From a virus (taxonomy: Duplodnaviria; Heunggongvirae; Uroviricota; Caudoviricetes), in IMG/VR virus record IMGVR_UViG_3300045988_142422: a stretch of DNA of 64,000 nucleotides; one strand, given 5' to 3'. Of the stretch, positions 1 through 64,000 are shown piece after piece. Under the pieces are notes generated by a model. The model had not been told where the DNA came from. It was given only the letters and a program-made list of their open reading frames with translations, and did no database searches. How positions within the stretch are numbered: position 1 is the first letter of the stretch; each line of letters opens with the position of its first letter. The position numbers were made by a program, and so were the translations under genes.

Positions 1-1788
1 CTTATTGCTAAGGAAAGCGAGGCTCGTGTTGAAGGCGATGCTGCAAACGCTAAACAACTGGAAGTGTTGCAGTCAACGGTAGAGGAAAGCTCCGCTGCCG
101 TTGAAGAAATGAAAAAGACGGTTGCAGAGGTCGATCGTGCCAGTGCAGAACTGACTACGAACATTGAGGCGTTAGCCAAAACAAATATTGACCTGGCTCT
201 TCGTCAAGATGAAGACCAGCACAAGCAGATGGTCAATAACGCGAAGATCGCAACAACACAGAAAACCTTTGCTGATGATATGTCTGCAATGGCCACGAAG
301 GTTGAGGAAATTCGCGTAGAAATTGGCGAAGACATTAAGGCCAGTATTCTGGAAGAGTCCACCGCTCGTGCCGATGGCGATGAAGCGTTGGCAAAGCGTG
401 TCACTCAGCTGCAATCTAAGTTTGAAGGAGATATCAGCGCGGCGATTAGTACAGAGCAGGAGGCTCGTACATCTGCCGATGAAGCTCTGACGACACAGAT
501 CACTCAGCTTGAGTCGAAAGTAAGCAACGATATCGTCGCAGCTATTAAGGAAGAGCAAGAAGCCCGAGCAACGGAAGATTCGGCTCTGGCAAGCCAGATC
601 ACCCAACTTCAGGCAAAAGTTGATGATGATATTTCTGCTGCAATACGTAGTGAGCAGGAGGCCCGAGCAAGCGGGGACTCTGCGTTAGCCAAACAAATAA
701 ACCAGCTTCAGTCAAAGGTTGACGGTGATATATCCGCTGCCATCACTCAGGAGCAGGAGGCCAGAGCAAGTGCTGACCAGGCGCTCTCACGAGAAATTAA
801 CAGCCTGCGAGCACAAACCGGAACTGATATTGCCGCAGCGGTTGCTGTAGAGACAAAAGCAAGGACTGATGCCGATAGTGCATTGTCTACCCAGATTACG
901 TCTCTTACAGCAAAAGCTAATGATCTCGAGGCGTCTCTTGCCAGAGAAACAACGGCTCGTGCAGATGGTGATACCGCTTTAACAAAAGAGGTTTCAAGTT
1001 TAAAAGCACAGACAGCGAAAGATATTAGTGCGGCCGTTGCAGTTGAAACGCAGGCTCGAACTGATGCTGACTCGGCGTTGTCGTCTCAGATCACCAAGCT
1101 GACCTCTCAATACAAAGAGGATATTAAAGCGGCTGTAGCAACCGAAACGAAAACGCGTACAGAGCAAGATGCTGCATTGGCGACTCAAATCACAAACTTA
1201 GAGTCTCAAACGGCAGCCAACATTTCCGCGGCGGTAACAACTGAAACGACAGCGAGAACGCAGGCAGATAATGCTCTGAGTGGGCGAATCGATACTCTGA
1301 AAGCAGAGGTGGATGGAAATACCGCGACAATTCAACAGCAGGCAACAGCTATTGCTGATACCAACAAAAAAGTATCAACCGCGTGGACGTTGAAAATGGA
1401 GACTTCAACGAGCGGAGGGCAGAAGTATGTTGCCGGTATTGCGCTTGGTATTGACACCACTGGGCTATCTCAGTTTTTGGTTCAGGCGGACAGGTTTGGT
1501 TTGGTCAACTCTGTTAACGGGAAGATCACAACGCCATTTGTTATCGAAAACAGTATCGCCTATATGAATGGAGCGTATATCAAGGATGGCACAATCACCA
1601 ATGCAAAAGTAGGCGATCTGCAATCTACCAATTTTGTTAGCGGTAGATCTGGATGGCGGTTCGGCAAAAATGGAACGCTTGAGATCAACGGTAATAGCGG
1701 CGGCAATGGGCGATTGGTTATAAATGGTCAGCGGATTGACGTTTATGACGATAACAACGTCCTACGAGTAAGAATTGGCCGTCTGTGA
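1..1788 (+). CDS. Tail fibre protein, 5'-truncated at window edge (repeat-rich rod plus C-terminal distal domain)
   Basis: Frame 1 is open from base 1 (track ORF 64..1788 starts at first internal Met); about ten diverged 33-residue repeats DISAAI..EQEAR..D.AL..QI.QLQ.KV; C-terminal beta-rich tail FVIENSIAYMNGAYIKDGTITNAKVGDL typical of fibre/host-specificity C-termini. Confidence 0.6.
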   Translation, partial: LIAKESEARVEGDAANAKQLEVLQSTVEESSAAVEEMKKTVAEVDRASAELTTNIEALAKTNIDLALRQDEDQHKQMVNNAKIATTQKTFADDMSAMATKVEEIRVEIGEDIKASILEESTARADGDEALAKRVTQLQSKFEGDISAAISTEQEARTSADEALTTQITQLESKVSNDIVAAIKEEQEARATEDSALASQITQLQAKVDDDISAAIRSEQEARASGDSALAKQINQLQSKVDGDISAAITQEQEARASADQALSREINSLRAQTGTDIAAAVAVETKARTDADSALSTQITSLTAKANDLEASLARETTARADGDTALTKEVSSLKAQTAKDISAAVAVETQARTDADSALSSQITKLTSQYKEDIKAAVATETKTRTEQDAALATQITNLESQTAANISAAVTTETTARTQADNALSGRIDTLKAEVDGNTATIQQQATAIADTNKKVSTAWTLKMETSTSGGQKYVAGIALGIDTTGLSQFLVQADRFGLVNSVNGKITTPFVIENSIAYMNGAYIKDGTITNAKVGDLQSTNFVSGRSGWRFGKNGTLEINGNSGGNGRLVINGQRIDVYDDNNVLRVRIGRL

Positions 1789-1819
1789 TGGTGGAAAAAA
1801 ATTTTTATATCGGTAAAAA

Positions 1820-1837
1820 TAGGTAAGTATTTACCTA
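1820..1837. promoter_or_regulatory. Palindromic motif B copy (TAGGTAAGTATTTACCTA) upstream of tail-fibre gene
   Basis: Inverted repeat TAGGTAA/TTACCTA read directly; followed by GC hairpin GGCGGGC-N7-GCCCGCC (1840-1860) and the RBS of the 1882 CDS. Confidence 0.45.
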
Positions 1838-1881
1838 ATGGCGGGCAAGGATAGCCCGCCAAATCAAGGAGCATATTCAAC

Positions 1882-4800
1882 ATGTGGTACAGGGAAGGTA
1901 CTATCACATTTACACAGGGTAGCAATACTCTGGTTGGGGCAGGGACAGCCTGGAACGTAACAGCTAATGGTGTGTTGCCGGGGATGATCGTCATTGGCCC
2001 CGACAATAAGCTGTATGAGATCAAGCGCGTAACCAGTGATACGAACATTGTTCTCTCAGAACCTTATACCGGCGAAACTCAGTCTGAAGTTCCGTGCCGA
2101 ATCATTACGACCTATGAAGGCGACTTAACACAGTTTAGCGCGCGCTTTACAGCACTAATGTCGCGTATGTCGGCTGATTCCAAGTCTATGCGCAGTTGGT
2201 TGACTGCTCTGGATGAGGTGACAATCGAGCGTGAAGACGGTACAGAAGTAACCGTTAAGCCGCTAATGCAGATCGTCAACGAGCACAACGAAAACGTTGA
2301 GTGGTATAAAAATAACACTGACGCGATTGATGCTGCTGGCGACAAAGCTCGTGAGGCGGCGGCCAGTGCTGCCGCAGCAGCAGAAAGCGCCAATACCGCT
2401 GGAGAAAAAGCCTCTCAAGCGTCTCAAAGTGTATCCGCTGCGGCATCCTCACAAAGTGCCGCAAGTGCGAGTGCAACTGCTGCGAAAAAATCTGAAACGA
2501 ATGCCGCAGCGTCACAACAATCAGCAGCCACTTCTGCATCCACCGCGACCACGAAAGCGTCAGAAGCTGCCACCTCAGCCCGGGATGCGGCGGCCTCAAA
2601 AGAGGCAGCGAAATCATCAGAAACGAACGCATCCTTGAGCGCCAGTAGCGCAGCTTCCTCGGCAACGGCGGCAGGAAATTCCGCGAAGGCGGCAAAAACG
2701 TCCGAGACGAACGCCAGGTCTTCTGAGACGGCAGCGGGACAGAGCGCCTCAGCTGCGGCAGGCTCAAAAACAGCGGCTGCGTCGTCTGCCAGTGCCGCGT
2801 CAACAAGTGCCGGGCAGGCCTCAGCCAGTGCCACCGCCGCCGGAAAATCGGCAGAAAGTGCCGCATCGTCTGCTTCAACAGCCACAACGAAGGCTGGCGA
2901 AGCCACTGAACAGGCCAGCGCAGCAGCGAGGTCTGCTTCCGCAGCGAAGACATCCGAAACGAACGCGAAAGCGTCGGAAACCAGCGCAGAATCCTCAAAA
3001 ACGGCTGCCGCATCGTCCGCCAGTTCGGCGGCGTCATCGGCATCATCTGCGTCTGCTTCAAAAGATGAGGCGACCAGACAGGCGTCAGCAGCGAAGGGCA
3101 GTGCCACGACGGCATCCACGAAAGCAACAGAGGCGGCAGGCAGTGCGACGGCAGCATCTCAGAGCAAAACTGCTGCTGAATCCGCTGCGACCCGTGCGGA
3201 AGCTGCTGCTGATCGTGCTGAAGAGATTGCCGGTGCAGTTGCGATGGAAGACGCAAGCCTTACAACTAAAGGTGTTGTGAAACTTAGCAGTGCTGTCGAC
3301 AGCACCAGTGAATCGCTGGCCGCAACGCCAAAAGCAGTTAAAGCAGCCAATGACAATGCGAATAGCAGGGTGCCATCTAACCGAAAAGTTAACGGTAAAG
3401 CACTGACTGCGGATATCACATTAACGCCGAAAGATATTGGTACTTTAAATTCAGTAACGATGTCTTTCTCTGGCGGGGCAGGGTGGTTCAAACTGGCTAC
3501 GGTTACCATGCCACAAGCGAGTTCCATCGTTTACATCGCATTGATTGGTGGCGCTGGTTACAACGTCGGCTCCCCACATCAGGCAGGTATTTCAGAACTG
3601 GTTCTACGAGCAGGCAATGGAAACCCCAAAGGGATTACAGGTGCTTTGTGGAAGCGTACAGCTGTCGGATTAACGAATTTCGCCTGGATCAACACATCCG
3701 GCGATACATATGATATTTACGTTGAGATTGGCAATTATGCGACTCGTGTAAATATCCATTGGGATTGTACTGCAAATGCGACAGTTTCTATTTATACCTC
3801 GCCAACATATTCAGCGAGTAAGCCTTCCAGCGTTACCGATGGTGTTGTTTATACGATGTATAGCTCACATCAGAAACCTACACCATCAGATATTGGAGCA
3901 CTGCCAACAACCGGAGGAACAGTTTCAGGTCCGTTGTCTGTTACAGGTGGATTAACTGGTTCATTGAATGGTAATGCAAGTACAGCCACGAAATTGCAGA
4001 CGGCAAGATCTATCGGTGGAGTTGTTTTCGACGGTTCTGCAAATATTAACCTTCCAGGTGTAAACACTACGGGTAATCAGAACACCACTGGTAATGCTGC
4101 AACTGCTACAAAACTTCAGACGGCAAGAACTATCGGCGGCGTGAGCTTTGATGGTACTGCGAATATTAATTTGCCTGGTGTAAACACGGCAGGTAATCAG
4201 AATACAACGGGCAACGCGGCTACTGCTACGAAGTTGCAAACAGCGAGAAACATCAATGGTGTTAAGTTTGATGGCTCAGGCGATATCAACATTAATACAC
4301 TGGTATCTCGTGGCCGAGTTACGGCGTTAAGTGGCTCTACTCAGGGTACTGCTGGTATTCAAATGTATGAAGCATATAGCAATAATTACCCAACATCATT
4401 CGGCAATGTTCTGCATATGAAAGGGGCGAGTGCTGCTGGTGAGGGCGAGTTGCTTATTGGCTGGAGCGGAACGGATGGTGCTCATGCACCGGTTTATGTT
4501 CGTTCACGCCGTGATACTTCGACAGCGAATTGGTCTGGTTGGGCGCAGGTCTATACCACTGCTCATAAACCCACAGCGAAAGATGTTGGGGCTGCACAGA
4601 CGTTTAGCGCGTCATACAGTACTGGGGCTGGCAACTGGACTACCGCTGAATTTATCGCATGGCTGAAGGAGCGTGGTGCTTTCGCCGTACCGTATTGGAT
4701 GATGAAAGGCTCTTGGTCATATGCCGACAATAAAATTATCACTGATACAGGTGTCGGCAATATTTGTCTTGCTGGTGCGGTTATCGAGGTTTTAGGTCAC

Positions 4801-6270
4801 GAAGGCGCAATGACCATCCGAGTTACTACGCCTACAACGACAACCGGAGGTGGTATTGCCAGTGCTCAGTTCACCTATATTAATCACGGTAGCGCGTATG
4901 CCCCTGCCTGGCGCAGAGATTACAACACGACTCTCAAACCAACTGCGGCTGATGTTGGTGCGTTGCCGAGCGGTGGCGGCACACTTTCCGGCGCACTCAC
5001 ATTATCTATGGTTGCGCCGAGTGTTCAATTACGAGGGCAAGGTACTGATACCAGGCAGTACATCATGGCTTACAGAACCGATGGTGCTACATCATGGTAT
5101 GTAGGTAAGGCTAACAACGGCTCTGATAGCGCGATGCTCTGGAACTATACGGGGGCAAACGGAGTCGAGTTGGCTGCCGATGGCAATGTGCGCATTAATG
5201 CGAAGGGTAAGCAGTTTACGTTCGCAAACAACGGCAATTTGGGGCTTGTCGCTTCGTTGGATCAAAGTTCTGTTCCACAGGGCACTTACCATCAAGTTGC
5301 TATGAACTCTGGAACCAGAGGTGCTAAATCCTATCTTCGTAAGTTCAGGGGTGGGAACGCAGATACCGTCTGGCATGAAACCGTTCAAGACGGAAATTAC
5401 CGACTTGCTACTGGTGACACTGATTCTCAGGGTGAAATGTACCTTTCGACTTCGGGTTGGGTTCGTTTCCGTGGTGAAGTTGTTTCAGAATCGGCCAATG
5501 GTTTGCGAGCCGCATTCGGTAACTTCGGTTTCTTTATCCGAAATGATGGAACGAACACTTATTTCCTTTTGACAGCTTCAGGTGACAAGTACGGTTCTTG
5601 GAATGGTTTGCGGCCTCTGACTATCAACAATGTCAGTGGCGCAGTGTCAATGAGCAACGGACTAACTGTTGCTGGTGGACTTAATGTAACGAGCGGAAAC
5701 CTGAAAATCTCGACGTCCAGCACATCGTGGATCGACATGAGAGCAGGCGTAGCCCTTTCGAACTCTTCAGCTGTTTCGACGTCATCCGCTTCGGCGATAG
5801 TCCGTCAAGAACACGCCGATCGCCATTTCATTCTTGGCGGTTTGGGTAACTCGCAGTTCGGGATTTACATGATTAACAAATCTCGAACTGCGAACGGCAC
5901 TGACGCTGCCGCTTATCTCCAGAACGACGGCACTTGGGTTTGCGCAGGCAACGGTAGTTTTAATGACGTTTACATCCGTTCCGACCGCCGTAGTAAGCGC
6001 AATATTCGCAAAATTGAGCGGGCGCTCGACAAGCTGGAGCAGATCGAAGGTGTTCTCTACGAGATTCAGGTCTGTGGCCGTTATGAGCAGTCTGGTGGCC
6101 TCATCGCTCAGGATGTCCAGAATGTTCAGCCTGAACTGGTAACGGTCGACCATAACGATCAGTCAGGAGAGCCTCGTCTGCGTCTTAACTACAACGGCGT
6201 TATCGGCATGTTGGTTGAGGCTGTCAAAGAGCTGCGCGAGGAAGTGCGCGAACTGAAGGCAAAAATGTAA
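1882..6270 (+). CDS. Long (L-shaped-type) tail fibre protein with C-terminal intramolecular chaperone (peptidase S74-like) domain
   Basis: 1462 aa; long Ala/Ser/Thr-rich low-complexity tract; repeated NLPGVNTTGNQNTTGNAATATKLQTAR units; C-terminus SDRRSKRNIRKIERALDKLEQIEGVLYEI...LRLNYNGVIGMLVEAVKEL matches the autoproteolytic chaperone module of fibre/endosialidase proteins (from memory). Confidence 0.8.
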   Translation: MWYREGTITFTQGSNTLVGAGTAWNVTANGVLPGMIVIGPDNKLYEIKRVTSDTNIVLSEPYTGETQSEVPCRIITTYEGDLTQFSARFTALMSRMSADSKSMRSWLTALDEVTIEREDGTEVTVKPLMQIVNEHNENVEWYKNNTDAIDAAGDKAREAAASAAAAAESANTAGEKASQASQSVSAAASSQSAASASATAAKKSETNAAASQQSAATSASTATTKASEAATSARDAAASKEAAKSSETNASLSASSAASSATAAGNSAKAAKTSETNARSSETAAGQSASAAAGSKTAAASSASAASTSAGQASASATAAGKSAESAASSASTATTKAGEATEQASAAARSASAAKTSETNAKASETSAESSKTAAASSASSAASSASSASASKDEATRQASAAKGSATTASTKATEAAGSATAASQSKTAAESAATRAEAAADRAEEIAGAVAMEDASLTTKGVVKLSSAVDSTSESLAATPKAVKAANDNANSRVPSNRKVNGKALTADITLTPKDIGTLNSVTMSFSGGAGWFKLATVTMPQASSIVYIALIGGAGYNVGSPHQAGISELVLRAGNGNPKGITGALWKRTAVGLTNFAWINTSGDTYDIYVEIGNYATRVNIHWDCTANATVSIYTSPTYSASKPSSVTDGVVYTMYSSHQKPTPSDIGALPTTGGTVSGPLSVTGGLTGSLNGNASTATKLQTARSIGGVVFDGSANINLPGVNTTGNQNTTGNAATATKLQTARTIGGVSFDGTANINLPGVNTAGNQNTTGNAATATKLQTARNINGVKFDGSGDININTLVSRGRVTALSGSTQGTAGIQMYEAYSNNYPTSFGNVLHMKGASAAGEGELLIGWSGTDGAHAPVYVRSRRDTSTANWSGWAQVYTTAHKPTAKDVGAAQTFSASYSTGAGNWTTAEFIAWLKERGAFAVPYWMMKGSWSYADNKIITDTGVGNICLAGAVIEVLGHEGAMTIRVTTPTTTTGGGIASAQFTYINHGSAYAPAWRRDYNTTLKPTAADVGALPSGGGTLSGALTLSMVAPSVQLRGQGTDTRQYIMAYRTDGATSWYVGKANNGSDSAMLWNYTGANGVELAADGNVRINAKGKQFTFANNGNLGLVASLDQSSVPQGTYHQVAMNSGTRGAKSYLRKFRGGNADTVWHETVQDGNYRLATGDTDSQGEMYLSTSGWVRFRGEVVSESANGLRAAFGNFGFFIRNDGTNTYFLLTASGDKYGSWNGLRPLTINNVSGAVSMSNGLTVAGGLNVTSGNLKISTSSTSWIDMRAGVALSNSSAVSTSSASAIVRQEHADRHFILGGLGNSQFGIYMINKSRTANGTDAAAYLQNDGTWVCAGNGSFNDVYIRSDRRSKRNIRKIERALDKLEQIEGVLYEIQVCGRYEQSGGLIAQDVQNVQPELVTVDHNDQSGEPRLRLNYNGVIGMLVEAVKELREEVRELKAKM

Positions 6271-6279
6271 TCAAGGTGA

Positions 6280-7119
6280 ATGGTGAGGGGACACCCTCAC
6301 CAATTCAGGATATTCACATCAAAAAGGAGATTAGATGTGCCAATTGTCGGTGTTCCCGGTTGGATTGGGTCTTCGGCTGTCAGTGTGACAGGCCAGAGAT
6401 GGATGAGTGCGGCTCGAACGGCGGTGCAACTGCCAGCGGCTGGTTCAATGTCTCAAATGGCCGGGCGATCTAAAGAAGTTCAGTACAGCATCGGTGCGAA
6501 TCATAACTACAACAAAGACACACTGATCAACTATTTAAAATCCCAGGGGGCGACGCCAGTCGTTGTTACCATTACAGGGGATCTGGTGTCGTCCAGTAGC
6601 GGCGTGCCATGTTTAGATTTCCCGAGTTCACTTACCAACTCTTATATCAGCCTTGTAATCAACGCAGGTGTGACTGTCTATGGACGCGGTGGCAATGGTG
6701 GTAGTAACGCTGCCGGTGCTGCTGGTGGTAACGCAATTAATAATGGCATCGGTACACGCTTGCGTATTACGAATAATGGTGCAATCGCTGGAGGTGGTGG
6801 CGGCGGTGGCGGCGGTAACAGGGGTAAACTAATATTTGGTGGTGGCGGTGGTCGCCCATTCGGTGCTGGTGGGTCTTCCTCTCATATGAGTTCCGGTGCA
6901 ACTGCTGGTACTATTTCCGCTCCTGGTAAAGGATCTGTTGGTGAGGGGTCTCTTAGTGCATATACAGGCGGTTCGGGTGGTAATGTCGGTGCTGCTGGAG
7001 GAAGATGTAATACTCAAGGTAACGGTACAGAATATAACGGCGGAGCAGCTGGTAAAGCTGTTACTGGTAATGCTCCAACTTGGACTAAAGTTGGGGCAAT
7101 TTACGGCGCTCATGTGTAA
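6280..7119 (+). CDS. Glycine-rich protein of unknown function (possible fibre-associated protein)
   Basis: ORF directly after fibre gene; poly-Gly tracts GGGGGGGGGNRGKLIFGGGGGRPFGAGG; alternative GTG start at 6337 preceded by AAGGAGA. Confidence 0.45.
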   Translation: MVRGHPHQFRIFTSKRRLDVPIVGVPGWIGSSAVSVTGQRWMSAARTAVQLPAAGSMSQMAGRSKEVQYSIGANHNYNKDTLINYLKSQGATPVVVTITGDLVSSSSGVPCLDFPSSLTNSYISLVINAGVTVYGRGGNGGSNAAGAAGGNAINNGIGTRLRITNNGAIAGGGGGGGGGNRGKLIFGGGGGRPFGAGGSSSHMSSGATAGTISAPGKGSVGEGSLSAYTGGSGGNVGAAGGRCNTQGNGTEYNGGAAGKAVTGNAPTWTKVGAIYGAHV

Positions 7120-7193
7120 GTACTTACCTACCAAGTGTGGGCGTTTTATGATATAAAACCGCCATCCCGATTTGACGATTCATGGAGGAAATA

Positions 7194-7517
7194 ATGTCGA
7201 ACGAGATGGCAGGCGTAACGCCAGAGCAGGTAGAGCGCATTGCCGCTATCGTTGCGCGTGAAGTTGTCGGCAAATTAGGTAAGGAGTTGCGTGAGGAAAT
7301 TGGCCAGGAGGTCAACGACCAGCTCAAAACCTACTTTGGCGATATGACGCCTTCGCAACACAGCATTCAGCACTCCAACCTGGACAAACTACTTAATCGG
7401 CTAGACGCCATCTCCAGCGGGTTCTTTGGCGGCATTATCTCAAAGATAACGTCGTTCCTGATTACCGCGCTGCTGCTGGGTCTGGCCGCTTATGGCGTGA
7501 AGAATGGACTGCAATAA
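7194..7517 (+). CDS. Small protein with C-terminal transmembrane helix (holin-like candidate)
   Basis: Second ATG at 7194 preceded by GGAGGA; C-terminal hydrophobic segment GGIISKITSFLITALLLGLAAYGV; sits at head of lysis-like cassette. Confidence 0.4.
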   Translation: MSNEMAGVTPEQVERIAAIVAREVVGKLGKELREEIGQEVNDQLKTYFGDMTPSQHSIQHSNLDKLLNRLDAISSGFFGGIISKITSFLITALLLGLAAYGVKNGLQ

Positions 7518-7530
7518 CAGGAGATCAAGG

Positions 7531-8223
7531 ATGAAAACTCCGAGAGGCATTCGTAATAACAACCCTGGCAACCTCGACAAAGGTTCGCCGTGGCAGGGGC
7601 TAATCGACAACCCTGCCGAACCGCGCTTTTGCACGTTTAAAGACCCTGTTTGGGGGATTCGTGCGCTGGCGGTGACTCTAATTACCTACCACGATAAACG
7701 TCGCGCAAAAGACGGCACAAGTATCGATACCATTCGTGAAGTTATTGAACGCTGGGCACCGCCGAATGAAAACAATACTGACGCCTACATTAATGAGGTG
7801 TCTAAAGCCGTTGGTGTAACCGCAGACATGATCATCGATCTGCATGATTACGACATCCTTCGACCTTTGGTTGAGGCAATCATTCGCCACGAGAATGGCC
7901 GAGGCCCGCTAAAAACGCTGAACACCTGGTATGCGGCAGAAGTTATTGAGGAAGGTCTGCGTCGAGCTGGCGTTGTTAAGCCGGTGAAAACCGTGAAGGC
8001 TGTTCCTGTAACTAAAGAAACCGCAGGCGCAACTGTTACAGCAGGTATTGGTCTGGCGCAGCTGGCCGATGTTATGCCGCAGGTTTCCGCTGCTATGGAT
8101 AAAGCACAAGGTCATATCTCTAGCGGGGATACAGTACGCATCATCTTCGGTATTGCCACTATTGTTGTGGCAGGATTCATTGCCTGGTCGCAGGTAAGAA
8201 AACACCAGAAAGGGATGGTCTAA
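7531..8223 (+). CDS. Membrane-anchored protein with conserved RGIRNNNPGN motif; possible cell-wall hydrolase of the lysis cassette
   Basis: ATG 7531 preceded by AGGAGA; N-terminal motif RGIRNNNPGNL...W.G; C-terminal hydrophobic helix IIFGIATIVVAGFIAW; function inferred from position only. Confidence 0.3.
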   Translation: MKTPRGIRNNNPGNLDKGSPWQGLIDNPAEPRFCTFKDPVWGIRALAVTLITYHDKRRAKDGTSIDTIREVIERWAPPNENNTDAYINEVSKAVGVTADMIIDLHDYDILRPLVEAIIRHENGRGPLKTLNTWYAAEVIEEGLRRAGVVKPVKTVKAVPVTKETAGATVTAGIGLAQLADVMPQVSAAMDKAQGHISSGDTVRIIFGIATIVVAGFIAWSQVRKHQKGMV

Positions 8224-8224
8224 T

Positions 8225-8476
8225 ATGCTAGGCAGCCTGATGACAAAGCTAAAAGTTGCTTTGATTACGCTGGCTGCCGTTCTTTTCGTTCTTGTCGGCG
8301 CTTACACGATGGGCGGGAATGCGGCGCGACGAGCAATGGAAGAGAAGGCAAAACAGGAAGACAGAAAACGACTTCAAAACACAGTGAAAGTGGTGAATGA
8401 GACGAGCAGTAAAATACGTCAGAAAGATGCTTCTGCCGTTCATCGTGAGTTGTATGATAAGTGGGTGCGTCATTAA
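8225..8476 (+). CDS. Rz-like inner-membrane spanin (i-spanin)
   Basis: N-terminal TM segment VALITLAAVLFVLVGAY followed by charged coiled-coil region; overlaps an embedded lipoprotein ORF in another frame. Confidence 0.6.
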   Translation: MLGSLMTKLKVALITLAAVLFVLVGAYTMGGNAARRAMEEKAKQEDRKRLQNTVKVVNETSSKIRQKDASAVHRELYDKWVRH

Positions 8477-8612
8477 ACCACAAACAGCCAGCGTGTTGTT
8501 CTGCGATGGGGCTGAGCCTATCTATATCAGCAATAATGATGTAATGACTGAAGAAACCGAACGCCAAATCCTTTTTCACAATACGATGGGAGAGAGGGTT
8601 TGTGGTTGGTGA
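8397..8612 (+). CDS. Rz1-like outer-membrane lipoprotein spanin (o-spanin), overlapping Rz in a different frame
   Basis: Basic n-region then hydrophobic stretch and lipobox-like ISGC (MRRAVKYVRKMLLPFIVSCMISGC); starts inside the 8225 ORF and extends past it, the classic overlapped spanin architecture. Confidence 0.6.
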   Translation: MRRAVKYVRKMLLPFIVSCMISGCVIKPQTASVLFCDGAEPIYISNNDVMTEETERQILFHNTMGERVCGW

Positions 8613-8644
8613 TGTCGAAGTTCCCCTCAAATGAGGGGAACACA

Positions 8645-9166
8645 TTATTCTTCGAACAATTTTTCGATAGATTTTGTAGGATAGAACAAAGAACGCTCGT
8701 TGTTACCAACCAGCTGGATAAAGCCTAAACTTTTATAAAACGCCTTGGCTTTGTCATTTAACGCCTCAACGAAAAGTCCATGAATGCCTACAGCAAGAGA
8801 TGCATTGTACACAACGCGCATTGCATGTGTTACAAGCATTGAGCCAAATCCTTGACCTTGAAGGGACTTGTCCAAAGCCAGCCTACCCAAAGTAACACTT
8901 GGAACATTCCGATAAGGAACCTTCTTTTGTTTGCTTCTTGAAGGTAAGGACTCCTTTTCAAAACAACTACCTGACAAAGTGTAATATCCTAACACTTTTG
9001 GCCTTTCTTCTTGAGTGCAAAGCACATAAGCACGAAGAATTTTTCCCTCATGCTGCCTTTTTAAGTGGTTGGCTAAAAAGGCGTTTAGTGACTCTTCGCC
9101 GCAATCAAAACCGTTTAGATCATAATCTTTCTCTCCAGAGAAAATCTCTATCGTTGTATTGCTCAC
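8645..9166 (-). CDS. GNAT-family acetyltransferase toxin (TacT/AtaT-like)
   Basis: 173 aa; acetyl-CoA motif LQGQGFGSML; directly downstream of a DUF1778-like antitoxin ORF on same strand. Confidence 0.7.
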   Translation of the reverse strand: MSNTTIEIFSGEKDYDLNGFDCGEESLNAFLANHLKRQHEGKILRAYVLCTQEERPKVLGYYTLSGSCFEKESLPSRSKQKKVPYRNVPSVTLGRLALDKSLQGQGFGSMLVTHAMRVVYNASLAVGIHGLFVEALNDKAKAFYKSLGFIQLVGNNERSLFYPTKSIEKLFEE

Positions 9167-9173
9167 GAGTAAA

Positions 9174-9443
9174 CTACTCCATGCTTTTCAGACGATCAGC
9201 AGCTCGTTTCAGCTTGTCGTTCGGTGCCGGAGGATTGCTTATAGCGTCCATAACCAGATTCCAGGATTCTTCATTCAGAACTAGTCTACGGTGTTGCTCT
9301 ATAACTTTCACGGCACGTTCAGATGCACTGCTAACCATAAACTGAGTAATGCTCTGGTTAGACATTGCGGCAGCTTCCTCGATGATGCTTTTATCGTCAT
9401 CGGTTAATCTCAAATCGATGCGCTGCTTTTTTAGTGCTGACAT
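9174..9443 (-). CDS. DUF1778/RHH-type antitoxin (TacA-like) partner of GNAT toxin
   Basis: About 90 aa from ATG preceded by AGGAGGA (track ORF starts further upstream); sequence MSALKKQRIDLRLTDDDKSIIEEAA...SITQFMV matches DUF1778 antitoxins from memory; 7 bp from toxin start. Confidence 0.7.
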   Translation of the reverse strand: MSALKKQRIDLRLTDDDKSIIEEAAAMSNQSITQFMVSSASERAVKVIEQHRRLVLNEESWNLVMDAISNPPAPNDKLKRAADRLKSME

Positions 9444-9713
9444 GTATTCCTCCTGATGGCCGTGATGTAGGAAGGCCATCAATCTCCTCTGTTCAAACTG
9501 AGTTTTCGACTCAAAAATTACTTTAAAAGGCTATAGCCCATTACGTGTGCATTATCAAATTGTGTACGGCATATCACCGTACTTGTAATATAGAGGTCAT
9601 TGTTACTTTTTTCAACAGACAAATACAAGCTATGATTGCCAATTGTTAATCACAACCTACCATTTAACCTTTACACCGCAGCCGTAGGCATTTAGGCTAT
9701 ATCACATATAAGA

Positions 9714-9726
9714 AAACAAGTTGTTT
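9714..9726. promoter_or_regulatory. Palindromic motif A copy (AAACAAGTTGTTT) upstream of parA
   Basis: Perfect 6+1+6 inverted repeat, 36 nt upstream of parA ATG. Confidence 0.4.
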
Positions 9727-9761
9727 CAGACGATAATTATATACGCAAAGGGAACTCTCCA

Positions 9762-10430
9762 ATGACCAAGATCTTTGTGGTTGGCGGCACAAAGGGCGGG
9801 CCTGGCAAATCCACCGTTGCCCAGCAAATTGCCGTTTGCCTGAAAGTCAAAAAGAAGAAGAAGGTTTATATTACCGATATAGATATTCAGCGCACGACAA
9901 CGAGCTGGTGTGAAGACCGTCGACAGAACGAAGACCTTGAGCTGATTCCTTTTGCATACGTTCAGGATGACATCATTAAGCACCTAAAATCGCTTCAGGG
10001 TAGAGCTGAGTTTGTAGTGGTAGATGCTGGTGGCTTCGACTCCGAAATTCAGCGACAAGCGATGCTGATGGCTGACGTTATCATTATCCCGCTGCGTCCT
10101 AAGCGTCGTGATTTGAAATCTTTACGTGACATCGATCCTATTATCGACAATGTTCGCAATGTAAACGATAAAGTGAAGGTCCGCGCGGTCATGAACCAGT
10201 GCCCGGCTTTGCCATCACAAGTGTCTCGCATTCTGGCGGCTAAAGAGATTGTTGAGACGTTTGGAATCGAGTCTGCGCCAGTCAATCTGTATAACCGCAA
10301 CGTCTATGATGATGCGGAAGAGTCTGGTCGTTCTATCTTTGAAATGACCGGTAGCGAGCGCGACAAAAAGGCGGAAGCCGAGTTTGAAGAATTTGTAGAT
10401 TATCTGTTGAGTCTGGAGGAAGAAGAATAA
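9762..10430 (+). CDS. parA: ParA-family partition ATPase
   Basis: Deviant Walker A GGTKGGPGKST near N-terminus, about 220 aa, followed by small partner gene with ATGA-type overlap. Confidence 0.8.
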   Translation: MTKIFVVGGTKGGPGKSTVAQQIAVCLKVKKKKKVYITDIDIQRTTTSWCEDRRQNEDLELIPFAYVQDDIIKHLKSLQGRAEFVVVDAGGFDSEIQRQAMLMADVIIIPLRPKRRDLKSLRDIDPIIDNVRNVNDKVKVRAVMNQCPALPSQVSRILAAKEIVETFGIESAPVNLYNRNVYDDAEESGRSIFEMTGSERDKKAEAEFEEFVDYLLSLEEEE

Positions 10431-10789
10431 TGTCCATGAAAATGGGTGACCTAGCAAAGCGCAAAGAGCCTGATGCACCGGCTAAGAACACAACTCCTTT
10501 GCGCCAACCAGTCAGACCACAGGGACGCCCGACTCGTGGCAAAGAGAAAATTAAAAGCCGCACAATGTCACTGGAGGACGAATACTTCGAACTGCTGGAG
10601 ATGATGAAGTTCATCCCTCGCTTCGAGAAGTTCACTCGTTCTGACGTGATTCGAGCTGCTATTTTCCATCTTGCGGAGAAGACACCGCAGGAAATCGAGG
10701 ACATCGTGAAACTTAACGAGGCGATCACAGCTGCCGACGTAACGATGCGTACCGATGAAATCAAACGCGAGTTGATGAAGAAGAGTTAA
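10430..10789 (+). CDS. Small partition partner protein (ParB/ParG-like centromere-binding candidate)
   Basis: 119 aa basic N-terminus, start overlaps parA stop (TAATG); position and size typical of type Ib partition adaptor; no motif verified. Confidence 0.45.
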   Translation: MSMKMGDLAKRKEPDAPAKNTTPLRQPVRPQGRPTRGKEKIKSRTMSLEDEYFELLEMMKFIPRFEKFTRSDVIRAAIFHLAEKTPQEIEDIVKLNEAITAADVTMRTDEIKRELMKKS

Positions 10790-10827
10790 GAATAAGGCGC
10801 CAGATGGCGCCTATATTTTAAAGTGGT

Positions 10828-11505
10828 TTATTTATTGCCAGACGGTAATACATAGTAGCGGATTGTAGTACCCTCCATTTCAATAACCTTGAATGCAAGG
10901 TTTTTATATTCGACTTTTGTTTTCGCATCGGAAAGAGGCACTGAAAACTCGGTCTTAGTTTCATCTAAACTTGGGTAGCTTTCGGAATAAATAAATTTAA
11001 GGTCGTCGCCACTTTTGCCATTATAAGAAATAGACTGAACAATCTTTTTCTCTACATGGCAGGGGACATTTTGTGCGAATTTTATGGATATTTCGGAGGC
11101 GTCGAACGTCGTAGTGTTGGGAGGAGATATAGTGTTTTTGACCTTGTCATACTTGACGTTATCAGTGTGGCTCACTACCTGCCCTGTAATGGCCTTCAGG
11201 CCAACAGCTTTTGAGTCTTCAAAGTTCCGGTAGACCCCACCACCAACGTGGCAGTAGTTGCCCGCTTTAATCTCAGACATCGAACCAGAAGCGTTACCAA
11301 GAGTGACCATGTCGGTTTTTAACGTGGACACAAACGTGTTATAAACGACAAGGTCACCCATTTTCGCCTTTGACTCTACGTTAGAGGAAGGCAATATTTC
11401 TTGGGTTAGGATTGGTTTTACAGTGGCATTTTGTTGTGGGTTACTTTGTTGCGCGCAACCGGCTAATAATAAAACTAAAAGTGCCGCTGACTTATTCGCC
11501 TTCAT
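10828..11505 (-). CDS. Lipoprotein of unknown function
   Basis: Signal peptide with lipobox MKANKSAALLVLLLAGC; 225 aa. Confidence 0.55.
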   Translation of the reverse strand: MKANKSAALLVLLLAGCAQQSNPQQNATVKPILTQEILPSSNVESKAKMGDLVVYNTFVSTLKTDMVTLGNASGSMSEIKAGNYCHVGGGVYRNFEDSKAVGLKAITGQVVSHTDNVKYDKVKNTISPPNTTTFDASEISIKFAQNVPCHVEKKIVQSISYNGKSGDDLKFIYSESYPSLDETKTEFSVPLSDAKTKVEYKNLAFKVIEMEGTTIRYYVLPSGNK

Positions 11506-11868
11506 TCTTAATTCCCTTTCTACGTGATTGGTACATTGTTTATTTCTGGACGTTTCTTAAGTTGTAGACGCTATTCTGTGTCTGAGTAATCTACAATAAT
11601 TTGTTACACTTAACAATGTTGCAACCGTCTGGCGTGCAGCTGTTTTGAAGTAGATCTTAAGGTTGCATACCATGAGACTAAAAACTAGGTTGGGTTGGTT
11701 TTTGACCTGCTTCCGTATATAAATACTAAGTTACTTATTATTATTTATACGGAAGCAGGTCTTTTATCTGCTGACTTCCCAGATACATTCCCTTCCGTTT
11801 CCACTTCCAAAAACTGCCACCAGTCGCTATCATCCGCTCATCGTGATAAGTAAGTAACTACCTACCAG

Positions 11869-12618
11869 GTGAGCCACATGAGCCAAATCTTTTTCGATAC
11901 CATCGACAACTACCAGTACGACTTCATGACAGAGTGGAATACCGCTGTTATGGACAAGTGGGTCGCTGAAAACATTGGTTTGTCGCGCTGTAAAGATGAG
12001 GCTGAACTCTTCGAGACGAAGTGGTTTGATTACCGCGACATGCATCCTCTGATGGCCACCTGTCTATTTACGGAGACATACAAACGTCAGTACTCAAATA
12101 TCATGCTGACGCACGGTCGCGAACACTTTGAAACAGCTCCGTTCACCACCGGGTTAAAACGCCTGCCTTATCAGGAGTTGTCGACTGCCAATAAAACGTC
12201 GCTATGGAAAGCACGCCAGTTTGCTGACCGCTATTGCTGCTCATACGACTACTTTATCTCCACCGTTCTTTCCGCAGCTGCACGACGGCTGTGGGACAAG
12301 CTGCCGCGCCCACAGCATTTATGGCAGCCAGAGCTGATTGAGATATTCGAAGAGAAATTAGCCAGACGCGCAACAACCCGTCTGGATGACTCTCTCGTTA
12401 GCTTTAAGCATATGGGAGACATGCAGTTCAACCCGATTCAGGAAAGCTATTTTGAGTGGATTCTGGAGCGTTTACGCACCATCCCCCGCAGCAAGCGCAT
12501 ACGCGCAATTTTCTCCGCTATCTGGCTAATGGAAATCGTTCCAGAGCGCCTTATTTCCGCCCACTTTCCAGAAGAACTGGAAGAAGCACGGCGGTTTATT
12601 GATCCCCTATCTAATTAA
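11869..12618 (+). CDS. Hypothetical protein (upstream of replicative helicase)
   Basis: 249 aa ORF, GTG start at 11869 or ATG at 11878; motif B copy (11845-11866) immediately upstream. Confidence 0.5.
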   Translation: MSHMSQIFFDTIDNYQYDFMTEWNTAVMDKWVAENIGLSRCKDEAELFETKWFDYRDMHPLMATCLFTETYKRQYSNIMLTHGREHFETAPFTTGLKRLPYQELSTANKTSLWKARQFADRYCCSYDYFISTVLSAAARRLWDKLPRPQHLWQPELIEIFEEKLARRATTRLDDSLVSFKHMGDMQFNPIQESYFEWILERLRTIPRSKRIRAIFSAIWLMEIVPERLISAHFPEELEEARRFIDPLSN

Positions 12619-12629
12619 CTAATACTAGA

Positions 12630-12642
12630 AAACAATTTGTTT
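12630..12642. promoter_or_regulatory. Palindromic motif A copy (AAACAATTTGTTT) upstream of helicase gene
   Basis: Perfect inverted repeat 19 nt upstream of ATG 12662. Confidence 0.4.
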
Positions 12643-12661
12643 AAAAAACAAAGGAAAGCAC

Positions 12662-14002
12662 ATGACCGAACTTTGCCATACAGGACGCGGGCTGTCCGAA
12701 GAGTTTGATGAAGATTTTCAGAACAGATTGACGGCCTATTTTTGTCGTGATCACGAGTTTCTTACTCGTGCTGGAGATCTGGTTGTACCTAGCCAATTTG
12801 CCAATGCGGCCAATGCCATATTGGTTAATATGGTTTCGGGCTATTACCGTATGTACAAGAGCGCGCCCTCTTCATCTGCAATTCTGGATATGCTTAAGCG
12901 TGCGAAACGCGATAAGACTATCCGTGAGGAACTATTCGCCGATGTTGTTGCTGCGTTTAAGCGCATCCTTGCAGAAAAATTGTCCGATACCTCGTACATG
13001 GTTGACCAGGTATCAACCTTCGCAAAAAGCGTAGCGTTTGATGATGCTCTGATTAAGGCTGCTGAACTGAAAGAGAAGGGCGACTTTCAGGGGGCGATGG
13101 CAATCATGGCCAAGGTTCAGCAGATAGGCTCGAACGAAGCAACCGGAATCTATGACTACTACACCTCAGCAAGTGAGCGACTGAAAGCGCGTGAATATGA
13201 GGCCTCAGAGGAGTATGTGCCAAACAGCATTACAACTGGACTCCCTCTGCTCGATAGGTTGCTGTACCAAAAAGGCTGGGCGAAGCGTGAAATGGTGCTC
13301 TTCATGGGGTTCGCTAAATCCGGTAAATCGACCGCAATGGGTGAGTTTTCCATAAACGCAACGCTTGCTGGCTACAATGTTCTGTATCTCTCGCTGGAGG
13401 TTCACACCACCATTTTATCCGACCGTTTTGATGCAAGATTGTCGGAGACGGAAATGTCCAAGTTGGTGGAACGGCGCGATGAAGTTCATCGTAAGTTGGC
13501 AGAGTTGGGAGCCTCTAAGGGGATTGGTAGTTTGTGGGTTGTTGAGCGTCCGTCAGGAAGTATGTCACCGGCAGATCTGGACCGTATGCTTAACAGCATG
13601 AAAGCCAACGGCATGGTGCCTGACATGGTTGTTGTCGACTACGCAGATTTGATGCGTGCCAGTTATGACCTTCGTGATGATCGCGCCAACATACGTAGTA
13701 TCTATACCGACTTACGTGCTCTTTATGACAAACACAACGTTGCTGGTATCACAGCATCGCAAACAAACCGTGAAGGTGGCGCGTCAGAAGTTGCCACAAT
13801 GATGCACGCTGCCGACAACATCGAAAAAGTACGTATTGCTGACCTGGTAATAACGATCAACAAAACAGAAGAAGAAGAAGCGAAAGGAGAGGCTCGTCTC
13901 TACTTTGCTGGTTCACGTAACCAGCAGGGAGGGATCAGCATTCGCGTTAAACAAAACCTCGAACAAATGCGCTTCATTGAGCGAATCTTAGACGTTACCT
14001 AA
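12662..14002 (+). CDS. DnaB-family replicative DNA helicase
   Basis: Walker A GFAKSGKST, Walker B VVVDYADLM, motif SQTNREG; 446 aa. Confidence 0.8.
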   Translation: MTELCHTGRGLSEEFDEDFQNRLTAYFCRDHEFLTRAGDLVVPSQFANAANAILVNMVSGYYRMYKSAPSSSAILDMLKRAKRDKTIREELFADVVAAFKRILAEKLSDTSYMVDQVSTFAKSVAFDDALIKAAELKEKGDFQGAMAIMAKVQQIGSNEATGIYDYYTSASERLKAREYEASEEYVPNSITTGLPLLDRLLYQKGWAKREMVLFMGFAKSGKSTAMGEFSINATLAGYNVLYLSLEVHTTILSDRFDARLSETEMSKLVERRDEVHRKLAELGASKGIGSLWVVERPSGSMSPADLDRMLNSMKANGMVPDMVVVDYADLMRASYDLRDDRANIRSIYTDLRALYDKHNVAGITASQTNREGGASEVATMMHAADNIEKVRIADLVITINKTEEEEAKGEARLYFAGSRNQQGGISIRVKQNLEQMRFIERILDVT

Positions 14003-14009
14003 AAAATAA

Positions 14010-14040
14010 GCGTGGAGAACGCCTCCACGCTTGATTCATT
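14010..14040 (+). terminator. Hairpin terminator candidate after helicase gene
   Basis: 8-bp stem GCGTGGAG/CTCCACGC with 5-nt loop followed by U-rich TTGATTCATT. Confidence 0.4.
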
Positions 14041-14149
14041 GGTGAAACAACTTTTCTTTTGCCAAACCACAAAAGAAAAACACATGAGCCTTTATGTTAT
14101 ATCAACATTTAGGTTGGTCACAATATTGCCTATTAAAAGTTGAATTATC

Positions 14150-15262
14150 GTGAGCGAGCTGAAAGAGCTAATTACCGAATTAGATTTTGAACAATGGTTG
14201 GACACTGAAGGTATCGTTTATCGACGTGGAGGCGTGAGTGCTCGCGGTCGTGAAGTGAATATCAAGGAGTGTCCGGTATGCGGCAGCTCCAACTGGAAGG
14301 TATATTTCAATCTGACCAGTGGCGTCGGTAAATGCTTCGCTGGTGATCATCCCGAAGAGATTCAGTTCAATAAGCTGGTCTTCCTCAAGCACTACAGCGG
14401 CAAATCACGACGACAGTTCGAGGAATATGTGCAGAACGCCCTTCTTTCCCAGGGGTGGGCACCAAAGAAAGAAGAGATAGTGCTTGCAAGCACAGTCGAG
14501 TTAGAGGGACCACTTGCACTCCCTCGTCATTACGAACTTCCTATAGATGGCCGTCTTCCAGACTATCTGGTTGAACGAAACATATCGCCTGAAATGGCAA
14601 AGTATTTTGACCTACGATACTGCGTCGAAGGTAAGCACGCCTATGTAGATCCGTATACAGATCAGGTTAAAGGACAGATATTCGATATGCGAATACTGAT
14701 ACCGGTTTACGATCTGGATGGGGTAATGAAGACATTTCAGGGACGAGACATTACCGGTACAGCAGAACGCCGCTACCTCTTTCCTATGCAGCTTCCAGCT
14801 TCAGGTAAGTTTCTCTACAACGGCCATAATGCAGTCGGCAAACAGACTGTAGTTGTCTGTGAGGGGGCGTTCGATGTTATGGGGGTTAAACGAGCTATTT
14901 TTGACGAAGAAACATTACGTGATTACGTGGAACCAATAGGAACGTTCGGGATGCATCTATCTGGTAACACCACTCAGGATGCAGAAGATCAGTTAGGCGC
15001 GTTCCTGACGCTCAAGGCGCGTGGGTTACGTAATGTGATCATGATGTGGGATAGTGAAAAGCAAGCTATACGTAATACGATGGCCGCAGCCAGGCGACTG
15101 ACCAGTATTGGTCTTAATGTCAAAGTGGCGTGTTTGGGCGAGGAAGGACTCGACCCGGGCGATGCAACGCCAGAGCAAATCATCAAAGCCTATTATCGGG
15201 CAAAACCGTATACCAAGCAGTTGGAGTTACAAAGCAAGGTTTTGGGCATTAAGGCTCTATGA
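14150..15262 (+). CDS. DNA primase (zinc-finger plus TOPRIM)
   Basis: GTG start; zinc-binding CPVCGSSNW...C; TOPRIM-like VVVCEGAFDVMG. Confidence 0.7.
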   Translation: MSELKELITELDFEQWLDTEGIVYRRGGVSARGREVNIKECPVCGSSNWKVYFNLTSGVGKCFAGDHPEEIQFNKLVFLKHYSGKSRRQFEEYVQNALLSQGWAPKKEEIVLASTVELEGPLALPRHYELPIDGRLPDYLVERNISPEMAKYFDLRYCVEGKHAYVDPYTDQVKGQIFDMRILIPVYDLDGVMKTFQGRDITGTAERRYLFPMQLPASGKFLYNGHNAVGKQTVVVCEGAFDVMGVKRAIFDEETLRDYVEPIGTFGMHLSGNTTQDAEDQLGAFLTLKARGLRNVIMMWDSEKQAIRNTMAAARRLTSIGLNVKVACLGEEGLDPGDATPEQIIKAYYRAKPYTKQLELQSKVLGIKAL

Positions 15263-15340
15263 TAACAATCACCTTTAAAATAAGTAGATGATTACTTATC
15301 TTTCTGTGAGAATACTTTCATCTGTTAGCTAGGAGTTGGT

Positions 15341-16117
15341 ATGAAAGACGAAATTCAGAAATTAGCCTGCGACATCATTGATAAAACTGGTTTAGAAATC
15401 AGCGAGAGCAATCGGCTAGACATCATTGAAAAAGCCGTAAAAACAGCAATGGATCATATCGCCACTCGTTTGGTCGAGATCCCGCTACCAGGGCTACCTT
15501 ATCTGAAAGTTGAGTTACACGTATGGGGTGAATCTTCTTGTTCACGGCGTTCTGCATTAGTTGTTTTTATTAGCAAAGAAAACCCGCTCAGTCTTAAAGT
15601 GCAGGTTGGTGCATGGATGGATGGAAAAGTGATCTACACAAATACCGTTTTTTGTCTTTCAAACGACGAAACTATTGAAGCGGCCATTCAAGAAGCAGTT
15701 CTAGCAATGCGCAGCAGCGGTTTGATGAAGAATAACTACGAAGAGTACTTGCGTTCGATAAGTGGTGAAAAGACATTATCTCTGAAAGCAGATTTCGTTA
15801 CCCCGAAAAATCTGTTGGAAGTCTTGCTTAATAAAGGGGCTAATGATGCCGTAAATGTAATCAGAGAGAGTGAGTATGCGTCTCTTTGCGACATGTGCAA
15901 AAGCCAGTTGGATCTGGTGCATATCGTTATTGATGCTGGGAAGGCATGTGATGGCGTAATGGCGGAATTTGCTTGGAAGGTGGTCAGGATTGCTAACGAA
16001 TTACCGATGATAGAGCAAGAGGCCAAATCATACGCCACCAATCATGTCACAGAGCTTCTTGTCCCCTATCGCTTAGAAAGCAATCAGCGCAAGATGGTTA
16101 GCTGGGGAAGTTGGTAA
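15341..16117 (+). CDS. Hypothetical protein
   Basis: 258 aa ORF between primase and ligase; motif B copy at 15280-15299 upstream. Confidence 0.5.
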   Translation: MKDEIQKLACDIIDKTGLEISESNRLDIIEKAVKTAMDHIATRLVEIPLPGLPYLKVELHVWGESSCSRRSALVVFISKENPLSLKVQVGAWMDGKVIYTNTVFCLSNDETIEAAIQEAVLAMRSSGLMKNNYEEYLRSISGEKTLSLKADFVTPKNLLEVLLNKGANDAVNVIRESEYASLCDMCKSQLDLVHIVIDAGKACDGVMAEFAWKVVRIANELPMIEQEAKSYATNHVTELLVPYRLESNQRKMVSWGSW

Positions 16118-16172
16118 TCTCTCCGCGCGTCGTTTTTTACGCAAATAACGATAGGTAAGTACAAGATTATTT

Positions 16173-16655
16173 ATGGCGGTAGTTGTGAAAGCTGATTTGT
16201 CAAAAATCCCTTCTATTTCAGGAAATAACGGTTATTCACTTCGTTGTGAGGAAGTAAAGATAAACGGTGAGTCGGCATATTGCAGCTATTCCGTTTGCCA
16301 GCACACCATTCTTGCCTTCAAAGAAAACCGTCTTCCTCGAACTTCTTTCCAGTCGTGCGCAACCGCTATTAAAGCAGGCAAATGCAAGGCGTTAAAAATG
16401 ATGGTTGAAGAGATTCGTAAAGGAGAATCTCTGTATTTCGAAGATATGACCGCGCTCATTAAGGAGGTTGAAGAACGGAATAAACAAGCCAGAACTATAA
16501 AACGAAAACGTGACAGTGTAACGATTAATAGCATGGTTAAGAAGAGCACCACATCACAAACAGCGATCACTGACGTGTATGCGGCGTTGCTTGAAGAAAC
16601 AACAAAAGAAACACATGAGCAAATCGATCAACATATGGAGGTAAAACAACAATGA
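16173..16655 (+). CDS. Hypothetical protein
   Basis: 160 aa ORF; stop overlaps ligase start. Confidence 0.5.
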   Translation: MAVVVKADLSKIPSISGNNGYSLRCEEVKINGESAYCSYSVCQHTILAFKENRLPRTSFQSCATAIKAGKCKALKMMVEEIRKGESLYFEDMTALIKEVEERNKQARTIKRKRDSVTINSMVKKSTTSQTAITDVYAALLEETTKETHEQIDQHMEVKQQ

Positions 16656-17974
16656 AAAAGTTGATCGCACTTAAGCATAAGCTGGACGAAATGAAAGCTA
16701 TGGGAACCAATGCAAAAAAAGAGGCATTGGCCAACATGGATGACTTCGAGCAAAGCATGGTTTCATTGATGCTCAACCCTTTCATCCGTTTTGGGGTAAA
16801 GAAATACAAAGTGGCAGAGCCGCTTAGTGAGTCCATCCCAAGTGACGAAAAAGCCATTGATGTACTGAATAAGCTGGCCTCTCGCGAGCTAACGGGGAAC
16901 GCAGCAATAGCAGCTGTTGAGTCTATCGTGGCGTCAATGTGCGCCGATGGGCAGGACGTGTTCCGTCGTTTCCTCTTAAAAGACCCGAAAGCAGGTGTTG
17001 GGATTAGCCTATGCAACAAGGTTTTTGAAAATCCCATTCCGAAATTCGAGGTGCAGCTGGCGTCACCGTATAAAGAAAAAGGCGACAAATACCCCTTCAA
17101 GCCAAATCCTAAAGCAAAATGGCCGATGATTGGCAGTCTTAAGCTCGATGGTTTGCGAGTAATTTGCGAGGTTATTGTTGACGAGGAAGAGGTTAACTTC
17201 CTTTCTCGTACTGGTAATCCAATCACGTCTCTCGATCACCTAAAGCCAGCAATGCTCGAATTAGGCAAACTTTCAGGCCACAAACACATCTTCTTCGATG
17301 GTGAAGGAACAGCAGGTTCATTTAACCAGTCCGTATCTGCATTGCGCAAAAAGAACGTGCAGGCAATTGGCGCTATTTATCATGTTTTCGACTTCTTCCT
17401 ACCGGAATGGCGAGCACAGGCTAAATCCAAAGAGTATGCAAAGACAGGTATGAAGCTGAAAGAGCGCCTGGCTATGCTGGTGGCGTTGTTCAAAAACGAT
17501 CGCAGTGAAGGCTACACACAAGACATTCACCTGCATCCGTTCTATATCATCCATAGCCACGAAGACTTCATCGAACGCTTCATGAAACGCCTGGACGATA
17601 ACGAAGAAGGGGAGATGGGCAAAGATCCGAACTCTGTTTACGAGTTTAAACGTACCCGCAGCTGGTGGAAGTTAAAAGACGAAGATTCAGAAGATGGTGA
17701 AATTATCGACTTTGAGCCGGGCGACCCGGACTCTGGTTTTGCCAATACACTTGGAAAAATTGTTATTCGTCTTGAAAACGGCGTCATCGTTCGTGCGGGC
17801 GGCATTAAGCATAAATATCTGGATGAGATCTGGAACAACAAAGAGAAGTACCGTGGTCGTATTGTCGAGGTTCATTGTCACGAGAAAACACCGGACGGCA
17901 GCTTACGCCACCCACGACTGAAATGGCCGCGTTGCTTACGCGATACAGAAGATCGAATCGGAGATAAAGAATGA
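16652..17974 (+). CDS. ATP-dependent DNA ligase
   Basis: Motif I KLDGLR (KxDG), motif III-like FFDGEG; 440 aa. Confidence 0.75.
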   Translation: MKKLIALKHKLDEMKAMGTNAKKEALANMDDFEQSMVSLMLNPFIRFGVKKYKVAEPLSESIPSDEKAIDVLNKLASRELTGNAAIAAVESIVASMCADGQDVFRRFLLKDPKAGVGISLCNKVFENPIPKFEVQLASPYKEKGDKYPFKPNPKAKWPMIGSLKLDGLRVICEVIVDEEEVNFLSRTGNPITSLDHLKPAMLELGKLSGHKHIFFDGEGTAGSFNQSVSALRKKNVQAIGAIYHVFDFFLPEWRAQAKSKEYAKTGMKLKERLAMLVALFKNDRSEGYTQDIHLHPFYIIHSHEDFIERFMKRLDDNEEGEMGKDPNSVYEFKRTRSWWKLKDEDSEDGEIIDFEPGDPDSGFANTLGKIVIRLENGVIVRAGGIKHKYLDEIWNNKEKYRGRIVEVHCHEKTPDGSLRHPRLKWPRCLRDTEDRIGDKE

Positions 17975-18150
17975 TGCTCGGCTGGATGATTGCATTTTTA
18001 GCAGTTGGTTTTTTCATAGGTATTGTGGTGATGTCCAGTTGCATCAATGACTACATTAAAAGCGGTGTTATAGAAAGACGCGGTCGTATTTATCGCATTG
18101 TAGAAATAACCAACACCCTGAAGGAGATTAAGGATGATCGTATTAAGTAA
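17971..18150 (+). CDS. Small membrane protein (59 aa), translationally coupled to ligase
   Basis: ATGATG start overlaps ligase stop; RBS GGAG; TM segment MLGWMIAFLAVGFFIGIVVM; paralogous to the 18346 ORF. Confidence 0.45.
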   Translation: MMLGWMIAFLAVGFFIGIVVMSSCINDYIKSGVIERRGRIYRIVEITNTLKEIKDDRIK

Positions 18151-18349
18151 ACGGGAGAAGGAAACGCTTCATGAAATCAGTAAGTGGCCGGAGTTCCCTG
18201 AGTACTGGAAGCCTAAAACGCGAGCTAAGTTAGAGCGTTTAGGGTTGGTTGCAAACGTTTCTGAAACGTGGTGTTCGGCCAACTACCAGTTAACTGATAA
18301 AGGGAAAGTATTGCTACAGCAATTAGTAGAATCAGGAGTGTTAAAATGA
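18134..18349 (+). CDS. Hypothetical small soluble protein
   Basis: 71 aa; start overlaps previous small ORF. Confidence 0.45.
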   Translation: MIVLSKREKETLHEISKWPEFPEYWKPKTRAKLERLGLVANVSETWCSANYQLTDKGKVLLQQLVESGVLK

Positions 18350-18498
18350 TTCCATACATCTCATTAGCTTTTATGGGTGGCTTCCTTATCGGCTTCGGCA
18401 TCTGTCGTGATTTAATTAAGCAGGAACTTAAAACCAAAACACTGTGCATCGGAAAGCGTGTGTATCGGGTAGTTCATGAAACAAAGGTGAAAAAATGA
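18346..18498 (+). CDS. Small membrane protein (50 aa), paralogue of the 17971 ORF
   Basis: ATGA overlap with previous stop, RBS AGGAG; TM then GKRVYRVVHET tail resembling GRIYRIVEIT of the 17971 ORF. Confidence 0.45.
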   Translation: MIPYISLAFMGGFLIGFGICRDLIKQELKTKTLCIGKRVYRVVHETKVKK

Positions 18499-18785
18499 GC
18501 AATTTAACTTCTTGGGAATGGTGGTTGGCCACCTATTTCTTAGCGGCCGGAGTCGCATTCGCCTTTTACGTAGGTCAGTTAGTCGTAAAACTGTTGCTGA
18601 TTAAATTTGCTAGTCATAAACGTATCGATGATGGTCTGTGGCGTCTTGGCACCCTGGTGGAAACTCGCTACGGGCAACTTAAGGAGAACGAAACCATTAC
18701 TATCCAAGCGAAACGATTCACTGCCACCATTACAAGAACACCTAGTCGTAGAGTGGCCTTGATCAAAAAAGTCACAACCGAATAA
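18495..18785 (+). CDS. Small membrane protein
   Basis: 96 aa; N-terminal TM WWLATYFLAAGVAFAFYVG; ATGA overlap with upstream ORF. Confidence 0.5.
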   Translation: MSNLTSWEWWLATYFLAAGVAFAFYVGQLVVKLLLIKFASHKRIDDGLWRLGTLVETRYGQLKENETITIQAKRFTATITRTPSRRVALIKKVTTE

Positions 18786-18794
18786 AAACATATT

Positions 18795-18816
18795 GATAAG
18801 TATTTACTTACTTATC
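18795..18816. promoter_or_regulatory. Palindromic motif B copy (GATAAGTATTTACTTACTTATC)
   Basis: 8-bp arms GATAAGTA/TACTTATC around TTTACT. Confidence 0.45.
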
Positions 18817-19175
18817 TTTTGTGTATAAGATGACTTTGTTTTCGTTGAGACGCGACTGTTTGAACTTAAATACAAGTGCAAACGAAGAAGTCTATCTGGC
18901 AGTAGCCTAATAAGCCAAACACCAGCGAGGTCAGTTTCCAGCCTCGTTACCGAAATGGGACACACTGAGCGAGTGTGATTGCAGAACGCAGGAGGGAACA
19001 TTCATGTTCCCTCCGATGAAGTAACAGAATGGGCGGTTGGTATATTTTCAACTCCATATGACTCCCGGATTCTTAGCCACTGACCGCCCATCCTGTTACG
19101 TCATTTTGTTCAATTATGTCGTTTATACTGGGTTAAAAAGCGGCGACGTAGCCCGGCTGGTATGGTTAGCCAGCA

Positions 19176-19297
19176 CACAACGTTGAGGCCATTACATTTT
19201 TATCAATTCTAAGGTTCTATTCACAGAGATACCGGCGAGCGTTGATATGTAACATGTTGGGCAAACATTCAATCGGAGTAGTGGCCTCAACGTTGTG
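19176..19297. other. Long hairpin: 16-bp perfect inverted repeat CACAACGTTGAGGCCA separated by about 90 nt
   Basis: Arms at 19176-19191 and 19282-19297 are exact reverse complements; upstream of tRNA pair. Confidence 0.6.
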
Positions 19298-19563
19298 AAG
19301 ACAGGATTGTTGTGTAGGTTTAACCACTGTTGCCATTGGTGCCTGTTTTCACAACAAATGATTCCATACATCACATTGTATAAATTACAAAGTAGGTGCT
19401 GTCCTCAGAAACATCATCTACTTAAAGAGTTTGCCTTCTACTATTGAGCGAAGTCGAAAGCGTCTGGCACTAACGAAAAGTGCAAGTAGCGGTGCGTTTC
19501 CTGGCAGAAACTAAACCGTCGCGATTGGCACTGTTGAGTAATAAATACAGGCAGTGCTGAATT

Positions 19564-19638
19564 GATGGTGTAGCTCAGCGGTAGAGCAGTTGGCTGTTAA
19601 CCAACTGGTCGGTGGTTCGAATCCACCCACCATCGCCA
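19564..19638 (+). tRNA. tRNA-Asn (anticodon GTT)
   Basis: Cloverleaf by eye: acceptor GATGGTG/CACCATC, D-arm GCTC/GAGC, anticodon loop CTGTTAA, T-loop GGTTCGAATCC, 3' GCCA. Confidence 0.85.
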
Positions 19639-19640
19639 AT

Positions 19641-19716
19641 GCCGGTTTAGCTCAGTTGGTAGAGCGCCTGCCTTGTAAGCAGGATGTCAGCGGTTCGAGT
19701 CCGTTAACCGGCACCA
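19641..19716 (+). tRNA. tRNA-Thr (anticodon TGT)
   Basis: Acceptor GCCGGTT/AACCGGC, anticodon loop CTTGTAA, T-loop TTCGAGT, 3' ACCA; 2 nt after tRNA-Asn. Confidence 0.85.
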
Positions 19717-19786
19717 ATACAACGATAAGATCATTACGGTTAATCGTCGTTCATGTGCACAATGACTGGTCGAAAGGTAGTGATCT

Positions 19787-19938
19787 TACCGTTGTGGTGG
19801 ATTCGCAGACTGATGCGATAGCTTTCTTGGATGTTAGGGAAATGCGGCCGCAAATCTTCCCTTTCGCGAGCGGTGATCGTCCGTAGTCCTAATTGGCTGC
19901 ACCGTATGCCGGAGATTCAGTACCGGCCACCACAACGG
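19787..19938. other. Long-range inverted repeat (12 bp CCGTTGTGGTGG / CCACCACAACGG) enclosing about 126 nt
   Basis: Arms 19787-19800 and 19927-19938; second arm ends 2 nt before tRNA-Ser. Confidence 0.5.
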
Positions 19939-19940
19939 CC

Positions 19941-20027
19941 GGAGAGTAGGGAGCATGGTGCTCAAGCGGTCTTGAAAACCGTCCCATTGCGCAAGCGATG
20001 ATGGTTCGATTCCATTACTCTCCGCCA
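19941..20027 (+). tRNA. tRNA-Ser (anticodon TGA), long variable arm
   Basis: Acceptor GGAGAGT/ACTCTCC, anticodon loop CTTGAAA, long variable arm, T-loop GGTTCGATTCC, 3' GCCA; D-arm atypical. Confidence 0.7.
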
Positions 20028-20029
20028 GA

Positions 20030-20107
20030 CACAGCGTTGAGCGGTTTGGCCTTTTAATCAACTCGATTAAGACTCCGCTAACATAAACCAGACCGCTCAA
20101 CGCTGTG
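20030..20107. other. Long hairpin: 16-bp perfect inverted repeat CACAGCGTTGAGCGGT with about 46-nt loop, directly after tRNA-Ser
   Basis: Arms 20030-20045 and 20092-20107; shares CACARCGTTGAG core with the 19176 hairpin. Confidence 0.6.
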
Positions 20108-20181
20108 ATAGACAATTACGGCAGACGTTCTTAACCATAGCTTGCTAACATCCTAGCAACACTTTTTTAAGCGCAAAATCC

Positions 20182-20205
20182 AAAGGGGCTTCGGCCCCTT
20201 TTTTG
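20182..20205. terminator. Bidirectional rho-independent terminator
   Basis: GGGGC-TTCG-GCCCC stem-loop flanked by A-run and T-run (AAAGGGGCTTCGGCCCCTTTTTTG). Confidence 0.8.
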
Positions 20206-21114
20206 TTAATGATTGCCTAGATATGATTTTAGTTCTTCTTTAATGATTAGTGAGTATTCTAAAATATCACTTAGTAAAAATTTTGCTCTGTTAAAATACC
20301 CACCAAAAGAACCTAAAATTTCAGATGGTCTTTCTAAGAGCATCACAATATCATCTTCTTGCACTTTAGTAATGTAACTTCTAACAGCTTTTTCTCCAAT
20401 AACTCTTTTCTTACCGTTTATTTCAGATTCATCTAAAACCTTATTTATAAATTTTTCTGTATCATTGAATCGTCCACTATTGTGTACTATTGTATGTCTT
20501 AGTAGTTCAATTAGCTTGATGTTAAAGCGATAGTTTTTGCCAATCTTGTTGTTTGTTTCTATCTCTTTGAAGCCAGGTATTTTATTTCTGAAAATTTTAG
20601 TTATTTTTTTCGATGGGTTACTTTTTGCTTTTAATAATCTGTAATAAACTTCCCTTTTCCCAATTTCATCATCTTCAACCTTACCAAAATCACTTGAGGA
20701 CCATAAATCATTTCGAACACATACAGTATAGACATATATTGCCTCAATATAGTCTTCCAGTAACTCATAGGCTTCAGTAATAACCCACTGATATTGTTTA
20801 TTTTTCAAAGTATTACACAATCTTATCTTTTCTTCTAAATCAATGGCGCTGTTACCTATCTCTAATGTTGAACCTGTATATGGGTTTGAACATAAATGGC
20901 GAGCTAACGTTGTGCCACACTTAATCTTAATAGTTTCATTAATATTAATAATAGTATCTGGATTCTGTGCATACTCCACTTCTTTAAGAAGACGTTTTAT
21001 ATTTTTCTTTGTTGTATCATTTATCTGATTTAAATAGTCAAAAAGTAAAGATATTTCTTCTCTAAATTCGTTGTATTTATTTTCAATCAAAGAATCAGAC
21101 AACTTACCAATCAT
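20206..21114 (-). CDS. AT-rich hypothetical protein with HEPN-like R-x4-H motif (candidate abortive-infection/defence protein)
   Basis: 302 aa, Lys/Asn/Ile-rich, markedly lower GC than flanks; motif LLRHTIVHNSG; isolated on minus strand between tRNA cluster and glutaredoxin. Confidence 0.3.
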   Translation of the reverse strand: MIGKLSDSLIENKYNEFREEISLLFDYLNQINDTTKKNIKRLLKEVEYAQNPDTIININETIKIKCGTTLARHLCSNPYTGSTLEIGNSAIDLEEKIRLCNTLKNKQYQWVITEAYELLEDYIEAIYVYTVCVRNDLWSSSDFGKVEDDEIGKREVYYRLLKAKSNPSKKITKIFRNKIPGFKEIETNNKIGKNYRFNIKLIELLRHTIVHNSGRFNDTEKFINKVLDESEINGKKRVIGEKAVRSYITKVQEDDIVMLLERPSEILGSFGGYFNRAKFLLSDILEYSLIIKEELKSYLGNH

Positions 21115-21287
21115 TAAAACCTCTATAAAATGTACATTTCAAGGCAATCCTTACTGTAATCTATTGTCGTAATCACTTCAATTGTTTACTAGTCAATCAA
21201 TAAGTTACTACATACTTATCAAAAAAATCTGTTTGTAGTATAGTCTGATATGTTCGAATCAATATTTATAAAGGTATTTGTTAAGTT

Positions 21288-21533
21288 ATGACGATCACTA
21301 TCTACGGACGAGATAACTGCTCATACTGCAAACGTGCGGTCGAGCTGGCGAAGCAACTAAAGGGACATGGCTACGGTGATTATGAGTACATCGACATCAC
21401 CACTGCCGGTATCGACAAGGAAAAACTAAGTGAAATTGTTGGTAAACCGGTAGAGACTATCCCCCAGGTGCTGATCGATGGCCAGCCGATTGGCGGATAC
21501 ACAGAACTGGCTGTATACGTCAGCACCCTCTGA
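21288..21533 (+). CDS. Glutaredoxin-like protein
   Basis: 81 aa; redox motif CSYC near N-terminus; size and pattern typical of Grx/NrdH. Confidence 0.7.
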   Translation: MTITIYGRDNCSYCKRAVELAKQLKGHGYGDYEYIDITTAGIDKEKLSEIVGKPVETIPQVLIDGQPIGGYTELAVYVSTL

Positions 21534-21540
21534 TTTTAAC

Positions 21541-21563
21541 GGCTCACAGGAGCCGTTTTTTAT
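21541..21563 (+). terminator. Rho-independent terminator
   Basis: CGGCTC-ACAG-GAGCCG followed by TTTTTTA. Confidence 0.7.
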
Positions 21564-21743
21564 TCCCACCAAACCACTCCTGTTTCCCTTAAAATTCAAA
21601 AAACAACGTCTAAATGATTCCATACCTACTATGTATGGAATCATTGCTGAAAATGAGTTACTTTTACTCTTGATCCTATAAGAATCTATGCCTAATATAC
21701 TGTTTACTTATACAGTGCATCGGCGTAACTCGGTGATTGTCAT

Positions 21744-22847
21744 ATGAAAAATAGCTTTGACAGAGCACGCGCTGCGGAGAACACCTCAAAAGAGGCGATA
21801 GAGTATCTCGAAAGAGCATCTCAAATGCAGGCCGTTATGATCTCCCAGGTCAGCAATGACATGAGATTCTCGGACGCATTCATGTTATTCACTCGCTTAT
21901 CTCTGCTGATAACCAGACGTCGGCCAGAGATCGCTGTTCATTGTATTTTGATACATGTTTTGCCGCACATTGCCGATGTAAAAGTAAGTGACATTAATAG
22001 GTTCATGGTGAACCAACTGGTCAACCCACTAATACTGGATGGCAAAATTGTTATGGGCCGCCGCGTTTTCTCTCTGATGAAGCAGTTCCTTAGCTGGTGC
22101 GCCTTCCAGGGGATGATAGACGTGTCACCGTTAAACGATATGTCACTTAACAAAGTTGCCGGTGGCGCAAAGCCCACACCTCGCGAGCGGAAGCTGACCG
22201 ACGCAGAGGTATGGGTGTTCTGGAATATATGGGACTACTTCAATGTGTGTGCTGGTACAAAATGGGCGGCCAGGCTATGTCTTGTATCCGCAAGACGACC
22301 TGACGAAGTACTGCGGGCTAAAAAAAGTGAGTTCAATCTTAAGCGTGGGGTTTGGAATCAAGGCAAGAGGAACAAATCTGCCCGTGAGCATTCTCTGCCT
22401 TTAAGCTCATTAATGCGCACTTGTATTGAAGAGTTGTTCGAATATGGTAAAGACAGCCAGTGGCTCGTGCCTTCGAATAAAAAAATCGGGAAAGACCTTC
22501 CTATGTCTAAAGTGGCAATAGCCCAGGCATTACGTCGTATTCTGGAACGACCAGAACTGATGGAGCTTGAGCCATTTACACCCCGAGATTTGCGCCGTAC
22601 TGCGCGTAGTTACTTCCCAGCATTAGGCATAAGCCAGGAGGTATCACGTAAAATCATGAACCACAGTCTTGAGGGGATAGATCGGGTCTACGACCGGCAC
22701 GATTATATGGACGAGATGCGAGACGCCTTAGAAAGTTTCTCGACGTACATCGCATCAATCGTAGAGCAACCGGATTTAGACGAAATTGACCACAAATTTA
22801 AGGGAGATCGTCTATCAACAGAGCTTATTCGTGTAAATTTTTCATAG
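21744..22847 (+). CDS. Tyrosine recombinase (integrase or resolvase)
   Basis: C-terminal catalytic region DLRRTARSYF...HSLEGIDRVYDRHDY with R..H..Y signature. Confidence 0.7.
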   Translation: MKNSFDRARAAENTSKEAIEYLERASQMQAVMISQVSNDMRFSDAFMLFTRLSLLITRRRPEIAVHCILIHVLPHIADVKVSDINRFMVNQLVNPLILDGKIVMGRRVFSLMKQFLSWCAFQGMIDVSPLNDMSLNKVAGGAKPTPRERKLTDAEVWVFWNIWDYFNVCAGTKWAARLCLVSARRPDEVLRAKKSEFNLKRGVWNQGKRNKSAREHSLPLSSLMRTCIEELFEYGKDSQWLVPSNKKIGKDLPMSKVAIAQALRRILERPELMELEPFTPRDLRRTARSYFPALGISQEVSRKIMNHSLEGIDRVYDRHDYMDEMRDALESFSTYIASIVEQPDLDEIDHKFKGDRLSTELIRVNFS

Positions 22848-23228
22848 AGACTTTATGGCCTCAACAACCTTTTGTGATGCGCCTTTCTCTTTACCGAATC
22901 GCTCGTTATATGCAGCAAGAACCTGTTTTTCGTCCTCGTTAAGAGGAGCAGTGCCTTCTTTGTATAAAAATGCTGCGAGTTCGGGTTGGCGTTCTTCCAG
23001 CACCATCATCATAAGACGACTTGGCTCAATGCCCAGTGCCAGCGCCAGCGGACGAACCTTATCGATAGGCAAAGGAATTTTGCCGCTTTTAATTAAAGAA
23101 AGGTTGTTGGCGTTTTTATACCCAATTGTTTTGGCTATCTGGGCCTGGCTCATAGGTGAGGATTCAATCAACCCTGCGATAAAAGCAGCGTAGCGACTTT
23201 CTATAAATTCAATCTTGTTATCAGACAT
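22842..23228 (-). CDS. HTH (XRE-family) transcriptional regulator, candidate repressor
   Basis: Helix-turn-helix MSQAQIAKTIGYKNANNLSLIKSGK; divergent from downstream plus-strand genes across a 560-bp AT-rich intergenic region. Confidence 0.6.
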   Translation of the reverse strand: MSDNKIEFIESRYAAFIAGLIESSPMSQAQIAKTIGYKNANNLSLIKSGKIPLPIDKVRPLALALGIEPSRLMMMVLEERQPELAAFLYKEGTAPLNEDEKQVLAAYNERFGKEKGASQKVVEAIKSL

Positions 23229-23479
23229 GGTTACAACCTTTGCGCGTTCAATTCTCTCTGGTAAGTGCTTACCGATATTACATCAAAGGTTAGGGTTGTA
23301 AAGCTATTATCATTTTTTTCGATAGGCACTTAAAAGACCGGTTAAAGGCCATTGCACGGAGAAAAATTAGCCCAAAATAGGTAAGAAAATCAACTTGCAT
23401 ATGATATGAATGTATTCAGTATTGATACAAATTTTAGTAGTATTCCTTACCATAGTATAAGTTAGAATGGATTGATTGA

Positions 23480-23692
23480 ATGAACACCACTATTTCCAGC
23501 CTAATCGCTCTTGAGATCGGACACGTACAGAAATTAGCTGATGAGTGTGTAGCTGACATCCTCACCGATCTACCGAATGAGCAGATTCAGGTTGGTGTGA
23601 ATGACACAACTGGCTTTATATTCGAACTTAACAACAAACGCTTCACGCTTCTCAATACCGGCTCCGGGTCTTTAGCCGTCAGAATCTGTTAA
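23480..23692 (+). CDS. Hypothetical small protein
   Basis: 70 aa ORF in divergent control region. Confidence 0.35.
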   Translation: MNTTISSLIALEIGHVQKLADECVADILTDLPNEQIQVGVNDTTGFIFELNNKRFTLLNTGSGSLAVRIC

Positions 23693-23790
23693 CCCCTCTT
23701 CTCCCTGCGCGAATGGCTTAGTTCCCTGTTCGCGCAGTGCTACATTAAACACACTAGTAAATAATTTGTTTTCATAACAAAGGATTAGCC

Positions 23791-25899
23791 ATGTCTAAAA
23801 AACGTTCCATCAAAGAGGTTCAGGACTTCCGTGACAGTGTAAAACGAGTAGTCGCTCTCCTTTCAGGTAAAAACATCCCTGTTGCAGAACGAGGGGACGA
23901 CGCTTATGTACGCTATAACGATGATGGAGAGCCAATTCTCGTAAACATCCCATCAATCCCGGATAACGCAACACCGGCATTGATGAATGCTGTGCGCGGA
24001 TTTCTCGATCATGAGGTTGCTCACATTTTGTTTACCGATATTCGTGTGTCCAACAAAATGAGAGAAAAAGGACGCGTTCCTTCCTGGTCGCTATGGAATG
24101 CCTTAGAAGACGTGTTCATCGAGCGAAAAATGGGTCAGGTCTTTAACGGAACAAGACGTAATCTGATGGCAACTCAGCGCCTTATAATCGAAAAAGTCTT
24201 TAAACCAAAGGCTTCAGAGGCTATTGCTTATTGTGGCAAAGATCAGCGCGCGCTTTTTCTAAACTTCTTTCTCTGTCCGGTTGTAAGAGCCTGGGATGGC
24301 CAAGCACCGTTCGTAGATTTCATGGATGAATATTGGCCTGTCATTGAGAAACCAATTTCATTATTAAAAGAACATGGTATCGATGTGGCCGTGCGTAACA
24401 TGTCTTGCACCGAGGATTGTGTAAAGGTGGCTGCGACCATAGCTAAGATCCTCAAAGACACTGAAAGTGAAAGCAAAGGTAAGGAGTCAGCTCCGGGAAA
24501 AACTTCCGATCCTTCAGACGCTGACCAGACGGATGCCTCTGGAGAAAACAATGAAGACAACGAAGATCATGAGACACCCTCATCGTTAGATAATCACAAA
24601 TCTATTAAATCAGAGTCACATAGTAAGCACAAACATGATAATAACGACAGTGATGATTCAGATAATCCTGAATCATCAGAAACAATATTCGATGATACAG
24701 AAAATGATAAAGCGGTATCAGATTCTGATGCTTCTGATAACGCGGCGTCAGAATCATTAACCGCTGACCACGAAAAAAGAAAAACGACAGAAGACGGCTC
24801 TTCAGACATTCCAACTCCGTCAAAAATGAGTCTGGAAGAGGCTTTAGAGGAGTTGGATAGCATGGAAGATGAAGTCGGAGGCATGACAGAAGATGCGCTA
24901 TCCGAAACGATTAAAAGCGAGTTAACAGAAAGCTCGAAAAGCGAATACAGGCCATACAATCGCTCATACGACTTCATCGGCTCGATTGATCAGGCAGAAG
25001 CCCATATCAAACGGCTTATTAAAACATTCTCCGATATTGATTTAGGTGGATATCCAATCAGCCGTTATCGCATCGTTCCTGAAGGCAACCAACTCTTCGA
25101 CAAATATATTGAAAAGCACCTTTCGTCAGGTGTTTCGTCGACGCTGGCAAAAGACCTGGAACGTGCAATAGCAAGCAGAAACAGAGTTCAGTTTATACCT
25201 GGCCAGCGTCGGGGGCGCATTCATGGTTCAAGTATCTACAGATTAACAATGAATGATGATCGCGTGTTTCGTAAAAAAGAAGAATCTAAAGCCGTTAACG
25301 CCTGTGTTCAACAAGTGATTGATTTATCGGGTTCAATGAGTGGCGAAACGATAAAACTAGCTCTTGCAAGTGCATATACCATCGCCGATGCACTTGATCG
25401 AATAAATGTTCCCAACATTATCACCGGCTTCACTACATTTGGCAGTCATATGGCAGCAGGAGAACTTAAGGCTATCAAATATGAGTTCTCTCGCTTTGAA
25501 TCTTTAATGCTACCTATCATCAAAAATTGGAATGAAAAAGCAAATTCTCGCGAAGTTCGCTCACGTATGGGGTGCGTAGGCTACACATTCCCACTTCTTA
25601 ATAACGTGGATGGTGAAAGCATAGCCAGCCTTGCATCGTTATTTTCCGGTCGCTTGGAGGACAGGAAGATCATGCTTGTTCTGAGCGATGGCGCGCCGTG
25701 GGCTGTTGGGAGAGGTTTTGACGCCCATTTGCGTTCGGTTACGAAGCAAATTGAAACGCAGACTGACATTGATTTGATGGCAATTGGCATCATGACTGAT
25801 GCACCGGAGAGATTTTACGCAAATCATGCCCTGGTAACTAGTGTTGATAGTCTTGGTTCATCTGTAGTTACTGAACTATCTCGTATCATTTTGAAGTAA
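23791..25899 (+). CDS. CobT-like vWA-domain protein with long acidic linker
   Basis: 702 aa; C-terminal MIDAS-like VIDLSGSMSG; central Asp/Glu/Ser-rich region; paired with downstream AAA+ ATPase. Confidence 0.5.
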   Translation: MSKKRSIKEVQDFRDSVKRVVALLSGKNIPVAERGDDAYVRYNDDGEPILVNIPSIPDNATPALMNAVRGFLDHEVAHILFTDIRVSNKMREKGRVPSWSLWNALEDVFIERKMGQVFNGTRRNLMATQRLIIEKVFKPKASEAIAYCGKDQRALFLNFFLCPVVRAWDGQAPFVDFMDEYWPVIEKPISLLKEHGIDVAVRNMSCTEDCVKVAATIAKILKDTESESKGKESAPGKTSDPSDADQTDASGENNEDNEDHETPSSLDNHKSIKSESHSKHKHDNNDSDDSDNPESSETIFDDTENDKAVSDSDASDNAASESLTADHEKRKTTEDGSSDIPTPSKMSLEEALEELDSMEDEVGGMTEDALSETIKSELTESSKSEYRPYNRSYDFIGSIDQAEAHIKRLIKTFSDIDLGGYPISRYRIVPEGNQLFDKYIEKHLSSGVSSTLAKDLERAIASRNRVQFIPGQRRGRIHGSSIYRLTMNDDRVFRKKEESKAVNACVQQVIDLSGSMSGETIKLALASAYTIADALDRINVPNIITGFTTFGSHMAAGELKAIKYEFSRFESLMLPIIKNWNEKANSREVRSRMGCVGYTFPLLNNVDGESIASLASLFSGRLEDRKIMLVLSDGAPWAVGRGFDAHLRSVTKQIETQTDIDLMAIGIMTDAPERFYANHALVTSVDSLGSSVVTELSRIILK

Positions 25900-25994
25900 T
25901 TAAAACAACCTTAATGATAAGTAACTACTTACCATAGTTAATGGTATATTTATATAAGAACTTGAACGCTCATTAGAGAACAAAGGAAAAGCGC

Positions 25995-27230
25995 ATGACT
26001 ACTACTGCACTGCAAAATGATAAAAATCCTTCTGATTACCTTGTTTGCAAGTGGTGCGGCAAATCATTTCACTATTTTAAGTCCCATGTAACCAATGGTA
26101 ATTGCGAGGGCATTCCTGAGTCAGTAAAAGATGCCGATCCTGACACCGTACTGAAAATGTACACAACGCAGTTTCCAGATGAACCAACGCTATCGAAAAA
26201 GGCACTTGATGCAATTCAAGCTAAACGTGCCGAGCAAAAAAGCGAAATGGCCAAATCTTCTGGCTTGACCAGTAGCCCAGGCTACACAGGCACAGTTGAG
26301 TACAAGACAGATCTGGTCGCAGCTCACGAACTGCTAAACGTAACGGTGGAAGAACTCGGAACAAAACGTGGGACGCCGCTCATGGTTAGCGTCAACGTCA
26401 ATACGCCGTATCCAGAGTTCGTTCCAGAAGTGAAGAAGGGCTACGTATATGGCGACTTCGAACTGATCAAAGATATTTTCATGATGCTTGAACTTGGCAT
26501 ACCTGGCTATTTGTGGGGTCATGCAGGAACAGGCAAATCGTCATTGCCTACACAGCTATGTGCTTTGCTCAATCGTCCGTTGATCCGTGCCCAACATACA
26601 GCATCAATGGAAGAGGCACATGTTACGGGGCAAATTCTGGCGCGTGATGGCTCTACGTATTTCGAGCCTGGCTTGCTTGCGCTCGCAATGAAGCATGGCT
26701 GGGTTTACCTCGCGGATGAATACGACTTTGCGTTTCCACAAATTCTTGGCGTGTATCAGCCAGTGCTGGAAGGTGAGGCGTTGGTCATCAAAGAGGCAAC
26801 TCCAGAATGGCGTCGCATTACTCCGCATGAACGGTTTGCTTTCATTGGCACTGGCAACACAAACGGTTCTGGTGATGAAACCGGCTTGTACCAGGGTACA
26901 AACATCCAGAACGCCGCGAACTTTTCACGTTTTGGCATCGTTTCGAATGTGAAATACATGAGCAAAGAGGCAGAGATCAACATGTTGATAAATGCCGGCA
27001 TCGTGGATGAATACGCTGAAAAGATGGTTAAGTTTGCCGGTATCGTTCGCGATGGATATGAAGAACACCTTATCAGCCAGCCAATTGGGCCTCGTGAGCT
27101 TTTGTTGTCGGCCAAGATTGGAATGATGCGAGGCGACTTTGTGACAGGTATTGAGCGTTCTTTCATTAACAAACTCCCTTCAGCTTCTGCGCAAGCGGCT
27201 CGTGAAGTTGTTCAAAAAATATTTGGTTAA
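25995..27230 (+). CDS. CobS/MoxR-like AAA+ ATPase
   Basis: Walker A GHAGTGKSSL, Walker B-like VYLADEYDFA; N-terminal Cys/His cluster CKWCGKSFHY. Confidence 0.6.
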   Translation: MTTTALQNDKNPSDYLVCKWCGKSFHYFKSHVTNGNCEGIPESVKDADPDTVLKMYTTQFPDEPTLSKKALDAIQAKRAEQKSEMAKSSGLTSSPGYTGTVEYKTDLVAAHELLNVTVEELGTKRGTPLMVSVNVNTPYPEFVPEVKKGYVYGDFELIKDIFMMLELGIPGYLWGHAGTGKSSLPTQLCALLNRPLIRAQHTASMEEAHVTGQILARDGSTYFEPGLLALAMKHGWVYLADEYDFAFPQILGVYQPVLEGEALVIKEATPEWRRITPHERFAFIGTGNTNGSGDETGLYQGTNIQNAANFSRFGIVSNVKYMSKEAEINMLINAGIVDEYAEKMVKFAGIVRDGYEEHLISQPIGPRELLLSAKIGMMRGDFVTGIERSFINKLPSASAQAAREVVQKIFG

Positions 27231-27232
27231 TC

Positions 27233-27436
27233 GTGCGTAAAGGATGTTTCGGCTCTCTTATCGCTGCTTCTGAAACTGGCAAGGCTTGTCTGGGGTGTCC
27301 AGACAAGCCCGATTGTCACCAATCAGCAAAAGAAGTTGCGATTTCGATGTATGGGAAGTTCGTAGGCTTCCCCAATGACAAAATCAAAAAAACCAGAAAG
27401 GTAAAAACACATGAAGGCACTGATGGTTCGAACTGA
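27233..27436 (+). CDS. Small Cys-rich protein (possible zinc ribbon)
   Basis: GTG start; 67 aa; CLGCPDKPDC; overlaps dnaE start region. Confidence 0.3.
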   Translation: MRKGCFGSLIAASETGKACLGCPDKPDCHQSAKEVAISMYGKFVGFPNDKIKKTRKVKTHEGTDGSN

Positions 27437-30400
27437 CTTCTCACTTGGGGAGTCGGCTCTAAAAGCAGAAAACGCGGTGAAGATTGCCAGAGAAGCTGGC
27501 TACACCGCTGTAATTTCAGCAGATAGCATGAATATTGCGAGCGTTATTCCACTACAACGTGCCGCTGGTGACGACATGGCGATTATTTGTGGTGTGAAAC
27601 TAAACATTGTTGATGATCCCACATACGAGCACCGGGCTAAACTTGCTAAAGAATCTATGAGATGTATGGAATCATTAGAGCGGGGACGTAACTACTCGTT
27701 TACCGCTCTAATTAAAAATGAGCAAGGATATCGCGACATCTGCGAACTAATGACGGCGGCCAACACACGAGAACAGTTCTACTTTGTACCGCGTCTCTCG
27801 CTCGAACAGTTGGTTTCTACATATGCCAAAGGCAACATCATCCTGCTTACTTCCGACATCGGTAGCGTGTTCCAACGCAACGATTTTGCAAAAATCATAA
27901 GCACACTGATTACAGCGGGTGGAAAAGACAACTTCTATAGTGTGGTTTATCCGCACCCTACCCCATTCTACGACCAGATTAACGTCCGGGCGATGAAAGT
28001 CGCCAGCGCATTGAAAATAGAGCCAGTGGCGTTCTATCCCGCTTATTACGAATCGATCGACGATGCAGACATTAAAGACATTGCGCACATGGTTACGAAC
28101 AACATCAAAATCGACCAGCCGCATCGTCTGCGTATCCCCCACCAGCGAGATAACGCCGTCAATGGTCGCCGCCATCTCCTTGAGGCGCTTAAAGCCTTCT
28201 CCGTTCGCATGGATGTGCCGGTAACAGCTGCAATGGCCTCAACAACGCAGGATACCATTATCGATTCCTGCACATGGCGCTGGCATGAATTGCCACCAGC
28301 ACTGCCCAAGATGGCAGACGACGAACCTGCAACGCTGATGAAACTGGCTGTTGCAGGGCTGCGTAAACGTCTTACCACAAAAGAGTTTGGATACACACCG
28401 CCTGCTTCTGAGAACAGGGTTTATGTTGAGCGGCTAAAGTACGAAATGGACACGCTGACTCGCCTGGGATTCTGTGGTTACTTCCTGATGGTGCGCGATC
28501 TGATGAATCATAGTCGTGAAACTGGCATTCCCGTTGGGCCTGGTCGTGGTTCCTCTGCCGGTTCTCTGGTGGCGTGGTGCATAGGCATAACCAACGTCGA
28601 CCCAATCCGTCACGGTCTTCTGTTTGAGCGTTTCATCAACCCTGAGCGTCTCGACTTGCCGGATGCGGACTTGGACTTCAGCCAGGCACGTCGCCATGAG
28701 GTGATCGAGTATCTGAATGAACGCTACGGCGAAGATTACGTTGCGGGTATTCCGAACTTCACCTACCTGGGCGCCGCTTCTGCGCTGCGAGACACTGCGC
28801 GTATTTACGGTGTCGACGCTGCGGATATGGCGGTATCCAAAGAGTTCAAGAATCTGGAAGACGATAGCCTGTCTCTGGAAGAGCTGCGCGAGCAACTGGC
28901 CAGCCTGGACAAATACGCCACGAAAAACCCGGAAGCGTTCAAAGCGGCGTGTAAGCTGCAAAGCCTGATGCGTGGTTTTGGTCGTCACGCTGCGGGGATG
29001 ATCGTCGCTGGCGTTCCACTGGTAGAGCGCACGCCCGTCGAGCTGCGTGGCAACGCTCGCTGTATTGCGTTCGATAAACGTTACTGCGAGGCGATGGGGC
29101 TGATTAAGCTGGACGTTCTCGGTCTGGCAACGCTCGATCTGCTGGATAGCGCGAAACGCTACATCAAAGAGAGTACCGGGGAAGACATCAATCTCGATGC
29201 TATTCCACTGGACGATCGTAAGGTTCTGGATGGGTTCGCTGCAGGGTACACGCAGGGCGTATTCCAGCTGGAGTCCGGCCCCATGCGCAAGCTGCTTAAA
29301 GATTTAGGTGGTGGAATTGAGCCAATGAGCTTTAAAACGGTCGTCGCTACAACTGCGCTCTTCCGGCCGGGGCCAATTCAATCAGGAATGTTGGATGACT
29401 ATGTTTCTGTCGCCAAAGGCTTTATGACGCCGGAATCATTACACCCCGTTCTTGATGAACTTACCGCGGAAACAAATGGCGTGATTCTCTATCAGGAACA
29501 GACGATGAACGCGACTCGATTGCTTGCCGGCTTCACAATGGCTGAAGCTGACGCTGTGCGTTCCGCAATCGGTAAGAAGAACATGGAAAAAATGAAGAGC
29601 ATGGGCGAGAAGTTCATCGTTCAGGCTCAAGCTGGCTGGATAGACGTTGAGCTGGAAGATGGCACTACACAGCGCATTCACCGTGCGGAACATTTTAAAT
29701 GCGAAGACGGAACTCTGAAAACTGTCGAAGAGGCACTTGAGCACGGCGCAAAACTACCTATAAACGCAGTACGCGTTACAGCGTCACATCCAGGGCTATC
29801 AGAGATGAAAGCGAAGGAGATCTGGACCGCATTTGAGAAAAACGGAGCCTATCAGTTCAATAAATCACACTCCGTTGCTTATTCTTTAATCAGTTATCAG
29901 TCTATGTGGCTAAAGACGCACTACCCTGCTGAGTTCTTCGCAGCTGCGCTCACCATTCTGGGCGAGGATAAGCATCAGGGGCTGGTGAAGGATGCGCTGA
30001 CCTATGGCATTCGCGTATTGCCACCAGACGTTAATGTGTCATCTAACCGAATTGAGATCCGCACACTCGAAGACGGCAGTCAGGCACTGTATGCGCCATT
30101 CTCTGCTGTGAAAGGCTGTTCTGAAAATGGTTGTCAGGCAATTATGCGTGCGCGTGAGAAAGTTGGTGGCAAATTCGAGTCAGTGGCACAATTCGATGAA
30201 GCGGTCGAGAAGCGTGCATGTAACAGTCGTGTACGCGAGTCGCTTCATAAAGTAGGGGCTTTTGCGTCAATTGAGCCAGGCAGTCTGCCAGCAACTGATC
30301 CTGAACGACTGCGCGACCAGGCTGAGCTGATGGGCAATCTCATCATTGACGCTGTTAAAGCATCACGTCCGTTCGAAATGAATCCTAAGCGTTCTGCCGA

Positions 30401-30929
30401 AATCAACGTACTCATGACACGTATGGCGGCTGAAATGGGCTTGGGTGAGGAGTTGATACGCCCGACTATTGGTATTAAACCCAAAATCATGATCATTCTG
30501 GACAATGCGAACGGCAATGACGCTCGTACCGGCTACTTCATGGAGAACGGATACGACGACTTTAAGGCAAAACTACTGACAGTTGGAGATCTGCGCATGG
30601 GCGATCTTTATGTCACGGGTGTTTGTAAGAAGGTTAAGGACAAAGAGAAAGACTATACCAAAGACGAGATAGGCCAGTTCACAGACTTTATGCGGGAAGA
30701 AATTAATCTTGTACGACCAACCTACATTTTGACGTGTGGTAGTCGTTCAACCGCACTATTTAACAATAAGAGTAAACCATCAGATCTGATTGGTCGTAAG
30801 GAGTACTTCCCAGAGCTTGATGCAACCGTCTTCTACGGATTTAACCCGAATATCCTGTACTTCCGACCGGAAGAAGGAGAGCGACTGGAGGCCATTCTGG
30901 CTGATATCGCGGAGACAATAAATAAGTAA
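27411..30929 (+). CDS. dnaE: DNA polymerase III alpha-type (DnaE family) replicative polymerase
   Basis: 1172 aa; PHP-like N-terminus; palm motif [36 protein letters not shown]...PDADLDF. Confidence 0.85.
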   Translation: [1172 protein letters not shown]

Positions 30930-30935
30930 TAAAGA

Positions 30936-30960
30936 AAACCCGCCTGTTGGCGGGTTTATA
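30936..30960. terminator. Rho-independent terminator after dnaE
   Basis: AAACCCGCC-TGTT-GGCGGGTTT then TATAAAG. Confidence 0.8.
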
Positions 30961-31232
30961 AAGAATTATGGCGCTTGTTGAGGAAGTCACTCCTCTTACG
31001 CACTTTGTTTTGCCATGCCGGCAGTTAGCTTCTGCCTTTGACTATTCATGCGGCAACCCCGCATTTCGCCACAATGGGCAATTCACTTTTATGGAATAAA
31101 CTGGCCGTTGTGTCGATTTAATTAGCATGGCCTTACCATGCTAATTTATTCAACTTGTACAATCCTACAAATCTATCCACTCAGGCTTACACCGTCTTCG
31201 TTATTGTAGAAATGAGGATCATCAGCGTTGAA

Positions 31233-31448
31233 TCAGCTTAGAGCAACGACATTTGCTGCTGCTGGGCCTTTAGCCCCATTCTCGATAGAGAATTCGACCT
31301 GCTGGCCTTCTTCCAAAGTGCGGAAATTATTACTCTGAATTGCCGAAAAATGTACAAAAACATCTTTACTGCCATCAGCAGGAGAAATAAAGCCAAAGCC
31401 TTTATCAGAGTTAAACCATTTTACTAAACCAGTCATTTTATTAGACAT
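31233..31448 (-). CDS. cspA: Cold-shock protein (CspA family)
   Basis: [38 protein letters not shown]... near-identical in pattern to enterobacterial CspA; track ORF extended upstream of true start. Confidence 0.95.
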
Positions 31449-31777
31449 AGATATTACCTTCTTAATTTTGTGAGCCACATAGTGCGGCGAGAATTTGATC
31501 TGTATAGATTGGGACTTACTTAGGCACTTAAGGAGGAGACTCACGAAGAAGGGAAATCAGAAGATAACACTGAACTGAGACTGCTTTACTAAAACTGCTT
31601 ACATAAGGTCTGTCTTGCAAACCAACGATGCTATTAACGCATACCCCTTCTTTTCATGCAACCTTTATTTTTCAAAGATAACTAATTTTTGTCACCATTG
31701 GTTTAGTAAACGTTAACGAACCAGACGATGCCAGACACCTTTACAGAGAACAGATGCCCGCCAATTGGCGGGCATCA

Positions 31778-32341
31778 TTATGCGCATTTCGCAATATCTT
31801 TGCGGCGTTTAATCAGTTTCTCCGCAATTTGCTCTATTTCGTTGAAATCTTTCGAGACGCTGTTTCGAAGCGCCAGATTCCATTTACTCAAAGTTCGGGC
31901 ATTTTGGACAATTTGATCGCCCTCTTTAAGTCGTCCGTTATTCATGAGCCATTCAGCCACATCAGCCCAATCCCAGAGAGGAGACTGGCCTTTTATGCGT
32001 TGTACAGGGCAAGGGAAGTCGCCGCTTCCGCGCTTACCGTCTTTGAGCAACGCCACTGCCTGGCGAGACAGGTCTGTCAGTTCCGCGATATCGCTTAAGC
32101 CCACAAGAGCCGAGTCGACGGATTCAACAATTGCACCGATACCGGCTGATTCAATATTGTCGACCGCAGATGCGATAGCTGCATCAAGTGATTGTGCTTC
32201 GCGGTCAAATTCTACATAGACGGAGTTTCCATATGCGCAAATTAGCGCATCGTCACAGCCGTTTTGGTACAGCGCGTCTTCCAGTCCTTCCGTCTCATAC
32301 GATACGCCTGAGAGCGTCAGAGTGAAGTTATAAAGCGCCAT
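31778..32341 (-). CDS. Two-domain protein with C-terminal AlpA-like HTH
   Basis: Start at ATG preceded by AAGGAAA; C-terminal IAELTDLSRQAVALLKDGKRG...FPCPVQRI...WDWADVAEWL resembles AlpA/excisionase-type HTH; N-terminal domain unassigned. Confidence 0.5.
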   Translation of the reverse strand: MALYNFTLTLSGVSYETEGLEDALYQNGCDDALICAYGNSVYVEFDREAQSLDAAIASAVDNIESAGIGAIVESVDSALVGLSDIAELTDLSRQAVALLKDGKRGSGDFPCPVQRIKGQSPLWDWADVAEWLMNNGRLKEGDQIVQNARTLSKWNLALRNSVSKDFNEIEQIAEKLIKRRKDIAKCA

Positions 32342-32401
32342 AGTTTTCCTTTGAAGATAGTTGGACAGTTTCTGCAAAAGGCGGCTAATGCCGCCTTGAA
32401 A

Positions 32402-32626
32402 TCATTTACAACGATCAACCATTCGTTTGATCTGTTTGGCATGGTTTTCGGGATTACCCGGAGTCGACCATACGCTCATTTGGTGAGTTTTGTGTTCACC
32501 TTCTGGATTACCGCATCGCAGTCTGCAAAAACAATGTGCAGCACCACCAGCTGCTACCCAGATCCAGCCTTTACTTAATGCATAGTCAATGGCTGCTTGA
32601 ATATGCTTATTCGGATGTTGCTTCAT
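32402..32626 (-). CDS. Small Cys/His-containing protein (74 aa), possible toxin-like partner
   Basis: Immediately upstream of the AlpA-HTH gene on same strand; weak HicA-like pattern GW...H.F...P...K.I.K; unverified. Confidence 0.35.
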   Translation of the reverse strand: MKQHPNKHIQAAIDYALSKGWIWVAAGGAAHCFCRLRCGNPEGEHKTHQMSVWSTPGNPENHAKQIKRMVDRCK

Positions 32627-32880
32627 TCGCCTCCGATAATAGTATTCTATTCACAGTGTTGACATCTGTCAACGGCGACTGAATTTCATCCGTTCATGCC
32701 ACCCCCCCATCCATCTCATGTATGTGACCTAAAGATGGTCAGCACAGCTTACCAAAATAAGACAACTAATTATCTTCGGTGATCTCAATATTTTCCCCTG
32801 AACAAAGTTGACATGACGCCATAAACCCGTTCTCTGTTTGATATAATTGATACAGATTTTATAAGTAGGAACCTATTAGA

Positions 32881-33312
32881 GTGAACACTGATATTTTTTC
32901 TAAAATCATGGCCGATCTGGAGTTCGACCGCGACAACCTTGAGGAAGTATGGCGTAAACAGCCACGGCTTTTAATGGAGTATGGGTCAAAACTAGCGCAG
33001 GCAGATCGAGATGTCGCAGAGGCAAAACTTAACCTTGAAGCTGTTGAAGCAAAGCTATACGACACAGAGCGTAAGAACTTGAGTATGAACGGCATTAAGT
33101 TCAACGAGTCTGTACTGGACGCTAAGGTTAAAACAAACCCACAGTATCTGTCTAAACGGCAGAAGTTGGATGAAGCACGGCACATCGCAGACATATACAA
33201 ACATGCTGTCGCCGCCTTTTCGCATCGCCGAGACATGATCGTTCAGGCGTCAAAGATGGCCATCGTTGAATTAGAGCGATTAGGCTCTGAACGCTTTATT
33301 ACTCCCCGTTGA
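32881..33312 (+). CDS. Hypothetical protein (candidate recombination mediator by position)
   Basis: 143 aa coiled-coil-rich ORF (GTG start) immediately upstream of gp32-like SSB; no motif verified. Confidence 0.4.
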   Translation: MNTDIFSKIMADLEFDRDNLEEVWRKQPRLLMEYGSKLAQADRDVAEAKLNLEAVEAKLYDTERKNLSMNGIKFNESVLDAKVKTNPQYLSKRQKLDEARHIADIYKHAVAAFSHRRDMIVQASKMAIVELERLGSERFITPR

Positions 33313-33317
33313 TTTTT

Positions 33318-33346
33318 GATAGATAATAAGTAAGTACTGATCTATC
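33318..33346. promoter_or_regulatory. Palindromic motif B copy (GATAGAT...ATCTATC)
   Basis: 7-bp arms flanking AATAAGTAAGTACTG, 84 nt upstream of SSB gene. Confidence 0.4.
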
Positions 33347-33429
33347 ATTTAACAGCTCGAAAGAGCCACGAATGAACGAAAGCCCAACGCGCATAGCGCC
33401 ATCGGCCAAATCACAACAAGGAGAAACAC

Positions 33430-34458
33430 ATGTCTAAGACATTACTTGATTTGCTTAACAAAACTCGTGAAGACATTGCCGCCAAACGTGGCAACAACGT
33501 TGATCTGACTCGCTTAAAAGACGGCGTCAACTATATCCGCATCTTCCCGAATAAAGACGACCCAAACGGTAAGTTCTTCCAGACTTTCGGTATGCACTAC
33601 GTTAAGTATCAGAACGAGGAAGGTAAAGAAGCAACCAACGCTTATATTTGTGAGCAACATACTCACGGTCGCGCTTGTCAGCTATGCGAAATGGTTATGG
33701 AAGGTCGCGCTCGTCACAAGGGTAACAAAGCAATGGAAGAACGCATCGGTCAAATGCGTGCCACTCCTCGCTACCTGGTCAACGGCATTCTTTCTGCTCG
33801 TGAGGATTTCGCAGATGCTGAGAAATGCCAGTTAATCGAGCTGCCGTCTACTGTATTCGATGATATCTGCAAAGCAATCACCGAAGACATCGCTGATGAT
33901 ATCGGCAATCCACTGAGCAAAGAGGAAGGCTACGCATTCCTGATTAAACGTACTGGCTCTGGTCGCGATACCAAATATGACGTCTCGCCTAAGCGTAAAG
34001 TCTACAAAGGCGATATCGAAGATAAATTCTGGAACACCCAGCATGATCTGATCGCATACGCAAATCAGGCTGATGAAACTCGTCTTCTGTCGACAGTTCG
34101 CACTATGGGTCGTCTGATTGGCATCGCTGCACCAACTGCCGCAGCATCTGCACCAGCAATTTCCTCAACCGCGAAAACATCGGCTGCGGCACTACCTGGA
34201 TTTGGCTCTGTCACTGGTCATACGGAGGGTGCGACTGCTGTAGCAACCGCTCACACCCCAGCTTCTGAACCAACCAGTCTGGTTGATGAAGAAATCCTCC
34301 GTGCCGTTGAAACTGAATTTAAACCAGAAGCAAGTTCCGCTGCCGTTGCCGTATCAGTCAAAGAGTCTGAAGCAGTCGCAGCGACATCTGTAGCAGCCGC
34401 ATCTGCGACGGAAGATGAAGGTCTGGATGACCTACTGAGAGAGCTGGACTCTCTGTAA
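33430..34458 (+). CDS. Single-stranded DNA-binding protein, T4 gp32-like
   Basis: Zinc-binding pattern CEQHTHGRACQLC; N-terminal IRIFPNKDD; acidic C-terminal tail DEGLDDLLRELDSL. Confidence 0.7.
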   Translation: MSKTLLDLLNKTREDIAAKRGNNVDLTRLKDGVNYIRIFPNKDDPNGKFFQTFGMHYVKYQNEEGKEATNAYICEQHTHGRACQLCEMVMEGRARHKGNKAMEERIGQMRATPRYLVNGILSAREDFADAEKCQLIELPSTVFDDICKAITEDIADDIGNPLSKEEGYAFLIKRTGSGRDTKYDVSPKRKVYKGDIEDKFWNTQHDLIAYANQADETRLLSTVRTMGRLIGIAAPTAAASAPAISSTAKTSAAALPGFGSVTGHTEGATAVATAHTPASEPTSLVDEEILRAVETEFKPEASSAAVAVSVKESEAVAATSVAAASATEDEGLDDLLRELDSL

Positions 34459-34474
34459 TCCCATTACGTGACCA

Positions 34475-34504
34475 GTAAGGCGTCTACGGACGCCTTACTT
34501 TTTG
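34475..34504 (+). terminator. Rho-independent terminator after SSB gene
   Basis: GTAAGGCGTC-TACG-GACGCCTTAC then TTTTT; lies inside the track ORF 34468..35463, arguing for a later start. Confidence 0.75.
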
Positions 34505-34518
34505 GAAGGAATGTACCG

Positions 34519-35463
34519 GTGAATTATCTCTTCGTAGATGGCAATAGCCTGGGTTATTACCACCAACAATCTGACAAATTGCACAACGGCGAAATGGAAG
34601 TACAGGCTGCTTTCGGCTTTGTTAAGAACGTCCGTCGTTATGCCTCCATCCTCCATGCCCGACCTATGATTCTTTGGGATGGATTTAGTGACAAGCGTCG
34701 CGACTTTTACCCGGACTACAAAGCAAATCGCGACGACGATCCTGATATGAAAAAGATGAAGGAAGGCTTTGCTATCCAGAAGCCATACATCCTCAAAATG
34801 ATGACCGCGCTTGGAGTTACCCAACTCATTGCAAAAGATGCAGAAGCGGATGATCTGGCCGGGCTGCTGGTATCCCGCATGGCACCGCAGCCAACCGTTG
34901 AACACATCTATCTGTTAACAGGCGATAGCGACTGGCTTCAGTTAGTTCGTGAAAACGTAAGCTGGGTAAGCCTGCGTGAAGACGCCAAAAACAAGCAGGT
35001 TAATTTTGAGCAATTTGCGGAGCTGACAGGATTCGCCACGCCTCGCGCATTTTTGGAAGCAAAAGCATTACAAGGCGATAACTCGGACAACATTAGCGGT
35101 GTTGGTGGCATTGGTGCTGGCGGTGCGAAAGAGCTGCTGCATGAATGGGGAAGTGTCGCAACGATGGTACGCGGCATCAACGACGGCTCAATCGTGGTTA
35201 ATAAAGGGCGTCATAAGACCGCCTTCAACAAACTAGCGAAGAATGCCTTCAACGAGAAAACAGGCTGTCGAATGCTCGAAGCGTTCAAGAGAAACATCAC
35301 GCTAATGAACCTGATTGAGACGAAGTTTCCGCCTACCGAAATCGAAACAATCAAAGGCAATCGTGACGTGAAAGCATTCGAGCAACTGTGCTACGAGCTG
35401 AATTTCCGTTCGTTCCTTGAAGACCTTGAAGTGTTTGTTCTTCCATTCGAAAGGTATTGCTAA
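34519..35463 (+). CDS. 5'-3' exonuclease / flap endonuclease (T4 RNase H-like)
   Basis: GTG start after GGAAGG; N-terminus VNYLFVDGNSLGYY typical of 5' nuclease family. Confidence 0.7.
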   Translation: MNYLFVDGNSLGYYHQQSDKLHNGEMEVQAAFGFVKNVRRYASILHARPMILWDGFSDKRRDFYPDYKANRDDDPDMKKMKEGFAIQKPYILKMMTALGVTQLIAKDAEADDLAGLLVSRMAPQPTVEHIYLLTGDSDWLQLVRENVSWVSLREDAKNKQVNFEQFAELTGFATPRAFLEAKALQGDNSDNISGVGGIGAGGAKELLHEWGSVATMVRGINDGSIVVNKGRHKTAFNKLAKNAFNEKTGCRMLEAFKRNITLMNLIETKFPPTEIETIKGNRDVKAFEQLCYELNFRSFLEDLEVFVLPFERYC

Positions 35464-35729
35464 TGCTTAAATCGATTATCAATGGCGCTACAACCACCCC
35501 TGCCCAACTGGCAAAAGAGATTGTCTTTTATCACGGTGAGTACGCTGTCATCGCACTGCCGTCAATTCTAGGCGCTGCCGGAATGAAAGCGACAGATCGC
35601 GAGTTTGGATTAGTCAGCGAGCAGGTCGTAAAAATCCTCGCTCGTGTATCCAGACTCCTTAACCACGATGCGATTGTATTCGATGAATCCGCCGCTTTAA
35701 AACGAATCAACGAAACAAAAGGAGCCTGA
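35457..35729 (+). CDS. Hypothetical small protein
   Basis: 90 aa ORF overlapping upstream stop. Confidence 0.4.
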   Translation: MLMLKSIINGATTTPAQLAKEIVFYHGEYAVIALPSILGAAGMKATDREFGLVSEQVVKILARVSRLLNHDAIVFDESAALKRINETKGA

Positions 35730-35731
35730 TC

Positions 35732-36805
35732 ATGGCAAAAGGAAAATCCGCACTGGCACTTGCTCTGAAAAAGAAAATCGGTAGCAACGACGAAATTCAG
35801 AAAGTAACTCATTGGATTGATACAGGCTTTCCACCGTTAAACAAAGCTATTTCTGGTCGTTACGATGGCGGCTTCCCATGTGGTCGTATCGTCGAAGTAT
35901 TCGGTCCTCCAAGTGCAGGGAAAACGTTCCTTGCAACAGCAGCGATGATCTCCGCTCAAAAACAAGATGGTCTGGCGGTATTCCTCGATCATGAAAACAG
36001 TTTTGACGTTGGCCTGGCTGTCGCCAATGGCCTGAACGCAGATGAGGATGACGGTCAGTGGGTATACAAGCAGCCAGATACCTTCGAAGACTCTGTAGAG
36101 TTGATCGGCACAATACTTAAATTGGTTCGTGATGAAGAGCTTATCCCCGAATCAGCACCTATCTGTATCGTGGCTGACTCTCTTGCGTCTATGGTTCCGA
36201 ACTCCAAAGCCGAGAAGTTCGAAAAGATGGCTGAAGGCACTGCCAAAGACAAAGATCAGCTAAACATGAACGACAATACGGCACTGGCTCGTGCGACGAG
36301 TGCGAACTTCCCTACTCTGGCTTTGTGGGCACGCAAATACAACGCCTGCATCATCTTCTTGAATCAGGTTCGCACAAAAATCGGTGTAATGTTTGGCGAC
36401 CCTACTACGTCGCCAGGTGGAGATTCACCGAAGTTCTACGCTTCTGTACGTATCCGTCTTGGTGCATCGGTGATGAAGGATGGTAAAGAGAAGATCGGCC
36501 AGGACGTAGGCGCAGAATGCATCAAAAACAAAGTTGCACCACCGTATGGCAAATGCACCTGGAAATTCTACTTCGATCCTACTCGTGGCCTCGACGTTAT
36601 CGAATCGCTCGTCGAGTACATGCTGGAAGAAGGATACCTGCCAAAGAACGCCAGCGGGCGAGTTGAAATTGGTGACAAGAAATACACCAAATCGCAGATC
36701 GTTGAGATGTATCGGGAGAAGCCACTGGCTGAAATCATTGCGGCTTTACAGGCAATCGACGACCGAAGAGCAAAAGACAACCCCACCGAGTCAGTAGAAG
36801 AGTAA
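35732..36805 (+). CDS. RecA/UvsX-like recombinase
   Basis: Walker A FGPPSAGKTFLA, 357 aa. Confidence 0.75.
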   Translation: MAKGKSALALALKKKIGSNDEIQKVTHWIDTGFPPLNKAISGRYDGGFPCGRIVEVFGPPSAGKTFLATAAMISAQKQDGLAVFLDHENSFDVGLAVANGLNADEDDGQWVYKQPDTFEDSVELIGTILKLVRDEELIPESAPICIVADSLASMVPNSKAEKFEKMAEGTAKDKDQLNMNDNTALARATSANFPTLALWARKYNACIIFLNQVRTKIGVMFGDPTTSPGGDSPKFYASVRIRLGASVMKDGKEKIGQDVGAECIKNKVAPPYGKCTWKFYFDPTRGLDVIESLVEYMLEEGYLPKNASGRVEIGDKKYTKSQIVEMYREKPLAEIIAALQAIDDRRAKDNPTESVEE

Positions 36806-36810
36806 ACACA

Positions 36811-36836
36811 AGGCGTCCACAGGACGCCTTTTTTAT
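36811..36836 (+). terminator. Rho-independent terminator
   Basis: AGGCGTCC-ACA-GGACGCCT then TTTTTTATC. Confidence 0.8.
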
Positions 36837-36897
36837 CTCTTGAAAGTATATAAGTACTTACTTATTATTTTCACATAACAACCACATAGGAAAACAC

Positions 36898-37098
36898 ATG
36901 ATCAAAATCTATCTATTGGCAGTAGCCACAGGCCTTTCAGTGGCTCTCATCTACGGTTTACTGGTTCCGTCGCTGATTTCTACCAAGAGTGATTTAGCCG
37001 TCATGTTTGGAGTTATCGTTGGTTTTGGTGCTCCTGTAATCGGTCTTATTGCTGGTCGTAAGTTTATCAACTCATTAATCAAAGCAAAGGGGAAATAA
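36898..37098 (+). CDS. Small two-helix membrane protein
   Basis: 66 aa, almost entirely hydrophobic; ATG after AGGAAAACAC; 3 nt before SPFH gene. Confidence 0.5.
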   Translation: MIKIYLLAVATGLSVALIYGLLVPSLISTKSDLAVMFGVIVGFGAPVIGLIAGRKFINSLIKAKGK

Positions 37099-37101
37099 GT
37101 A

Positions 37102-37932
37102 ATGAAGAAAGGTTTACTTGCAGTTGCTCAGGCGGCTATTTGCACAATGGGTCTTACTGGCTGCGATCGCGTGGAGCCTGGATACGTTGGCATCAAAGTA
37201 AACAAATTAGGTGAAGACAAAGGGATTGGTGAAGTGGTTGGCGTTGGTCGCCAATGGACAGGTCTTAACACCGAACTTTACGTATTCCCGACCTTCAAAC
37301 AAATGAAGACCTACGACGAGCCGTTCACATTCCAGATGAGTGACGGTACTGCTATTGGTCACAAAATTGGCGTTGCGTATCTGGTTAATCGTGACAAGGT
37401 AACGACGGTGTTCCAGACCTATCGCAAAGGCGTAGACGATATCACCGAATCAGATCTGCGTCAGAAAATTGCCGACTCTCTAAACCGTTTGGCCAGCCGT
37501 ATGACCACTGACTCATTTATCGACGGTGGTAAGGCACAATTGCTGGACAACGCACTGAAAGATATTCAGAAAGAGATGTCTCCGGTTGGTATTGAGGTAC
37601 TGAGCCTGTCATGGGTTGGAAAGCCTGATTACCCAAAAACTGTCATTGAATCTATTAACGCCAAAGTAACGGCTAACCAGCGTACTCTGCAACGTCAGCA
37701 GGAAGTTGAACAACGTAAAGCTGAGGCGAATATGCTACGTGAACAGGCTAATGGTGAAGCTGATGCTATCCGTGCTCGTGCGCAAGCAGAAGCAGACGCC
37801 ATTCGTCTGCGCGGTGAAGCTCTGCGTCAAAACCCGAACGTTATGGAACTGGAAGCCATCAATAAATGGAATGGCCAGTTACCGCAGTACATGACTCAAG
37901 GGGCTAACACTCCTTTCATTACAGTGAAATAA
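37102..37932 (+). CDS. SPFH/band-7 (stomatin/prohibitin-like) lipoprotein
   Basis: Lipobox LTGC; band-7-like core with C-terminal Ala/Arg/Glu coiled coil. Confidence 0.6.
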   Translation: MKKGLLAVAQAAICTMGLTGCDRVEPGYVGIKVNKLGEDKGIGEVVGVGRQWTGLNTELYVFPTFKQMKTYDEPFTFQMSDGTAIGHKIGVAYLVNRDKVTTVFQTYRKGVDDITESDLRQKIADSLNRLASRMTTDSFIDGGKAQLLDNALKDIQKEMSPVGIEVLSLSWVGKPDYPKTVIESINAKVTANQRTLQRQQEVEQRKAEANMLREQANGEADAIRARAQAEADAIRLRGEALRQNPNVMELEAINKWNGQLPQYMTQGANTPFITVK

Positions 37933-37948
37933 CTCCCCTAAAAAGTTC

Positions 37949-37974
37949 AGGCGTCCAGTTGGACGCCTTTTTTA
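37949..37974 (+). terminator. Rho-independent terminator (same stem as 36811 copy)
   Basis: AGGCGTCC-AGTT-GGACGCCT then TTTTTTATC. Confidence 0.8.
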
Positions 37975-37994
37975 TCGCAATTATCTTATTAAGA

Positions 37995-38007
37995 AAACAA
38001 TTTGTTT
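37995..38007. promoter_or_regulatory. Palindromic motif A copy (AAACAATTTGTTT)
   Basis: 16 nt upstream of ATG 38024. Confidence 0.4.
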
Positions 38008-38023
38008 AAAAGGATAAGAAAAC

Positions 38024-38449
38024 ATGACAGCTATTAAGAAACTCTACGATGCCGCAAACGTGGCTCTGGATGTTATTGATGATGAAGCAGCAAAAGGCTT
38101 TCCTGAACCTGATTGGGCGCATCAGCTACGAAACGCTATCGCAGAAATGACCCCACCAGATCCAACCCCCGAGGAGACAGACTGGCAGCGATTCATCCGT
38201 ATGTACGCTCAGGAAATAGGTCCAACGCCAACGGCAGAGCAGGCAATGCTGCTGAAATACTTCAAAGAGGCGGGAGAGGATTTACCAATTGATGACTCAG
38301 CATATTGGTTCCACTGCGCATGGCGTAAGTATGACGTGATATTCACACAAGGCATGGGAAGCAAAGATATGGTTGTGTGGCATCTACTCCATATAGACAC
38401 AGCCGTTGACAGAGTTATTGAACAGTTTTTCCCTAAACAAGAAGATTGA
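38024..38449 (+). CDS. Hypothetical protein
   Basis: 141 aa ORF with canonical upstream context. Confidence 0.5.
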   Translation: MTAIKKLYDAANVALDVIDDEAAKGFPEPDWAHQLRNAIAEMTPPDPTPEETDWQRFIRMYAQEIGPTPTAEQAMLLKYFKEAGEDLPIDDSAYWFHCAWRKYDVIFTQGMGSKDMVVWHLLHIDTAVDRVIEQFFPKQED

Positions 38450-38504
38450 TCGCCTATTCATAACTAACAAAATAAGTAAACACTAACCACAAAAGGAAAA
38501 ACAC

Positions 38505-38780
38505 ATGAGAGTTTTAGTTCGAATCGTTACCAGCACTGTCTATGACGTGTTTCCGCTTTTTATGGTCAAAGCCGATGGCCTTAACGACGAAGAAACTGAC
38601 GCGCTGATCCAGCGTATTCTCGTTGAATATACAGGTCATGACGCTGATTCAGTGATGGTTGATGATGATGGTGTTTGTTGGCATAACGGCAACTGTTGGT
38701 ACGTAGAAGAGACTCAACAAATCAGTGATGAAGATGCCGAACATCTTGAGCGTATTTTAAGCATCAGCACTTTTGAGTGA
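38505..38780 (+). CDS. Hypothetical acidic small protein
   Basis: 91 aa; ATG after AAAGGAAAAACAC. Confidence 0.5.
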   Translation: MRVLVRIVTSTVYDVFPLFMVKADGLNDEETDALIQRILVEYTGHDADSVMVDDDGVCWHNGNCWYVEETQQISDEDAEHLERILSISTFE

Positions 38781-38820
38781 GTTTACAGTAAAATTTATAT
38801 AAGTTAGTATCTACCTATCA

Positions 38821-38999
38821 TGAAGATTTTTATTGAATACTTGTTACTCATCGTTTCAATAGCTTTTGTCATCGACTGCATTTTCACTGGTGTCATTCGT
38901 AAAGTCTTTTCCCCGGTGCACGACGTAGTCATAAACGCTTTGGCTATCGTGCTCGTATTTAATTCAGCATTTGATGTAATCAAAGAGGTGGCAGCATGA
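38821..38999 (+). CDS. Small membrane protein (58 aa)
   Basis: Not in ORF track (under 60 aa); hydrophobic; stop overlaps start of 38996 ORF (ATGA). Confidence 0.3.
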
Positions 39000-39331
39000 A
39001 GGCCATCCCATTCGCGCTGTTGTTCCTTTCTTCGATCGTTGTGGCCGACACCACTGTTTATCAGTGTGAAATGTCTGTAGCCGACGTTAAGAATGGCGCT
39101 CTTACCGACGTCATAAAAGCACCATATGGAGCGATGGTCGTAGACAGCGGCGACCAGTTCTATGTTGTGCGTGACGATCGAGTGTTGTCATCCCCATATC
39201 TCACAAATCGTAATGGCAAACTGACCGGAGTAGGAGAAGACCACTTCACATACAACAAATACCAGGGCTTTTATGGCATTCACGCTTCTACAAAAAGCTA
39301 CCTTTTCGATGACTGCAAGGAGATTGGATAA
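38996..39331 (+). CDS. Secreted/periplasmic small protein
   Basis: Signal-peptide-like N-terminus MKAIPFALLFLSSIVVA. Confidence 0.45.
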   Translation: MKAIPFALLFLSSIVVADTTVYQCEMSVADVKNGALTDVIKAPYGAMVVDSGDQFYVVRDDRVLSSPYLTNRNGKLTGVGEDHFTYNKYQGFYGIHASTKSYLFDDCKEIG

Positions 39332-39543
39332 TGGCGGTGACACTGGCAGGTCTGGAAATCGAGAAAACAAGCGGATACTGGCGTTCCAAAGGATTCAAAA
39401 AAGCCAGCATACAAGATCGGCTAGAGCGTGAAGATGGATACATCATCCACCAGCGCAAGGAGTGGAGAATGGTTGATCCTGAGACTGGTAAGCTCGCAAC
39501 GAAGGCTCAGACACTCTGGGGTTTATTGAAGAAAATTCACTGA
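39331..39543 (+). CDS. Hypothetical small basic protein
   Basis: 70 aa, start overlaps upstream stop. Confidence 0.4.
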   Translation: MAVTLAGLEIEKTSGYWRSKGFKKASIQDRLEREDGYIIHQRKEWRMVDPETGKLATKAQTLWGLLKKIH

Positions 39544-39552
39544 TAACACCAA

Positions 39553-40030
39553 CCACTGCGGTGAGTAGTCTGCTCACCGCATTCGTATCCAGCTCATTAT
39601 CCACTGTAGTCAGTAACAAAACCTTCCTACATATCTGCTAACCACTGTAGCGAGTAGACAGCCTTTCATTCGCATCAAACAACCACTATGGTGAGTATTG
39701 GAGTGAGATGTCCAGCGGGTATCCACTATGGTGAGTAAGCCTTTGCTGTTTTCAGTGGATATCCACTCGCCACAGTGGATACGCTCAAAGATGAGGGCGA
39801 CAACAACCACTATAGACAGTAAATTTTCCAAGATACCCAGTGACCACTAACCTCGCAGCCCTTGTTTCATCAGTGTTAGTGATCACTAACATTTAATTCG
39901 GTATTTGCATTCTACTGCCTACAGTGGTTATCAACAGATAACGATACTCACTATAGTGGATAGCGAATTACAGATATAAGTAAGGCTCACTACAGTGGAT
40001 AGTGAGCCTTACTACTAACTACAGTGGTTG
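39553..40030. repeat. Iteron array downstream of repA (copy-control locus candidate)
   Basis: At least 9 copies of about 16-22 bp units with core CCACTRYRG / CYRYAGTGG in both orientations. Confidence 0.8.
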
Positions 40031-40032
40031 GG

Positions 40033-41088
40033 CTATTTGCGAGTCTTTGCCTTGCGCAACTCTTCGAGAAGCGCCAGTTCTTCTTTACTCAACATGACCA
40101 TTTTGCCTTCTTTTTCGTCAGGCACAACGTCGATAATGTCATCTTGATTCTCATCTGGGAGGCTATATTCCGTCTCATCATTATCGATTTTTGTTGATAT
40201 TTGTGCCTGGCGTAACTTTGGCCGCCTATAGTGGATGACGAAGTAGACCGAGTTTCCGCGCTTAACTTCCGTGTAATCGAGATATCCTATCTCTCGCAGC
40301 TGTTCCATAGCCTTTCTTACCGTCGCATTCTGAGTAATAGTGCGACTTGTCAGATTAAGTCTGGCGCGTAAACGGGCTAGTGATATTGGTGCCGGATCAG
40401 GCGGCAAACTTTCAATAAAAGTATAAAGCGCCTGAGCGGATTCTTTTCTTGAGAGTTCGTTTATAGCCCGGAGTTGCAGAAGAACCTTTTTGTCGAACTG
40501 GTAGAGTTCGAAAATCTTGGGATCTGCTTTCAGTTCGACCGTATCGTGCTTGACACTATATTTTGCCGTTTGCACAAGATGCGTTACGTAAAACTCATCA
40601 GAGCCTTTGCTACGGAACGAGATGGTATTTGTGGCAATACGGCTTAGCGAACTGTCCAGGCGTTTGCGTAACTTCGCTGATGACCTGGCGGTCGGAATGC
40701 CACACAGCCTTACAAACTCAACGAACGGCAACGTGACAGTATCGCCAACGACCTTGTGTTTGGCAAACGCGTGGATTATTCCCACCCACGTTTTAAAGTC
40801 GTTATCCATATCAAGCCGAAGGCCAGAGATCCTTATGTCTTCGTACCCTTCGGCTTTTGCCAGAGACAGCTGTTTGAGTTCAGCAGAGGCATCCATAGAG
40901 ACCATTTGCCCCTTTCTTCCTCTGGATGTCGATTTCAGCGTCGGAACGAAGAGGCCCAGACGCATCAAAGCAACAGGCTGAACAGTGTTATTAGTGTTAG
41001 GAACCAACGTAACAACTTCGCCTGTCTTTTTATCTGTTTCTGAAAATGCTTCAACGATCGCTATGTTTTTATTGCCGTTTTCGCTCAT
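40033..41088 (-). CDS. repA: Iteron-binding replication initiator RepA (Rep_3 / RepFIB-P1-like)
   Basis: 351 aa minus-strand ORF flanked on both sides by iterons; family assignment by context and general resemblance, not searched. Confidence 0.7.
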
Positions 41089-41130
41089 TCCAAATGTCTC
41101 TTGTTATTCGACGGCTTTGGTGGCCTTTGC

Positions 41131-41256
41131 TGATTACAGTGGATAGTAGCACTCATCACAGCGGTTATCCTACCGTCTATAGTGGTTTTTCTCCTCTCTA
41201 TAGTGGTTGCTTTGCTCCCTATAGTGGATTATTCGCTCTCTATAGTGGATATCGAT
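41131..41256. repeat. Iteron array immediately upstream of repA
   Basis: Six tandem units about 21 bp: TACAGTGGATAG, CACAGCGGTTAT, CTATAGTGGTTT, CTATAGTGGTTG, CTATAGTGGATT, CTATAGTGGATA. Confidence 0.8.
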
Positions 41257-41298
41257 CATGTCTGAAGGCAGATGGCACAACGGTTTGAGGTGGGCGGG

Positions 41299-41513
41299 GA
41301 TCTTATTGGGTCTTTATGGGTCTCTTTGGTTCTCTTTGTGATCTGAATTACTGGATCGGGCCTGTGGATAAAAATCAGAGGATTTCAAGAACAGGTAACT
41401 CTACTCTTCTGTGGATATTTAAGGACATAAGAATCATGACTAAGAGTAGAGTTTAAAATATATCTATGTATATCAGTATGTTAATGAAGAATTAAGTCAT
41501 TAAGTTATCCATA
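41299..41513. promoter_or_regulatory. Origin-like region: DnaA-box matches, AT-rich tract, GATC sites
   Basis: TGTGGATAA at 41363-41371 (perfect DnaA box complement), TGTGGATAT at 41410-41418, TTATCCATA at 41505-41513; GATC at 41299, 41340, 41354; AT-rich 41440-41500. Confidence 0.6.
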
Positions 41514-41525
41514 AAAGACAATGTG

Positions 41526-41636
41526 CTCTACTCTCTACAGTGGATATATACAGCTCTCCAGAGTGGTTGTTTTACTCTTCATAGCGGTTATTCAGCTCTC
41601 TACAGAGGTTTCTTTGCTCTCCATAGTGGATGGCAA
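41526..41636. repeat. Second upstream iteron array
   Basis: Five units about 22 bp with cores CTACAGTGGATA, CCAGAGTGGTTG, CATAGCGGTTAT, CTACAGAGGTTT, CCATAGTGGATG. Confidence 0.75.
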
Positions 41637-41672
41637 CACCCTTTCAGACCAGTAACCGCAACGGCTAGAGGC

Positions 41673-41730
41673 GATCGGGGATCTCTTTGGATCTTCTATT
41701 TGATCTTACTTGGGATCTCTTATTTGGATC
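41673..41730. promoter_or_regulatory. Cluster of six GATC sites in 58 bp (Dam/SeqA-type control candidate)
   Basis: GATC at 41673, 41680, 41690, 41702, 41714, 41727 within GGATCT-type short repeats. Confidence 0.55.
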
Positions 41731-41831
41731 TATCCAGTGGATAACTGGGATAAGTAAAACAGGCAAATGCAGATTAAGGTATGCCTAATGAGTTATCGTA
41801 GCATCGGCTAACAATCACAGAAAAATGACAT

Positions 41832-42476
41832 ATGGATCTAAAACGCACGCGCTGGGTTCGTCGTCTTGAAGACTGCTCCTACACTATCGAATCAAATTCC
41901 AACCTGAATAAGCAGAAGTTGCTTTGTGACATCTGCGGTATAGCGGCGAAGTGCCCGATCTACGAAACCAGAATTAAACTTGATAAGGCTGGTGTGAATT
42001 TTCATTTAAACAGTTGCATCAGGTACGTTCCATTACTCGCATTTCGTAAACCGATCATCGGATTGGATGCTCCCTACTTCAACACACTCCGTTCAGGTGT
42101 GACGTGGCGAGATCGTTTATCACCAGACAAGCTGATTTGCCTCGTATCCGCAGACACAGGGAAAATCATCCGTTTTGGGAAAGTAGACAAGGTTTACTCA
42201 GGCCCAGTAGACGAAATGTTGCGGAAACACAGCCGGTTTAATCATCTCTGTATGGGTGGTGAGAAAATCGAGAAAGTAGAAGAAGTGATCCGCAAATCCT
42301 ACGGACACTTTCTGACCAAAGATAGCCTGCTCACCGCAATCTACATCAGACATGTAAAACGTGAGTTCGACCTCGAATACCACAGCGAAGAAGAGCTTAA
42401 CCTTGTTGACCCACGTCCAAAAGCTGGCGTCATAAGCATAAACGCAGCGCGTAAAAAGCCCACTGACGCGCTGTAA
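41832..42476 (+). CDS. Hypothetical protein
   Basis: 214 aa ORF next to origin region; several Cys near N-terminus. Confidence 0.45.
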   Translation: MDLKRTRWVRRLEDCSYTIESNSNLNKQKLLCDICGIAAKCPIYETRIKLDKAGVNFHLNSCIRYVPLLAFRKPIIGLDAPYFNTLRSGVTWRDRLSPDKLICLVSADTGKIIRFGKVDKVYSGPVDEMLRKHSRFNHLCMGGEKIEKVEEVIRKSYGHFLTKDSLLTAIYIRHVKREFDLEYHSEEELNLVDPRPKAGVISINAARKKPTDAL

Positions 42477-42730
42477 CCCTCCAGATCGTATATTGGCGTA
42501 GATAGAATCTACGCCCCCTCAAAATAGCTCTCATAGCGTTCTACAGTGATCCTGTCTTATTTTTAGTCATACAGACAAGCAAAGTTGCGCCACGATAAAT
42601 AGGTATATACTTACTTATAAATTTTGTATATTAAGGCGCTCGTTTCATTCCTAACATACCGTTATGCATAGTTGTTTACCTCCTCATTGCTCTTAGAATT
42701 TGTATCAAAATAACCACAAAGGAAAAATAC

Positions 42731-43816
42731 ATGACTTTGCCATACGGCGTCATTTCTGACTGCCACTACCACAAATGGGATGCGTTCTCCACGACGAACG
42801 CTGAGGGGCTTAACTCCAGACTTGAAATACAGTTGGAAGCAACGAAAGAAGCAGCCATCGCCATGAAGAAGGCCGGTTGTAAGTACATGTTGGTTGCCGG
42901 TGATACATTTCACGTCCGAGGAACTGTGTCCCCTTCTGTTTTGCATTACGTAACTGAAACGTACAAGTGGATTATCAACGAGCTTGATCTGACAGTAGTA
43001 ATGCTGGCCGGTAATCACGATCTTGAAACCAACGATTCAGTATATAGCGCCAACGCAGCAGCATCGCTGAGTTCTATCGGCGTGGTAATCGTATGTGGCA
43101 AACGCCCACACTCAATAAAAATTGGTGATGTGACTGTCCACCTGATTAGCTGGCGTAACAATCATGCGGAGCTTATCAGCGATCTGAAAGCATTACGTAA
43201 GAGCGTAGAAGGTGATAATCATGACGTTGTTATCCATACATCCATTAACAAAGCCATTCCAACAATGCCTGACGTCGGTATCGATGCGCAGGAGTTAAAG
43301 GATATCGGCTTTCGTCTCGTGCTTAGTGGGCATTACCACAACCACAAAGAGGTCATTCCTGGAGTTATCAGTGTCGGCGCACTGACCCATCAAAATTGGG
43401 GAGATGTTGGATCTCTGGCTGGCTACATGATCGTAAACCCGGACGGCAGTTTCAGTCACTACGAAACCAGTGCGCCTAAATTCATTAACCTGGAAGATGA
43501 TGTTGCTGATGACCAAATTCGCGGCAACTACGTGCGTTTCCGCGCCGTAATTGAGAACGATGAAGAAGGCATTAAGTACCAGAACATCCTCAAAACAATG
43601 GGTGCAAAAGGTGTCGTGTGCAACTTCATCCGTAAGTCATCAATGATGGAAGGTACAGCCAGCACAACTGAAACCAGCAAAATCAATAGCCTGGGAGAGT
43701 CGGTATCTGCTTATTGCAAGATTGTCCACGATACTGACGGCGGATTTGATCTGAGCAAATTGGATATTTTGTGTCAGGAAATCCTCACCGAAGCGGAGAG
43801 TTCGGAGGCTGTGTGA
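42731..43816 (+). CDS. SbcD/Mre11-like nuclease (T4 gp47-like)
   Basis: Phosphoesterase motifs DCHYH, GDTFH, GNHD, GHYH. Confidence 0.75.
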   Translation: MTLPYGVISDCHYHKWDAFSTTNAEGLNSRLEIQLEATKEAAIAMKKAGCKYMLVAGDTFHVRGTVSPSVLHYVTETYKWIINELDLTVVMLAGNHDLETNDSVYSANAAASLSSIGVVIVCGKRPHSIKIGDVTVHLISWRNNHAELISDLKALRKSVEGDNHDVVIHTSINKAIPTMPDVGIDAQELKDIGFRLVLSGHYHNHKEVIPGVISVGALTHQNWGDVGSLAGYMIVNPDGSFSHYETSAPKFINLEDDVADDQIRGNYVRFRAVIENDEEGIKYQNILKTMGAKGVVCNFIRKSSMMEGTASTTETSKINSLGESVSAYCKIVHDTDGGFDLSKLDILCQEILTEAESSEAV

Positions 43817-44045
43817 AGCAAAGTCGTTATGGGAGCTTTCGAGACTTTGCCATCACGATGAAAAGACTTGAACGAGGCCAGACGGTGATGTTTCACAAGC
43901 CCTACCCGCCACAAGGAAATCCCGTAGCGTTTTATCTTGGAAGGTTAACAAGAAAAGGCGTATTGAGGCGCAGATCCTTCCCGGCGCATACGGAGTTCAG
44001 ATTGAAAGAAGGCCAAAAACTAACACACGGTATCAGAGGTGTTAT

Positions 44046-45962
44046 ATGAAGTTTTTAAAACTCCAGGTTGAGAATTTTATGGCTATCGCCAGCGCGGAGG
44101 TCGAGTTAGATCAGCGTGGTTTAGTGCTTATTCAGGGTGTTAATAGTGATGATAGTTCCGCATCAAGTAATGGCTCTGGAAAGTCAACTCTAATGAATAG
44201 CCTGATGTGGTGTCTTTATGGCGAAACAGCTCATGGTGTGAAGGGTGACGATGTGTTGTCTACCGACCATGAAAAGAACTGTCGTGTTGCAGTAACCATC
44301 GAGGATGAAGGCAAGAGATACGCAATCATTCGTCACCGTAAACACAAAGAGTTCAAAAATCGTCTTATCGTTCGTGGTGAAGATGGCGATATGACGAAAG
44401 GCAAAGATGCGCTGACGCAGGAGTTCGTTGAGCGTCTGATCGGTGCATCTAAAGAGGTTTTCATGGCTTCCATCTATGCGAGCCAAGAAGCTATGCCAGA
44501 TTTACCTGGAATGTCCGACAAAAACCTCAAAACCATCGTAGAAGAAGCCGCTGGCGTTGACAGACTGACTCGCGCCTACGCTATTGCTCGTGAGCGAGCT
44601 AATGCAGCTGCCGCACGTATGGATGTGGTTAAAACCAAATTGGAGTCGACAATCTCGACCATTGAGGCAACACAGTCAGAAATTGAGTCAGCGAAAGCCT
44701 CCTCTGAATCATGGGAGCAAGAGCGTTCTAAACGTTATGACGATGCCCTGGCTGGGCTGGCCAGTGCCGAAGTTGAGTTAACGGAAGTTGAACTTGAGAT
44801 CCGCACTCTTCCCGAACAGATCCGTGATACCGAGAAGGCAATCGAAAGTGAGCGCAAAAAGTTAGCCTCAAAAGAAGAACATGACGCCAAGTTGCTCAAA
44901 GTTCGTGGTGCGATAACTGATATTCGGGCAAGCATCAAAGCTACAGAAAATAGTCAGGCTGATGCAATGAACCGCGCGCGTAATTTTAAGACCAAAGCAG
45001 AAGAGGTTGGTACTAAAGTGGGATCACCATGCCCTACTTGTGGCAAAGCCTACTGCGAAGAAGATCTATCAACGGTGAAGGAGAATTTCATTGAACAAGC
45101 ACGTCAGGAAATTGGTCAGGCGAAGACACTTGCAGAGGCAATGGCTAAACACAAAACGAATCTTGAGAAAGCGTTAAGCATTGAGTCTGCCCTTGTTAAA
45201 ACGACACCTGATGTAACGGCTATCATTGCCCGGATTGAAGAGCTTACGAAACAACTCTCATCTTTGCGTCATCGTGAGAAGGAGGTTGTTGCTATTGAGT
45301 CTCTTGTGACTCGTGCTCGTACTGAGGTCGATCGTATATCAAAAGAGATTAATCCGTTTATTGCTCTTATCGCCAGACACGAAGATAACTTGGTATCCAG
45401 TAAGTCTACCTTCAAGTCCTTAAAAGATGAGTTGAAGGCTATTCAGGAACAAACGTTGCTATTGGAAAAAGCTCGTCAGGTCTACTCTCCTGCCGGGGTG
45501 CGTTCTCATATTTTGACGTCTGTTACGCCTTTCCTGAATACACGCACTGCCGAGTATCTCAATACGTTGTCTGACGGGAATATTACTGCTGAGTGGTCGA
45601 CGATGGATGTCACTAAAAAAGGTGAGTATCGCGACAAATTCAACATTAGTGTGCAGAAGAAAGGTTCAAGTAAGTCGTTCCAGACCCTCTCTGGTGGTGA
45701 GAAGCGGAAGGTTCGCATTGCGTGTTCTTTGGCATTGCAGGATCTGGTTAGTAACCGGGCGAGTAAAAACATCGATTTGTTTATCGGCGACGAAATTGAC
45801 GATGCACTCGATACAGCCGGTCTTGAACGCCTCATGGGTATTCTGGAGTCCAAAGCTCGCGAGCGAGGTACTGTGCTGATTATCTCCCATAAAGAGATGA
45901 AGTCATGGTTCCGGGAAACTATTACGCTGGAAGTTAAAGAGGGGCGCAGCTATGTCGTTTAA
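44046..45962 (+). CDS. SbcC/Rad50-like ATPase (T4 gp46-like)
   Basis: Walker A GSGKSTL, long coiled coil, zinc hook CPTCGKAYC, signature LSGGEKRK, Walker B DLFIGDEID. Confidence 0.8.
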   Translation: MKFLKLQVENFMAIASAEVELDQRGLVLIQGVNSDDSSASSNGSGKSTLMNSLMWCLYGETAHGVKGDDVLSTDHEKNCRVAVTIEDEGKRYAIIRHRKHKEFKNRLIVRGEDGDMTKGKDALTQEFVERLIGASKEVFMASIYASQEAMPDLPGMSDKNLKTIVEEAAGVDRLTRAYAIARERANAAAARMDVVKTKLESTISTIEATQSEIESAKASSESWEQERSKRYDDALAGLASAEVELTEVELEIRTLPEQIRDTEKAIESERKKLASKEEHDAKLLKVRGAITDIRASIKATENSQADAMNRARNFKTKAEEVGTKVGSPCPTCGKAYCEEDLSTVKENFIEQARQEIGQAKTLAEAMAKHKTNLEKALSIESALVKTTPDVTAIIARIEELTKQLSSLRHREKEVVAIESLVTRARTEVDRISKEINPFIALIARHEDNLVSSKSTFKSLKDELKAIQEQTLLLEKARQVYSPAGVRSHILTSVTPFLNTRTAEYLNTLSDGNITAEWSTMDVTKKGEYRDKFNISVQKKGSSKSFQTLSGGEKRKVRIACSLALQDLVSNRASKNIDLFIGDEIDDALDTAGLERLMGILESKARERGTVLIISHKEMKSWFRETITLEVKEGRSYVV

Positions 45963-46695
45963 ATTAAGCCGCTCGCAGTTTTTGCAGGCATTTGCAGTGA
46001 TGCAGTCGATAAAACTGATCAATGGGCATACTTCCAATGGTGCGGCTCCACGTATTCTGTGGGGCAGCAACAATATTGACGGAGTACAATTCGCCGCGTT
46101 GCTTGGTCTAATATCCGAGACGCCATTGATGCAAAGTTTGAAATCACTACCACCTGGATGTATTGCGCCGATCCTGATTAATCCTTTTGTTGAGGGGGGA
46201 TATCTTCCCAACGTCGGGCCTGGGTTTATTGCATCCCATGAAACTGAAGATCTTAACATTAATAGCGAAGGGTTCTTTGGGGGAATGGGTGCGCATCACT
46301 GTATGGCTTTCACGAACCTTATTCGACTTGCCAATAAGCGGGTGGATAGTTTGGCATCGCCAGGTGATGCTTTTACTGGTTTCCTTATCCAAAGGAGGGA
46401 TAAAAAGTACAGTGCGGACAAACTACAGTTTGTTGGTAAGTATGGAGAAATGGTAGAAATCGAACTTCAGCTCCCTCATGTTTTAGCAAACGATAGTGCA
46501 GACAGTCGGAGGCTATTGGGCATCATGCGTCATTTCATAGCAAGTGGTGTTAAACATGCCGCAGATAAACGTGTCACGCAGGAAAATGAGTATTCAGACT
46601 TTGCAAACTATCCCCAACCAACGTTGCAAACGGCAATAGTAGCCAATTCGTTGGAGGCGAGATTATTGGAAAACCCTATATGGGGAACATGGTAA
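45952..46695 (+). CDS. Hypothetical protein
   Basis: 247 aa, start overlaps upstream stop. Confidence 0.45.
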   Translation: MSFKLSRSQFLQAFAVMQSIKLINGHTSNGAAPRILWGSNNIDGVQFAALLGLISETPLMQSLKSLPPGCIAPILINPFVEGGYLPNVGPGFIASHETEDLNINSEGFFGGMGAHHCMAFTNLIRLANKRVDSLASPGDAFTGFLIQRRDKKYSADKLQFVGKYGEMVEIELQLPHVLANDSADSRRLLGIMRHFIASGVKHAADKRVTQENEYSDFANYPQPTLQTAIVANSLEARLLENPIWGTW

Positions 46696-46704
46696 GGAGA
46701 CTAT

Positions 46705-47274
46705 ATGAGTAAAAAAATCAGCGTAGTTGGTGTTGATCCCTCAATGAGCAACTTTGGGCTTGCTGTGGGCACTTTAGACCTTGAGACGGACGAACTTGAG
46801 ATTCACGGCCTTACTCTTGTTGAGACTAAAGCGGGGAGTAACAAAAAGACCGTTCGTGTGAACAGTGACGATCTGCGCCGCGCCAGTGAAATATGGCGTG
46901 TTGCGAAGCCAATCATTGATAAGGCAAATATGGTTTTTTGTGAGCTACCGGTTGGGAGCCAAAACTCTCGTTCGCAGACGTCTTACGGTATTTGTATCGG
47001 TGTACTTGCGTGTGTGGATAAGCCATTGATCCAGGTTACTCCAAACGAAATCAAGCATTTTGTCGGCAATAAACTTACTACATCGAAAGAAGAGATTATC
47101 CAGTGGGCTACGAAAAAACACCCTAAAGCACCGTGGCTGCGTCGTAAGCAATCTGGACAGGATGTTCTCGTGAACAAAAACGAACATTTGGCTGATGCGG
47201 TGGCTGCCATCCATACCGGTATGCAAACAGATCAGTTCCGCCAGGTGCGCGATGTTCTTAAGTCTCTCATTTGA
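46705..47274 (+). CDS. RuvC-like Holliday junction resolvase
   Basis: N-terminal VVGVDPSMSNFGLAVG and C-terminal LADAVAAIHTG resemble RuvC motifs. Confidence 0.55.
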   Translation: MSKKISVVGVDPSMSNFGLAVGTLDLETDELEIHGLTLVETKAGSNKKTVRVNSDDLRRASEIWRVAKPIIDKANMVFCELPVGSQNSRSQTSYGICIGVLACVDKPLIQVTPNEIKHFVGNKLTTSKEEIIQWATKKHPKAPWLRRKQSGQDVLVNKNEHLADAVAAIHTGMQTDQFRQVRDVLKSLI

Positions 47275-47308
47275 TTTCATTGATAGGTAAGTGCTTATCT
47301 ATTAACAT

Positions 47309-47338
47309 GGGCCACTATATTTAGTGGCCCTCTTTATT
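47309..47338 (+). terminator. Rho-independent terminator
   Basis: GGGCCACTA-TATT-TAGTGGCCC then TCTTTATTTG. Confidence 0.7.
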
Positions 47339-47347
47339 TGGTGATAC

Positions 47348-49663
47348 ATGATAAGCATCGTAAAACGTAACGGCCAAACAGAGCCGTTATCCGAAGAAAA
47401 ATACAACCGCGTCGTAATGTATGGCGTAGAAGGCATTCGTGGTGTAAGCGCATCCGCTGTAGCAATGGGAGCTGCGGCCAGCATTTTTGATGGGATTACC
47501 ACCAGCCAGTTGCATGAGGCTTTGGTTAAATCTGCCGCTGATTTGATCTCACCAGAAGCACCAAATTACTCACAGGTGGCTGCCCGCCTGAACATTTTTA
47601 AAATCCGCAAAGATGCCTTCGGTCGTTACGACTATCCGAACTTCTACCAACACATTGTCAAGAACGTTAACAAGGGCGTTTATGACAAGGATTTGCTGAC
47701 ACATTATTCGTTTGAAGAGATCGAAGAACTCGGCAATTACATTAAGCCGAAACGTGACGATCTTTTTGGCTATGCAGCTACGGTGCAGTTGCAAAGCAAA
47801 TACCTCGTTCAAAACCGTGTTACTGGTGAGATTCATGAGGGGCCGCAACATATCTATATGCTGGTAGGCATGTGTCTGTTCCAGAATTGGGAAGACGACT
47901 GCGCTGGCAAAACACGTATGGAGATGGTCAAAGGTTTCTATGACGTTACAAGTACGTTCAAACTGTCTCTGCCCACACCAATCATGGCCGGCGTCCGTAC
48001 TCCAACCCGTCAGTTCTCCAGTTGTGTGCTGATTGAGTCTGGCGATAGTCTGAAAGGGATTAGTGCAGCTTCAGCCGCAATTATCGACTACGTTTCACGT
48101 CGTGCTGGAATTGGTATTGGTTTTGGCCGTATCCGTGCGCTGGGCAGCGAGATCCGCAATGGTGAAGCCACCCATACTGGAGTTATTCCATTCCTGAAGC
48201 ATTTCCAGACGGCTGTTAAATCTTGTTCGCAAGGTGGTGTTCGTGGTGGCGCAGCAACAGCGTTTTACCCGATCTGGCATCTTGAAGTTGAAAGTCTGCT
48301 GGTGGTGAAAAATAACCGTGGTATTGATGAAAACCGCGTTCGCCATCTTGATTACGGCGTCATGAGTAACCGTCTAATGTACCGTCGACTCGTCAGAAGC
48401 GAGAACATCACTCTGTTCAGCCCGCATGATGTGCCTGATATGTACGAAGCCTTCTTCACAGACCAGGAGCTGTTTGAAAAGCTGTACCATAAATACGAAG
48501 CCGATGATTCAATTCGCAAGAAGTCAGTACCTGCCATTGAGCTGTTCTCATCTCTGATGCAGGAACGAGCGTCCACGGGCCGAATTTATATTGCGAACGT
48601 CGATCATATTAACGAGCATGGCGCTTTCATTCCTGCTCTTGCACCTGTTCGCCAGTCAAACCTGTGCATGGAGATCACTCTACCCACTCGTCCACTGGCA
48701 TTTACCGACGACCCGAACGGTGAGATCGCGCTATGCACTTTATCCGCTTTTAACCTCGGAGCCATCCGTTCACTGGAGTCTCTTAAAGAGGTGGCGTTCT
48801 ATGCCGTTGCTGCACTGGATTCGTTACTGGATTATCAAGACTATCCGATGGAGGCAGCCGAAGTGCCTGCCAAAGCTCGTCGTAGCTTGGGAATTGGTGT
48901 AACCAACTTTGCTTATTACCTGGCAAAGAATGGCGTTCGTTATTCTGATACCGCTGGCAATAAACTGGTGCATGAAACGTTCGAAGCTATCCAGTATTAC
49001 CTTCTTGATGCCAGCTGCCGACTTGCTGAAGCAAAAGGTGAGTGTGACTGGTTTGAGCAGACCAAGTACGCAATTGGTCAGTTGCCGATCGACCATTACC
49101 GTTCTTCATTAGACGAAAGTGGCGAAACCAACTTTGAGTTAAAGATGCCGTGGGAAGAACTGCGTGAACGTATTGCAAAATACGGCCTTCGCAACTCCAC
49201 ACTGACGGCACAAATGCCATGCGAGACTTCCAGCCAGATCACTAATTCCACCAACGGCATCGAACCGCCTCGTGGCCCGGTGTCGGTGAAATCTTCTAAG
49301 GACGGCATCGTTAAGATGGTCGTGCCTGAGTTTGAAAAACTGAAGGAACAGTATGAATACCTGTGGGATATGCCGGACAACCGCGGCTATCTGACAAAGG
49401 TGGCGATCATCCAGAAGTTCTTTGACCAGGCTATTTCAGCCAATACCAACTATGACCCTTCTCGCTTTGAAGGCGATAAAGTCCCAATGATGACGCTACT
49501 GTCAGATTTGCTTCTCGCCTACAAGATGGGAGTTAAAACGCTTTACTACCACAACACCAGAGATGGGGCAGGAAAGCGTGATGACGACGAACCGCAGAAT
49601 CCACTGACGCAAGCTGTAGCCGTCGAGCCAGAAGATGAGTGCGACGGAGCCTGCAAAATCTGA
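47348..49663 (+). CDS. nrdA: Ribonucleotide reductase class Ia alpha subunit
   Basis: 771 aa; ATP-cone N-terminus; active-site NLCMEITLP; C-terminal CDGACKI like E. coli NrdA. Confidence 0.9.
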   Translation: MISIVKRNGQTEPLSEEKYNRVVMYGVEGIRGVSASAVAMGAAASIFDGITTSQLHEALVKSAADLISPEAPNYSQVAARLNIFKIRKDAFGRYDYPNFYQHIVKNVNKGVYDKDLLTHYSFEEIEELGNYIKPKRDDLFGYAATVQLQSKYLVQNRVTGEIHEGPQHIYMLVGMCLFQNWEDDCAGKTRMEMVKGFYDVTSTFKLSLPTPIMAGVRTPTRQFSSCVLIESGDSLKGISAASAAIIDYVSRRAGIGIGFGRIRALGSEIRNGEATHTGVIPFLKHFQTAVKSCSQGGVRGGAATAFYPIWHLEVESLLVVKNNRGIDENRVRHLDYGVMSNRLMYRRLVRSENITLFSPHDVPDMYEAFFTDQELFEKLYHKYEADDSIRKKSVPAIELFSSLMQERASTGRIYIANVDHINEHGAFIPALAPVRQSNLCMEITLPTRPLAFTDDPNGEIALCTLSAFNLGAIRSLESLKEVAFYAVAALDSLLDYQDYPMEAAEVPAKARRSLGIGVTNFAYYLAKNGVRYSDTAGNKLVHETFEAIQYYLLDASCRLAEAKGECDWFEQTKYAIGQLPIDHYRSSLDESGETNFELKMPWEELRERIAKYGLRNSTLTAQMPCETSSQITNSTNGIEPPRGPVSVKSSKDGIVKMVVPEFEKLKEQYEYLWDMPDNRGYLTKVAIIQKFFDQAISANTNYDPSRFEGDKVPMMTLLSDLLLAYKMGVKTLYYHNTRDGAGKRDDDEPQNPLTQAVAVEPEDECDGACKI

Positions 49664-49726
49664 CATATGGTGGGGTATAACCCCACCTTCTCTTTGATTT
49701 GTAAGCCTTGTTTAAACAAATAAGAT

Positions 49727-49738
49727 AACAACTTGTTT
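49727..49738. promoter_or_regulatory. Palindromic motif A copy (AACAACTTGTTT) upstream of nrdB; second copy TTGTTTAAACAA at 49708-49719
   Basis: Two overlapping-family palindromes 30-60 nt upstream of ATG 49769. Confidence 0.4.
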
Positions 49739-49768
49739 AAACACATCAAAAAGCAAAAGGAAAAACAC

Positions 49769-50911
49769 ATGTCATATTCAACGTTCCGTTTGGGTGCTAA
49801 TGATGCAACCAAAGAGCCTATGTTCCTCGGACAATCTGTCAACGTGGCACGTTACGATCAGCAAAAATACCGTGATTTTGAAAAGTTGATTGAACGTCAA
49901 TTGTCTTTCTTCTGGCGGCCGGAAGAAGTTGATATTTCGAGCGATCGTATCGACTTCAACACGAAGCTGCGGGACCACGAACGTCACATTTTTCTGAGCA
50001 ATCTCCGTTATCAAACGTTACTCGATTCAGTTCAGGGACGTAGCCCAAATGCAACGCTGCTGCCTCTTATCTCTATTCCTGAACTGGAAACGTGGGTTGA
50101 AACATGGTCTTTCTCTGAGACTATCCATAGCCGCAGCTACACCCACATTATTCGTGGCATGGTGGACGATCCGAGCATTGTTTTTGACGGTATTGTTACG
50201 GATGAAGAAATCATCAACCGAGCGATCAGTATCTCTGCTGAATATGACAGGCTTTATGGGATGACCTGCGAGCGCCAGTCGTTAGGTGAGAAGGAGTTTG
50301 AACGTCTGTACGTAAATGAATATGGCTGGGAGCCATACCCTTTGCACCGTCAGCTTTTCCGCACGTTGGTGTCCATTAATGCGCTTGAGGCGATCCGTTT
50401 CTATGTAAGTTTTGCATGTACGTTTGCCTTTGGCGAACGGAAGTTGCTTGAGGGTAACACCAAAATTATGCGCTTTATTGCCCGTGATGAAGCTCTGCAT
50501 TGCGAAGGAACTGAACGCATGATCCGCTTCATGCGTACCGGTCGCGAAGGTTTATTGTGGAAAGAGATTGCTGCTGATGAAGAAAACGTCATTTACGACA
50601 CCATGAAATCAGTCGCCGAACAAGAAATGAACTGGGCAGACTATCTCTTCAAAGACGGTTCGATGATTGGTTTAAACGCGGATATTCTCAAAACCTATGT
50701 AAAATACCGCACCAATCTGGCTATGAATCGTCTTGGCCTGAAGGCTTTATTTCCAGAGGTTACCACCGATCCGCTGGTCTGGATGAACAAGTGGTTGTTA
50801 ACCGACACACTGCAAATTGCACCACAAGAGGCAGAGCAAAGCACATATCTGGTAGGTCAGATCGATTCTACCGTGGATAAGGCTTCTCTAAGCCAGTTTG
50901 CTGACCTGTAA
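49769..50911 (+). CDS. nrdB: Ribonucleotide reductase class Ia beta subunit
   Basis: Start at MSYSTF after AAAGGAAAAACAC; very close match in pattern to E. coli NrdB from memory; C-terminal SQFADL. Confidence 0.9.
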
Positions 50912-50988
50912 ACCGATACAAAGCATTATGTGGCCTGGCAACGCTGGGCCACAATGGATCACAAGAATTAAGAAGGAACAAAACTAGC

Positions 50989-51858
50989 ATGAACTTTACC
51001 AAACTGACTGACCACCTGAAACTTGCCACCGATCGACTCATTGGATTTAAGCCAGAACCATATGAGTTGCATGAAGGTCATGGTGTAGCTACTGAAAGTA
51101 TTTACAAGATGGTCGATCAGTTTCATGAACTCTTCCAGCATCCGAGACGCGTTATGCCGACACCAGAGCTGCTTCGTCTCCGTGCAAGCCTGATTCATGA
51201 AGAAGCTGTAGTGGAAGGTATTCCAGCCGCAATGAATGGGGATATTGAGCAACTGCTGGATGCAATGGCCGACTTTTTATACGTTGGTGTTGGTACGATG
51301 GTCGCCATCAAAGGTGGTATTTCTACCGGCATGACCTATTACACGCAGGAACAGAGCATTGATCGCTTTATGCAGACAATTTTTGTGCCCGGTAACACTG
51401 TTTTCGATGATATGGCAATGCCATTTCAGGAAGCTCGTGAGGCGTCATGTATGCTCGAAGAGCTGGCAGATAAACTTGAGAACAAGACTGTTAAGGATTC
51501 TGAGCTGATTCAGGAACTGCGCCGTGTCATGAACAAAATCTATGTGGCGTGCATGATGACCTATCGACTGGCTGATTTCCTCGGTATCAATGTCGTCGAG
51601 CTGGTTGGCGAAATTCATCGGTCTAACATGACAAAATTATGGCCTGCTGATGTAGAGGAACGTCGCCAGGCTGTGGCCAACTGCAAATACGACTCTTCAG
51701 ACCTGGGATTTCGCCATGCTGATGGCACCGATAAGATGATCGGTTTTCGAATTTCCGATGGAAAGATTCTGAAGTCTCCAACCTATAGTGATGTCGATTT
51801 ATCCTCCTTTGTTGAGCAAGCTAAAGCCTCAGCAATGTACGGAATGATTAAAAAATAA
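50989..51858 (+). CDS. Hypothetical protein, possibly all-alpha NTP pyrophosphohydrolase (MazG-like)
   Basis: 289 aa; acidic pattern EEAVVE...DIEQLLDAMADF reminiscent of MazG E..E...E..D motif; weak. Confidence 0.3.
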   Translation: MNFTKLTDHLKLATDRLIGFKPEPYELHEGHGVATESIYKMVDQFHELFQHPRRVMPTPELLRLRASLIHEEAVVEGIPAAMNGDIEQLLDAMADFLYVGVGTMVAIKGGISTGMTYYTQEQSIDRFMQTIFVPGNTVFDDMAMPFQEAREASCMLEELADKLENKTVKDSELIQELRRVMNKIYVACMMTYRLADFLGINVVELVGEIHRSNMTKLWPADVEERRQAVANCKYDSSDLGFRHADGTDKMIGFRISDGKILKSPTYSDVDLSSFVEQAKASAMYGMIKK

Positions 51859-51926
51859 TTGTAGGTAGTTATCTATCTGTGTATATTGCGTTGGCGCGTT
51901 AAATTTCTGAAACAACTATTCGTTTT

Positions 51927-51952
51927 TGGTGGCCTATGGCCACCATTTTTTT
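51927..51952 (+). terminator. Rho-independent terminator
   Basis: TGGTGGCC-TAT-GGCCACCA then TTTTTTTATC. Confidence 0.8.
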
Positions 51953-52029
51953 ATCTATCTGGCCTTGTTCCCTCAATAAATGTAAACTCACTTAATGAAT
52001 AAGTGGTTACTTATCTTTGTGAGGTTTTT

Positions 52030-53133
52030 GTGTCACTCCTTTTGAATCGTGAGCATACGAACGGTCAGGTAACAAACGCATCGTATGCAAAAGTTATTGA
52101 GACGGTGCTTAAAAGCGGCGTGCAGGCTGATGATCGCACAGGCACTGGTACTTTAAGCACCTGCTACGTTCCCTCTTACTACATGCTTACTGGTGGGACT
52201 GTGCCGCTTATTTCTGGAAAGGCGGTAAATCTTAAGCCACTGCTTGTCGAACTTGAGTGGTATCTGAAAGGCACGGGCAACATCCAATTTCTCAAGGATA
52301 ACGGCGTTAAGATTTGGGATGCATGGGCCGATGAGAATGGCGATTTGGGGCCGGTTTACGGTAAGCAGTGGCGTCGATGGGAAGATACCCGCATCGTGAG
52401 CCATAGTGAATATCTGAGCAAGATCGATACTTTCCGTGAACGCGGGTACAAAGTCGAGGGATACCTGGGTATCAGTGAAGATCGCGTAGTGCTGTCCCGT
52501 GAAATCGATCAGCTACAGCGTATTGTCGATACACTGCGCACGAACCCTACCGATCGTCGCATCATGCTTAACGCATGGAACGTAGGCGAGCTTGAGGATA
52601 TGAAACTGCCACCTTGCCACTTTGTCTTCTCTTTGTGGAGTCGTGAGCTGGATTTTGAAACCCGTTTAACGATGGCAACTGACATTGGTCTTCAACACAG
52701 TCGCCTCGGTTACGAGTCTATCTACACCAAGATGCTATACGATCTGGAGATGGACGGCAGTGTTACTGAAGCTGAACTGGATGAACTTGGAATCCCCAAA
52801 CGCATCCTCAACTCCTGCCTCGTACAGCGTAGCGTAGACACTTTTGTTGGTATGCCATTCAATATTGCTGGCTATGGCATTCTCACTCATTTTCTCGCGA
52901 AGATTACGGGTCACATGGCCGGTGCATTTGTGCATTTTGGCTTTGACGTGCATTTGTACAACAACCACATGGAAGGTGTGTGTGAGCTAATGAAACGACA
53001 AGCTCCAGAGCATTCAGATCCGGTCGTTATTTTCCCTCATGAATGGTCAGAGTTGGATGATTTCAAATGGGACGAGGTTTTAATTCTTGGCTATGACCCT
53101 CTACCGTGGATCAAGGTTCCAGTGGCGGTGTGA
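52030..53133 (+). CDS. thyA: Thymidylate synthase (ThyA family, with insertions)
   Basis: DRTGTGT, IWDAWADENGDLGPVYGKQWR, catalytic LPPCH, GMPFNIA, HLYNNH; start set at GTG 52030 because motif B overlaps the 52003 GTG. Confidence 0.85.
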   Translation: MSLLLNREHTNGQVTNASYAKVIETVLKSGVQADDRTGTGTLSTCYVPSYYMLTGGTVPLISGKAVNLKPLLVELEWYLKGTGNIQFLKDNGVKIWDAWADENGDLGPVYGKQWRRWEDTRIVSHSEYLSKIDTFRERGYKVEGYLGISEDRVVLSREIDQLQRIVDTLRTNPTDRRIMLNAWNVGELEDMKLPPCHFVFSLWSRELDFETRLTMATDIGLQHSRLGYESIYTKMLYDLEMDGSVTEAELDELGIPKRILNSCLVQRSVDTFVGMPFNIAGYGILTHFLAKITGHMAGAFVHFGFDVHLYNNHMEGVCELMKRQAPEHSDPVVIFPHEWSELDDFKWDEVLILGYDPLPWIKVPVAV

Positions 53134-53134
53134 T

Positions 53135-53548
53135 ATGGCAAGAGGTATGTATGTCTTATGCGAAATTGAAGGTGTGCTGGCAAATACCAGTCATCGTAAA
53201 TCTGTATCTGACGCGGATGCAGGCCAGCTCATTGCCGGTGATGAACTCATTTTCCCCACCAGCCGTATGTTGCGTGGTTTTGCTCGCTCAGGGGCTGAAG
53301 TGGTGCTTATCAGTAGCCGCTCTGAAACTCTTGAAGCGCCCACTAAACGATGGCTGAAAGATTTTGGTGTTGATTACGACTGGCTTCATCTCGTACCGAA
53401 TAGCACTAGTTATGAGAAGCATATTAAGCGCACATTAGCGGAGCATAAAGGCGATCTGCTTATCGCTGCGCTGGTGCACGATCCTCGACTCCGTGCCGCT
53501 TTAGCTGACTCTCATCATAGACCGGTCATCTATGAGGTGAGCAAATGA
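53135..53548 (+). CDS. Hypothetical protein (possible HAD-like phosphatase)
   Basis: ATG at 53135 directly after thyA stop; N-terminal MYVLCEIEGVLAN loosely resembles HAD motif I. Confidence 0.3.
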   Translation: MARGMYVLCEIEGVLANTSHRKSVSDADAGQLIAGDELIFPTSRMLRGFARSGAEVVLISSRSETLEAPTKRWLKDFGVDYDWLHLVPNSTSYEKHIKRTLAEHKGDLLIAALVHDPRLRAALADSHHRPVIYEVSK

Positions 53549-54021
53549 AGATGATAGCTGCTGTTGGCCGTAACTATGAGATCGGCATAGCGAACGAACT
53601 GCCCTGGCGTTGTCCTACCGATCTGAAGCTATTTAAGAGACTCACCAAAAACGCCACTGTCGTTATGGGGCGTAAAACGATGGAAAGTCTCAAACGCCCT
53701 CTTCCAGAGCGTCATAACCTCGTTTTGACGCGCTCTCATGGCTTTGTACCAAATGGATTCTACCCTGCTGGTGTGGATGATGTGTTGCGATTACCAGAGC
53801 CTGTGTGGGTGATTGGCGGGGAACAAATTTACTCGCTATTCATGCCGCATGTTGAAGAGATTTGGCTCTCCCACATCGGCGTTGATGTGCCAAACGCCGA
53901 TGCATTCTTCCCGGCAAGCATGATGCGTAATTTAGGCTTTGTGCCTGTTGAAACAGCTTATACCCAACGAGCCAGCGAGGAAGAGCCTGGCTTTTCGCAG
54001 ATCGTATACAGAAGGTCGTAA
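53545..54021 (+). CDS. Dihydrofolate reductase
   Basis: MIAAVGRNYEIGIANELPW...VVMGRKT...NLVLTRS matches DHFR signature. Confidence 0.85.
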   Translation: MKMIAAVGRNYEIGIANELPWRCPTDLKLFKRLTKNATVVMGRKTMESLKRPLPERHNLVLTRSHGFVPNGFYPAGVDDVLRLPEPVWVIGGEQIYSLFMPHVEEIWLSHIGVDVPNADAFFPASMMRNLGFVPVETAYTQRASEEEPGFSQIVYRRS

Positions 54022-54665
54022 TGGATTACCGGATTGGGATCACTGGTGCTCAGGGCAGTGGGAAAACAACCCTGGCTAAATATATCGACAAACATTACGG
54101 AATCCCTTACGTGGATGCTGGTGTCGGAAGTTTGATGAGCCGCCTCGGTGTTCGAGTAGGTGATTCTATGCCTCTATATGAGCGGCTTCAGATTCAAATG
54201 GAAATAGCAAAGCATATAGAGCTACTTACGCGTGGTGTTGAAGGCTTTGTTATCGATCGCACACCTGCTGATGTTATGGCCTACACGTTGGATTTGGTCG
54301 GCCATACAAATGAAGATCGGTGTATTGAGTTAGCCCTCGATATCGAAAAGTTTTGCCACAAAACTGCTATTTCAAACTTTAACGCCATTGCTGGCCTACG
54401 CCCGGGGGTCGCTCTCTCAGAGCGAGATTACTTGCGGTCACAACGAGCATCATTAGACCGTCTGTATGTCGCTCGTATTGATGCGTTGATGTGCGGGGAA
54501 CTGACAAAAATTCACCTGCATCCGCAAAGGGGAGATCTGCAAACCTTCGTCGTTTCCAACCGGTATCGCACAGTTGAAGCAAGAGCCAGATCAGTGATGA
54601 GAATGCTAGATAACGCTGTAGAAAAGATAGAAAACCGGTTCTGTGGCCGAGTGACCGTTCATTAG
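54021..54665 (+). CDS. P-loop nucleotide kinase (dNMP/thymidylate kinase-like)
   Basis: Walker A GITGAQGSGKTTLA; 214 aa; embedded in nucleotide-metabolism block. Confidence 0.55.
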   Translation: MDYRIGITGAQGSGKTTLAKYIDKHYGIPYVDAGVGSLMSRLGVRVGDSMPLYERLQIQMEIAKHIELLTRGVEGFVIDRTPADVMAYTLDLVGHTNEDRCIELALDIEKFCHKTAISNFNAIAGLRPGVALSERDYLRSQRASLDRLYVARIDALMCGELTKIHLHPQRGDLQTFVVSNRYRTVEARARSVMRMLDNAVEKIENRFCGRVTVH

Positions 54666-54726
54666 AAATTGTTCGCCTCTTCGACATTGCGACAATAAAA
54701 CTCTCAAAATGGGTTAAGGATAAAAA

Positions 54727-55146
54727 ATGTTTAGTGAAATGTTGCTTGAAGATGAACTGGATCGGAAAACAACAGAGGCTTTGATTCGTGTAGCGGACGA
54801 ACATTCCCGGTCGCTTATGAGCGATCGAGAGGCTCGTCTGGCTATTCGTGCCATATTCGAAACTGCGCAGGGGCTTGTTGGTACACAAGTGGGTGAAGCC
54901 ATTAACATCGCCATGTCTCAGTTCAGTGAAGGCAGTAAAAAGCCTCTGTTTCCTATGCATTTGATGCTGGCTGGTGGCACGGTGCTTTATATCTCTGTTT
55001 GTCTGGATAGCAACCAAATCAATATTCTCAACACTGTGTCAGGTAAGTGGAAAGATCCGATTGTCTGTGAAACCAGTGAAGAAACTTTGAAAAAAGCGGC
55101 TCAATTTGTACGTAGCGCACTACTTAAGGGCGCTAAGAAGTTGTAA
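54727..55146 (+). CDS. Hypothetical protein
   Basis: 139 aa ORF. Confidence 0.45.
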   Translation: MFSEMLLEDELDRKTTEALIRVADEHSRSLMSDREARLAIRAIFETAQGLVGTQVGEAINIAMSQFSEGSKKPLFPMHLMLAGGTVLYISVCLDSNQINILNTVSGKWKDPIVCETSEETLKKAAQFVRSALLKGAKKL

Positions 55147-55155
55147 GGAGTAGTA

Positions 55156-55950
55156 ATGGGACAACCGGTAGACATAACAGGTAAACGTTTTGGAAAGTTG
55201 GTTGCACTTAAATATTCCGGTATTTCAAACAAACAAGGGCGACTTTGGGATTGCATCTGCGATTGCGGCAACACCTGCCTGGTTAGTTACGGGAAGCTAA
55301 ATCACGGGGCGACAATATCGTGTGGCTGTGTCTACAACGCACATCGCCGTAGCGTAAAGCCTCATGGTATGAGTAAAACGCCAATTTATCGTATATGGCT
55401 GGGTATGCGGGAACGATGTGAAAAACCAACCCATCACGCCTATAAGTGGTATGGCGGCCGAGGTATCAAAGTCTGCGAGCGGTGGCAAATATTTGAAAAC
55501 TTTTATGCTGACATGGGAGAGCGACCAGAGGGGATGTCTCTTGATCGCAAAGATGTGAATGGTGACTACGAACCTGAAAATTGCAGATGGGCGACTTTTG
55601 AAGAACAGGCCAATAACACGCGTTCAAACTTAATTTTGGAGCATAAGGGGGAAAAGCTGACTCTCTCACAATGGGCTAAAAGAGCCGGGATTCAGACATC
55701 AACTCTTCACTATCGAATCAAGAAAGGGTGGCCATTAGATCGCGCGCTTAACGCCAGCGTCGACACGTATGCCAACCGAGATAGTAAGCGTCTGATCGAG
55801 TGTCGCGGCAGAACTCAGCGAATTACCGAATGGGCTAGAGAGATTGGCTTGACTGCGACCATTATCTCGCAGCGAATCTTGAGGGGGTGGGATGTTGAAG
55901 CTGCCATCTTCACACCGTCCAAACGACCAGTAAAAGGAGATAAAAAGTGA
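55156..55950 (+). CDS. HNH-type homing endonuclease candidate
   Basis: Cys cluster CICDCGNTC...CGC; motif YRIWLGMRERC...YKWYGGRGIKVCERW...NCRWATFEEQANNTRSN recalled from phage HNH endonucleases. Confidence 0.5.
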   Translation: MGQPVDITGKRFGKLVALKYSGISNKQGRLWDCICDCGNTCLVSYGKLNHGATISCGCVYNAHRRSVKPHGMSKTPIYRIWLGMRERCEKPTHHAYKWYGGRGIKVCERWQIFENFYADMGERPEGMSLDRKDVNGDYEPENCRWATFEEQANNTRSNLILEHKGEKLTLSQWAKRAGIQTSTLHYRIKKGWPLDRALNASVDTYANRDSKRLIECRGRTQRITEWAREIGLTATIISQRILRGWDVEAAIFTPSKRPVKGDKK

Positions 55951-56495
55951 TTGCTACAGGGGTGGACATCGAATCAACAGGTCTTGATTTCCTCTCAGGC
56001 CATAAAATCATTGAAATCGCAATGGTGAAGTACGAAATTGAGACACAGACAATGGTTGATAGTTTTGTAATGCGGTTCAACCCGCGTCGCAGTATCGATC
56101 CGAAAGCGCAAGCGGTACACGGCATCAGTCTTGAAGATTTAGCCGCCGAGCCGTTACTAGCCGATCACGCTTCATCTGTCGCTTCGTATCTCTCTTCTTC
56201 CGATATTTGGATAGCCCACAACGGCGAAGCGTTCGATATTCCGTTTATTAGGCATGAGCTGAAAAGTTACGGTTTTTCGCTTCCAGACATCCCATTGATT
56301 GACACTCTATTTTCCCTGTGGGCCACAGAAGACGGTAAACGTCCCCGCCTTGAAGAGTTGGCCTTCTCTCTTGGCTTTATATACGATCATGCCAAAGCAC
56401 ATAGTGCCTTATATGACACAAACTTAATGATGCAATGCTTCTTTAAGGCACGTAATAAGTACGGATTTTTTAAATTACCCTCTGAAATTGTGTAA
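55947..56495 (+). CDS. DnaQ-like 3'-5' exonuclease (DEDDh)
   Basis: GTG start after AAGGAG; Exo I DIESTGL, Exo II HNGEAFDIPFI, Exo III HSALYD. Confidence 0.75.
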   Translation: MIATGVDIESTGLDFLSGHKIIEIAMVKYEIETQTMVDSFVMRFNPRRSIDPKAQAVHGISLEDLAAEPLLADHASSVASYLSSSDIWIAHNGEAFDIPFIRHELKSYGFSLPDIPLIDTLFSLWATEDGKRPRLEELAFSLGFIYDHAKAHSALYDTNLMMQCFFKARNKYGFFKLPSEIV

Positions 56496-56501
56496 AACAA
56501 A

Positions 56502-56536
56502 AGCCTACTTTAAAAAGTTTAAAGTAGGCTTTCTTT
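56502..56536 (+). terminator. Rho-independent terminator
   Basis: AGCCTACTTT-N9-AAAGTAGGCT then TTCTTTT. Confidence 0.7.
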
Positions 56537-56653
56537 TAAAGAACAGTCGCCTTTCAATCATTTCCTGCCTGTATTTAATACTTTTCCGCCTGATAGGTTT
56601 AGTCAAAATGCAGCCATCGAAACGCAAATGTAACCAAACAGAAGGAGACTTAC

Positions 56654-57463
56654 ATGAGTTCGGTTGAAAATGTAATGACAAATGATGATCTGGACGAGCT
56701 GACAGCCATGTTGCAATCACTTGATGAACCAGTAAAAAAAGCTGCACAGGTTGAAAATACTGATGATATTGACGATCTGCTGCTCGGCCTAGATGCTGGC
56801 GTAGCCATGAGTTCTGATGATGTTGCCGAAGAACTGTTCAATGAAGAAAAAGCAGGTGATTTCAGCTCTGCTTTAAATGAGTTGGAGTTAGCGCATGAGC
56901 CTATAAACGTAATTAACGCTGAAAGTGTTGAAGCTGCCGAAAACGAGCCAGAACAATTGGGATTGATTGAGGTTGAAGAGTGTGTTGATGTTAATGATGA
57001 ATTAAAAGTTCAACAGTCAAATGATAGCAACACAAATAAAAAAGCGCGTACTGCAAGAGGTTCTCGTTTTACTTTAAGTGATAAAGATGATTCGTTTTTC
57101 AATAAAGCGGGCTTAGAAAAAGATATTTTCTTAGACGCTTACGATAACGCGCCTGTCAAAGCAAAGGATAAGATATTAAACCTTCTTAATTGGTTTAGCG
57201 GAGGTCCAGATATTAGTGTTTACACGGTAATTTCCATGAGACACCTTCTCACAGAAAAGAAGGCTACAAGTAATAGTATTAAGATTGCTTTAATGAGCAA
57301 TCCAGAAAAACCGTATCCGCTTAACACTGCGTCAACTCAGGCTGGGCAAATGATGGCTGTATTTCCAGCGACAGGAATTGCCGTTAGAGACGGTGGAAAT
57401 CTAACATTGAACGAAGAATCACCGATCGTTAAGAAGTTTGTCGCGGAGTACACTATTGGATGA
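56654..57463 (+). CDS. Highly acidic protein of unknown function (DNA-mimic-like composition)
   Basis: 269 aa; N-terminal half dominated by Asp/Glu (DDLDELTAMLQSLDEP...DDIDDLLLGLD). Confidence 0.5.
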   Translation: MSSVENVMTNDDLDELTAMLQSLDEPVKKAAQVENTDDIDDLLLGLDAGVAMSSDDVAEELFNEEKAGDFSSALNELELAHEPINVINAESVEAAENEPEQLGLIEVEECVDVNDELKVQQSNDSNTNKKARTARGSRFTLSDKDDSFFNKAGLEKDIFLDAYDNAPVKAKDKILNLLNWFSGGPDISVYTVISMRHLLTEKKATSNSIKIALMSNPEKPYPLNTASTQAGQMMAVFPATGIAVRDGGNLTLNEESPIVKKFVAEYTIG

Positions 57464-57614
57464 CGTTCCCCTACTGAAAATAAAGCCCATAGAGAGCTTT
57501 ATAGTACTGGGTAAGCCAATCACATACCCAGCACCACAAAAACGCGCCAGAGAGCTTCTCGTTTGCATTTCTGGCGCGTTTTATTTGATTGCCAGACATA
57601 AAATCAAACGCAAA

Positions 57615-57636
57615 AATAGGTATTTACTTACCTATC
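57615..57636. promoter_or_regulatory. Palindromic motif B copy (AATAGGTATTTACTTACCTATC)
   Basis: Arms ATAGGTA/TACCTAT; ends 10 nt before ATG of methyltransferase gene. Confidence 0.45.
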
Positions 57637-57646
57637 GAGAAAGAAG

Positions 57647-58240
57647 ATGATTGCAGCCGAAAAAATCAAACAGCGAAAGCGCGACAACTCTCTTCGTGAC
57701 CTCTGGAGAACACCTGACTGGCTGTTTTCTGCCATTCAACGTTATCTTGGAGTGACATTTGATGTTGACGTTGCCTGCAACAAGGACAATGCAAAGCTGC
57801 CTAATTTCATAGGCGTTGAGCGTGATGCTTTGAAATCTGAATGGGGACAGCCAGGTACAATTGCCTTCCTCAATCCACCCTACTCCAAAATCTCCCCCTG
57901 GATTGATGCGGCTATACGTGAGCAGGCTCGCGGAGTTACAACAGTGATGCTAATTCCTCAATCCCTAGATACAAAGTGGTATGAGCGTGCAACAGAGTGT
58001 GCGAATGAGACGATTATTCTGTCTGGTGGCCGCGTAGCGTTTGTCGAGCCTGACGTAAATCTGGGTCAGGTAGAAGTAAACATCAACCCAGGTGGCAGTA
58101 TGCTCGTTGTTTTTCGAGGATTCTGTCAGGACGCTGGGCACTCTATAAGCAAGATCCCTTTGGACGTCATGAAAAGTCTGGGAGGGTATGATCCTGCGAA
58201 TGTGATCAGGAAAAAAAGACCATCAAAGAAGGCTGCTTAG
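57647..58240 (+). CDS. DNA N6-adenine methyltransferase (phage Dam-type)
   Basis: WRTPDWLF N-terminal motif and catalytic NPPYS. Confidence 0.7.
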   Translation: MIAAEKIKQRKRDNSLRDLWRTPDWLFSAIQRYLGVTFDVDVACNKDNAKLPNFIGVERDALKSEWGQPGTIAFLNPPYSKISPWIDAAIREQARGVTTVMLIPQSLDTKWYERATECANETIILSGGRVAFVEPDVNLGQVEVNINPGGSMLVVFRGFCQDAGHSISKIPLDVMKSLGGYDPANVIRKKRPSKKAA

Positions 58241-58425
58241 TTTGTTCTGGCGTCTGTAATTAGCCTGCTTCTGTATATATAAATAACTACATATTAATTA
58301 TTAATATACGGAAGCAGGCTGTTTTGTATCAGAGACTCCAGACCTGAACATCACTACAGAATCCACTAGAACCCCTTCCCAGACGCTTTAAAATCGATTT
58401 TATGAACCACTTTAAGGAAACCAAC

Positions 58426-58656
58426 ATGTCATACCCGACTAATGTCGTTGCGCTCGTAGAGAGCGATTTTCTGGCCCAGGCTCGTGAAATGATGAAAGAT
58501 CGTGAGCAGGCTTTCAACTTGTACGAATGGGCAATTAAGTGCTTGCATCTTGGCGAGCATCGCGAACTTGTTGAACAGCTTTTAGGTGAGTTGATCAATG
58601 AGGTGTTTGCCTTGAATGTTCAACTACATGGTAGAGAAAATAATCAATCACAATGA
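58426..58656 (+). CDS. Hypothetical small protein
   Basis: ATG after AAGGAAACC; 76 aa. Confidence 0.45.
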   Translation: MSYPTNVVALVESDFLAQAREMMKDREQAFNLYEWAIKCLHLGEHRELVEQLLGELINEVFALNVQLHGRENNQSQ

Positions 58657-59238
58657 TAGATAAGTACAAACTATTCATAAAGTGAATTGTAAGTGCTAAG
58701 ATCTGATAGTTTCCAGTCGTAGACTGGAGACTCGACCTGATGGGTGGGGGTAAGCGTCACTGGCGTCAGGTTTAAAAAAGCTCACTACCAGCGTAGAACT
58801 GGTGCCGTTTAGGTGTCGGGGAAGGGGGAACCAAAGTGAGCAGAGACAAGGGTCACTTTATGATTGTCGAGTCTGGGGGGTTTCGAGAGGTTGAATCCAG
58901 TACTCCCCTTCATAAAGTGTGGGAAGATCTCGGTTCTGGGGTGCTGTCATCCATAACTTCCCAAGTCTAAGCTGGCAGTAGACTTAGACCATAACTTTTC
59001 AGGTTATGAAACGACCAGGTTGGTGAGAGATTTTTATACTCACCTCCCTGGGAGAGTATTACCTGAAAAGACAACCTCTCACTTCGTTCGAGGTGAACTT
59101 CACTCACTTCGTTCGTTCAGTTCAGGTTTATAAAAACCTGTTCTGGGAAGTAATTTGTTTATTTTAATAATTATTAACACGCACGCGTGTGCGCACGCGC
59201 GAGGAAAAATCGGCGCGGCGCTTGATTCAGGAGTTTAT
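58657..59238. other. ORF-free, G-tract-rich structured region with alternating purine-pyrimidine tract (candidate ncRNA, pac or origin element)
   Basis: No ORF of 60 aa or more on either strand in 58657-59154; GGGGG runs near 58742, 58817, 58873, 58938; 13-bp direct repeat CTCACTTCGTTCG at 59078 and 59103; (CG/CA)n tract 59177-59201. Confidence 0.4.
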
Positions 59239-59829
59239 ATGACGACGAAGACACCAGCCCGATCGCAAGCAAAAACTCGCAAAAAAGCCAAAAACAAAAA
59301 TTCCCCCCGCACCAATCCCACAACGCCTGTCGTAGAGTTCAATCCCCAGCTTAAAACCGTGAAAATCTTTAGTGATGGCTCTTGCCTTAAAAATCCGGGT
59401 GGCCCGGGCGGTTACGGTATCGTTCTCCAGTATCGTGGTGAGGAACGCGAGTTCTCAGATGGTTTTCATAGCACCACCAATAACCGCATGGAGATGATGG
59501 GGGCACTTATCGGGCTGGAGCGTTTGAAATATCCATGCAACGTTATTTTGCACTCTGATAGCCAGTATCTGAAAAACGGCATGACACAGTGGATGAAATG
59601 GTGGAAACGCAATGGATGGATGACTTCTGACAAAAAACCGGTAAAGAATGTTGATCTGTGGAAGCGTCTGGATGAGGCCGCAAGTCGACATAATGTTCGC
59701 TGGAAGTGGGTTAAAGGTCACGCCGGGCATCGTGAAAATGAAATATGTGATCGACTCGCGAAGATCGCAGCTTTTTCAGCAGCAGATATGCCTCACAAGA
59801 AAGATATTGGTTTTGTTTATAACAAATAG
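59239..59829 (+). CDS. rnhA: Ribonuclease HI
   Basis: ATG after AGGAG; basic N-terminal linker then [18 protein letters not shown]...HSDSQYL...[17 protein letters not shown]. Confidence 0.85.
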
Positions 59830-59977
59830 TAAGTAAGTGTTTACCTATCATTTTAAATCATGTATCTTATCGGCGTCAGGATGACAATGTGTCGGTAAGA
59901 CACAGTTCCAGGATGGAACGAGAAAGGCGGCTGGCAATCGCCAGCCGCAACTCTTTCTGACACTGGATGGAGTCCAC

Positions 59978-60472
59978 ATGGCACGTCAAACCTATTTCAC
60001 TTCTGTAACTAAACGTCCTCGTTCTTTACGTCAAATTTTGGCCGAATTATTTAGCGGTCGTGTTATGTCACGCCTTGATGAACTAGAGACTACCGTTCGG
60101 TTGCTGAATGAACGTTTAGATAATCAAGCGTCAGTTGTTGCGAACGTGGGGGCGATTGTTGCCTCTGGTTCTTCACGCGAAGCGAAAAATGCACGGCCTT
60201 TAGTGAAGGAGAAAAACAACAAGGACAGTTCGAATGGAAAATTTTCAAAGAAAGAGGCTGAAACCAATGGCCTACGTTCTCATTATAGTTTCACTGGCGA
60301 CGGTAGCCGTTCCAGCCGGTCAGAGCCTTTTGATGCCGGATTCATCCACCACCACACCTTCGTCGACGACAATTACCACCACTCCAGTGGAGCGTCCTGT
60401 CACTCTGGATGGGATGGCGGTGGATGCGATACCTCAAGTTCATCCAGTTACTCAGGATCATGCTGTGACTAA
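59978..60472 (+). CDS. Hypothetical protein with Cys/His-rich C-terminus
   Basis: 164 aa; overlapped in another frame by 60234..60485 ORF encoding a Thr/Pro-rich hydrophobic-N-terminus peptide; true frame unresolved. Confidence 0.35.
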   Translation: MARQTYFTSVTKRPRSLRQILAELFSGRVMSRLDELETTVRLLNERLDNQASVVANVGAIVASGSSREAKNARPLVKEKNNKDSSNGKFSKKEAETNGLRSHYSFTGDGSRSSRSEPFDAGFIHHHTFVDDNYHHSSGASCHSGWDGGGCDTSSSSSYSGSCCD

Positions 60473-60481
60473 GGCGGTTGT

Positions 60482-60670
60482 ATGAACTGGTTTTCAAATC
60501 ACTTTGGAAAAATTTGGCTGGCAATTCTTGCCCTCATGGCCGCCGGTTGGGTATCGAACATTATAAAACTTGTTTGCTCTGGCGATCTCCAGTTTCAGGC
60601 TGGCATGACCTTGGCTCGTGTAGTTGGGATTTTTATTTTTCCAGTCGGTTCGGTACTTGGTTATTTCTGA
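60482..60670 (+). CDS. Small membrane protein
   Basis: 62 aa, two hydrophobic segments. Confidence 0.4.
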   Translation: MNWFSNHFGKIWLAILALMAAGWVSNIIKLVCSGDLQFQAGMTLARVVGIFIFPVGSVLGYF

Positions 60671-60726
60671 CGGTTGTTAGTGCATATGCATTGACCGTCT
60701 TTGCGTAAGCAATTTATTTAACTAGA

Positions 60727-60739
60727 AAACAACTTGTTT
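60727..60739. promoter_or_regulatory. Palindromic motif A copy (AAACAACTTGTTT)
   Basis: 24 nt upstream of ATG 60764. Confidence 0.4.
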
Positions 60740-60763
60740 TGACAAATAACAAAAGGAAAACAC

Positions 60764-61189
60764 ATGTTAGGTTTCTTCAAAAAGAAAACTCGTAAAGCAG
60801 TTATCGAAGTCAAAAAAATGGAGAACCGTGATGCGGTTGAGGCCACCGTGTGGGGCGCGTACATGATCTCCTATGCCGACGGCACATGTGACGCAAAAGA
60901 AATTGCCATTCTTGAGAAGACAATTGCAGCTCTGCCTGCGTTTTCTCCGTTTGCTGGTGAAATTGCCCAAATGAGCGCCAATATCCGTGCTCGTTACGAA
61001 GCGTCCCCTCGTTCTGCTAATGCACAGGCTATTCGTGAGCTGTCTGATATTGCGGGTACTCCAGAGGCGGTCGATGTTCTGTGTCTGTGCCTTGATATTG
61101 CCGATCAGGACGGCATTGGTGAACAAGAAGAGCAGGCACTGAAAAAGATCGCCCAGGCGCTTCAGTTGTCACTGGATGCTTATCTCTAA
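60764..61189 (+). CDS. TerB-like domain protein (tentative)
   Basis: 141 aa; pattern AYMISYADGTCDAKEIAILEKTI and second acidic repeat resemble TerB-type domains; unverified. Confidence 0.3.
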   Translation: MLGFFKKKTRKAVIEVKKMENRDAVEATVWGAYMISYADGTCDAKEIAILEKTIAALPAFSPFAGEIAQMSANIRARYEASPRSANAQAIRELSDIAGTPEAVDVLCLCLDIADQDGIGEQEEQALKKIAQALQLSLDAYL

Positions 61190-61347
61190 TGCTTGAGAGA
61201 TTCCGGCTTGTGACCGTCATTGCTCTTCTGGTGATGGCGGTGTTGGTGGATTTTACGGGAAAGATGATGTCTGTCATTTCTGATGGCGTCCTCATTGGTC
61301 TGGCGATCTACTTCGCTTATCCGCTAGTCCGTAAAGCAACGTGTTAA
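61189..61347 (+). CDS. Small membrane protein (52 aa), translationally coupled
   Basis: ATG overlaps upstream TAA (TAATG); hydrophobic VTVIALLVMAVLV and LIGLAIYFAY; below ORF-track size cutoff. Confidence 0.35.
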   Translation: MLERFRLVTVIALLVMAVLVDFTGKMMSVISDGVLIGLAIYFAYPLVRKATC

Positions 61348-61455
61348 TGACAAGGGCCATTTGGCCCTTGTGTTTCGTTGACCGAAATAGAGAGTTTGCA
61401 CCTTTACGTTTAGCTTGCTCCCCTTTTATGCCACATCACAATAAAGCCAATAAGA

Positions 61456-61468
61456 AAACAACTTGTTT
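61456..61468. promoter_or_regulatory. Palindromic motif A copy (AAACAACTTGTTT)
   Basis: 18 nt upstream of ATG 61487. Confidence 0.4.
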
Positions 61469-61486
61469 AAGCATTAGGAAAAACAC

Positions 61487-62056
61487 ATGTGCAAGAAATG
61501 CAAAGCGATAGCTGATGAACAAAACGCCTTATTCGAAGAAATGGATGCTAATGAACTGGTCAAAATGTTAGCCATTCTTCGAGGAATAGAAGACGTTTCC
61601 ATATTTGAGAGAGTGGTTACAGCACTTAATTTTGAGTCCACCTTTGAAGAGCCAACTCAGGTTGTAGCTTTAGCACATCATTTCGGTGTTCATTATCTTG
61701 CTGAAAAAGAGCGCGCTGATAAGTTGCAGGCGACTTTGGATATGGTGAGCGAGATTCAACGAACTGATGACACTAACAAGAGTGAGGCGATTATTGCCAG
61801 CAAAGATCGTGAAATTGCTGGGCTTAAATCCTCTCTAACGATGTTGATGTCTGCGTTCAATCTTATGTCTTCTCAGGCGGGTTATAAAATGCCATCACTA
61901 AACAGCGATGATCCGATGGCCGTTCGTCAGCTTTTGGGAGCAATGGCCGACCAACTCGACGACACAAAGAGTCGCCTTGAAGACATGATGCGTGAGTTAA
62001 GCCATCGACATAACCTCGCAACACAACCACACAAAGTCTTTCAAAGCTCTAATTGA
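61487..62056 (+). CDS. Hypothetical protein
   Basis: 189 aa ORF with canonical upstream context. Confidence 0.5.
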   Translation: MCKKCKAIADEQNALFEEMDANELVKMLAILRGIEDVSIFERVVTALNFESTFEEPTQVVALAHHFGVHYLAEKERADKLQATLDMVSEIQRTDDTNKSEAIIASKDREIAGLKSSLTMLMSAFNLMSSQAGYKMPSLNSDDPMAVRQLLGAMADQLDDTKSRLEDMMRELSHRHNLATQPHKVFQSSN

Positions 62057-62110
62057 TCTGATATGGCCGCATGATCGGCCATATCGTGTTGATAAAAACA
62101 AGGATGAAAA

Positions 62111-62392
62111 ATGGCATACGGTACAGGGATTTACAACAATAAAGGAATTAACGTTACTGGCTTCCTTACACCTATTTTTTTTCTTGATCGATTTACGGCG
62201 TCATCAGGCTCTAAGACGTACTCTAATCCGCCACCGGGTAAATCACTTCATGCCGTGTGGTCATTGATGCCTCTTAACAACGACAACTACATCAATTTAC
62301 CTGTTCCAAAAGTTACTATTAATGGAAATACGGTTAGTTGGTCAAATTTATATACGGGGCTTGGTTCTTACATATATACATACTGGGGATAA
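62111..62392 (+). CDS. Hypothetical protein (AT-rich block)
   Basis: 93 aa; lower GC than surroundings. Confidence 0.4.
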   Translation: MAYGTGIYNNKGINVTGFLTPIFFLDRFTASSGSKTYSNPPPGKSLHAVWSLMPLNNDNYINLPVPKVTINGNTVSWSNLYTGLGSYIYTYWG

Positions 62393-62395
62393 TTA

Positions 62396-63009
62396 TGTTC
62401 GGGATGTCAATTACTCAATCAGATGGAAGTTTGTGGATGAGTCCTGAATTTACTCCGCAAAATCTGATTAATAAAGGGACAATGTCTGCATCTAAAGGTT
62501 CTGTTTTTAAAACATCAATCCCATCAAACAAATCATGCTTTTTCTTCATAAAAAGCAGTAATAAGGCGAACATGATGTTTATTCATGAACATAGTAACGG
62601 ATACAATGCTCTCAGATTGCATCAGGTAAATGGTAGCCCCGGAACAATAACAGTTTATGCTTTTTCTGATATGGTGTTACCACATTCTGGCTATGGCATT
62701 GCCATGTATAACAGCGCAGGCGCAATGGTGTATCACGGTGAGATGATGCCACTTGATGCGAAACTTATCACTATTTCGGACCCTCAATTTACCATAGATG
62801 TGGGGTATCCGTGTGCGGTAATGCCTGCTATGGTTGGGGTTTATAACTATAGACGAACCGATTACGACAGACCTGTCTATGTAACTATGACCGGTGCAAC
62901 TGGAAACCAAGTATATAACGGTCAATGGTATTCCGGTAATGTCACATGGGATATTAAGAAGATTTATACAAACAAAATCCTGGTTATAAATACCTCAAAG
63001 TATGATTAG
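62396..63009 (+). CDS. Hypothetical beta-rich protein (AT-rich block)
   Basis: ATG at 62396 three nt after upstream stop; Tyr/Asn/Gly-rich. Confidence 0.4.
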
Positions 63010-63112
63010 CAAATACCTTTATTTAAAGGATTGCCTGTTAATTTCTATTTAGCACCTTTTCATTTTTGAAATAATTGCACCATTAAACAAATCTTTTCTT
63101 AATGGTGCAATT

Positions 63113-63589
63113 ATGAATACAGCTCTTTCCATCATCGACGATGCCAACTCAAACACTGCTATCGATTATCGTCAGGAAATGAACGTCATCCACGAAATTG
63201 TGGCCGAGTGCGAGAAAGAGATCGCCTTCATGTATCAGGTTCACGACTTCGTTTATGGAGACGAACGCCACAACATGATTAATCGCCTGCTGCGACTAAA
63301 CCATCGACCAGATGAAGATCGCTCACGTTTAAATCGAGGTTGGTTGGATAAAGTCGATCTGGAATGGGTGAAACAGAATATTTGGGCCGAGTACTGGAGG
63401 AAGGTCACGGACATGACTAACGTTCTGCTGATTATGCCAGATTCCCGTCGCGACGAGTGGCGTGAGCAGTTTATCGAGGGCAAGCAGGAAACGATCAAGA
63501 CTGACAGAACTGGCTGTCAGATGAAGGTTAAAGAGTTCGTTGGTGTACCTGAGTTCAAAGTGGATACAGACATCCCTACGATGGCTTGA
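63113..63589 (+). CDS. Hypothetical protein
   Basis: 158 aa ORF. Confidence 0.45.
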   Translation: MNTALSIIDDANSNTAIDYRQEMNVIHEIVAECEKEIAFMYQVHDFVYGDERHNMINRLLRLNHRPDEDRSRLNRGWLDKVDLEWVKQNIWAEYWRKVTDMTNVLLIMPDSRRDEWREQFIEGKQETIKTDRTGCQMKVKEFVGVPEFKVDTDIPTMA

Positions 63590-63647
63590 TCTGACAGCTA
63601 TCTGCAATTTGCACAGATATCTGCCAGATCTGGTTCAGATTAATACA

Positions 63648-64000
63648 CTATATCTGCCCACCTACTCCTTTGAACTTTTCAATAAACGTGACGATTTTCT
63701 GGAAAACGGTCTGTTTTTTCGTTTTATATTGCGGGTTTAACGGACTAAGTTTTGGTAATGTCTCGTTTAATTCTGTGCCATTTTCGGTGGCGTATTCGCG
63801 TTTTAAAGACGTGCGAATATAGCGTTTCGCCGCCTCTTCATTGAGATTTTCTTCTTTAATCAACGCTTCTGCTTCACGTAGCTGTTCGTGTTGAGCAAAG
63901 GTAAAGAACGCGTCAATGATGCTGGCTTTGTCTGGTAAATCATCCAGGTTCGTTTGCTGAATAAAATCGACCACCAGGCCCTCTTTCGCCCGGTTCCCCA
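63648..64000 (-). CDS. C-terminal part of a larger protein running off the window end (possibly type I restriction R-subunit C-terminal domain)
   Basis: Minus-strand frame stays open to base 64000; helical Glu/Lys-rich C-terminus ...[31 protein letters not shown]; family assignment from memory only. Confidence 0.3.

Follow-up and report, generated by a model that had tools for sequence, protein, structure and literature searches.

How does the prophage of a tailed phage replicate when its genome carries what looks like a plasmid replicon? This question is raised by a locus in the 64-kb stretch of DNA analysed here (the window), where an initiator gene on the minus strand is bracketed by three arrays of direct repeats. 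The original prediction was that the locus is an iteron replicon laid out like those of P1 and RepFIB and that the element replicates as a plasmid prophage. From the evidence set out below, we think it very probable that the region is the theta replicon of the prophage (plasmid) state of a pLF82/Cyrano-type phage-plasmid of the SSU5 supergroup, and that it belongs to the RepFIB/P1 class.

The initiator gene and its iterons

The gene and the region downstream of it contain the following features.

39548 to 40032, both strands: 12 iterons immediately downstream of repA that form a putative incA-like control array, with the last unit abutting the stop codon
39825 to 39909: iteron-free gap within the downstream array, largely identical to SSU5
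40033 to 41088, minus strand: repA, ATG start at 41088, 351 aa, predicted iteron-binding initiator of the Rep_3 (WH1-WH2) family, RepFIB/P1 clade
40226 to 40234, plus strand: exact match to the iteron core within the 3' part of repA

The predicted minus-strand gene for a 351-aa initiator was recovered as an open reading frame. We searched its product against the Rep_3 family models (Pfam PF01051/PF21205), using the gathering cut-offs as thresholds. Both domains passed, Rep3_N (WH1) at residues 115-225 with 42.2 bits against a cut-off of 22.4, and Rep3_C (WH2) at residues 236-281 with 22.6 bits against 21.1, which is barely over the cut-off. The suggested likeness to the RepFIB and P1 initiators was also found. 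RepA is 60% identical to the RepFIB Rep of the F plasmid over the full length (E 5e-143) and 49% identical to P1 RepA (E 5e-93). Because these are two experimentally characterised initiators, the family is settled and RepA is, by sequence, a Rep_3 initiator. It is 100% identical to the RepA of Cyrano and 91% identical to that of SSU5. Codon positions 1, 2 and 3 of repA are 97, 98 and 68% identical to SSU5, a sign of purifying selection on the gene. Identity to relatives at third codon positions was 65-68%, and we took this as the neutral rate. RepA had no sequence match in the PDB at E values up to 10, either as a single protein or as a 7-member profile, and an NCBIfam search returned nothing meaningful. 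An AlphaFold model from the single sequence only had a pLDDT of 39 and a pTM of 0.25, too low to read from it a two-winged-helix fold like that of RepE, pi or pPS10 RepA.

Counted as oriented 23-nt units with the consensus TRCTCWCYAYAGTGGWT, 23 iterons flank repA. Downstream there are 12, in both orientations, and the upstream side has a nearer group of 6 and a farther group of 5. The earlier count of at least 9, 6 and 5 copies was thus right and conservative. The existence of three arrays sharing the core CTAYAGTGG around repA was also upheld. There are 13 exact matches to this core in the window, every one between 39601 and 41543. When one mismatch was allowed, 39 matches were found compared with 15.7 ± 3.9 in shuffled sequences, none of the 100 shuffles reached 39, and 20 of the 39 fall inside 39601-41629. 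Partition centromeres and transcription-factor operators can also have repeat arrays around the gene of a DNA-binding protein, in which case repA would encode a regulator. We regard this as scarcely credible given the 49-60% identity of RepA to known initiators, the absence of the exact core from the rest of the window, the placement of the arrays exactly as in P1 and RepFIB, and a parA locus that lies 30 kb from the repeats.

The exact core inside repA (40226-40234) is present at the equivalent position in 5 of 5 relatives. It overlaps codons of a conserved IHYRRP motif, and coding constraint may explain its conservation. For this reason we did not count it as a functional iteron.

In the downstream array, six units are on the minus strand (starts 39548, 39596, 39637, 39678, 39718 and 39802) and six on the plus strand (starts 39741, 39761, 39910, 39942, 39981 and 40010); 2 of the 12 carry two core mismatches. 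The four units nearest to repA, which are the last four on the plus strand, are oriented as the origin iterons are. The repA-distal units are mostly inverted, with those at 39741 and 39761 as the exceptions. The array is kept in SSU5, pMT, E. coli S56 pB and Citrobacter RHB20 with insertions and deletions of whole units; the 15-16 core matches in these relatives come from a lenient scan with up to two mismatches and probably include some chance sites. By analogy with P1 incA and with iterons E-K of RepFIB (PMC11983097), the array at 39548-40032 would be a control array. The iteron-free gap holds a 16-bp perfect palindrome, GTTAGTGATCACTAAC, at 39874-39889, which is not conserved in the alignment with SSU5. 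An Rfam scan of 39200-42000 gave only a chance-level snoRNA match (E 0.35) and nothing for the gap.

Two origin modules upstream of repA

Upstream of repA, an entire origin module is duplicated in tandem, each copy made up of iterons, a GC-rich spacer, a GATC tract and a DnaA box. This double architecture was present in all five representatives examined.

41125 to 41253, plus strand: proximal upstream array, 6 iterons at a 21-22 bp phase, 37-165 nt upstream of the repA ATG
41254 to 41372: proximal host-factor cassette, with a GC-rich spacer, a decayed GATC tract and a perfect DnaA box
41373 to 41525: inter-module spacer, 71% AT here, 153-155 bp long in all five representatives
41526 to 41634, plus strand: distal upstream array, 5 iterons at a 21-23 bp phase, counterpart of the five P1 incC repeats
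41635 to 41767: distal host-factor cassette, with a GC-rich spacer, 6 GATC sites and DnaA boxes

The proximal array is 86-90% identical to SSU5, pMT and S56, compared with 65-68% at third codon positions of repA. Its position relative to repA is that of P1 incC, which contains PrepA, and it is probably the repA operator together with an auxiliary control or origin array. In the cassette that follows, GATC remains at 41299, 41340 and 41354, and the other units of the tract now read GGTCT or GTTCT. The perfect DnaA box, TTATCCACA, at 41363-41371 on the minus strand is one of only two in the window. The segment that contains the GATC-like tract and this box (41296-41372) is 86-95% identical to SSU5, pMT and S56.

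The distal array is 81-85% identical in all four relatives compared, including the most divergent, and adjoins a cassette homologous to P1 oriR; its units are the probable origin iterons. The cassette carries GATC at 41673, 41680, 41690, 41702, 41714 and 41727, and this cluster is the densest in the window (6 in 70 bp, compared with 3 in the next densest and a mean of 4.1 per kb). A DnaA box, AGTGGATAA, at 41736-41744 is followed by a degenerate second box. The cassette aligns with the annotated Dam sites and DnaA site of P1 oriR (74.5% identity over 98 nt, E 9e-10) and also occurs in F RepFIB and in PhiR41_1. Control by Dam/SeqA, the binding of DnaA and the opening of the strands probably take place in this cassette. 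The GATC-like tract is better conserved in the proximal module (86-95%) than in the distal one (75-78%).

The GATC (Dam) tracts and the duplicated module behind both upstream arrays had been missed in the original prediction.

DnaA-box matches and an AT-rich tract had been placed between the two upstream arrays, and both are there. In addition to the perfect box, the spacer has DnaA-like sites with one mismatch at 41410 (minus) and 41505 (plus), and its core (41425-41520) is 76-80% AT. However, the same tract is only 58-62% AT in four relatives and its sequence is not conserved either. The AT content of the spacer as a whole is 55-60% in relatives. Its identity to them is 62-65%, close to the neutral rate, whereas the iteron arrays and cassettes are 75-95% identical. 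We therefore rejected the tract as a conserved unwinding element; it is specific to this lineage and evolving neutrally, and an essential part in unwinding is unlikely.

Of the two copies, the distal one (41526-41767) probably acts as the origin proper, which would leave the proximal one (41125-41372) the role of an operator or auxiliary array. We read the modules in this way because the distal one has kept all 6 GATC sites and because the single modules of PhiR41_1, P1 and F consist of iterons joined to this same cassette. The roles could be reversed, with the proximal module as the origin and the distal one as a second control locus or spare origin. The proximal array lies as close to the ATG as P1 incC does, its module has the same position relative to repA as the single origin in P1, F and PhiR41_1, it holds the only perfect DnaA box of the replicon, and its tract and box form the best-conserved non-coding segment. 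By contrast, half of the Dam sites are gone from the proximal tract (3 compared with 6), the cassette homologous to the Dam-site and DnaA segment of P1 oriR is the distal one, and this distal cassette is 96.6% identical in PhiR41_1 despite a different Rep and different iterons. On balance we consider the reversal rather unlikely and keep the distal module as the probable origin.

The two copies stay 153-155 bp apart and both appear to be under purifying selection, and we tentatively suggest that the ancestral functions may have been divided between them. Having kept all its Dam sites, the distal copy would then be an origin controlled by methylation and sequestration, and the proximal copy, with half of its own lost, would be a methylation-independent operator, a handcuffing partner or a back-up origin. 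We found no description of such a divided double module in the SSU5/pMT1/pHCM2/pLF82 branch of RepFIB in the searchable literature, a scope that leaves aside the 1998 pMT1 papers and Gilcrease & Casjens (2018). A 2026 bioRxiv preprint on phage-plasmid heteroresistance mentions repA 41 times and iterons not at all.

A promoter and terminator scan gave 8 promoter-like sites compared with 4.0 ± 1.9 expected, and the best of them (41484-41457, minus strand) falls in the neutrally evolving inter-module spacer. The scan revealed no convincing conserved promoter for repA; for the one candidate in the proximal array (41255-41228, minus strand), SSU5 does not keep the -10 hexamer. Cumulative GC skew climbs steadily without a turning point at the replicon and is therefore uninformative.

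Comparison with P1, RepFIB and PhiR41_1

The P1/RepFIB-like layout of the original prediction agrees with the annotated map of P1 (incA, repA, incC/oriR) and with the published map of RepFIB (PMC11983097). In P1, incA has 9 iterons, and incC has 5 iterons at a 21-bp phase, followed by 5 Dam sites and a DnaA site. The parts have the same order and orientation here, with a control array in two orientations that abuts the repA stop, five phased origin iterons, a GC-rich spacer, a GATC tract and DnaA boxes, and the GATC/DnaA segment is 74.5% identical to that of P1 at the nucleotide level. P1 incA likewise has its 3 repA-proximal units in the orientation of the origin and 6 inverted. Each of the two replicons serves the prophage state of a phage-plasmid that encodes a Dam-type methylase of its own. 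The differences are that the P1 iteron, GATGTGTGCTGGAGGGAAA, is unrelated in sequence, so that the P1 iteron and IncY specificity are absent here; that P1 RepA has 286 aa rather than 351 and lacks the N- and C-terminal extensions; and that P1 has a single origin module. In P1, parAB is immediately beside incA, whereas parA is 30 kb away here. P1 is also a myovirus, and its virion genes are unrelated.

The protein and the iterons are, as judged from these alignments, closer to RepFIB (F, P307, pO157) than to P1. The 60% identity of the initiators extends through an acidic C-terminal tail that ends in LALLE-L. In RepFIB too, repA lies between iterons on both sides, with a DnaA site (PMC11983097). 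The left 12 nt of the iteron, TACTSACTACAG, are common to the F RepFIB iterons, and F has a tract of 5 GATC sites and a DnaA box homologous to those found here. The 3' part of the iteron is TGGWT here and CTTAT in F, and because this half differs, specificity and incompatibility are probably distinct. RepFIB starts with CTG (PMC11983097), a start associated with weak rep translation. This is absent here, where the ATG at 41088 lies 18 codons upstream of the start that aligns with F and adds 18 N-terminal residues. There are two tandem origin modules rather than one and 12 downstream iterons rather than about 7, and the host of the replicon is a tailed phage-plasmid instead of a conjugative plasmid.

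Sister phage-plasmids with a replicon of the PhiR41_1/CMS-2020a type provide a different comparison. Their flanks are 95-96.6% identical to those here, with the same GATC/DnaA cassette and the same neighbouring genes, and they have a P1-like layout with 9 downstream and 5 upstream iterons. However, their RepA is only 46-49% identical, their iteron, ACCGCTGACAGCATA, is unrelated, and they have a single origin module. Rep and iterons form a cassette (39542-41642) that is swapped between phage-plasmids otherwise 95-97% identical. As these alignments read, this 2.1-kb cassette is exchanged as a unit between the PhiR41_1 type and the replicon described here.

Plasmid state and its control

The window is collinear with the phage-plasmid Cyrano/pLF82 at 96-99.6% identity and shares the gene order and sequence of the SSU5 supergroup, including genes for the virion, lysis and DNA metabolism. 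Many E. coli plasmids match the replicon itself at 99.7% identity, and the replicons of SSU5, of 106.7-kb S. enterica plasmids and of Y. pestis pMT do so at 83-84%. Among 5,426 complete E. coli genomes, 245 carry it, and each of the 288 matches in them is on a plasmid and none on a chromosome; in PLSDB, 461 plasmids have it. The relatives were typed as IncFIB by MOB-suite, and the SSU5 supergroup has been reported to be mostly IncFIB (PMC7969092). The PlasmidFinder type name IncFIB(pLF82-PhagePlasmid) is in use for such elements. Siphovirus particles have been attributed to Cyrano, for which a copy number of about 5.5 per chromosome is given (PMC9928086), and SSU5 has been isolated as a phage. 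Extrachromosomal maintenance of the present element is supported by proxy, from the plasmid location of the E. coli matches and the copy number of Cyrano, and with the collinearity these data bear out the predicted plasmid prophage.

Two further genes concern the plasmid state.

9762 to 10430, plus strand: parA, 222-aa ParA/MinD-type ATPase, with Pfam matches to MipZ, AAA_31, CbiA and ParA
57647 to 58240, plus strand: Dam-family N6-adenine methyltransferase (Pfam PF05869 Dam, 131.8 bits, E 2.5e-38)

Cyrano is annotated with a 'ParA plasmid partitioning protein' at the position collinear with parA, which here lies 30 kb from repA and would provide the partition function of the plasmid state. 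The Pfam matches and the collinearity with the Cyrano annotation likewise agree with the parA, tail-fibre and lysis genes noted earlier in the window.

Could the replicon nevertheless be a decayed or silent remnant, with the element maintained by its own helicase, primase and Pol III alpha, or by integration? In the part of Cyrano that is collinear with the window, the annotation lists a helicase, a primase, a DNA ligase, Pol III alpha and an integrase, and in one related record, Klebsiella pJN2-26, attL and attR are annotated around the rep gene. We consider this very unlikely since the repA reading frame is intact and under purifying selection, the iterons and cassettes are conserved above the neutral rate, all 288 copies in E. 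coli reside on plasmids of about 100-160 kb with none on a chromosome, and Cyrano is episomal at ~5.5 copies (PMC9928086).

A working model for an active replicon can be drawn from homology, on which we base the proposed binding and opening, the handcuffing, the autoregulation and the way the two modules would share the work. RepA would bind the 17-19 bp iterons. RepA on the phased upstream iterons, together with host DnaA on the adjacent boxes, would open the Dam-methylated GATC tract, onto which the host replisome would be loaded. After initiation the hemimethylated GATC sites may be sequestered, as at P1 oriR. RepA bound to the 12 downstream iterons (39548-40032) would pair with origin-bound RepA ('handcuffing'), and the same iterons would titrate RepA, with both effects holding the copy number low. 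RepA on the repA-proximal array probably represses its own promoter. In RepFIB it was shown experimentally that the upstream iterons are the origin and that the downstream iterons exert control (PMC11983097).

The replicon is an ordinary one that is already known, catalogued and used for typing. SSU5, pHCM2, pMT1 and pLF82/Cyrano do not differ substantially from the window, and the differences are allelic; they concern the number of control-array iterons (12 here compared with 15-16 in the lenient scan), the AT-richness of the spacer and a recA-like gene without an intein. The finding itself therefore adds little, as SSU5-like phage-plasmids and IncFIB-type repA genes are catalogued, used for typing and widespread, and the element family also includes Y. 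pestis pMT1 and S. Typhi pHCM2. In practice it is useful because it provides, for a clinically common family that also carries resistance genes, a map with explicit coordinates for the control array, both origin modules, the Dam tracts and the DnaA boxes. Such a map would guide mini-replicon construction, the prediction of incompatibility and the design of curing cassettes, for which the downstream iterons are the effective part in RepFIB. Two details are perhaps worth experiment, namely the duplicated origin module and the clean exchange of a Rep and iteron cassette between near-identical backbones. Finally, a link between the Dam methyltransferase encoded by the element and the GATC tracts of the origin is possible.

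Anatomy of the replicon and its initiator

The original prediction described a 351-aa minus-strand gene set between three iteron arrays that share the core CTAYAGTGG, with at least nine copies downstream, six upstream and five farther upstream. The open reading frame and all three arrays were found, with 12, 6 and 5 iterons, respectively, and with both orientations represented downstream. The exact core occurs 13 times in the 64-kb window, always within 39601-41543. Allowing up to one mismatch gave 39 matches compared with 15.7 ± 3.9 in dinucleotide-preserving shuffles (n = 100), none of which reached 39, and 20 of the 39 lie within the 2-kb replicon region. Extension of the cores yielded 23 iteron units; their consensus is TRCTCWCYAYAGTGGWT, and six positions are invariant.

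Features of the replicon
39548-40032, 6 units on plus and 6 on minus strand: downstream (control) array, 12 iterons, the last adjoining the repA stop codon
40033..41088, minus strand: repA, 351 codons, ATG start
41125-41253: proximal upstream array, 6 iterons in 21-22 bp phase, 37-165 nt 5′ of the repA ATG
41363-41371, minus strand: perfect DnaA box TTATCCACA between the upstream arrays, one of two in the window
41526-41634: distal upstream array, 5 iterons in 21-23 bp phase

As predicted, DnaA boxes (two with one mismatch besides the perfect one) and an AT-rich stretch (41425-41520, 76-80% A+T) lie between the upstream arrays. About half of the iterons (39548-41634) end in AGTGGATA, one to two mismatches from the DnaA box TGTGGATAA, and TTATCCACT at 39597 doubles as an iteron and a DnaA box with one mismatch; at such sites DnaA and RepA might compete. 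An exact core also occurs within repA (40226-40234, plus strand) and at the equivalent position in five of five relatives; because it overlaps codons of the conserved IHYRRP motif, coding constraint may account for all of this conservation. Midway through the control array is an iteron-free gap (39825-39909) in which about 45 nt (CCCAGTGACCACTAACCTCGCAGCCCTTG...) are nearly identical to SSU5. In this lineage the gap holds a perfect 16-bp palindrome, GTTAGTGATCACTAAC (39874-39889), with GATC at its centre. Just 3′ of the repA stop codon, a perfect 11-bp stem, AAGGCTCACTA/TAGTGAGCCTT (39972-40020), surrounds the core of iteron 11; a canonical intrinsic terminator was ruled out here, as no T-run follows the stem on either strand.

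A profile search agreed that the protein is an initiator. RepA scored above the Pfam curated cut-offs for both Rep_3 domains (Rep3_N/WH1, 42.2 bits; Rep3_C/WH2, 22.6 bits) and is 60% identical over nearly its full length to the plasmid F RepFIB initiator (E 5e-143) and 49% identical to phage P1 RepA (E 5e-93). In a seven-sequence alignment the conserved core is present, as is an acidic C-terminal tail of RepFIB type that is missing from P1 RepA; relative to P1 RepA, the window protein has both N- and C-terminal extensions. A sequence-based search detected no solved structure matching RepA, and a single-sequence AlphaFold model (pLDDT 39) was too poor for use.

The order and orientation of these parts match annotated P1, in line with the predicted P1/RepFIB-like layout. 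In the same orientation, the P1 record reads incA (nine RepA-binding iterons that run up to the repA stop), repA, incC (five iterons in 21-bp phase with PrepA inside), five Dam sites and a DnaA site. Within incA, the three iterons closest to repA point the same way as the origin iterons and the six farther off are inverted; similarly, in the window's control array the four units closest to repA share the direction of the origin iterons, and inversion is seen in most of the distal units. RepFIB likewise has upstream iterons (BCDD′) that are part of the origin and downstream iterons (E-K) that form a control element. It is the E-K iterons alone that displace a resident FIB replicon, which was read as evidence of handcuffing between the upstream and downstream sets (PMC11983097).

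The F RepFIB iterons are related to those of the window: their consensus, TACTSACTACAGCTTAT, has its left 12 nt in common with the window iterons, but its 3′ part is CTTAT rather than TGGWT, so iteron specificity has probably diverged between the two replicons. P1 iterons are unrelated in sequence to those of the window. P1 also has one origin module where the window replicon has two, and the window's parA (9762-10430), 30 kb away from repA, encodes a small ATPase of the ParA/MinD type and does not belong to a P1-style adjacent parAB operon. Each element carries its own methylase: P1 has a GATC methylase in addition to a Dam-dependent plasmid origin, and the window has a predicted Dam-family N6-adenine methyltransferase gene (57647-58240, plus strand; PF05869, E 2.5e-38).

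A phage-plasmid and its relatives

The entire window is collinear with Escherichia phage Cyrano (= pLF82), whose annotated RepA is 100% identical. Cyrano is a documented phage-plasmid (PMC9928086; PMC2941450) whose copy number is about 5.5 per chromosome, and siphovirus particles have been ascribed to it (PMC9928086). This collinearity bore out the presence of parA, tail-fibre and lysis genes. The collinear phage genes include those for tail host-specificity, tail fibre, holin, endolysin and spanins; others are parA and helicase, primase, ligase, Pol III alpha, recombination and nucleotide-metabolism genes.

A 2.8-kb region containing the replicon shares 97.4% identity with Cyrano and 82.7% with Salmonella phage SSU5; matches to it were found in 461 PLSDB plasmids from the genera Escherichia, Enterobacter, Yersinia, Salmonella and Citrobacter. 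Across the replicon proper (39544-41831), identity is 99.7% with many E. coli plasmids and 83-84% with Y. pestis pMT and with S. enterica plasmids of 106.7 kb, the reported size of pHCM2. The replicon is present in 245 of 5,426 complete E. coli genomes, and all 288 places are on plasmids and none on a chromosome. MOB-suite types the relatives as IncFIB, and the label 'IncFIB(pLF82-PhagePlasmid)' is routinely used. Phage-plasmids typed as IncFIB are reported to come mainly from the SSU5 supergroup (PMC7969092). Because of the collinearity with episomal Cyrano, the plasmid-only location and the IncFIB typing, the conclusion that this is a plasmid prophage of a tailed phage was right. A plasmid-type iteron replicon in a phage-plasmid is already known, and this is a named and very common replicon type.

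Collinearity with Cyrano (otherwise 96-99.6%) is broken at 4281-7149, 10782-11700, 19722-21595 and 55151-56317. These segments, among them the 3′ region of the tail fibre and a stretch of low GC content (36%) at 20-22 kb, are presumably mosaic replacements. Three tRNA genes (Asn-GTT, Thr-TGT and Ser-TGA; 19564-20027, plus strand) are annotated in Cyrano too. The recA-like gene (35732-36805, plus strand) encodes 357 aa, and the homologous ORF in Cyrano and pEHP91H1-1 is 2,340 nt long and annotated by PGAP as a LAGLIDADG homing endonuclease (1166-3505 in the related record L001). The window's gene is missing about 1.26 kb of this ORF (1357-2621), which would fit an allele lacking an intein.

A duplicated origin module

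Alignment of 41120-41380 with 41515-41760 extended over the whole length with 78% column identity. Both the proximal module, near repA (41125-41372), and the distal module (41526-41767) consist of iterons, a GC-rich spacer, a tract of short GATC-bearing repeats and a DnaA box. The original prediction overlooked both the GATC tracts and the duplication. No GATC cluster in the window is as dense as the distal tract, which has six in 70 bp (next densest, three; mean, 4.1 per kb). In the proximal tract three GATC are left, and decay has turned the remaining units into GGTCT or GTTCT. Similar clusters of five or six GATC lie 5′ of repA in P1, F RepFIB and the PhiR41_1 record. The distal tract and its DnaA boxes (41672-41767) align with the Dam-site/DnaA-box part of P1 oriR (74.5% over 98 nt, E 9e-10), and AGTGGATAA at 41736-41744 exactly matches the first of the two tandem P1 DnaA boxes.

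We compared the window with SSU5, Y. pestis pMT, E. coli S56 plasmid B (S56) and one Citrobacter plasmid. The double-module architecture, GATC clusters and control array are present in all four, and array length varies by whole iteron units.

Nucleotide identity of replicon segments to relatives (SSU5, pMT and S56; Citrobacter)
repA third codon positions, near-neutral yardstick: 65-68%; 50%
Proximal iterons: 86-90%; 67%
Proximal GATC-like tract and DnaA box: 86-95%; 74%
Distal iterons: 84-85%; 81%
Distal GATC tract and DnaA boxes: 75-78%; 63%
Inter-module spacer: 62-65%; 43%

Measured against third codon positions, both modules are constrained. The inter-module spacer (41373-41525) changes at about the neutral rate, and its length is steady at 153-155 bp in the five examined, which hints that distance or phasing between the arrays matters. 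The spacer is A+T-rich only in the window/Cyrano lineage (76% in the window, 58-62% in relatives). This lack of constraint on sequence and composition argues against the AT-rich tract as an essential unwinding element. By analogy with what is established for P1 oriR, opening is more likely to occur in the GATC tract.

Exchange of the Rep-iteron cassette and roles of the modules

The sister phage-plasmid PhiR41_1 (L005) matches the window at 95-96.6% identity as far as 39541 and from 41643 onward, with no nucleotide similarity between these points. Its RepA is 46-49% identical to that of the window, its iteron, ACCGCTGACAGCATA, is unrelated, and a single P1-like module holds nine iterons downstream and five upstream. 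The replacement is clean: 2.1 kb of the window (39542-41642), holding repA and all iterons, corresponds to 2743-4464 in PhiR41_1. Because the flanks match while RepA and iterons differ, we infer that Rep and all of its own iterons (39542-41642) are an exchangeable specificity cassette. The GATC/DnaA tract common to both elements begins directly after the last origin iteron, and on this comparison we regard it as a 'host-factor' cassette that is conserved backbone, joined directly to the origin iterons. Such exchange looks like a route to a new incompatibility type that leaves the host-factor part of the origin untouched. The conserved module duplication and the clean exchange may be the only parts undescribed, a statement that does not extend to the older pMT1 papers and the Gilcrease & Casjens survey.

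This junction of backbone and origin iterons is the main reason for thinking that the distal module is the origin proper and the proximal module an operator or auxiliary array, an assignment we hold at slightly better than even. The reverse, with the proximal module as origin, is appreciably less probable, and a small share is left for both modules firing or for neither assignment being meaningful. The P1 and RepFIB literature suggests that RepA monomers would bind the phased origin iterons, DnaA would bind the adjoining boxes, and the Dam-methylated tract would open and then be sequestered while hemimethylated. The downstream array with RepA would handcuff the origin and titrate initiator, giving low copy number, and RepA bound near its own promoter would autoregulate repA.

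In Klebsiella phage pJN2-26 (L012, 1746-3035) the depositor annotated attR and attL directly on either side of the rep gene of this SSU5-like element. Phage attachment sites at rep are odd for a plasmid replicon, and these may in reality be iteron-like repeats.

Follow-up and report, generated by a model that had tools for sequence, protein, structure and literature searches.

The six-site GATC cluster of an SSU5/Cyrano-like phage-plasmid as the probable core of a P1-oriR-type replication origin

Results and Discussion

Within the 64,000 nucleotides of DNA analysed here, in the following referred to as the window, six GATC sites were found in a stretch of only 58 bp (41673-41730). With a probability of roughly 0.8, this cluster represents the core of an iteron-controlled origin of the P1 oriR type, through which an SSU5/Cyrano-like phage-plasmid persists as a plasmid prophage of low copy number. 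The assignment is based on the anatomy of the surrounding region, on the homology to P1 oriR, on the selective conservation of the GATC sites together with their spacing, and on the portability of the core between replicons.

The region 40000-43000 showed an identity of 98.5% to Escherichia phage Cyrano and of 82% to Salmonella phage SSU5, and the window is an SSU5/Cyrano-like phage-plasmid of E. coli. Cyrano corresponds to the phage-plasmid pLF82 of E. coli LF82, for which about 5.5 copies per cell were determined (PMC9928086).

Number and density of GATC sites

All six GATC sites of the cluster that had been described in an earlier note on this DNA were present, starting at 41673, 41680, 41690, 41702, 41714 and 41727 and thus spaced by 7, 10, 12, 12 and 13 bp. 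The whole window comprises 262 GATC, corresponding to 4.09 per kb, while 3.84 per kb are expected from the base composition and 250 +/- 14 sites were obtained in dinucleotide shuffles. Since the total is close to these expectations, the element is overall neither enriched in GATC nor avoiding it. For a frame of 58 bp, about 0.22 GATC would be expected, and the Poisson probability of at least six sites is 1.5e-7 for one frame, which rises to about 0.01 when corrected for the 64,000 frames. Among 300 first-order Markov sequences none exceeded four GATC per 58 bp, and uniform random placement reached six per 58 bp in 14 of 20,000 cases. The cluster is the densest in the window and the sole spot with at least four GATC per 58 bp. 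Compared to the 4.09 sites per kb counted for the window, the six sites in 58 bp confirm the earlier assertion of a density far above chance, and the cluster is real and statistically sound.

The only other spot of the window with at least three GATC per 58 bp lies at the 3' end of a Dam-like gene (58153-58207, three sites in 55 bp). The remaining GATC near the origin are located at 41299, 41340 and 41354, as had also been noted before, and additionally at 41254, which had been missed.

Anatomy of the origin region

The initiator gene repA is encoded on the minus strand (40033..41088) and was identified as an open reading frame of 351 aa of the Rep3 family. The domains Rep3_N (E 1.3e-10) and Rep3_C (E 1.3e-4) as well as phrog_775 (E 7e-146) were recognised. 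RepA is identical to the RepA of Cyrano (100%) and shares 47.5% identity with the RepA of P1 (E 1e-71), so that a Rep3-family initiator homologous to P1 RepA directly adjoins the region of interest, as in P1 oriR. Between repA and the following gene for an ASCH-like protein, the intergenic region spans 743 bp (41089-41831).

Starting from repA, this region begins with the proximal iterons on the plus strand (41133..41258), which comprise six units in a 21-bp register (repeat family D1). Four of these carry the core CTCTATAGTGGWT, and the iteron pattern was matched at 41175, 41196, 41217 and 41238. Based on their incC-like position directly upstream of repA, the proximal iterons probably hold the repA promoter and operator; a weak sigma70-like site was found in them on the minus strand (41255->41228). 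A G+C-rich spacer separates them from the proximal core (41293..41357, plus strand), a second copy of the origin core that is poor in GATC and lies in register with its distal counterpart (repeat families D3, D4 and D5, offset 361-381). It consists of T-rich units of about 10 bp, which read GATC at 41299, GGTC at 41309 and 41319, GTTC at 41329, and GATC at 41340 and 41354. As the first ancestral site at 41293 now reads GGCG, GATC is kept at three of seven positions. The proximal core is closed by a perfect DnaA box, TTATCCACA, on the minus strand (41363..41371), and the consensus scan revealed a further box with one mismatch at 41410-41418 on the same strand.

The two halves of the region are connected by an inter-module spacer (41376..41504), which is AT-rich in the window (22-27% GC) and, with 62-65% identity to SSU5 and pMT1, the least conserved part of the region. 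It contains a perfect 12-bp inverted repeat, I1 (41397-41408 and 41442-41453), IHF-like sites at 41471 and 41490, and a sigma70-like promoter matching 10 of 12 positions that is aimed at repA (41484->41457). The possibility that this spacer is a conserved unwinding element was discarded, since it is only 62-65% identical in SSU5 and pMT1 and not AT-rich there.

The distal half starts with a DnaA-box-like sequence, TTATCCATA, on the plus strand (41505-41513), which is followed by five iterons with a spacing of about 21 bp (41533-41637, plus strand). This part of the module (41505..41637) is 84% identical to SSU5 and pMT1. From the distal iterons to the first GATC, a G+C-rich spacer of 35 bp follows (41638..41672, plus strand, 52-60% GC), which aligns to the P1 stretch GCCGCGCCACG..CTGG. 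The distal core itself (41673..41730, plus strand) was recognised by its homology to P1 oriR. Each of its six GATC belongs to a unit of the GGATCT type and its top strand is rich in T, but with a GC content of 37.5% the core is only moderately AT-rich. By analogy to P1, it is presumed to be both the target of Dam and SeqA and the site of strand opening. A terminator-like match at 41677-41696 arises from the GGATCT repeats and was rejected as artefactual. On the minus strand, the consensus scan and the P1 alignment revealed two tandem DnaA boxes (41736..41753), which border the distal core on its outer side. The box TTATCCACT (41736-41744) equals the inner box of P1, while TTATCCCAG (41745-41753) is degenerate in the window; relatives, e.g. 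pKP037-2, have an intact second box.

With an offset of 361-381 bp, the two halves match each other in register (D1, D3, D4 and D5), which indicates a tandem duplication of a module composed of iterons, spacer, GATC units and DnaA box. This changes the picture drawn in the earlier note, in which the cluster was placed beside the origin, with the sites at 41299, 41340 and 41354 on the other side of the DnaA boxes. The cluster is instead the origin core itself and not the flank of an origin centred on the DnaA boxes at 41363-41513, and the three sites are what is left of a second core that arose by tandem duplication and lies about 381 bp off in register.

Downstream of repA, the pattern search and the repeat families D1-D4 revealed about 12 further iterons in both orientations, which form an incA-like array (39548..40030). 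In analogy to its counterpart incA in P1, this array is presumed to be the copy-number control locus. In the whole search, 38 matches to the iteron pattern were obtained compared to 10.6 expected, with a clustering at 39599-40236. The array is split into two oppositely oriented blocks, and the 3' end of repA itself contains one more iteron copy (40224).

Homology to P1 oriR

For oriR, the GenBank record of P1 (AF234172) lists two tandem DnaA boxes as a DnaA protein_bind feature, followed by five sites of Dam methylation, five iterons of incC, then repA and finally nine iterons of incA; the incC iterons have a 21-bp spacing and contain the promoter PrepA. Each of these elements has its equivalent in the window. 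Iterons spaced by about 21 bp lie between core and repA in both the proximal and the distal set, short GATC repeats homologous to those of P1 lie between iterons and DnaA boxes, tandem DnaA boxes mark the outer edge of the core, and a second iteron array, here of about 12 copies, follows downstream of repA.

The reverse complement of 41643-41762 could be aligned to the P1 core over 81 columns with 90% identity (z=25 against shuffles). The sequence common to both reads ACTTATCC.C..TTATCCACTGGATAGATCC...AGATCC...AGATCCCnGATCG. Counted from the iteron side, the GATC spacings are 7, 10, 12, 12 and 13 in the window compared to 7, 10, 11 and 23 in P1, where one unit that is GATC in the window reads GGTC. 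The gap from the last iteron to the first GATC is almost identical with 40 bp in the window and 39 bp in P1. The proximal core showed 80.6% identity to the distal core (z=12) and 77% to that of P1 (z=11). Altogether, the earlier suggestion of a methylation-coupled origin resembling oriC and P1 is substantiated on the side of P1 by the homology of the cores and the annotated Dam sites, while an action of Dam and SeqA on the window would follow from the analogy.

Conservation and portability of the core

Relatives were gathered via the neighbouring ASCH-like protein, which serves as an anchor independent of GATC. This yielded 80 viral loci, to which SSU5, PhiR41_1, pMT1 and pKP037-2 were added; the 85 loci comprise 33 distinct 200-bp upstream sequences, which are mutually related, so that the counts given here are not independent events. 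Each of the six GATC was kept in 32 or 33 of the 33 distinct sequences, and the GATC columns showed 99.2% identity compared to 77.8% for the columns between the sites. In 20,000 random draws of six four-column blocks, this degree of conservation was never reached. The spacing varied only slightly among the relatives (7, 10, 12, 11-13 and 13-14 bp). This selective retention of the GATC columns and their spacing indicates that the tetranucleotides and their phasing are what selection preserves.

While the core is kept, the neighbouring replication genes are exchanged. The core with its DnaA box adjoins other iterons and another Rep (<60% identity) in PhiR41_1, an E. coli O169 plasmid, the Klebsiella plasmid pKP037-2 and the conjugative IncFIB plasmid pGR-1870, in which the iterons beside the core read e.g. 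ACCGCTGACAGCATA or CCGnTTTATAAACACA. In total, one core is common to three unrelated cassettes of iterons and Rep, conjugative IncFIB plasmids included, and core matches were obtained in 1320 plasmids of PLSDB, of which 63 are from Yersinia and 369 are predicted to be conjugative. The retention of the core despite the swapping of initiator and iterons fits a module that is read by the host proteins DnaA, Dam and SeqA.

A breakpoint of this exchange is visible at 41643 (position 4001 of locus L002), where the similarity to PhiR41_1 and CMS-2020a (95-96%) starts exactly between the distal iterons and the core. Rep and iterons are exchanged as a cassette, while the linkage of the core to the DnaA boxes and the ASCH-like/SbcCD block is retained. 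The region 41089-41831 was also found on plasmids of 208 out of 5,426 complete E. coli genomes, 90 of them with the full two-core region, and never on a chromosome. In two of the relatives, RefSeq coding sequences of the 'RepB family' (L004, 1273-2487, and L006, 1252-2469) reach to about 15-30 bp from the GATC core and cover the expected iterons; by analogy to PhiR41_1, their starts are probably annotated too far upstream.

Proposed mechanism

Based on the homology to P1, RepA monomers would bind the five adjacent 21-bp iterons, while host DnaA would bind the tandem boxes on the opposite side. Opening of the duplex would then take place between them in the T-rich region of GATC repeats, which covers about 60 bp. 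Efficient firing is expected to need full methylation of the six GATC by the host Dam, and full methylation would promote this opening. After replication, the hemimethylated sites, spaced by about one helical turn, could be bound cooperatively by the host SeqA, and an immediate re-initiation would be blocked. For SeqA, a preference for hemimethylated GATC lying on one face of the DNA at restricted spacings was described (PMC2691817). The copy number would be set mainly by RepA and by handcuffing of the iterons with the incA-like array. SeqA may impose only a short refractory period and not the timing. Dam dependence, the binding of SeqA with subsequent sequestration, and the opening site are thereby transferred from P1 and oriC and are to be read as predictions for the window; in favour of an action of Dam and SeqA, the selective conservation of the GATC columns (99.2% compared to 77.8%) can be named. 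A literature search returned no experiment on this element or on any SSU5-type replicon.

The tandem duplication and its possible meaning

Two cores were determined in 29 of 29 loci with a RepA at least 80% identical to that of the window, and one core in 53 of 53 loci with another Rep. Judged from these sequences, the core duplication is fixed in the lineage of SSU5, pHCM2, pMT1 and Cyrano. Among 18 distinct two-core sequences, 17 shared a near-identical GATC-poor pattern in the proximal core, SSU5 and Y. pestis pMT1 being among them. In the exception, L043 (IMGVR_UViG_2922289487_000003, ~1960-2440), the proximal core has four GATC and is one unit shorter, and the distal core has lost its first GATC (GTGC). 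This intermediate pattern indicates that the GATC content of both cores can shift within the lineage.

Compared to SSU5 and pMT1, the proximal module showed 88-90% identity and the distal module 80-84%, while the spacer between them showed 62-65%. This difference points to a constraint on both modules, i.e. purifying selection. Since both are conserved, the attempt to choose the firing module by conservation alone failed.

It is conceivable, though in our view not probable, that only the repA-proximal module (41133-41371) fires. The distal module would then be a negative-control element, with an additional set of iterons for handcuffing and a SeqA-binding sink that keeps new copies paired or silent. 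The proximal module lies in the exact position of P1 oriR beside repA, it ends in the sole perfect DnaA box and it is the better conserved of the two, and additional iteron sets are negative regulators in P1 incA as well as in ori2-inc of Vibrio (PMC6090056). However, it is the GATC-complete core that is present directly beside iterons and rep in all 53 single-module relatives. The distal core is also closer to that of P1 than the proximal core (90% compared to 77% identity), and the distal module keeps the full geometry of an origin with the 40-bp spacer and the tandem DnaA boxes.

A different and rather unlikely reading is that one initiator serves two tandem modules of differing methylation sensitivity, which would give two replication regimes from one replicon. 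In this case, the distal core with all six GATC would be under the control of Dam and SeqA. The proximal core, in which the 10-bp T-rich repeat is kept but four of seven GATC are changed to GGTC, GTTC or GGCG, would be largely methylation-blind. This could, for example, separate a sequestered low-copy maintenance from an unsequestered firing after infection or induction, when DNA that has just entered or replicates rapidly would be under-methylated. The duplicated core with its GATC-depleted copy is the only part of the finding that could teach something new, and as a fixed duplication of one GATC-complete and one GATC-depleted core it is a modestly interesting variant.

The phage-encoded methyltransferase

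The earlier note had further pointed to a Dam-type gene elsewhere in the element, from which it derived the idea that the origin might time itself by its own methylation. The gene (57647..58240, plus strand) is a genuine member of the small 'Dam' family of phage N6-adenine methyltransferases and a homologue of CYRAN_79. This is based on matches to Pfam PF05869 'Dam' (E 2.5e-38, 131.8 bits at a cutoff of 28.1), to the NCBIfam model TIGR01712 for phage N-6-adenine-methyltransferases (113.9 bits at a cutoff of 97.05) and to phrog_111, and the translation carries the catalytic NPPY motif (LNPPYS).

That this enzyme, and not the host Dam, sets the methylation and thereby the firing of the origin is nevertheless very unlikely. 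The presence of the gene in the element speaks for it, as does its occurrence in 742 PLSDB plasmids, of which 730 are predicted to be non-mobilizable and are of phage-plasmid size. However, the distribution of gene and core differs markedly. None of the plasmids with the gene is from Yersinia (E<=1e-20) and only 8 are conjugative, whereas the core occurs in 63 Yersinia records, among them Y. pestis pMT1 with the identical two-core origin, and in 369 conjugative plasmids. With 1320 plasmids carrying the core and 742 carrying the gene, this indicates that the origin type works without the Dam-like gene, and hundreds of plasmids, pMT1 included, have the core and lack the gene.

Furthermore, all hosts are Enterobacterales, and Enterobacterales encode Dam and SeqA. 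The gene itself is located in a block of DNA metabolism, since CYRAN_79 lies among genes such as those for a PolIII epsilon-like exonuclease and an RNase H-like protein. A list of Cyrano genes with high, above-background expression in lysogens of LF82 (PMC9928086) does not contain CYRAN_79. The enzyme is only 39% identical to those of Stx phages and a relative in the PDB was not found, which leaves its specificity for GATC putative; a literature search for a paper on the sequence specificity of the PF05869 family gave no result. Altogether, the gene is not demonstrably linked to the origin, and self-timing, for which the co-presence in one element was the argument, is not supported.

Promoter switch or packaging site

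GATC clusters are also known to regulate promoters (pap, agn43, mom) and the pac site of P1, in which two groups of GATC-containing hexamers flank the terminase cut site. In all 80 viral loci, the ASCH-like open reading frame starts about 100 bp after the cluster, yet it is highly improbable that the cluster acts as a Dam-sensitive switch of this gene or as a P1-pac-like, methylation-controlled packaging site: between cluster and ASCH-like ATG no sigma70-like promoter was found on the plus strand and the sequence is only 64% conserved there, the downstream gene is not constant, as pGR-1870 has a convergent Y-family polymerase gene after the core and no ASCH homologue, and the core is homologous to P1 oriR and not to pac, lies inside a plasmid replicon and is present in conjugative plasmids without phage genes. 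A promoter of the pap, agn43 or mom type and a pac-type site were both rejected on these grounds.

The neighbouring open reading frame (41832-42476, plus strand) encodes 214 aa and is annotated as 'ASCH RNA-binding domain' in Cyrano. It matches phrog_2105, to which no function is assigned there, and gave no match in Pfam or NCBIfam. In each of the 80 viral loci, irrespective of the Rep type, it directly adjoins the origin core, and the protein could be a replication accessory.

Implications for SSU5-like elements

SSU5-like phage-plasmids are common and include pHCM2 of S. Typhi, pMT1 of Y. pestis, pLF82/Cyrano and the Klebsiella pKpn group. In the 12 E. coli records listed, no annotated feature lies under 41089-41831, and many plasmid records are linearised there. 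The recognition of a P1-type core presumably linked to Dam and SeqA offers a ready annotation for this region; a sequence-level description of the SSU5, pMT1 or pHCM2 origin was not found in a literature search. It also leads to the prediction that these elements would be hard to establish in dam hosts. A core that is read by the host and stays in place explains the swappable cassettes of Rep and iterons, and hence the incompatibility types. As an origin core of the known P1 and RepFIB kind, in which initiation is methylation-gated, the finding is largely ordinary, and the knowledge of how such origins work is unchanged by it.

Comparison with known replication origins

Compared to oriC, the resemblance is modest. 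The 13-mer of oriC has the consensus GATCTnTTnnTTT (PMC4081077). Three units of the window match it with one or two mismatches at the 10 fixed positions, the closest being the unit at 41714, GATCTCTTATTTG, with nine of ten. The units have a length of 10-13 bp, and much of the match lies in GATCT itself; the resemblance is regarded as a functional analogy and not as a demonstrated homology. Like in the left half of oriC, tandem T-rich units initiated by GATCT run into a DnaA box of the TGTGGATAA type (R1 in oriC) in the same orientation. In contrast to oriC, the units of 10-13 bp are variably spaced and less AT-rich, initiation would proceed via a plasmid Rep and iterons, and there is no array of DnaA boxes past the tandem pair. 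Like the sites presumed here, oriC is reportedly a target of SeqA (Brendler et al. 1995).

A further iteron-type origin with six regularly spaced GATC is ori2 of V. cholerae, which is Dam-dependent, sequestered by SeqA and has a single DnaA box (PMC6090056, PMC2865523). It is likewise split into a replicative and a regulatory part, ori2-inc (PMC6090056). Contrary to the window, the GATC of ori2 lie one each inside the six 12-mers bound by the initiator, and their methylation is needed for the binding of RctB, whereas those of the window lie outside the iterons in the presumed opening region. The initiators also differ, as the Rep3-family protein of the window is unrelated to RctB.

A closer connection was found to the RepFIB/IncFIB replicons, represented by REPI of pColV-K30, IncFIB(pQil) of pGR-1870, pMT1 and pHCM2 of S. 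Typhi. They share with the window the GATC core and its DnaA box, adjacent to iterons and an initiator of the Rep3 family, and adenine methylation is reported to have a role in the replication of REPI (Gammie & Crosa 1991). The lineages with a single core differ from the window in their iterons and Rep (<60% identity), and the conjugative IncFIB members carry neither phage genes nor a Dam-like gene. pMT1 shows the two-module arrangement of the window, with a layout that agrees base for base.

With P1 oriR, the window shares the order and orientation of the parts, the core sequence, the inner DnaA box TTATCCACT, the length of the spacer and the incA-like array. The differences concern single elements. 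All six units are GATC in the window, while P1 has five and one unit with GGTC, and the iteron reads CTCTATAGTGGWT compared to GATGTGTGCTGGAGGGAAA in P1. The module of iterons, core and DnaA box is tandemly duplicated in the window, with the GATC-depleted copy adjoining repA. Finally, the element is a siphovirus-type, SSU5-like phage-plasmid, while P1 is a myovirus, and the methyltransferase of the element belongs to the small PF05869 family, whereas the Dmt of P1 is a member of another family.

Follow-up and report, generated by a model that had tools for sequence, protein, structure and literature searches.

We propose that a stretch of the window (the whole 64,000 nucleotides of DNA analyzed here), first flagged for its lack of open reading frames (ORFs), is probably a stand-alone plus-strand gene for a large, highly structured noncoding RNA (ncRNA) with a body at about 58708 to 59155. 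This ncRNA is ~450 nt long; it has about 17 helices, loops of invariant sequence, and probably a pseudoknot. With 99.4% identity to Escherichia phage CMS-2020a and 82% to SSU5, the window is, judging from its sequence, an Escherichia coli phage-plasmid of the SSU5/pHCM2 type.

Results

The first-pass annotation had considered the stretch worth noticing, and comparison with relatives bears this out. The ncRNA element is found in 687 plasmid records from Klebsiella, Escherichia, Enterobacter, Salmonella (including pHCM2 of S. Typhi), Citrobacter, and Cronobacter, and its conservation exceeds that of the flanking genes, with 90 to 95% identity to the SSU5 (Salmonella), Klebsiella, and Cronobacter clades compared to 74 to 81% for the genes on its sides. 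RNA folding, which had been recommended as a check, yielded a consensus fold of 100 predicted base pairs (RNAalifold and pair counts) that is backed by covariation: 99.1% of the alignment cells pair, compared to 31 to 48% when partners are slid. Changes on both sides were counted for 36 pairs (slid partners, 4 to 9; shuffles, 15.7 ± 2.9, with 0 of 500 shuffles reaching the observed value), many of them stemming from a single JZ38-type clade (4 rows), so that independent events are fewer than the cell counts suggest. G-U pairs make up 12% of the cells and, because such pairs fix the strand, the RNA is assigned to the plus strand, on which 99.1% of the cells are paired versus 86.9% on the minus strand. 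The fold is under strong purifying selection at the RNA level. The stretch encodes no protein. The longest ORF lying wholly inside 58657 to 59154 on either strand is 46 amino acids (aa), as expected from the earlier claim that the region is ORF free; a conserved reading frame is absent, the open frames all being shorter than 80 codons and shifting in frame and extent between clades with indels, and substitutions track base-pairing rather than codon positions.

All features of the transcription unit given below lie on the plus strand. A predicted extended -10 promoter, TGcTAAGAT (TGnTAnnAT; 58694 to 58702, hexamer 58697 to 58702), was found by eye together with a predicted weak -35 element, TTCATA (58674 to 58679), and would place the transcription start at about 58708 to 58711. 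The extended -10 element is absent from the list of a simple promoter scan, which requires a -35. Within this element, no clade, JZ38 and L094 included, departs from T58694, T58697, A58698, A58701, and T58702, and the surrounding spacer is not alignable. The conserved body of ~450 nt (58708 to 59155), to which identity, covariation, strand and coding tests, and transcriptome sequencing (RNA-seq) all point, begins with a 5'-terminal hairpin, UUCCAGUC GUA GACUGGAG (58711 to 58729), that every clade folds from a different sequence (e.g., TCCGGA..TCCGGC, CTGGCAGAT..ATCTGCCAG, CTTTCG..CGAAAG, and CTTCCAGC..GCTGGAAG).

The 5' domain (58730 to 58845) contains the conserved G-rich motifs GAUGGGUGG and GGGGAAGGGGGAACCAAAG and the predicted helices P1 (58735-42/58764-71), P1a (58743-46/58758-61), and P2 (58781-85/58836-40), the latter enclosing P2a (58799-806/58812-19) and P2b (58824-25/58831-32); both-side changes affect 6 of 13 pairs in P1 (from three different clades), 3 of 5 in P2, and 3 of 7 in P2a. 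A 9-bp inverted repeat reported earlier, AGACTCGAC/GTCGAGTCT, does occur at 58728 to 58736 and 58866 to 58874. We rejected it as a helix of its own, only about six inner pairs being kept in relatives and the pairing clashing with the better-supported P1. The central multihelix domain (58849 to 59064) is closed by P3 (58849-51/59062-64) and includes P4 (58854-62/58911-19), P4a (58873-77/58896-900), P5 (58920-26/58957-63), P5a (58939-43/58948-52), P6 (58965-74/58979-89), P7 (58990-96/59002-08), and P8 (59015-19/59047-51 with 59022-27/59039-44). Both-side changes are found here in P3 (2/3), P4 (3/9), P4a (3/5), P5 (3/7), P6 (5/10), and P8 (2/10), all of them 97 to 100% paired, and a covariance model of P5 to P8 (R1) detects a single copy in the window (165.7 bits).

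The 3' domain (59066 to 59155) consists of P9 (59075-78/59090-93), P10 (59094-99/59119-24), a hairpin (59123-29/59134-40), P11 (59137-39/59145-47), and the conserved UUCUGGGAAGUAA. In P10, 3 of 6 pairs have both-side changes, and P11 goes from CCU/GGG to CCA/UGG in L094. The 13-bp direct repeat CTCACTTCGTTCG described previously is indeed present at 59078 and 59103, and the loops of P9 and P10 each carry CUCACUUCGUUCG (59078-90 and 59103-15), the second copy being partly deleted in the JZ38 clade. Nine complementary bases at 58885 to 58893 (GAGAGGUUG) and 59072 to 59080 (CAACCUCUC) form a candidate long-range pseudoknot, which competes with P9. Overall, 98.5% of its cells are paired: the eight inner pairs are invariant, and the JZ38-type rows leave the outermost one unpaired; in L094, a G-to-T change is matched by a C-to-A change in the partner, and the support is suggestive because this compensatory change is one event only.

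As for the G-runs, three of the four runs of GGGGG or longer listed in the first-pass annotation are there (58746-50, 58824-28, and 58875-80), the one near 58938 being merely GGGG. They are locally dense in a G-rich 5' half (GC skew of +0.32 to +0.37). In relatives they are not kept as runs (GGGGG becomes GGAGG; GGGGGG becomes GGAGTG, GGGTAT, or GACGAG), the G5/G6 runs being broken or lost in the SSU5, Klebsiella, and JZ38 clades, so a G-quadruplex, for which a prediction had been advised, is not the selected feature; no four G-tracts lie within short-loop distance in the ncRNA region. The G-runs and the two repeats, inverted (9 bp) and direct (13 nt), belong to the fold as helix strands and loop motifs.

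Conservation drops after 59155, at a spacer (59156 to 59176) that is A+T-rich in all clades yet unalignable between them. It is followed by the alternating CG/CA tract and a GC-rich hairpin region (59177 to 59228), a candidate weak terminator or attenuator. The 25-nt alternating purine-pyrimidine tract lies at 59177 to 59201, where it had been described, and is the sole tract of at least 20 nt in the 64 kb (0.06 expected); being CG/CA rich, it has the Z-DNA potential ascribed to it, on a sequence criterion. As RNA, the tract forms a small hairpin (59177-81/59186-90) and the 5' side of a second, GC-rich one (59191-59202/59210-59221), whose loop is A rich and which is followed by UUGAUUC. The sequences of the SSU5, Klebsiella, and L094 clades, although different, fold into the same kind of GC-rich hairpin, again with an A-rich loop. 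No canonical intrinsic terminator was found after the conserved ncRNA body, and we infer a candidate terminator role for the GC-rich hairpin because the RNA-seq signal falls 12- to 40-fold to rnhA. This hairpin probably keeps read-through to the following gene low and may mark the end of the transcript, near 59221.

In relatives, cargo insertions begin at or just after ...CGCG(A/T)G, and the alternating tract may constitute a recombination-prone junction besides its RNA role. The slot downstream of the ncRNA is occupied by rnhA, a Tad2-like gene, HEC-06/DUF262 with IS110, or IS3 with betT. rnhA lies next to the ncRNA in most relatives and is swapped elsewhere for the Tad2-like, HEC-06, or IS cargo with the ncRNA retained; in those cases, the RNase HI of the host could stand in for it. 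Hence, the ncRNA persists when the downstream gene is swapped and, because that gene varies between relatives, the adjacency to RNase HI that headed the first-pass annotation is incidental. The ncRNA marks the edge of a slot exchanging defense and antidefense genes. In SSU5 and pHCM2, the early genes downstream of the ncRNA include a Rha-type antirepressor. The L095-type relatives keep the small upstream gene and have an unrelated noncoding sequence in the slot, so that not all members of the wider group require the ncRNA. That sequence was rejected as a divergent homologue, since the L095/L096 slot gave no match with nhmmer or with covariance model R1 with filters off; it also had no BLAST match in the plasmid and phage collections.

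Expression of the ncRNA in the lysogenic plasmid state is documented by published RNA-seq of E. coli LF82, whose phage-plasmid Cyrano is 97% identical to the window. In Cyrano, a spurious 135-bp ORF call inside the ncRNA (CYRAN_81; 44 aa) exceeds the background level of Cyrano 12 times (PMC9928086, Table 1). In all five conditions, the log2 values were 6.8 to 10.35 for CYRAN_81, 3.1 to 5.8 for CYRAN_80, and 2.6 to 5.0 for rnhA, which puts CYRAN_81 at 12 to 40 times both neighboring genes, the basis being a count over the 135-bp annotated ORF in another strain with strandedness unstated by the source. The surrounding early genes are silent in lysogens, as are the lytic replication genes, while the ncRNA is abundant. 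A discrete transcript covers the ncRNA region in this state. The upstream 76-aa protein was rejected as an RNA-binding partner, as it is at background in lysogens while the ncRNA is high. This protein has no Pfam or PADLOC match and belongs to a PHROG without assigned function; its model has three helices (pLDDT of 79) and no fold match in the PDB.

The Rfam/Infernal scan that had been called for assigned the stretch to no family. At the gathering threshold, Rfam 15 reported only cspA and two tRNAs in the whole window; an E-value scan of 58200 to 59400 gave chance miRNA-like hairpin matches only, and scans of the JZ38, L094, Klebsiella, and L095 loci gave no family match either. The families covered include GOLLD, ROOL, HEARO, OLE, raiA, group I/II introns, and RNase P, as well as tmRNA, 6S, CsrB, c4, Sok, and RNAI. 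A tRNA/tmRNA scan found none within the ncRNA region. Searches of the window and of the complete PhiR41_1 genome (108 kb) for a complementary target or a second ncRNA copy found neither; outside the ncRNA locus, complementarity extends over at most 10 to 11 nt, or 14/15, which is chance level. A 27-nt motif common to L017, L026, and L053 was dismissed as chance because it lies within a 442-aa ORF, as was its match in Acidobacteria, which adjoins a gene start; across the four motif-only loci, the sole Rfam match was an Acido-Lenti-1 RNA in L091. L097 resembles bisulfite-converted DNA and was left out of the comparison. The ncRNA comes from a single phage-plasmid lineage within the Enterobacteriaceae, a shallow phylogenetic depth.

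Among 5,426 complete E. coli genomes, 232 (about 4%) carry the ncRNA element, and it is annotated in none of these. Of the 234 places matched, 232 are on plasmids and 2 are chromosomal; these 2 places aside, no homologous host-chromosome locus was found in the complete E. coli genomes. Literature searches found no description of this RNA, which either has gone unannotated or has been mistaken for a hypothetical protein and counted among the "moron" genes.

Discussion

The first-pass annotation had left three options for this region, i.e., a packaging site, a lytic origin, or a structured noncoding RNA. Covariation, G-U pairs, the promoter, and RNA-seq argue strongly for the last, and the other two found no support. 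We propose a model in which the ncRNA would act in trans as a folded molecule, either as a protein-binding scaffold or decoy or as a ribozyme, rather than as an antisense regulator, a DNA site, or an RNase HI leader. It would serve the phage-plasmid during lysogeny, e.g., in maintenance, host modulation, or the interplay of defense and antidefense. A scaffold or a ribozyme would be the best inference among trans roles, by exclusion and by likeness to large structured RNAs.

The folded RNA and the GC hairpin could instead constitute a cis element, i.e., a leader, insulator, or attenuator for the cargo gene (rnhA, Tad2-like, or HEC-06), and would control read-through of transcription that starts in the early operon or at its own promoter. 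The locus is a long array of same-strand genes, no strong terminator separates the ncRNA from the next gene, the conserved GC-rich hairpin lies just ahead of the downstream ribosome-binding site, cargo is always inserted right after the ncRNA, and the RNA-seq signal falls 12- to 40-fold over the boundary. We nevertheless judge this explanation unlikely: known leaders and attenuators need far less than an RNA of ~450 nt that has about 17 helices, invariant loop sequences, and a probable pseudoknot, the downstream genes are functionally unrelated, and lysogens accumulate the ncRNA with the downstream gene at background, which fits a stable product better than a leader. Less probable again is a replication primer or R-loop origin (ColE1 RNA II or T4/T7-like), in which a G-rich transcript would hybridize in an A+T-rich stretch, be processed by RNase HI, and prime lytic replication. 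The size of the ncRNA resembles that of RNA II, its 5' half is G rich with the skew given above, an A+T-rich stretch lies 3' of it, RNase HI adjoins it in most relatives, and the element encodes its own replisome. However, unrelated genes replace RNase HI in several lineages where the ncRNA stays, the G-runs are not conserved, and the region has no iterons, tandem repeats, or DnaA boxes; nor is there a conserved antisense promoter, the only minus-strand match (58715 to 58686) overlapping the clade-variable hairpin. Moreover, repA and its origin lie ~18 kb away in pHCM2, and lysogens, in which the lytic replication genes are off, contain the ncRNA in abundance.

Very little speaks to us for a structured mRNA encoding a small protein (the 44-aa CYRAN_81), e.g., a hok-like type I toxin for postsegregational killing. 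An ORF is annotated within the ncRNA in Cyrano, and the element carries several toxin-antitoxin pairs. The hok-type mRNAs, which are about 400 nt, strongly folded, abundant, and plasmid borne, are comparable in size, folding, abundance, and plasmid location. Nevertheless, this reading is already largely refuted, as the frame is not kept across clades and is shifted by indels, the in-frame ATG of CYRAN_81 at 58860 is AGG in the JZ38 clade, the candidate peptides are not hydrophobic, substitutions follow base-pairing and not codon positions, and no Rfam toxin-antitoxin RNA matches. We give equally little credit to a DNA-level site (pac/cos, Z-DNA, G-quadruplex, or recombination hotspot) with incidental RNA structure, although the alternating tract is unique in the window, cargo junctions lie at its 3' edge, and G-runs are locally dense. 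A function of duplex DNA would not explain why compensatory changes preserve G-U pairing on one strand, the G-runs are not conserved, and the region is transcribed as a discrete unit; in addition, the terminase genes are distant by ~25 kb (in pHCM2, terminase is at 60.4 to 62.3 kb and the ncRNA at 86.3 to 86.8 kb). Three further candidates were rejected, namely, a type III toxin-antitoxin RNA (ToxI-like, ~36-nt array), as there are no tandem repeats and just two 13-nt copies 25 nt apart; an antisense immunity RNA of the c4, CI, or CA type, as the 108-kb PhiR41_1 genome has no complementary site beyond chance; and a CsrA sponge, as GGA motifs show no enrichment (by our own count, about 6 in 450 nt, with roughly 7 expected at random).

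Among known systems, ROOL, GOLLD, HEARO, OLE, and raiA likewise span hundreds of nucleotides with many covariation-backed helices and invariant loop or junction nucleotides, and they are phage or mobile-element RNAs of undescribed biochemical role, the element here being phage-like as well. The ncRNA differs in that it matches none of these, nor any other Rfam 15 family, in sequence or structure, resides in phage-plasmids of Enterobacteriaceae, is not located beside tRNAs, and is expressed in lysogeny. Like ColE1 RNA II, the ncRNA is a plasmid transcript of ~500 nt that is structured and partly G rich, and it has an RNase H gene close by. Unlike RNA II, it lacks an antisense RNA I partner, can do without RNase HI next to it, and shows no origin features at its locus, the replicon being RepA type and 18 kb away. 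The c4 RNA of P1/P7, the CA RNA of N15, and the CI RNA of P4 are likewise ncRNAs of the prophage or plasmid state located upstream of early genes; they are 70 to 80 nt long and pair with sites in the same operon, whereas the present RNA is ~450 nt and has no complementary site in the 108-kb genome. The hok family shares plasmid location, abundance, extensive folding, a size of ~400 nt, and long-range pairing, but the ncRNA lacks a conserved toxin ORF. As a candidate trans-acting protein binder with repeated loop motifs (CUCACUUCGUUCG twice and UUCUGGG twice), the ncRNA recalls CsrB/CsrC and 6S RNA, from which it differs by having no GGA enrichment, no 6S-like rod with a central bubble, and no Rfam match.

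Large, intricately folded bacterial RNAs are rare, and those solved are usually ribozymes or RNA-protein or RNA-only assemblies. Going beyond a stand-alone ncRNA gene, a bolder and rather doubtful hypothesis could be that the ncRNA is the founding member of a new class of large RNAs, a ribozyme or the core of an RNA-protein machine needed in lysogeny (e.g., for prophage-plasmid maintenance or defense/antidefense), with the locus acting as a hot spot that exchanges such RNAs, including the unrelated L095-type sequence, and immunity cargo. If this is true, Enterobacteriaceae, E. coli, Klebsiella, and S. Typhi among them, would harbor a new class of large structured RNA. The ncRNA sits in heavily sequenced bacteria, in Klebsiella, Enterobacter, and Salmonella plasmids by the hundreds, including pHCM2 of S. 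Typhi CT18. Tractable hosts exist (K-12 with PhiR41_1 and LF82 with Cyrano), and therefore this RNA class is open to experiment. The SSU5-type elements are of interest, too, as carriers of resistance genes.

Genomic setting and conservation of the gap

[quoted passage not shown] The gap sits in a long co-directional array of DNA-metabolism genes, in the order DnaQ-like exonuclease, 269-aa ORF, Dam methylase, 76-aa protein, gap, RNase HI (rnhA), and small ORFs. The 76-aa protein belongs to PHROG 5343, of unknown function, and searches with it yielded no functional lead. Since the phage-plasmid has genes for DnaE, a DnaB-like helicase, a 5'-3' exonuclease, and a ligase as well, RNase HI is one more member of its replication tool kit. 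Directly 3' of the Dam gene, a long A+T-rich hairpin (AGCCTGCTTCTGTATA...TATACGGAAGCAGGCT, then TGTTTTGT; 58262-58320) resembles a strong terminator separating Dam from the small gene and explains spurious miRNA-like Rfam matches.

The absence of ORFs claimed by the first-pass annotation was confirmed, the longest ORF fully contained in 58657-59154 being at most 46 aa, and no reading frame is conserved across clades. The body of the element (58708-59155) is 90 to 95% identical to the SSU5, Klebsiella, and Cronobacter clades versus 74 to 81% for the flanking Dam, small, and rnhA genes, and 82% versus 71% in the L094 clade. Conservation ends at ~59155, and the short flanking spacers align poorly or not at all. 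This non-coding stretch is the best-conserved part of its neighborhood. One contig of this locus, L097 (Logan SRR8137545), has nearly all C read as T; it seems to have been assembled from bisulfite-converted reads and is not a natural variant.

The element was found in 687 PLSDB plasmids (Klebsiella, Escherichia, Enterobacter, Salmonella, Citrobacter, Cronobacter, Shigella, and others), in 12 phage records, and in 232 of 5,426 complete E. coli genomes, nearly always on 105- to 115-kb plasmids and with no feature annotated under it; a pattern scan added many IMG/VR contigs as well as Buttiauxella and Kluyvera genomes. Matches in E. coli genomes occupy 234 places, of which 232 are on plasmids and two are chromosomal; judged from the plasmid-borne ones, the element has no apparent counterpart in the host.

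A covariation-supported fold on the plus strand

Folding and an Rfam scan had been proposed as checks. No Rfam 15 family matched in any clade, and a tRNA/tmRNA scan ruled out these identities. RNAalifold on 30 non-redundant homologues predicted 100 pairs in ~17 helices. Standard pairing holds in 99.1% of cells, compared to 31 to 48% when 3' partners are slid by 1 to 3 columns. Both partners vary in 36 pairs; sliding leaves 4 to 9 such pairs, and 500 column shuffles gave 15.7 ± 2.9, no shuffle attaining 36. Compensation arose independently in several clades: in place of CCUGA/UCAGG, P1 has UCUGG/CCAGA in Klebsiella and GCAGA/UCUGC in the JZ38 clade, and P6 GUCUAAG/CUUAGAC becomes GCCUAAG/CUUAGGU and then ACCGGGA/UCUCGGU. 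G-U pairs make up 12% of cells and the same structure read on the opposite strand pairs in just 86.9%, which fixes the plus strand and argues for RNA, not duplex DNA.

On that strand, a 5' hairpin whose sequence differs between clades (58711-58729) precedes a 5' domain with P1, P2, and sub-helices (58730-58845), a P3-closed central multi-helix domain with P4 to P8 (58849-59064), and a 3' domain with P9, P10, and P11 extending to 59155. Junctions and loops hold many invariant sequences. Two of these, the 9-mers GAGAGGUUG (58885-58893) and CAACCUCUC (59072-59080), are complementary, and L094 has one change there that is matched in the partner strand, which points to a probable pseudoknot. In the E. 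coli clade only, and not in SSU5 or Klebsiella, the 11-mer TTCATAAAGTG, which lies at the putative -35 (58674-58685), repeats the 3' strand of P4 (58909-58919) and is therefore complementary to its 5' strand (58853-58863).

Several motifs singled out by the first-pass annotation can be placed on this fold. The two copies of the 13-bp direct repeat (59078 and 59103) are indeed present and lie in the P9 and P10 loops; the 9-bp inverted repeat (58728-58736/58866-58874) exists as described and is partially conserved in relatives. Of four reported runs of at least five G, three reach that length (58746-58750, 58824-58828, and 58875-58880) and the fourth is GGGG; the 5' half is G-rich, with a GC skew up to +0.37, and relatives do not keep the runs as such. 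The 25-nt alternating purine-pyrimidine tract (59177-59201) is the sole one of at least 20 nt in 64 kb (0.06 expected).

Promoter, 3' boundary, and expression in lysogeny

Read by eye, TGcTAAGAT (58694-58702), 8 to 10 bases before the 5' hairpin, is a predicted extended -10 promoter; no clade varies at its T, TA, and AT positions, even though the surrounding spacer is unalignable. After ~59155, a variable A+T-rich spacer leads to the alternating CG/CA tract, which as RNA would fold into a small hairpin and supply the 5' arm of a second, GC-rich one (59191-59221); the latter has an A-rich loop and precedes UUGAUUC. The SSU5, Klebsiella, and L094 clades make the same GC-rich hairpin out of differing sequence, and we regard it as a candidate weak terminator or attenuator.

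Cyrano is 97% identical to the window at the RNA, within which lies CYRAN_81, a 135-bp annotated "hypothetical protein" (78657-78791 in Cyrano) listed among lysogen-expressed genes at 12 times the Cyrano background (Misson et al., PMC9928086). In S1 Table of that study (log2[FPKM+5], five conditions in two replicates), CYRAN_81 reaches 6.82/6.92 (BLB), 9.34/9.02 (B1), 6.94/6.89 (B6), 8.97/8.23 (MB1), and 10.35/10.30 (MB6), versus, in the same order, 3.36/3.13, 4.62/4.2, 4.1/4.07, 5.81/5.14, and 5.22/5.01 for the upstream gene CYRAN_80 and 2.59/3.44, 3.87/3.83, 4.42/4.27, 4.7/4.01, and 5.02/4.78 for RNase HI (CYRAN_82). Being high relative to both neighbors and comparable to the prophage repressor CYRAN_45, this signal indicates that the region is served by a promoter of its own and that its 3' boundary is effective. 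The CYRAN_81 "moron protein" is in fact the RNA.

Another "moron" ORF, CYRAN_40, stands at 15 times background and runs antisense across the tRNA-Asn, tRNA-Thr, and tRNA-Ser cluster (19564-20027, plus strand, in the window; L106:22-269 in Cyrano); its signal is therefore probably tRNA, an artifact like CYRAN_81. CYRAN_43 (L106:1269-1823), annotated as a "hypothetical protein" and flanked by the genes for glutaredoxin and integrase, reaches 723 times background in LF82 lysogens and has no counterpart in the window, where these two genes adjoin (21288-22847). The phage-plasmid also carries a cold-shock-type gene with its RNA thermosensor: the Rfam model of the cspA thermoregulator 5'UTR (RF01766) is matched over its full length at 31208-31626 of the window (minus strand; 185.7 bits).

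A cargo slot downstream of the RNA

In the JZ38-type clade, a Tad2-like (Thoeris anti-defense) gene replaces RNase HI 3' of the RNA; a Salmonella Tennessee plasmid carries there a DUF262/HEC-06 defense candidate with an IS110 element, and an Enterobacter plasmid carries IS3-linked betT cargo. The RNA is intact in every case and the junction lies at or just past the CG tract (59202-59238 in the window, with homologous junctions in the relative loci L004, L101, and L102); thus, the slot after the RNA is a cargo hotspot, and RNase HI appears to be an incidental neighbor. The more distant L095/L096 group keeps the small 76-aa upstream gene (70% identity) and has in the same slot an unrelated 714-bp ORF-free sequence (L095:3226-3938) that folds strongly (z = -5.8), with a promoter-like TATTAT and a 5' hairpin, then a very A-rich ~110-nt tract and two RNase H genes. 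It has no BLAST or Rfam match and no relation to the RNA by nhmmer or a P5-P8 covariance model, and it may be a second, analogous RNA.

Interpretation

Altogether, the element is a stable, independently transcribed RNA with a strongly constrained fold, expressed in lysogeny. Of the three options in the first-pass annotation, the structured non-coding RNA is the one borne out, by the covariation-backed fold and the published transcript signal in Cyrano, and we consider a structured RNA gene very probable. The packaging site found no support, the terminase genes lying ~25 kb from the RNA in pHCM2, and a site acting purely as DNA is highly improbable given the strand-specific pairing. We give equally little credit to a structured mRNA: the RNA contains no conserved toxin ORF. 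The lytic origin fared no better, since the region is without tandem repeats, iterons, or DnaA boxes, which speaks against an iteron-type origin, and the RepA replicon is ~18 kb off in pHCM2; an RNA II-like primer or R-loop origin, next to an RNase HI gene, is quite unlikely. Control of the cargo slot in cis, with the RNA as a leader or insulator, would suit its position and is somewhat less unlikely, yet still improbable, as the RNA is independent of the downstream gene.

We rather favor, with moderate confidence, a folded RNA that acts in trans for the phage-plasmid during lysogeny. Action in trans is suggested by this independence, by the accumulation of the RNA while neighboring genes are silent, and by the lack of antisense targets: the window and the complete genome of PhiR41_1 (108 kb) contain neither a complementary target nor a second copy. 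No conserved antisense promoter opposes the RNA, and GGA motifs are not enriched in it. Its size, invariant loops, and probable pseudoknot also argue for such a role, these features being hallmarks of protein- or ligand-binding RNAs and ribozymes.

We found no published description of this RNA in the literature searched, and bulk catalogs of predicted phage RNA motifs may list it unnamed. Within the large structured RNAs known from mobile elements, it constitutes a new family; its wide distribution in model enteric bacteria and the existence of published expression data are unusual.
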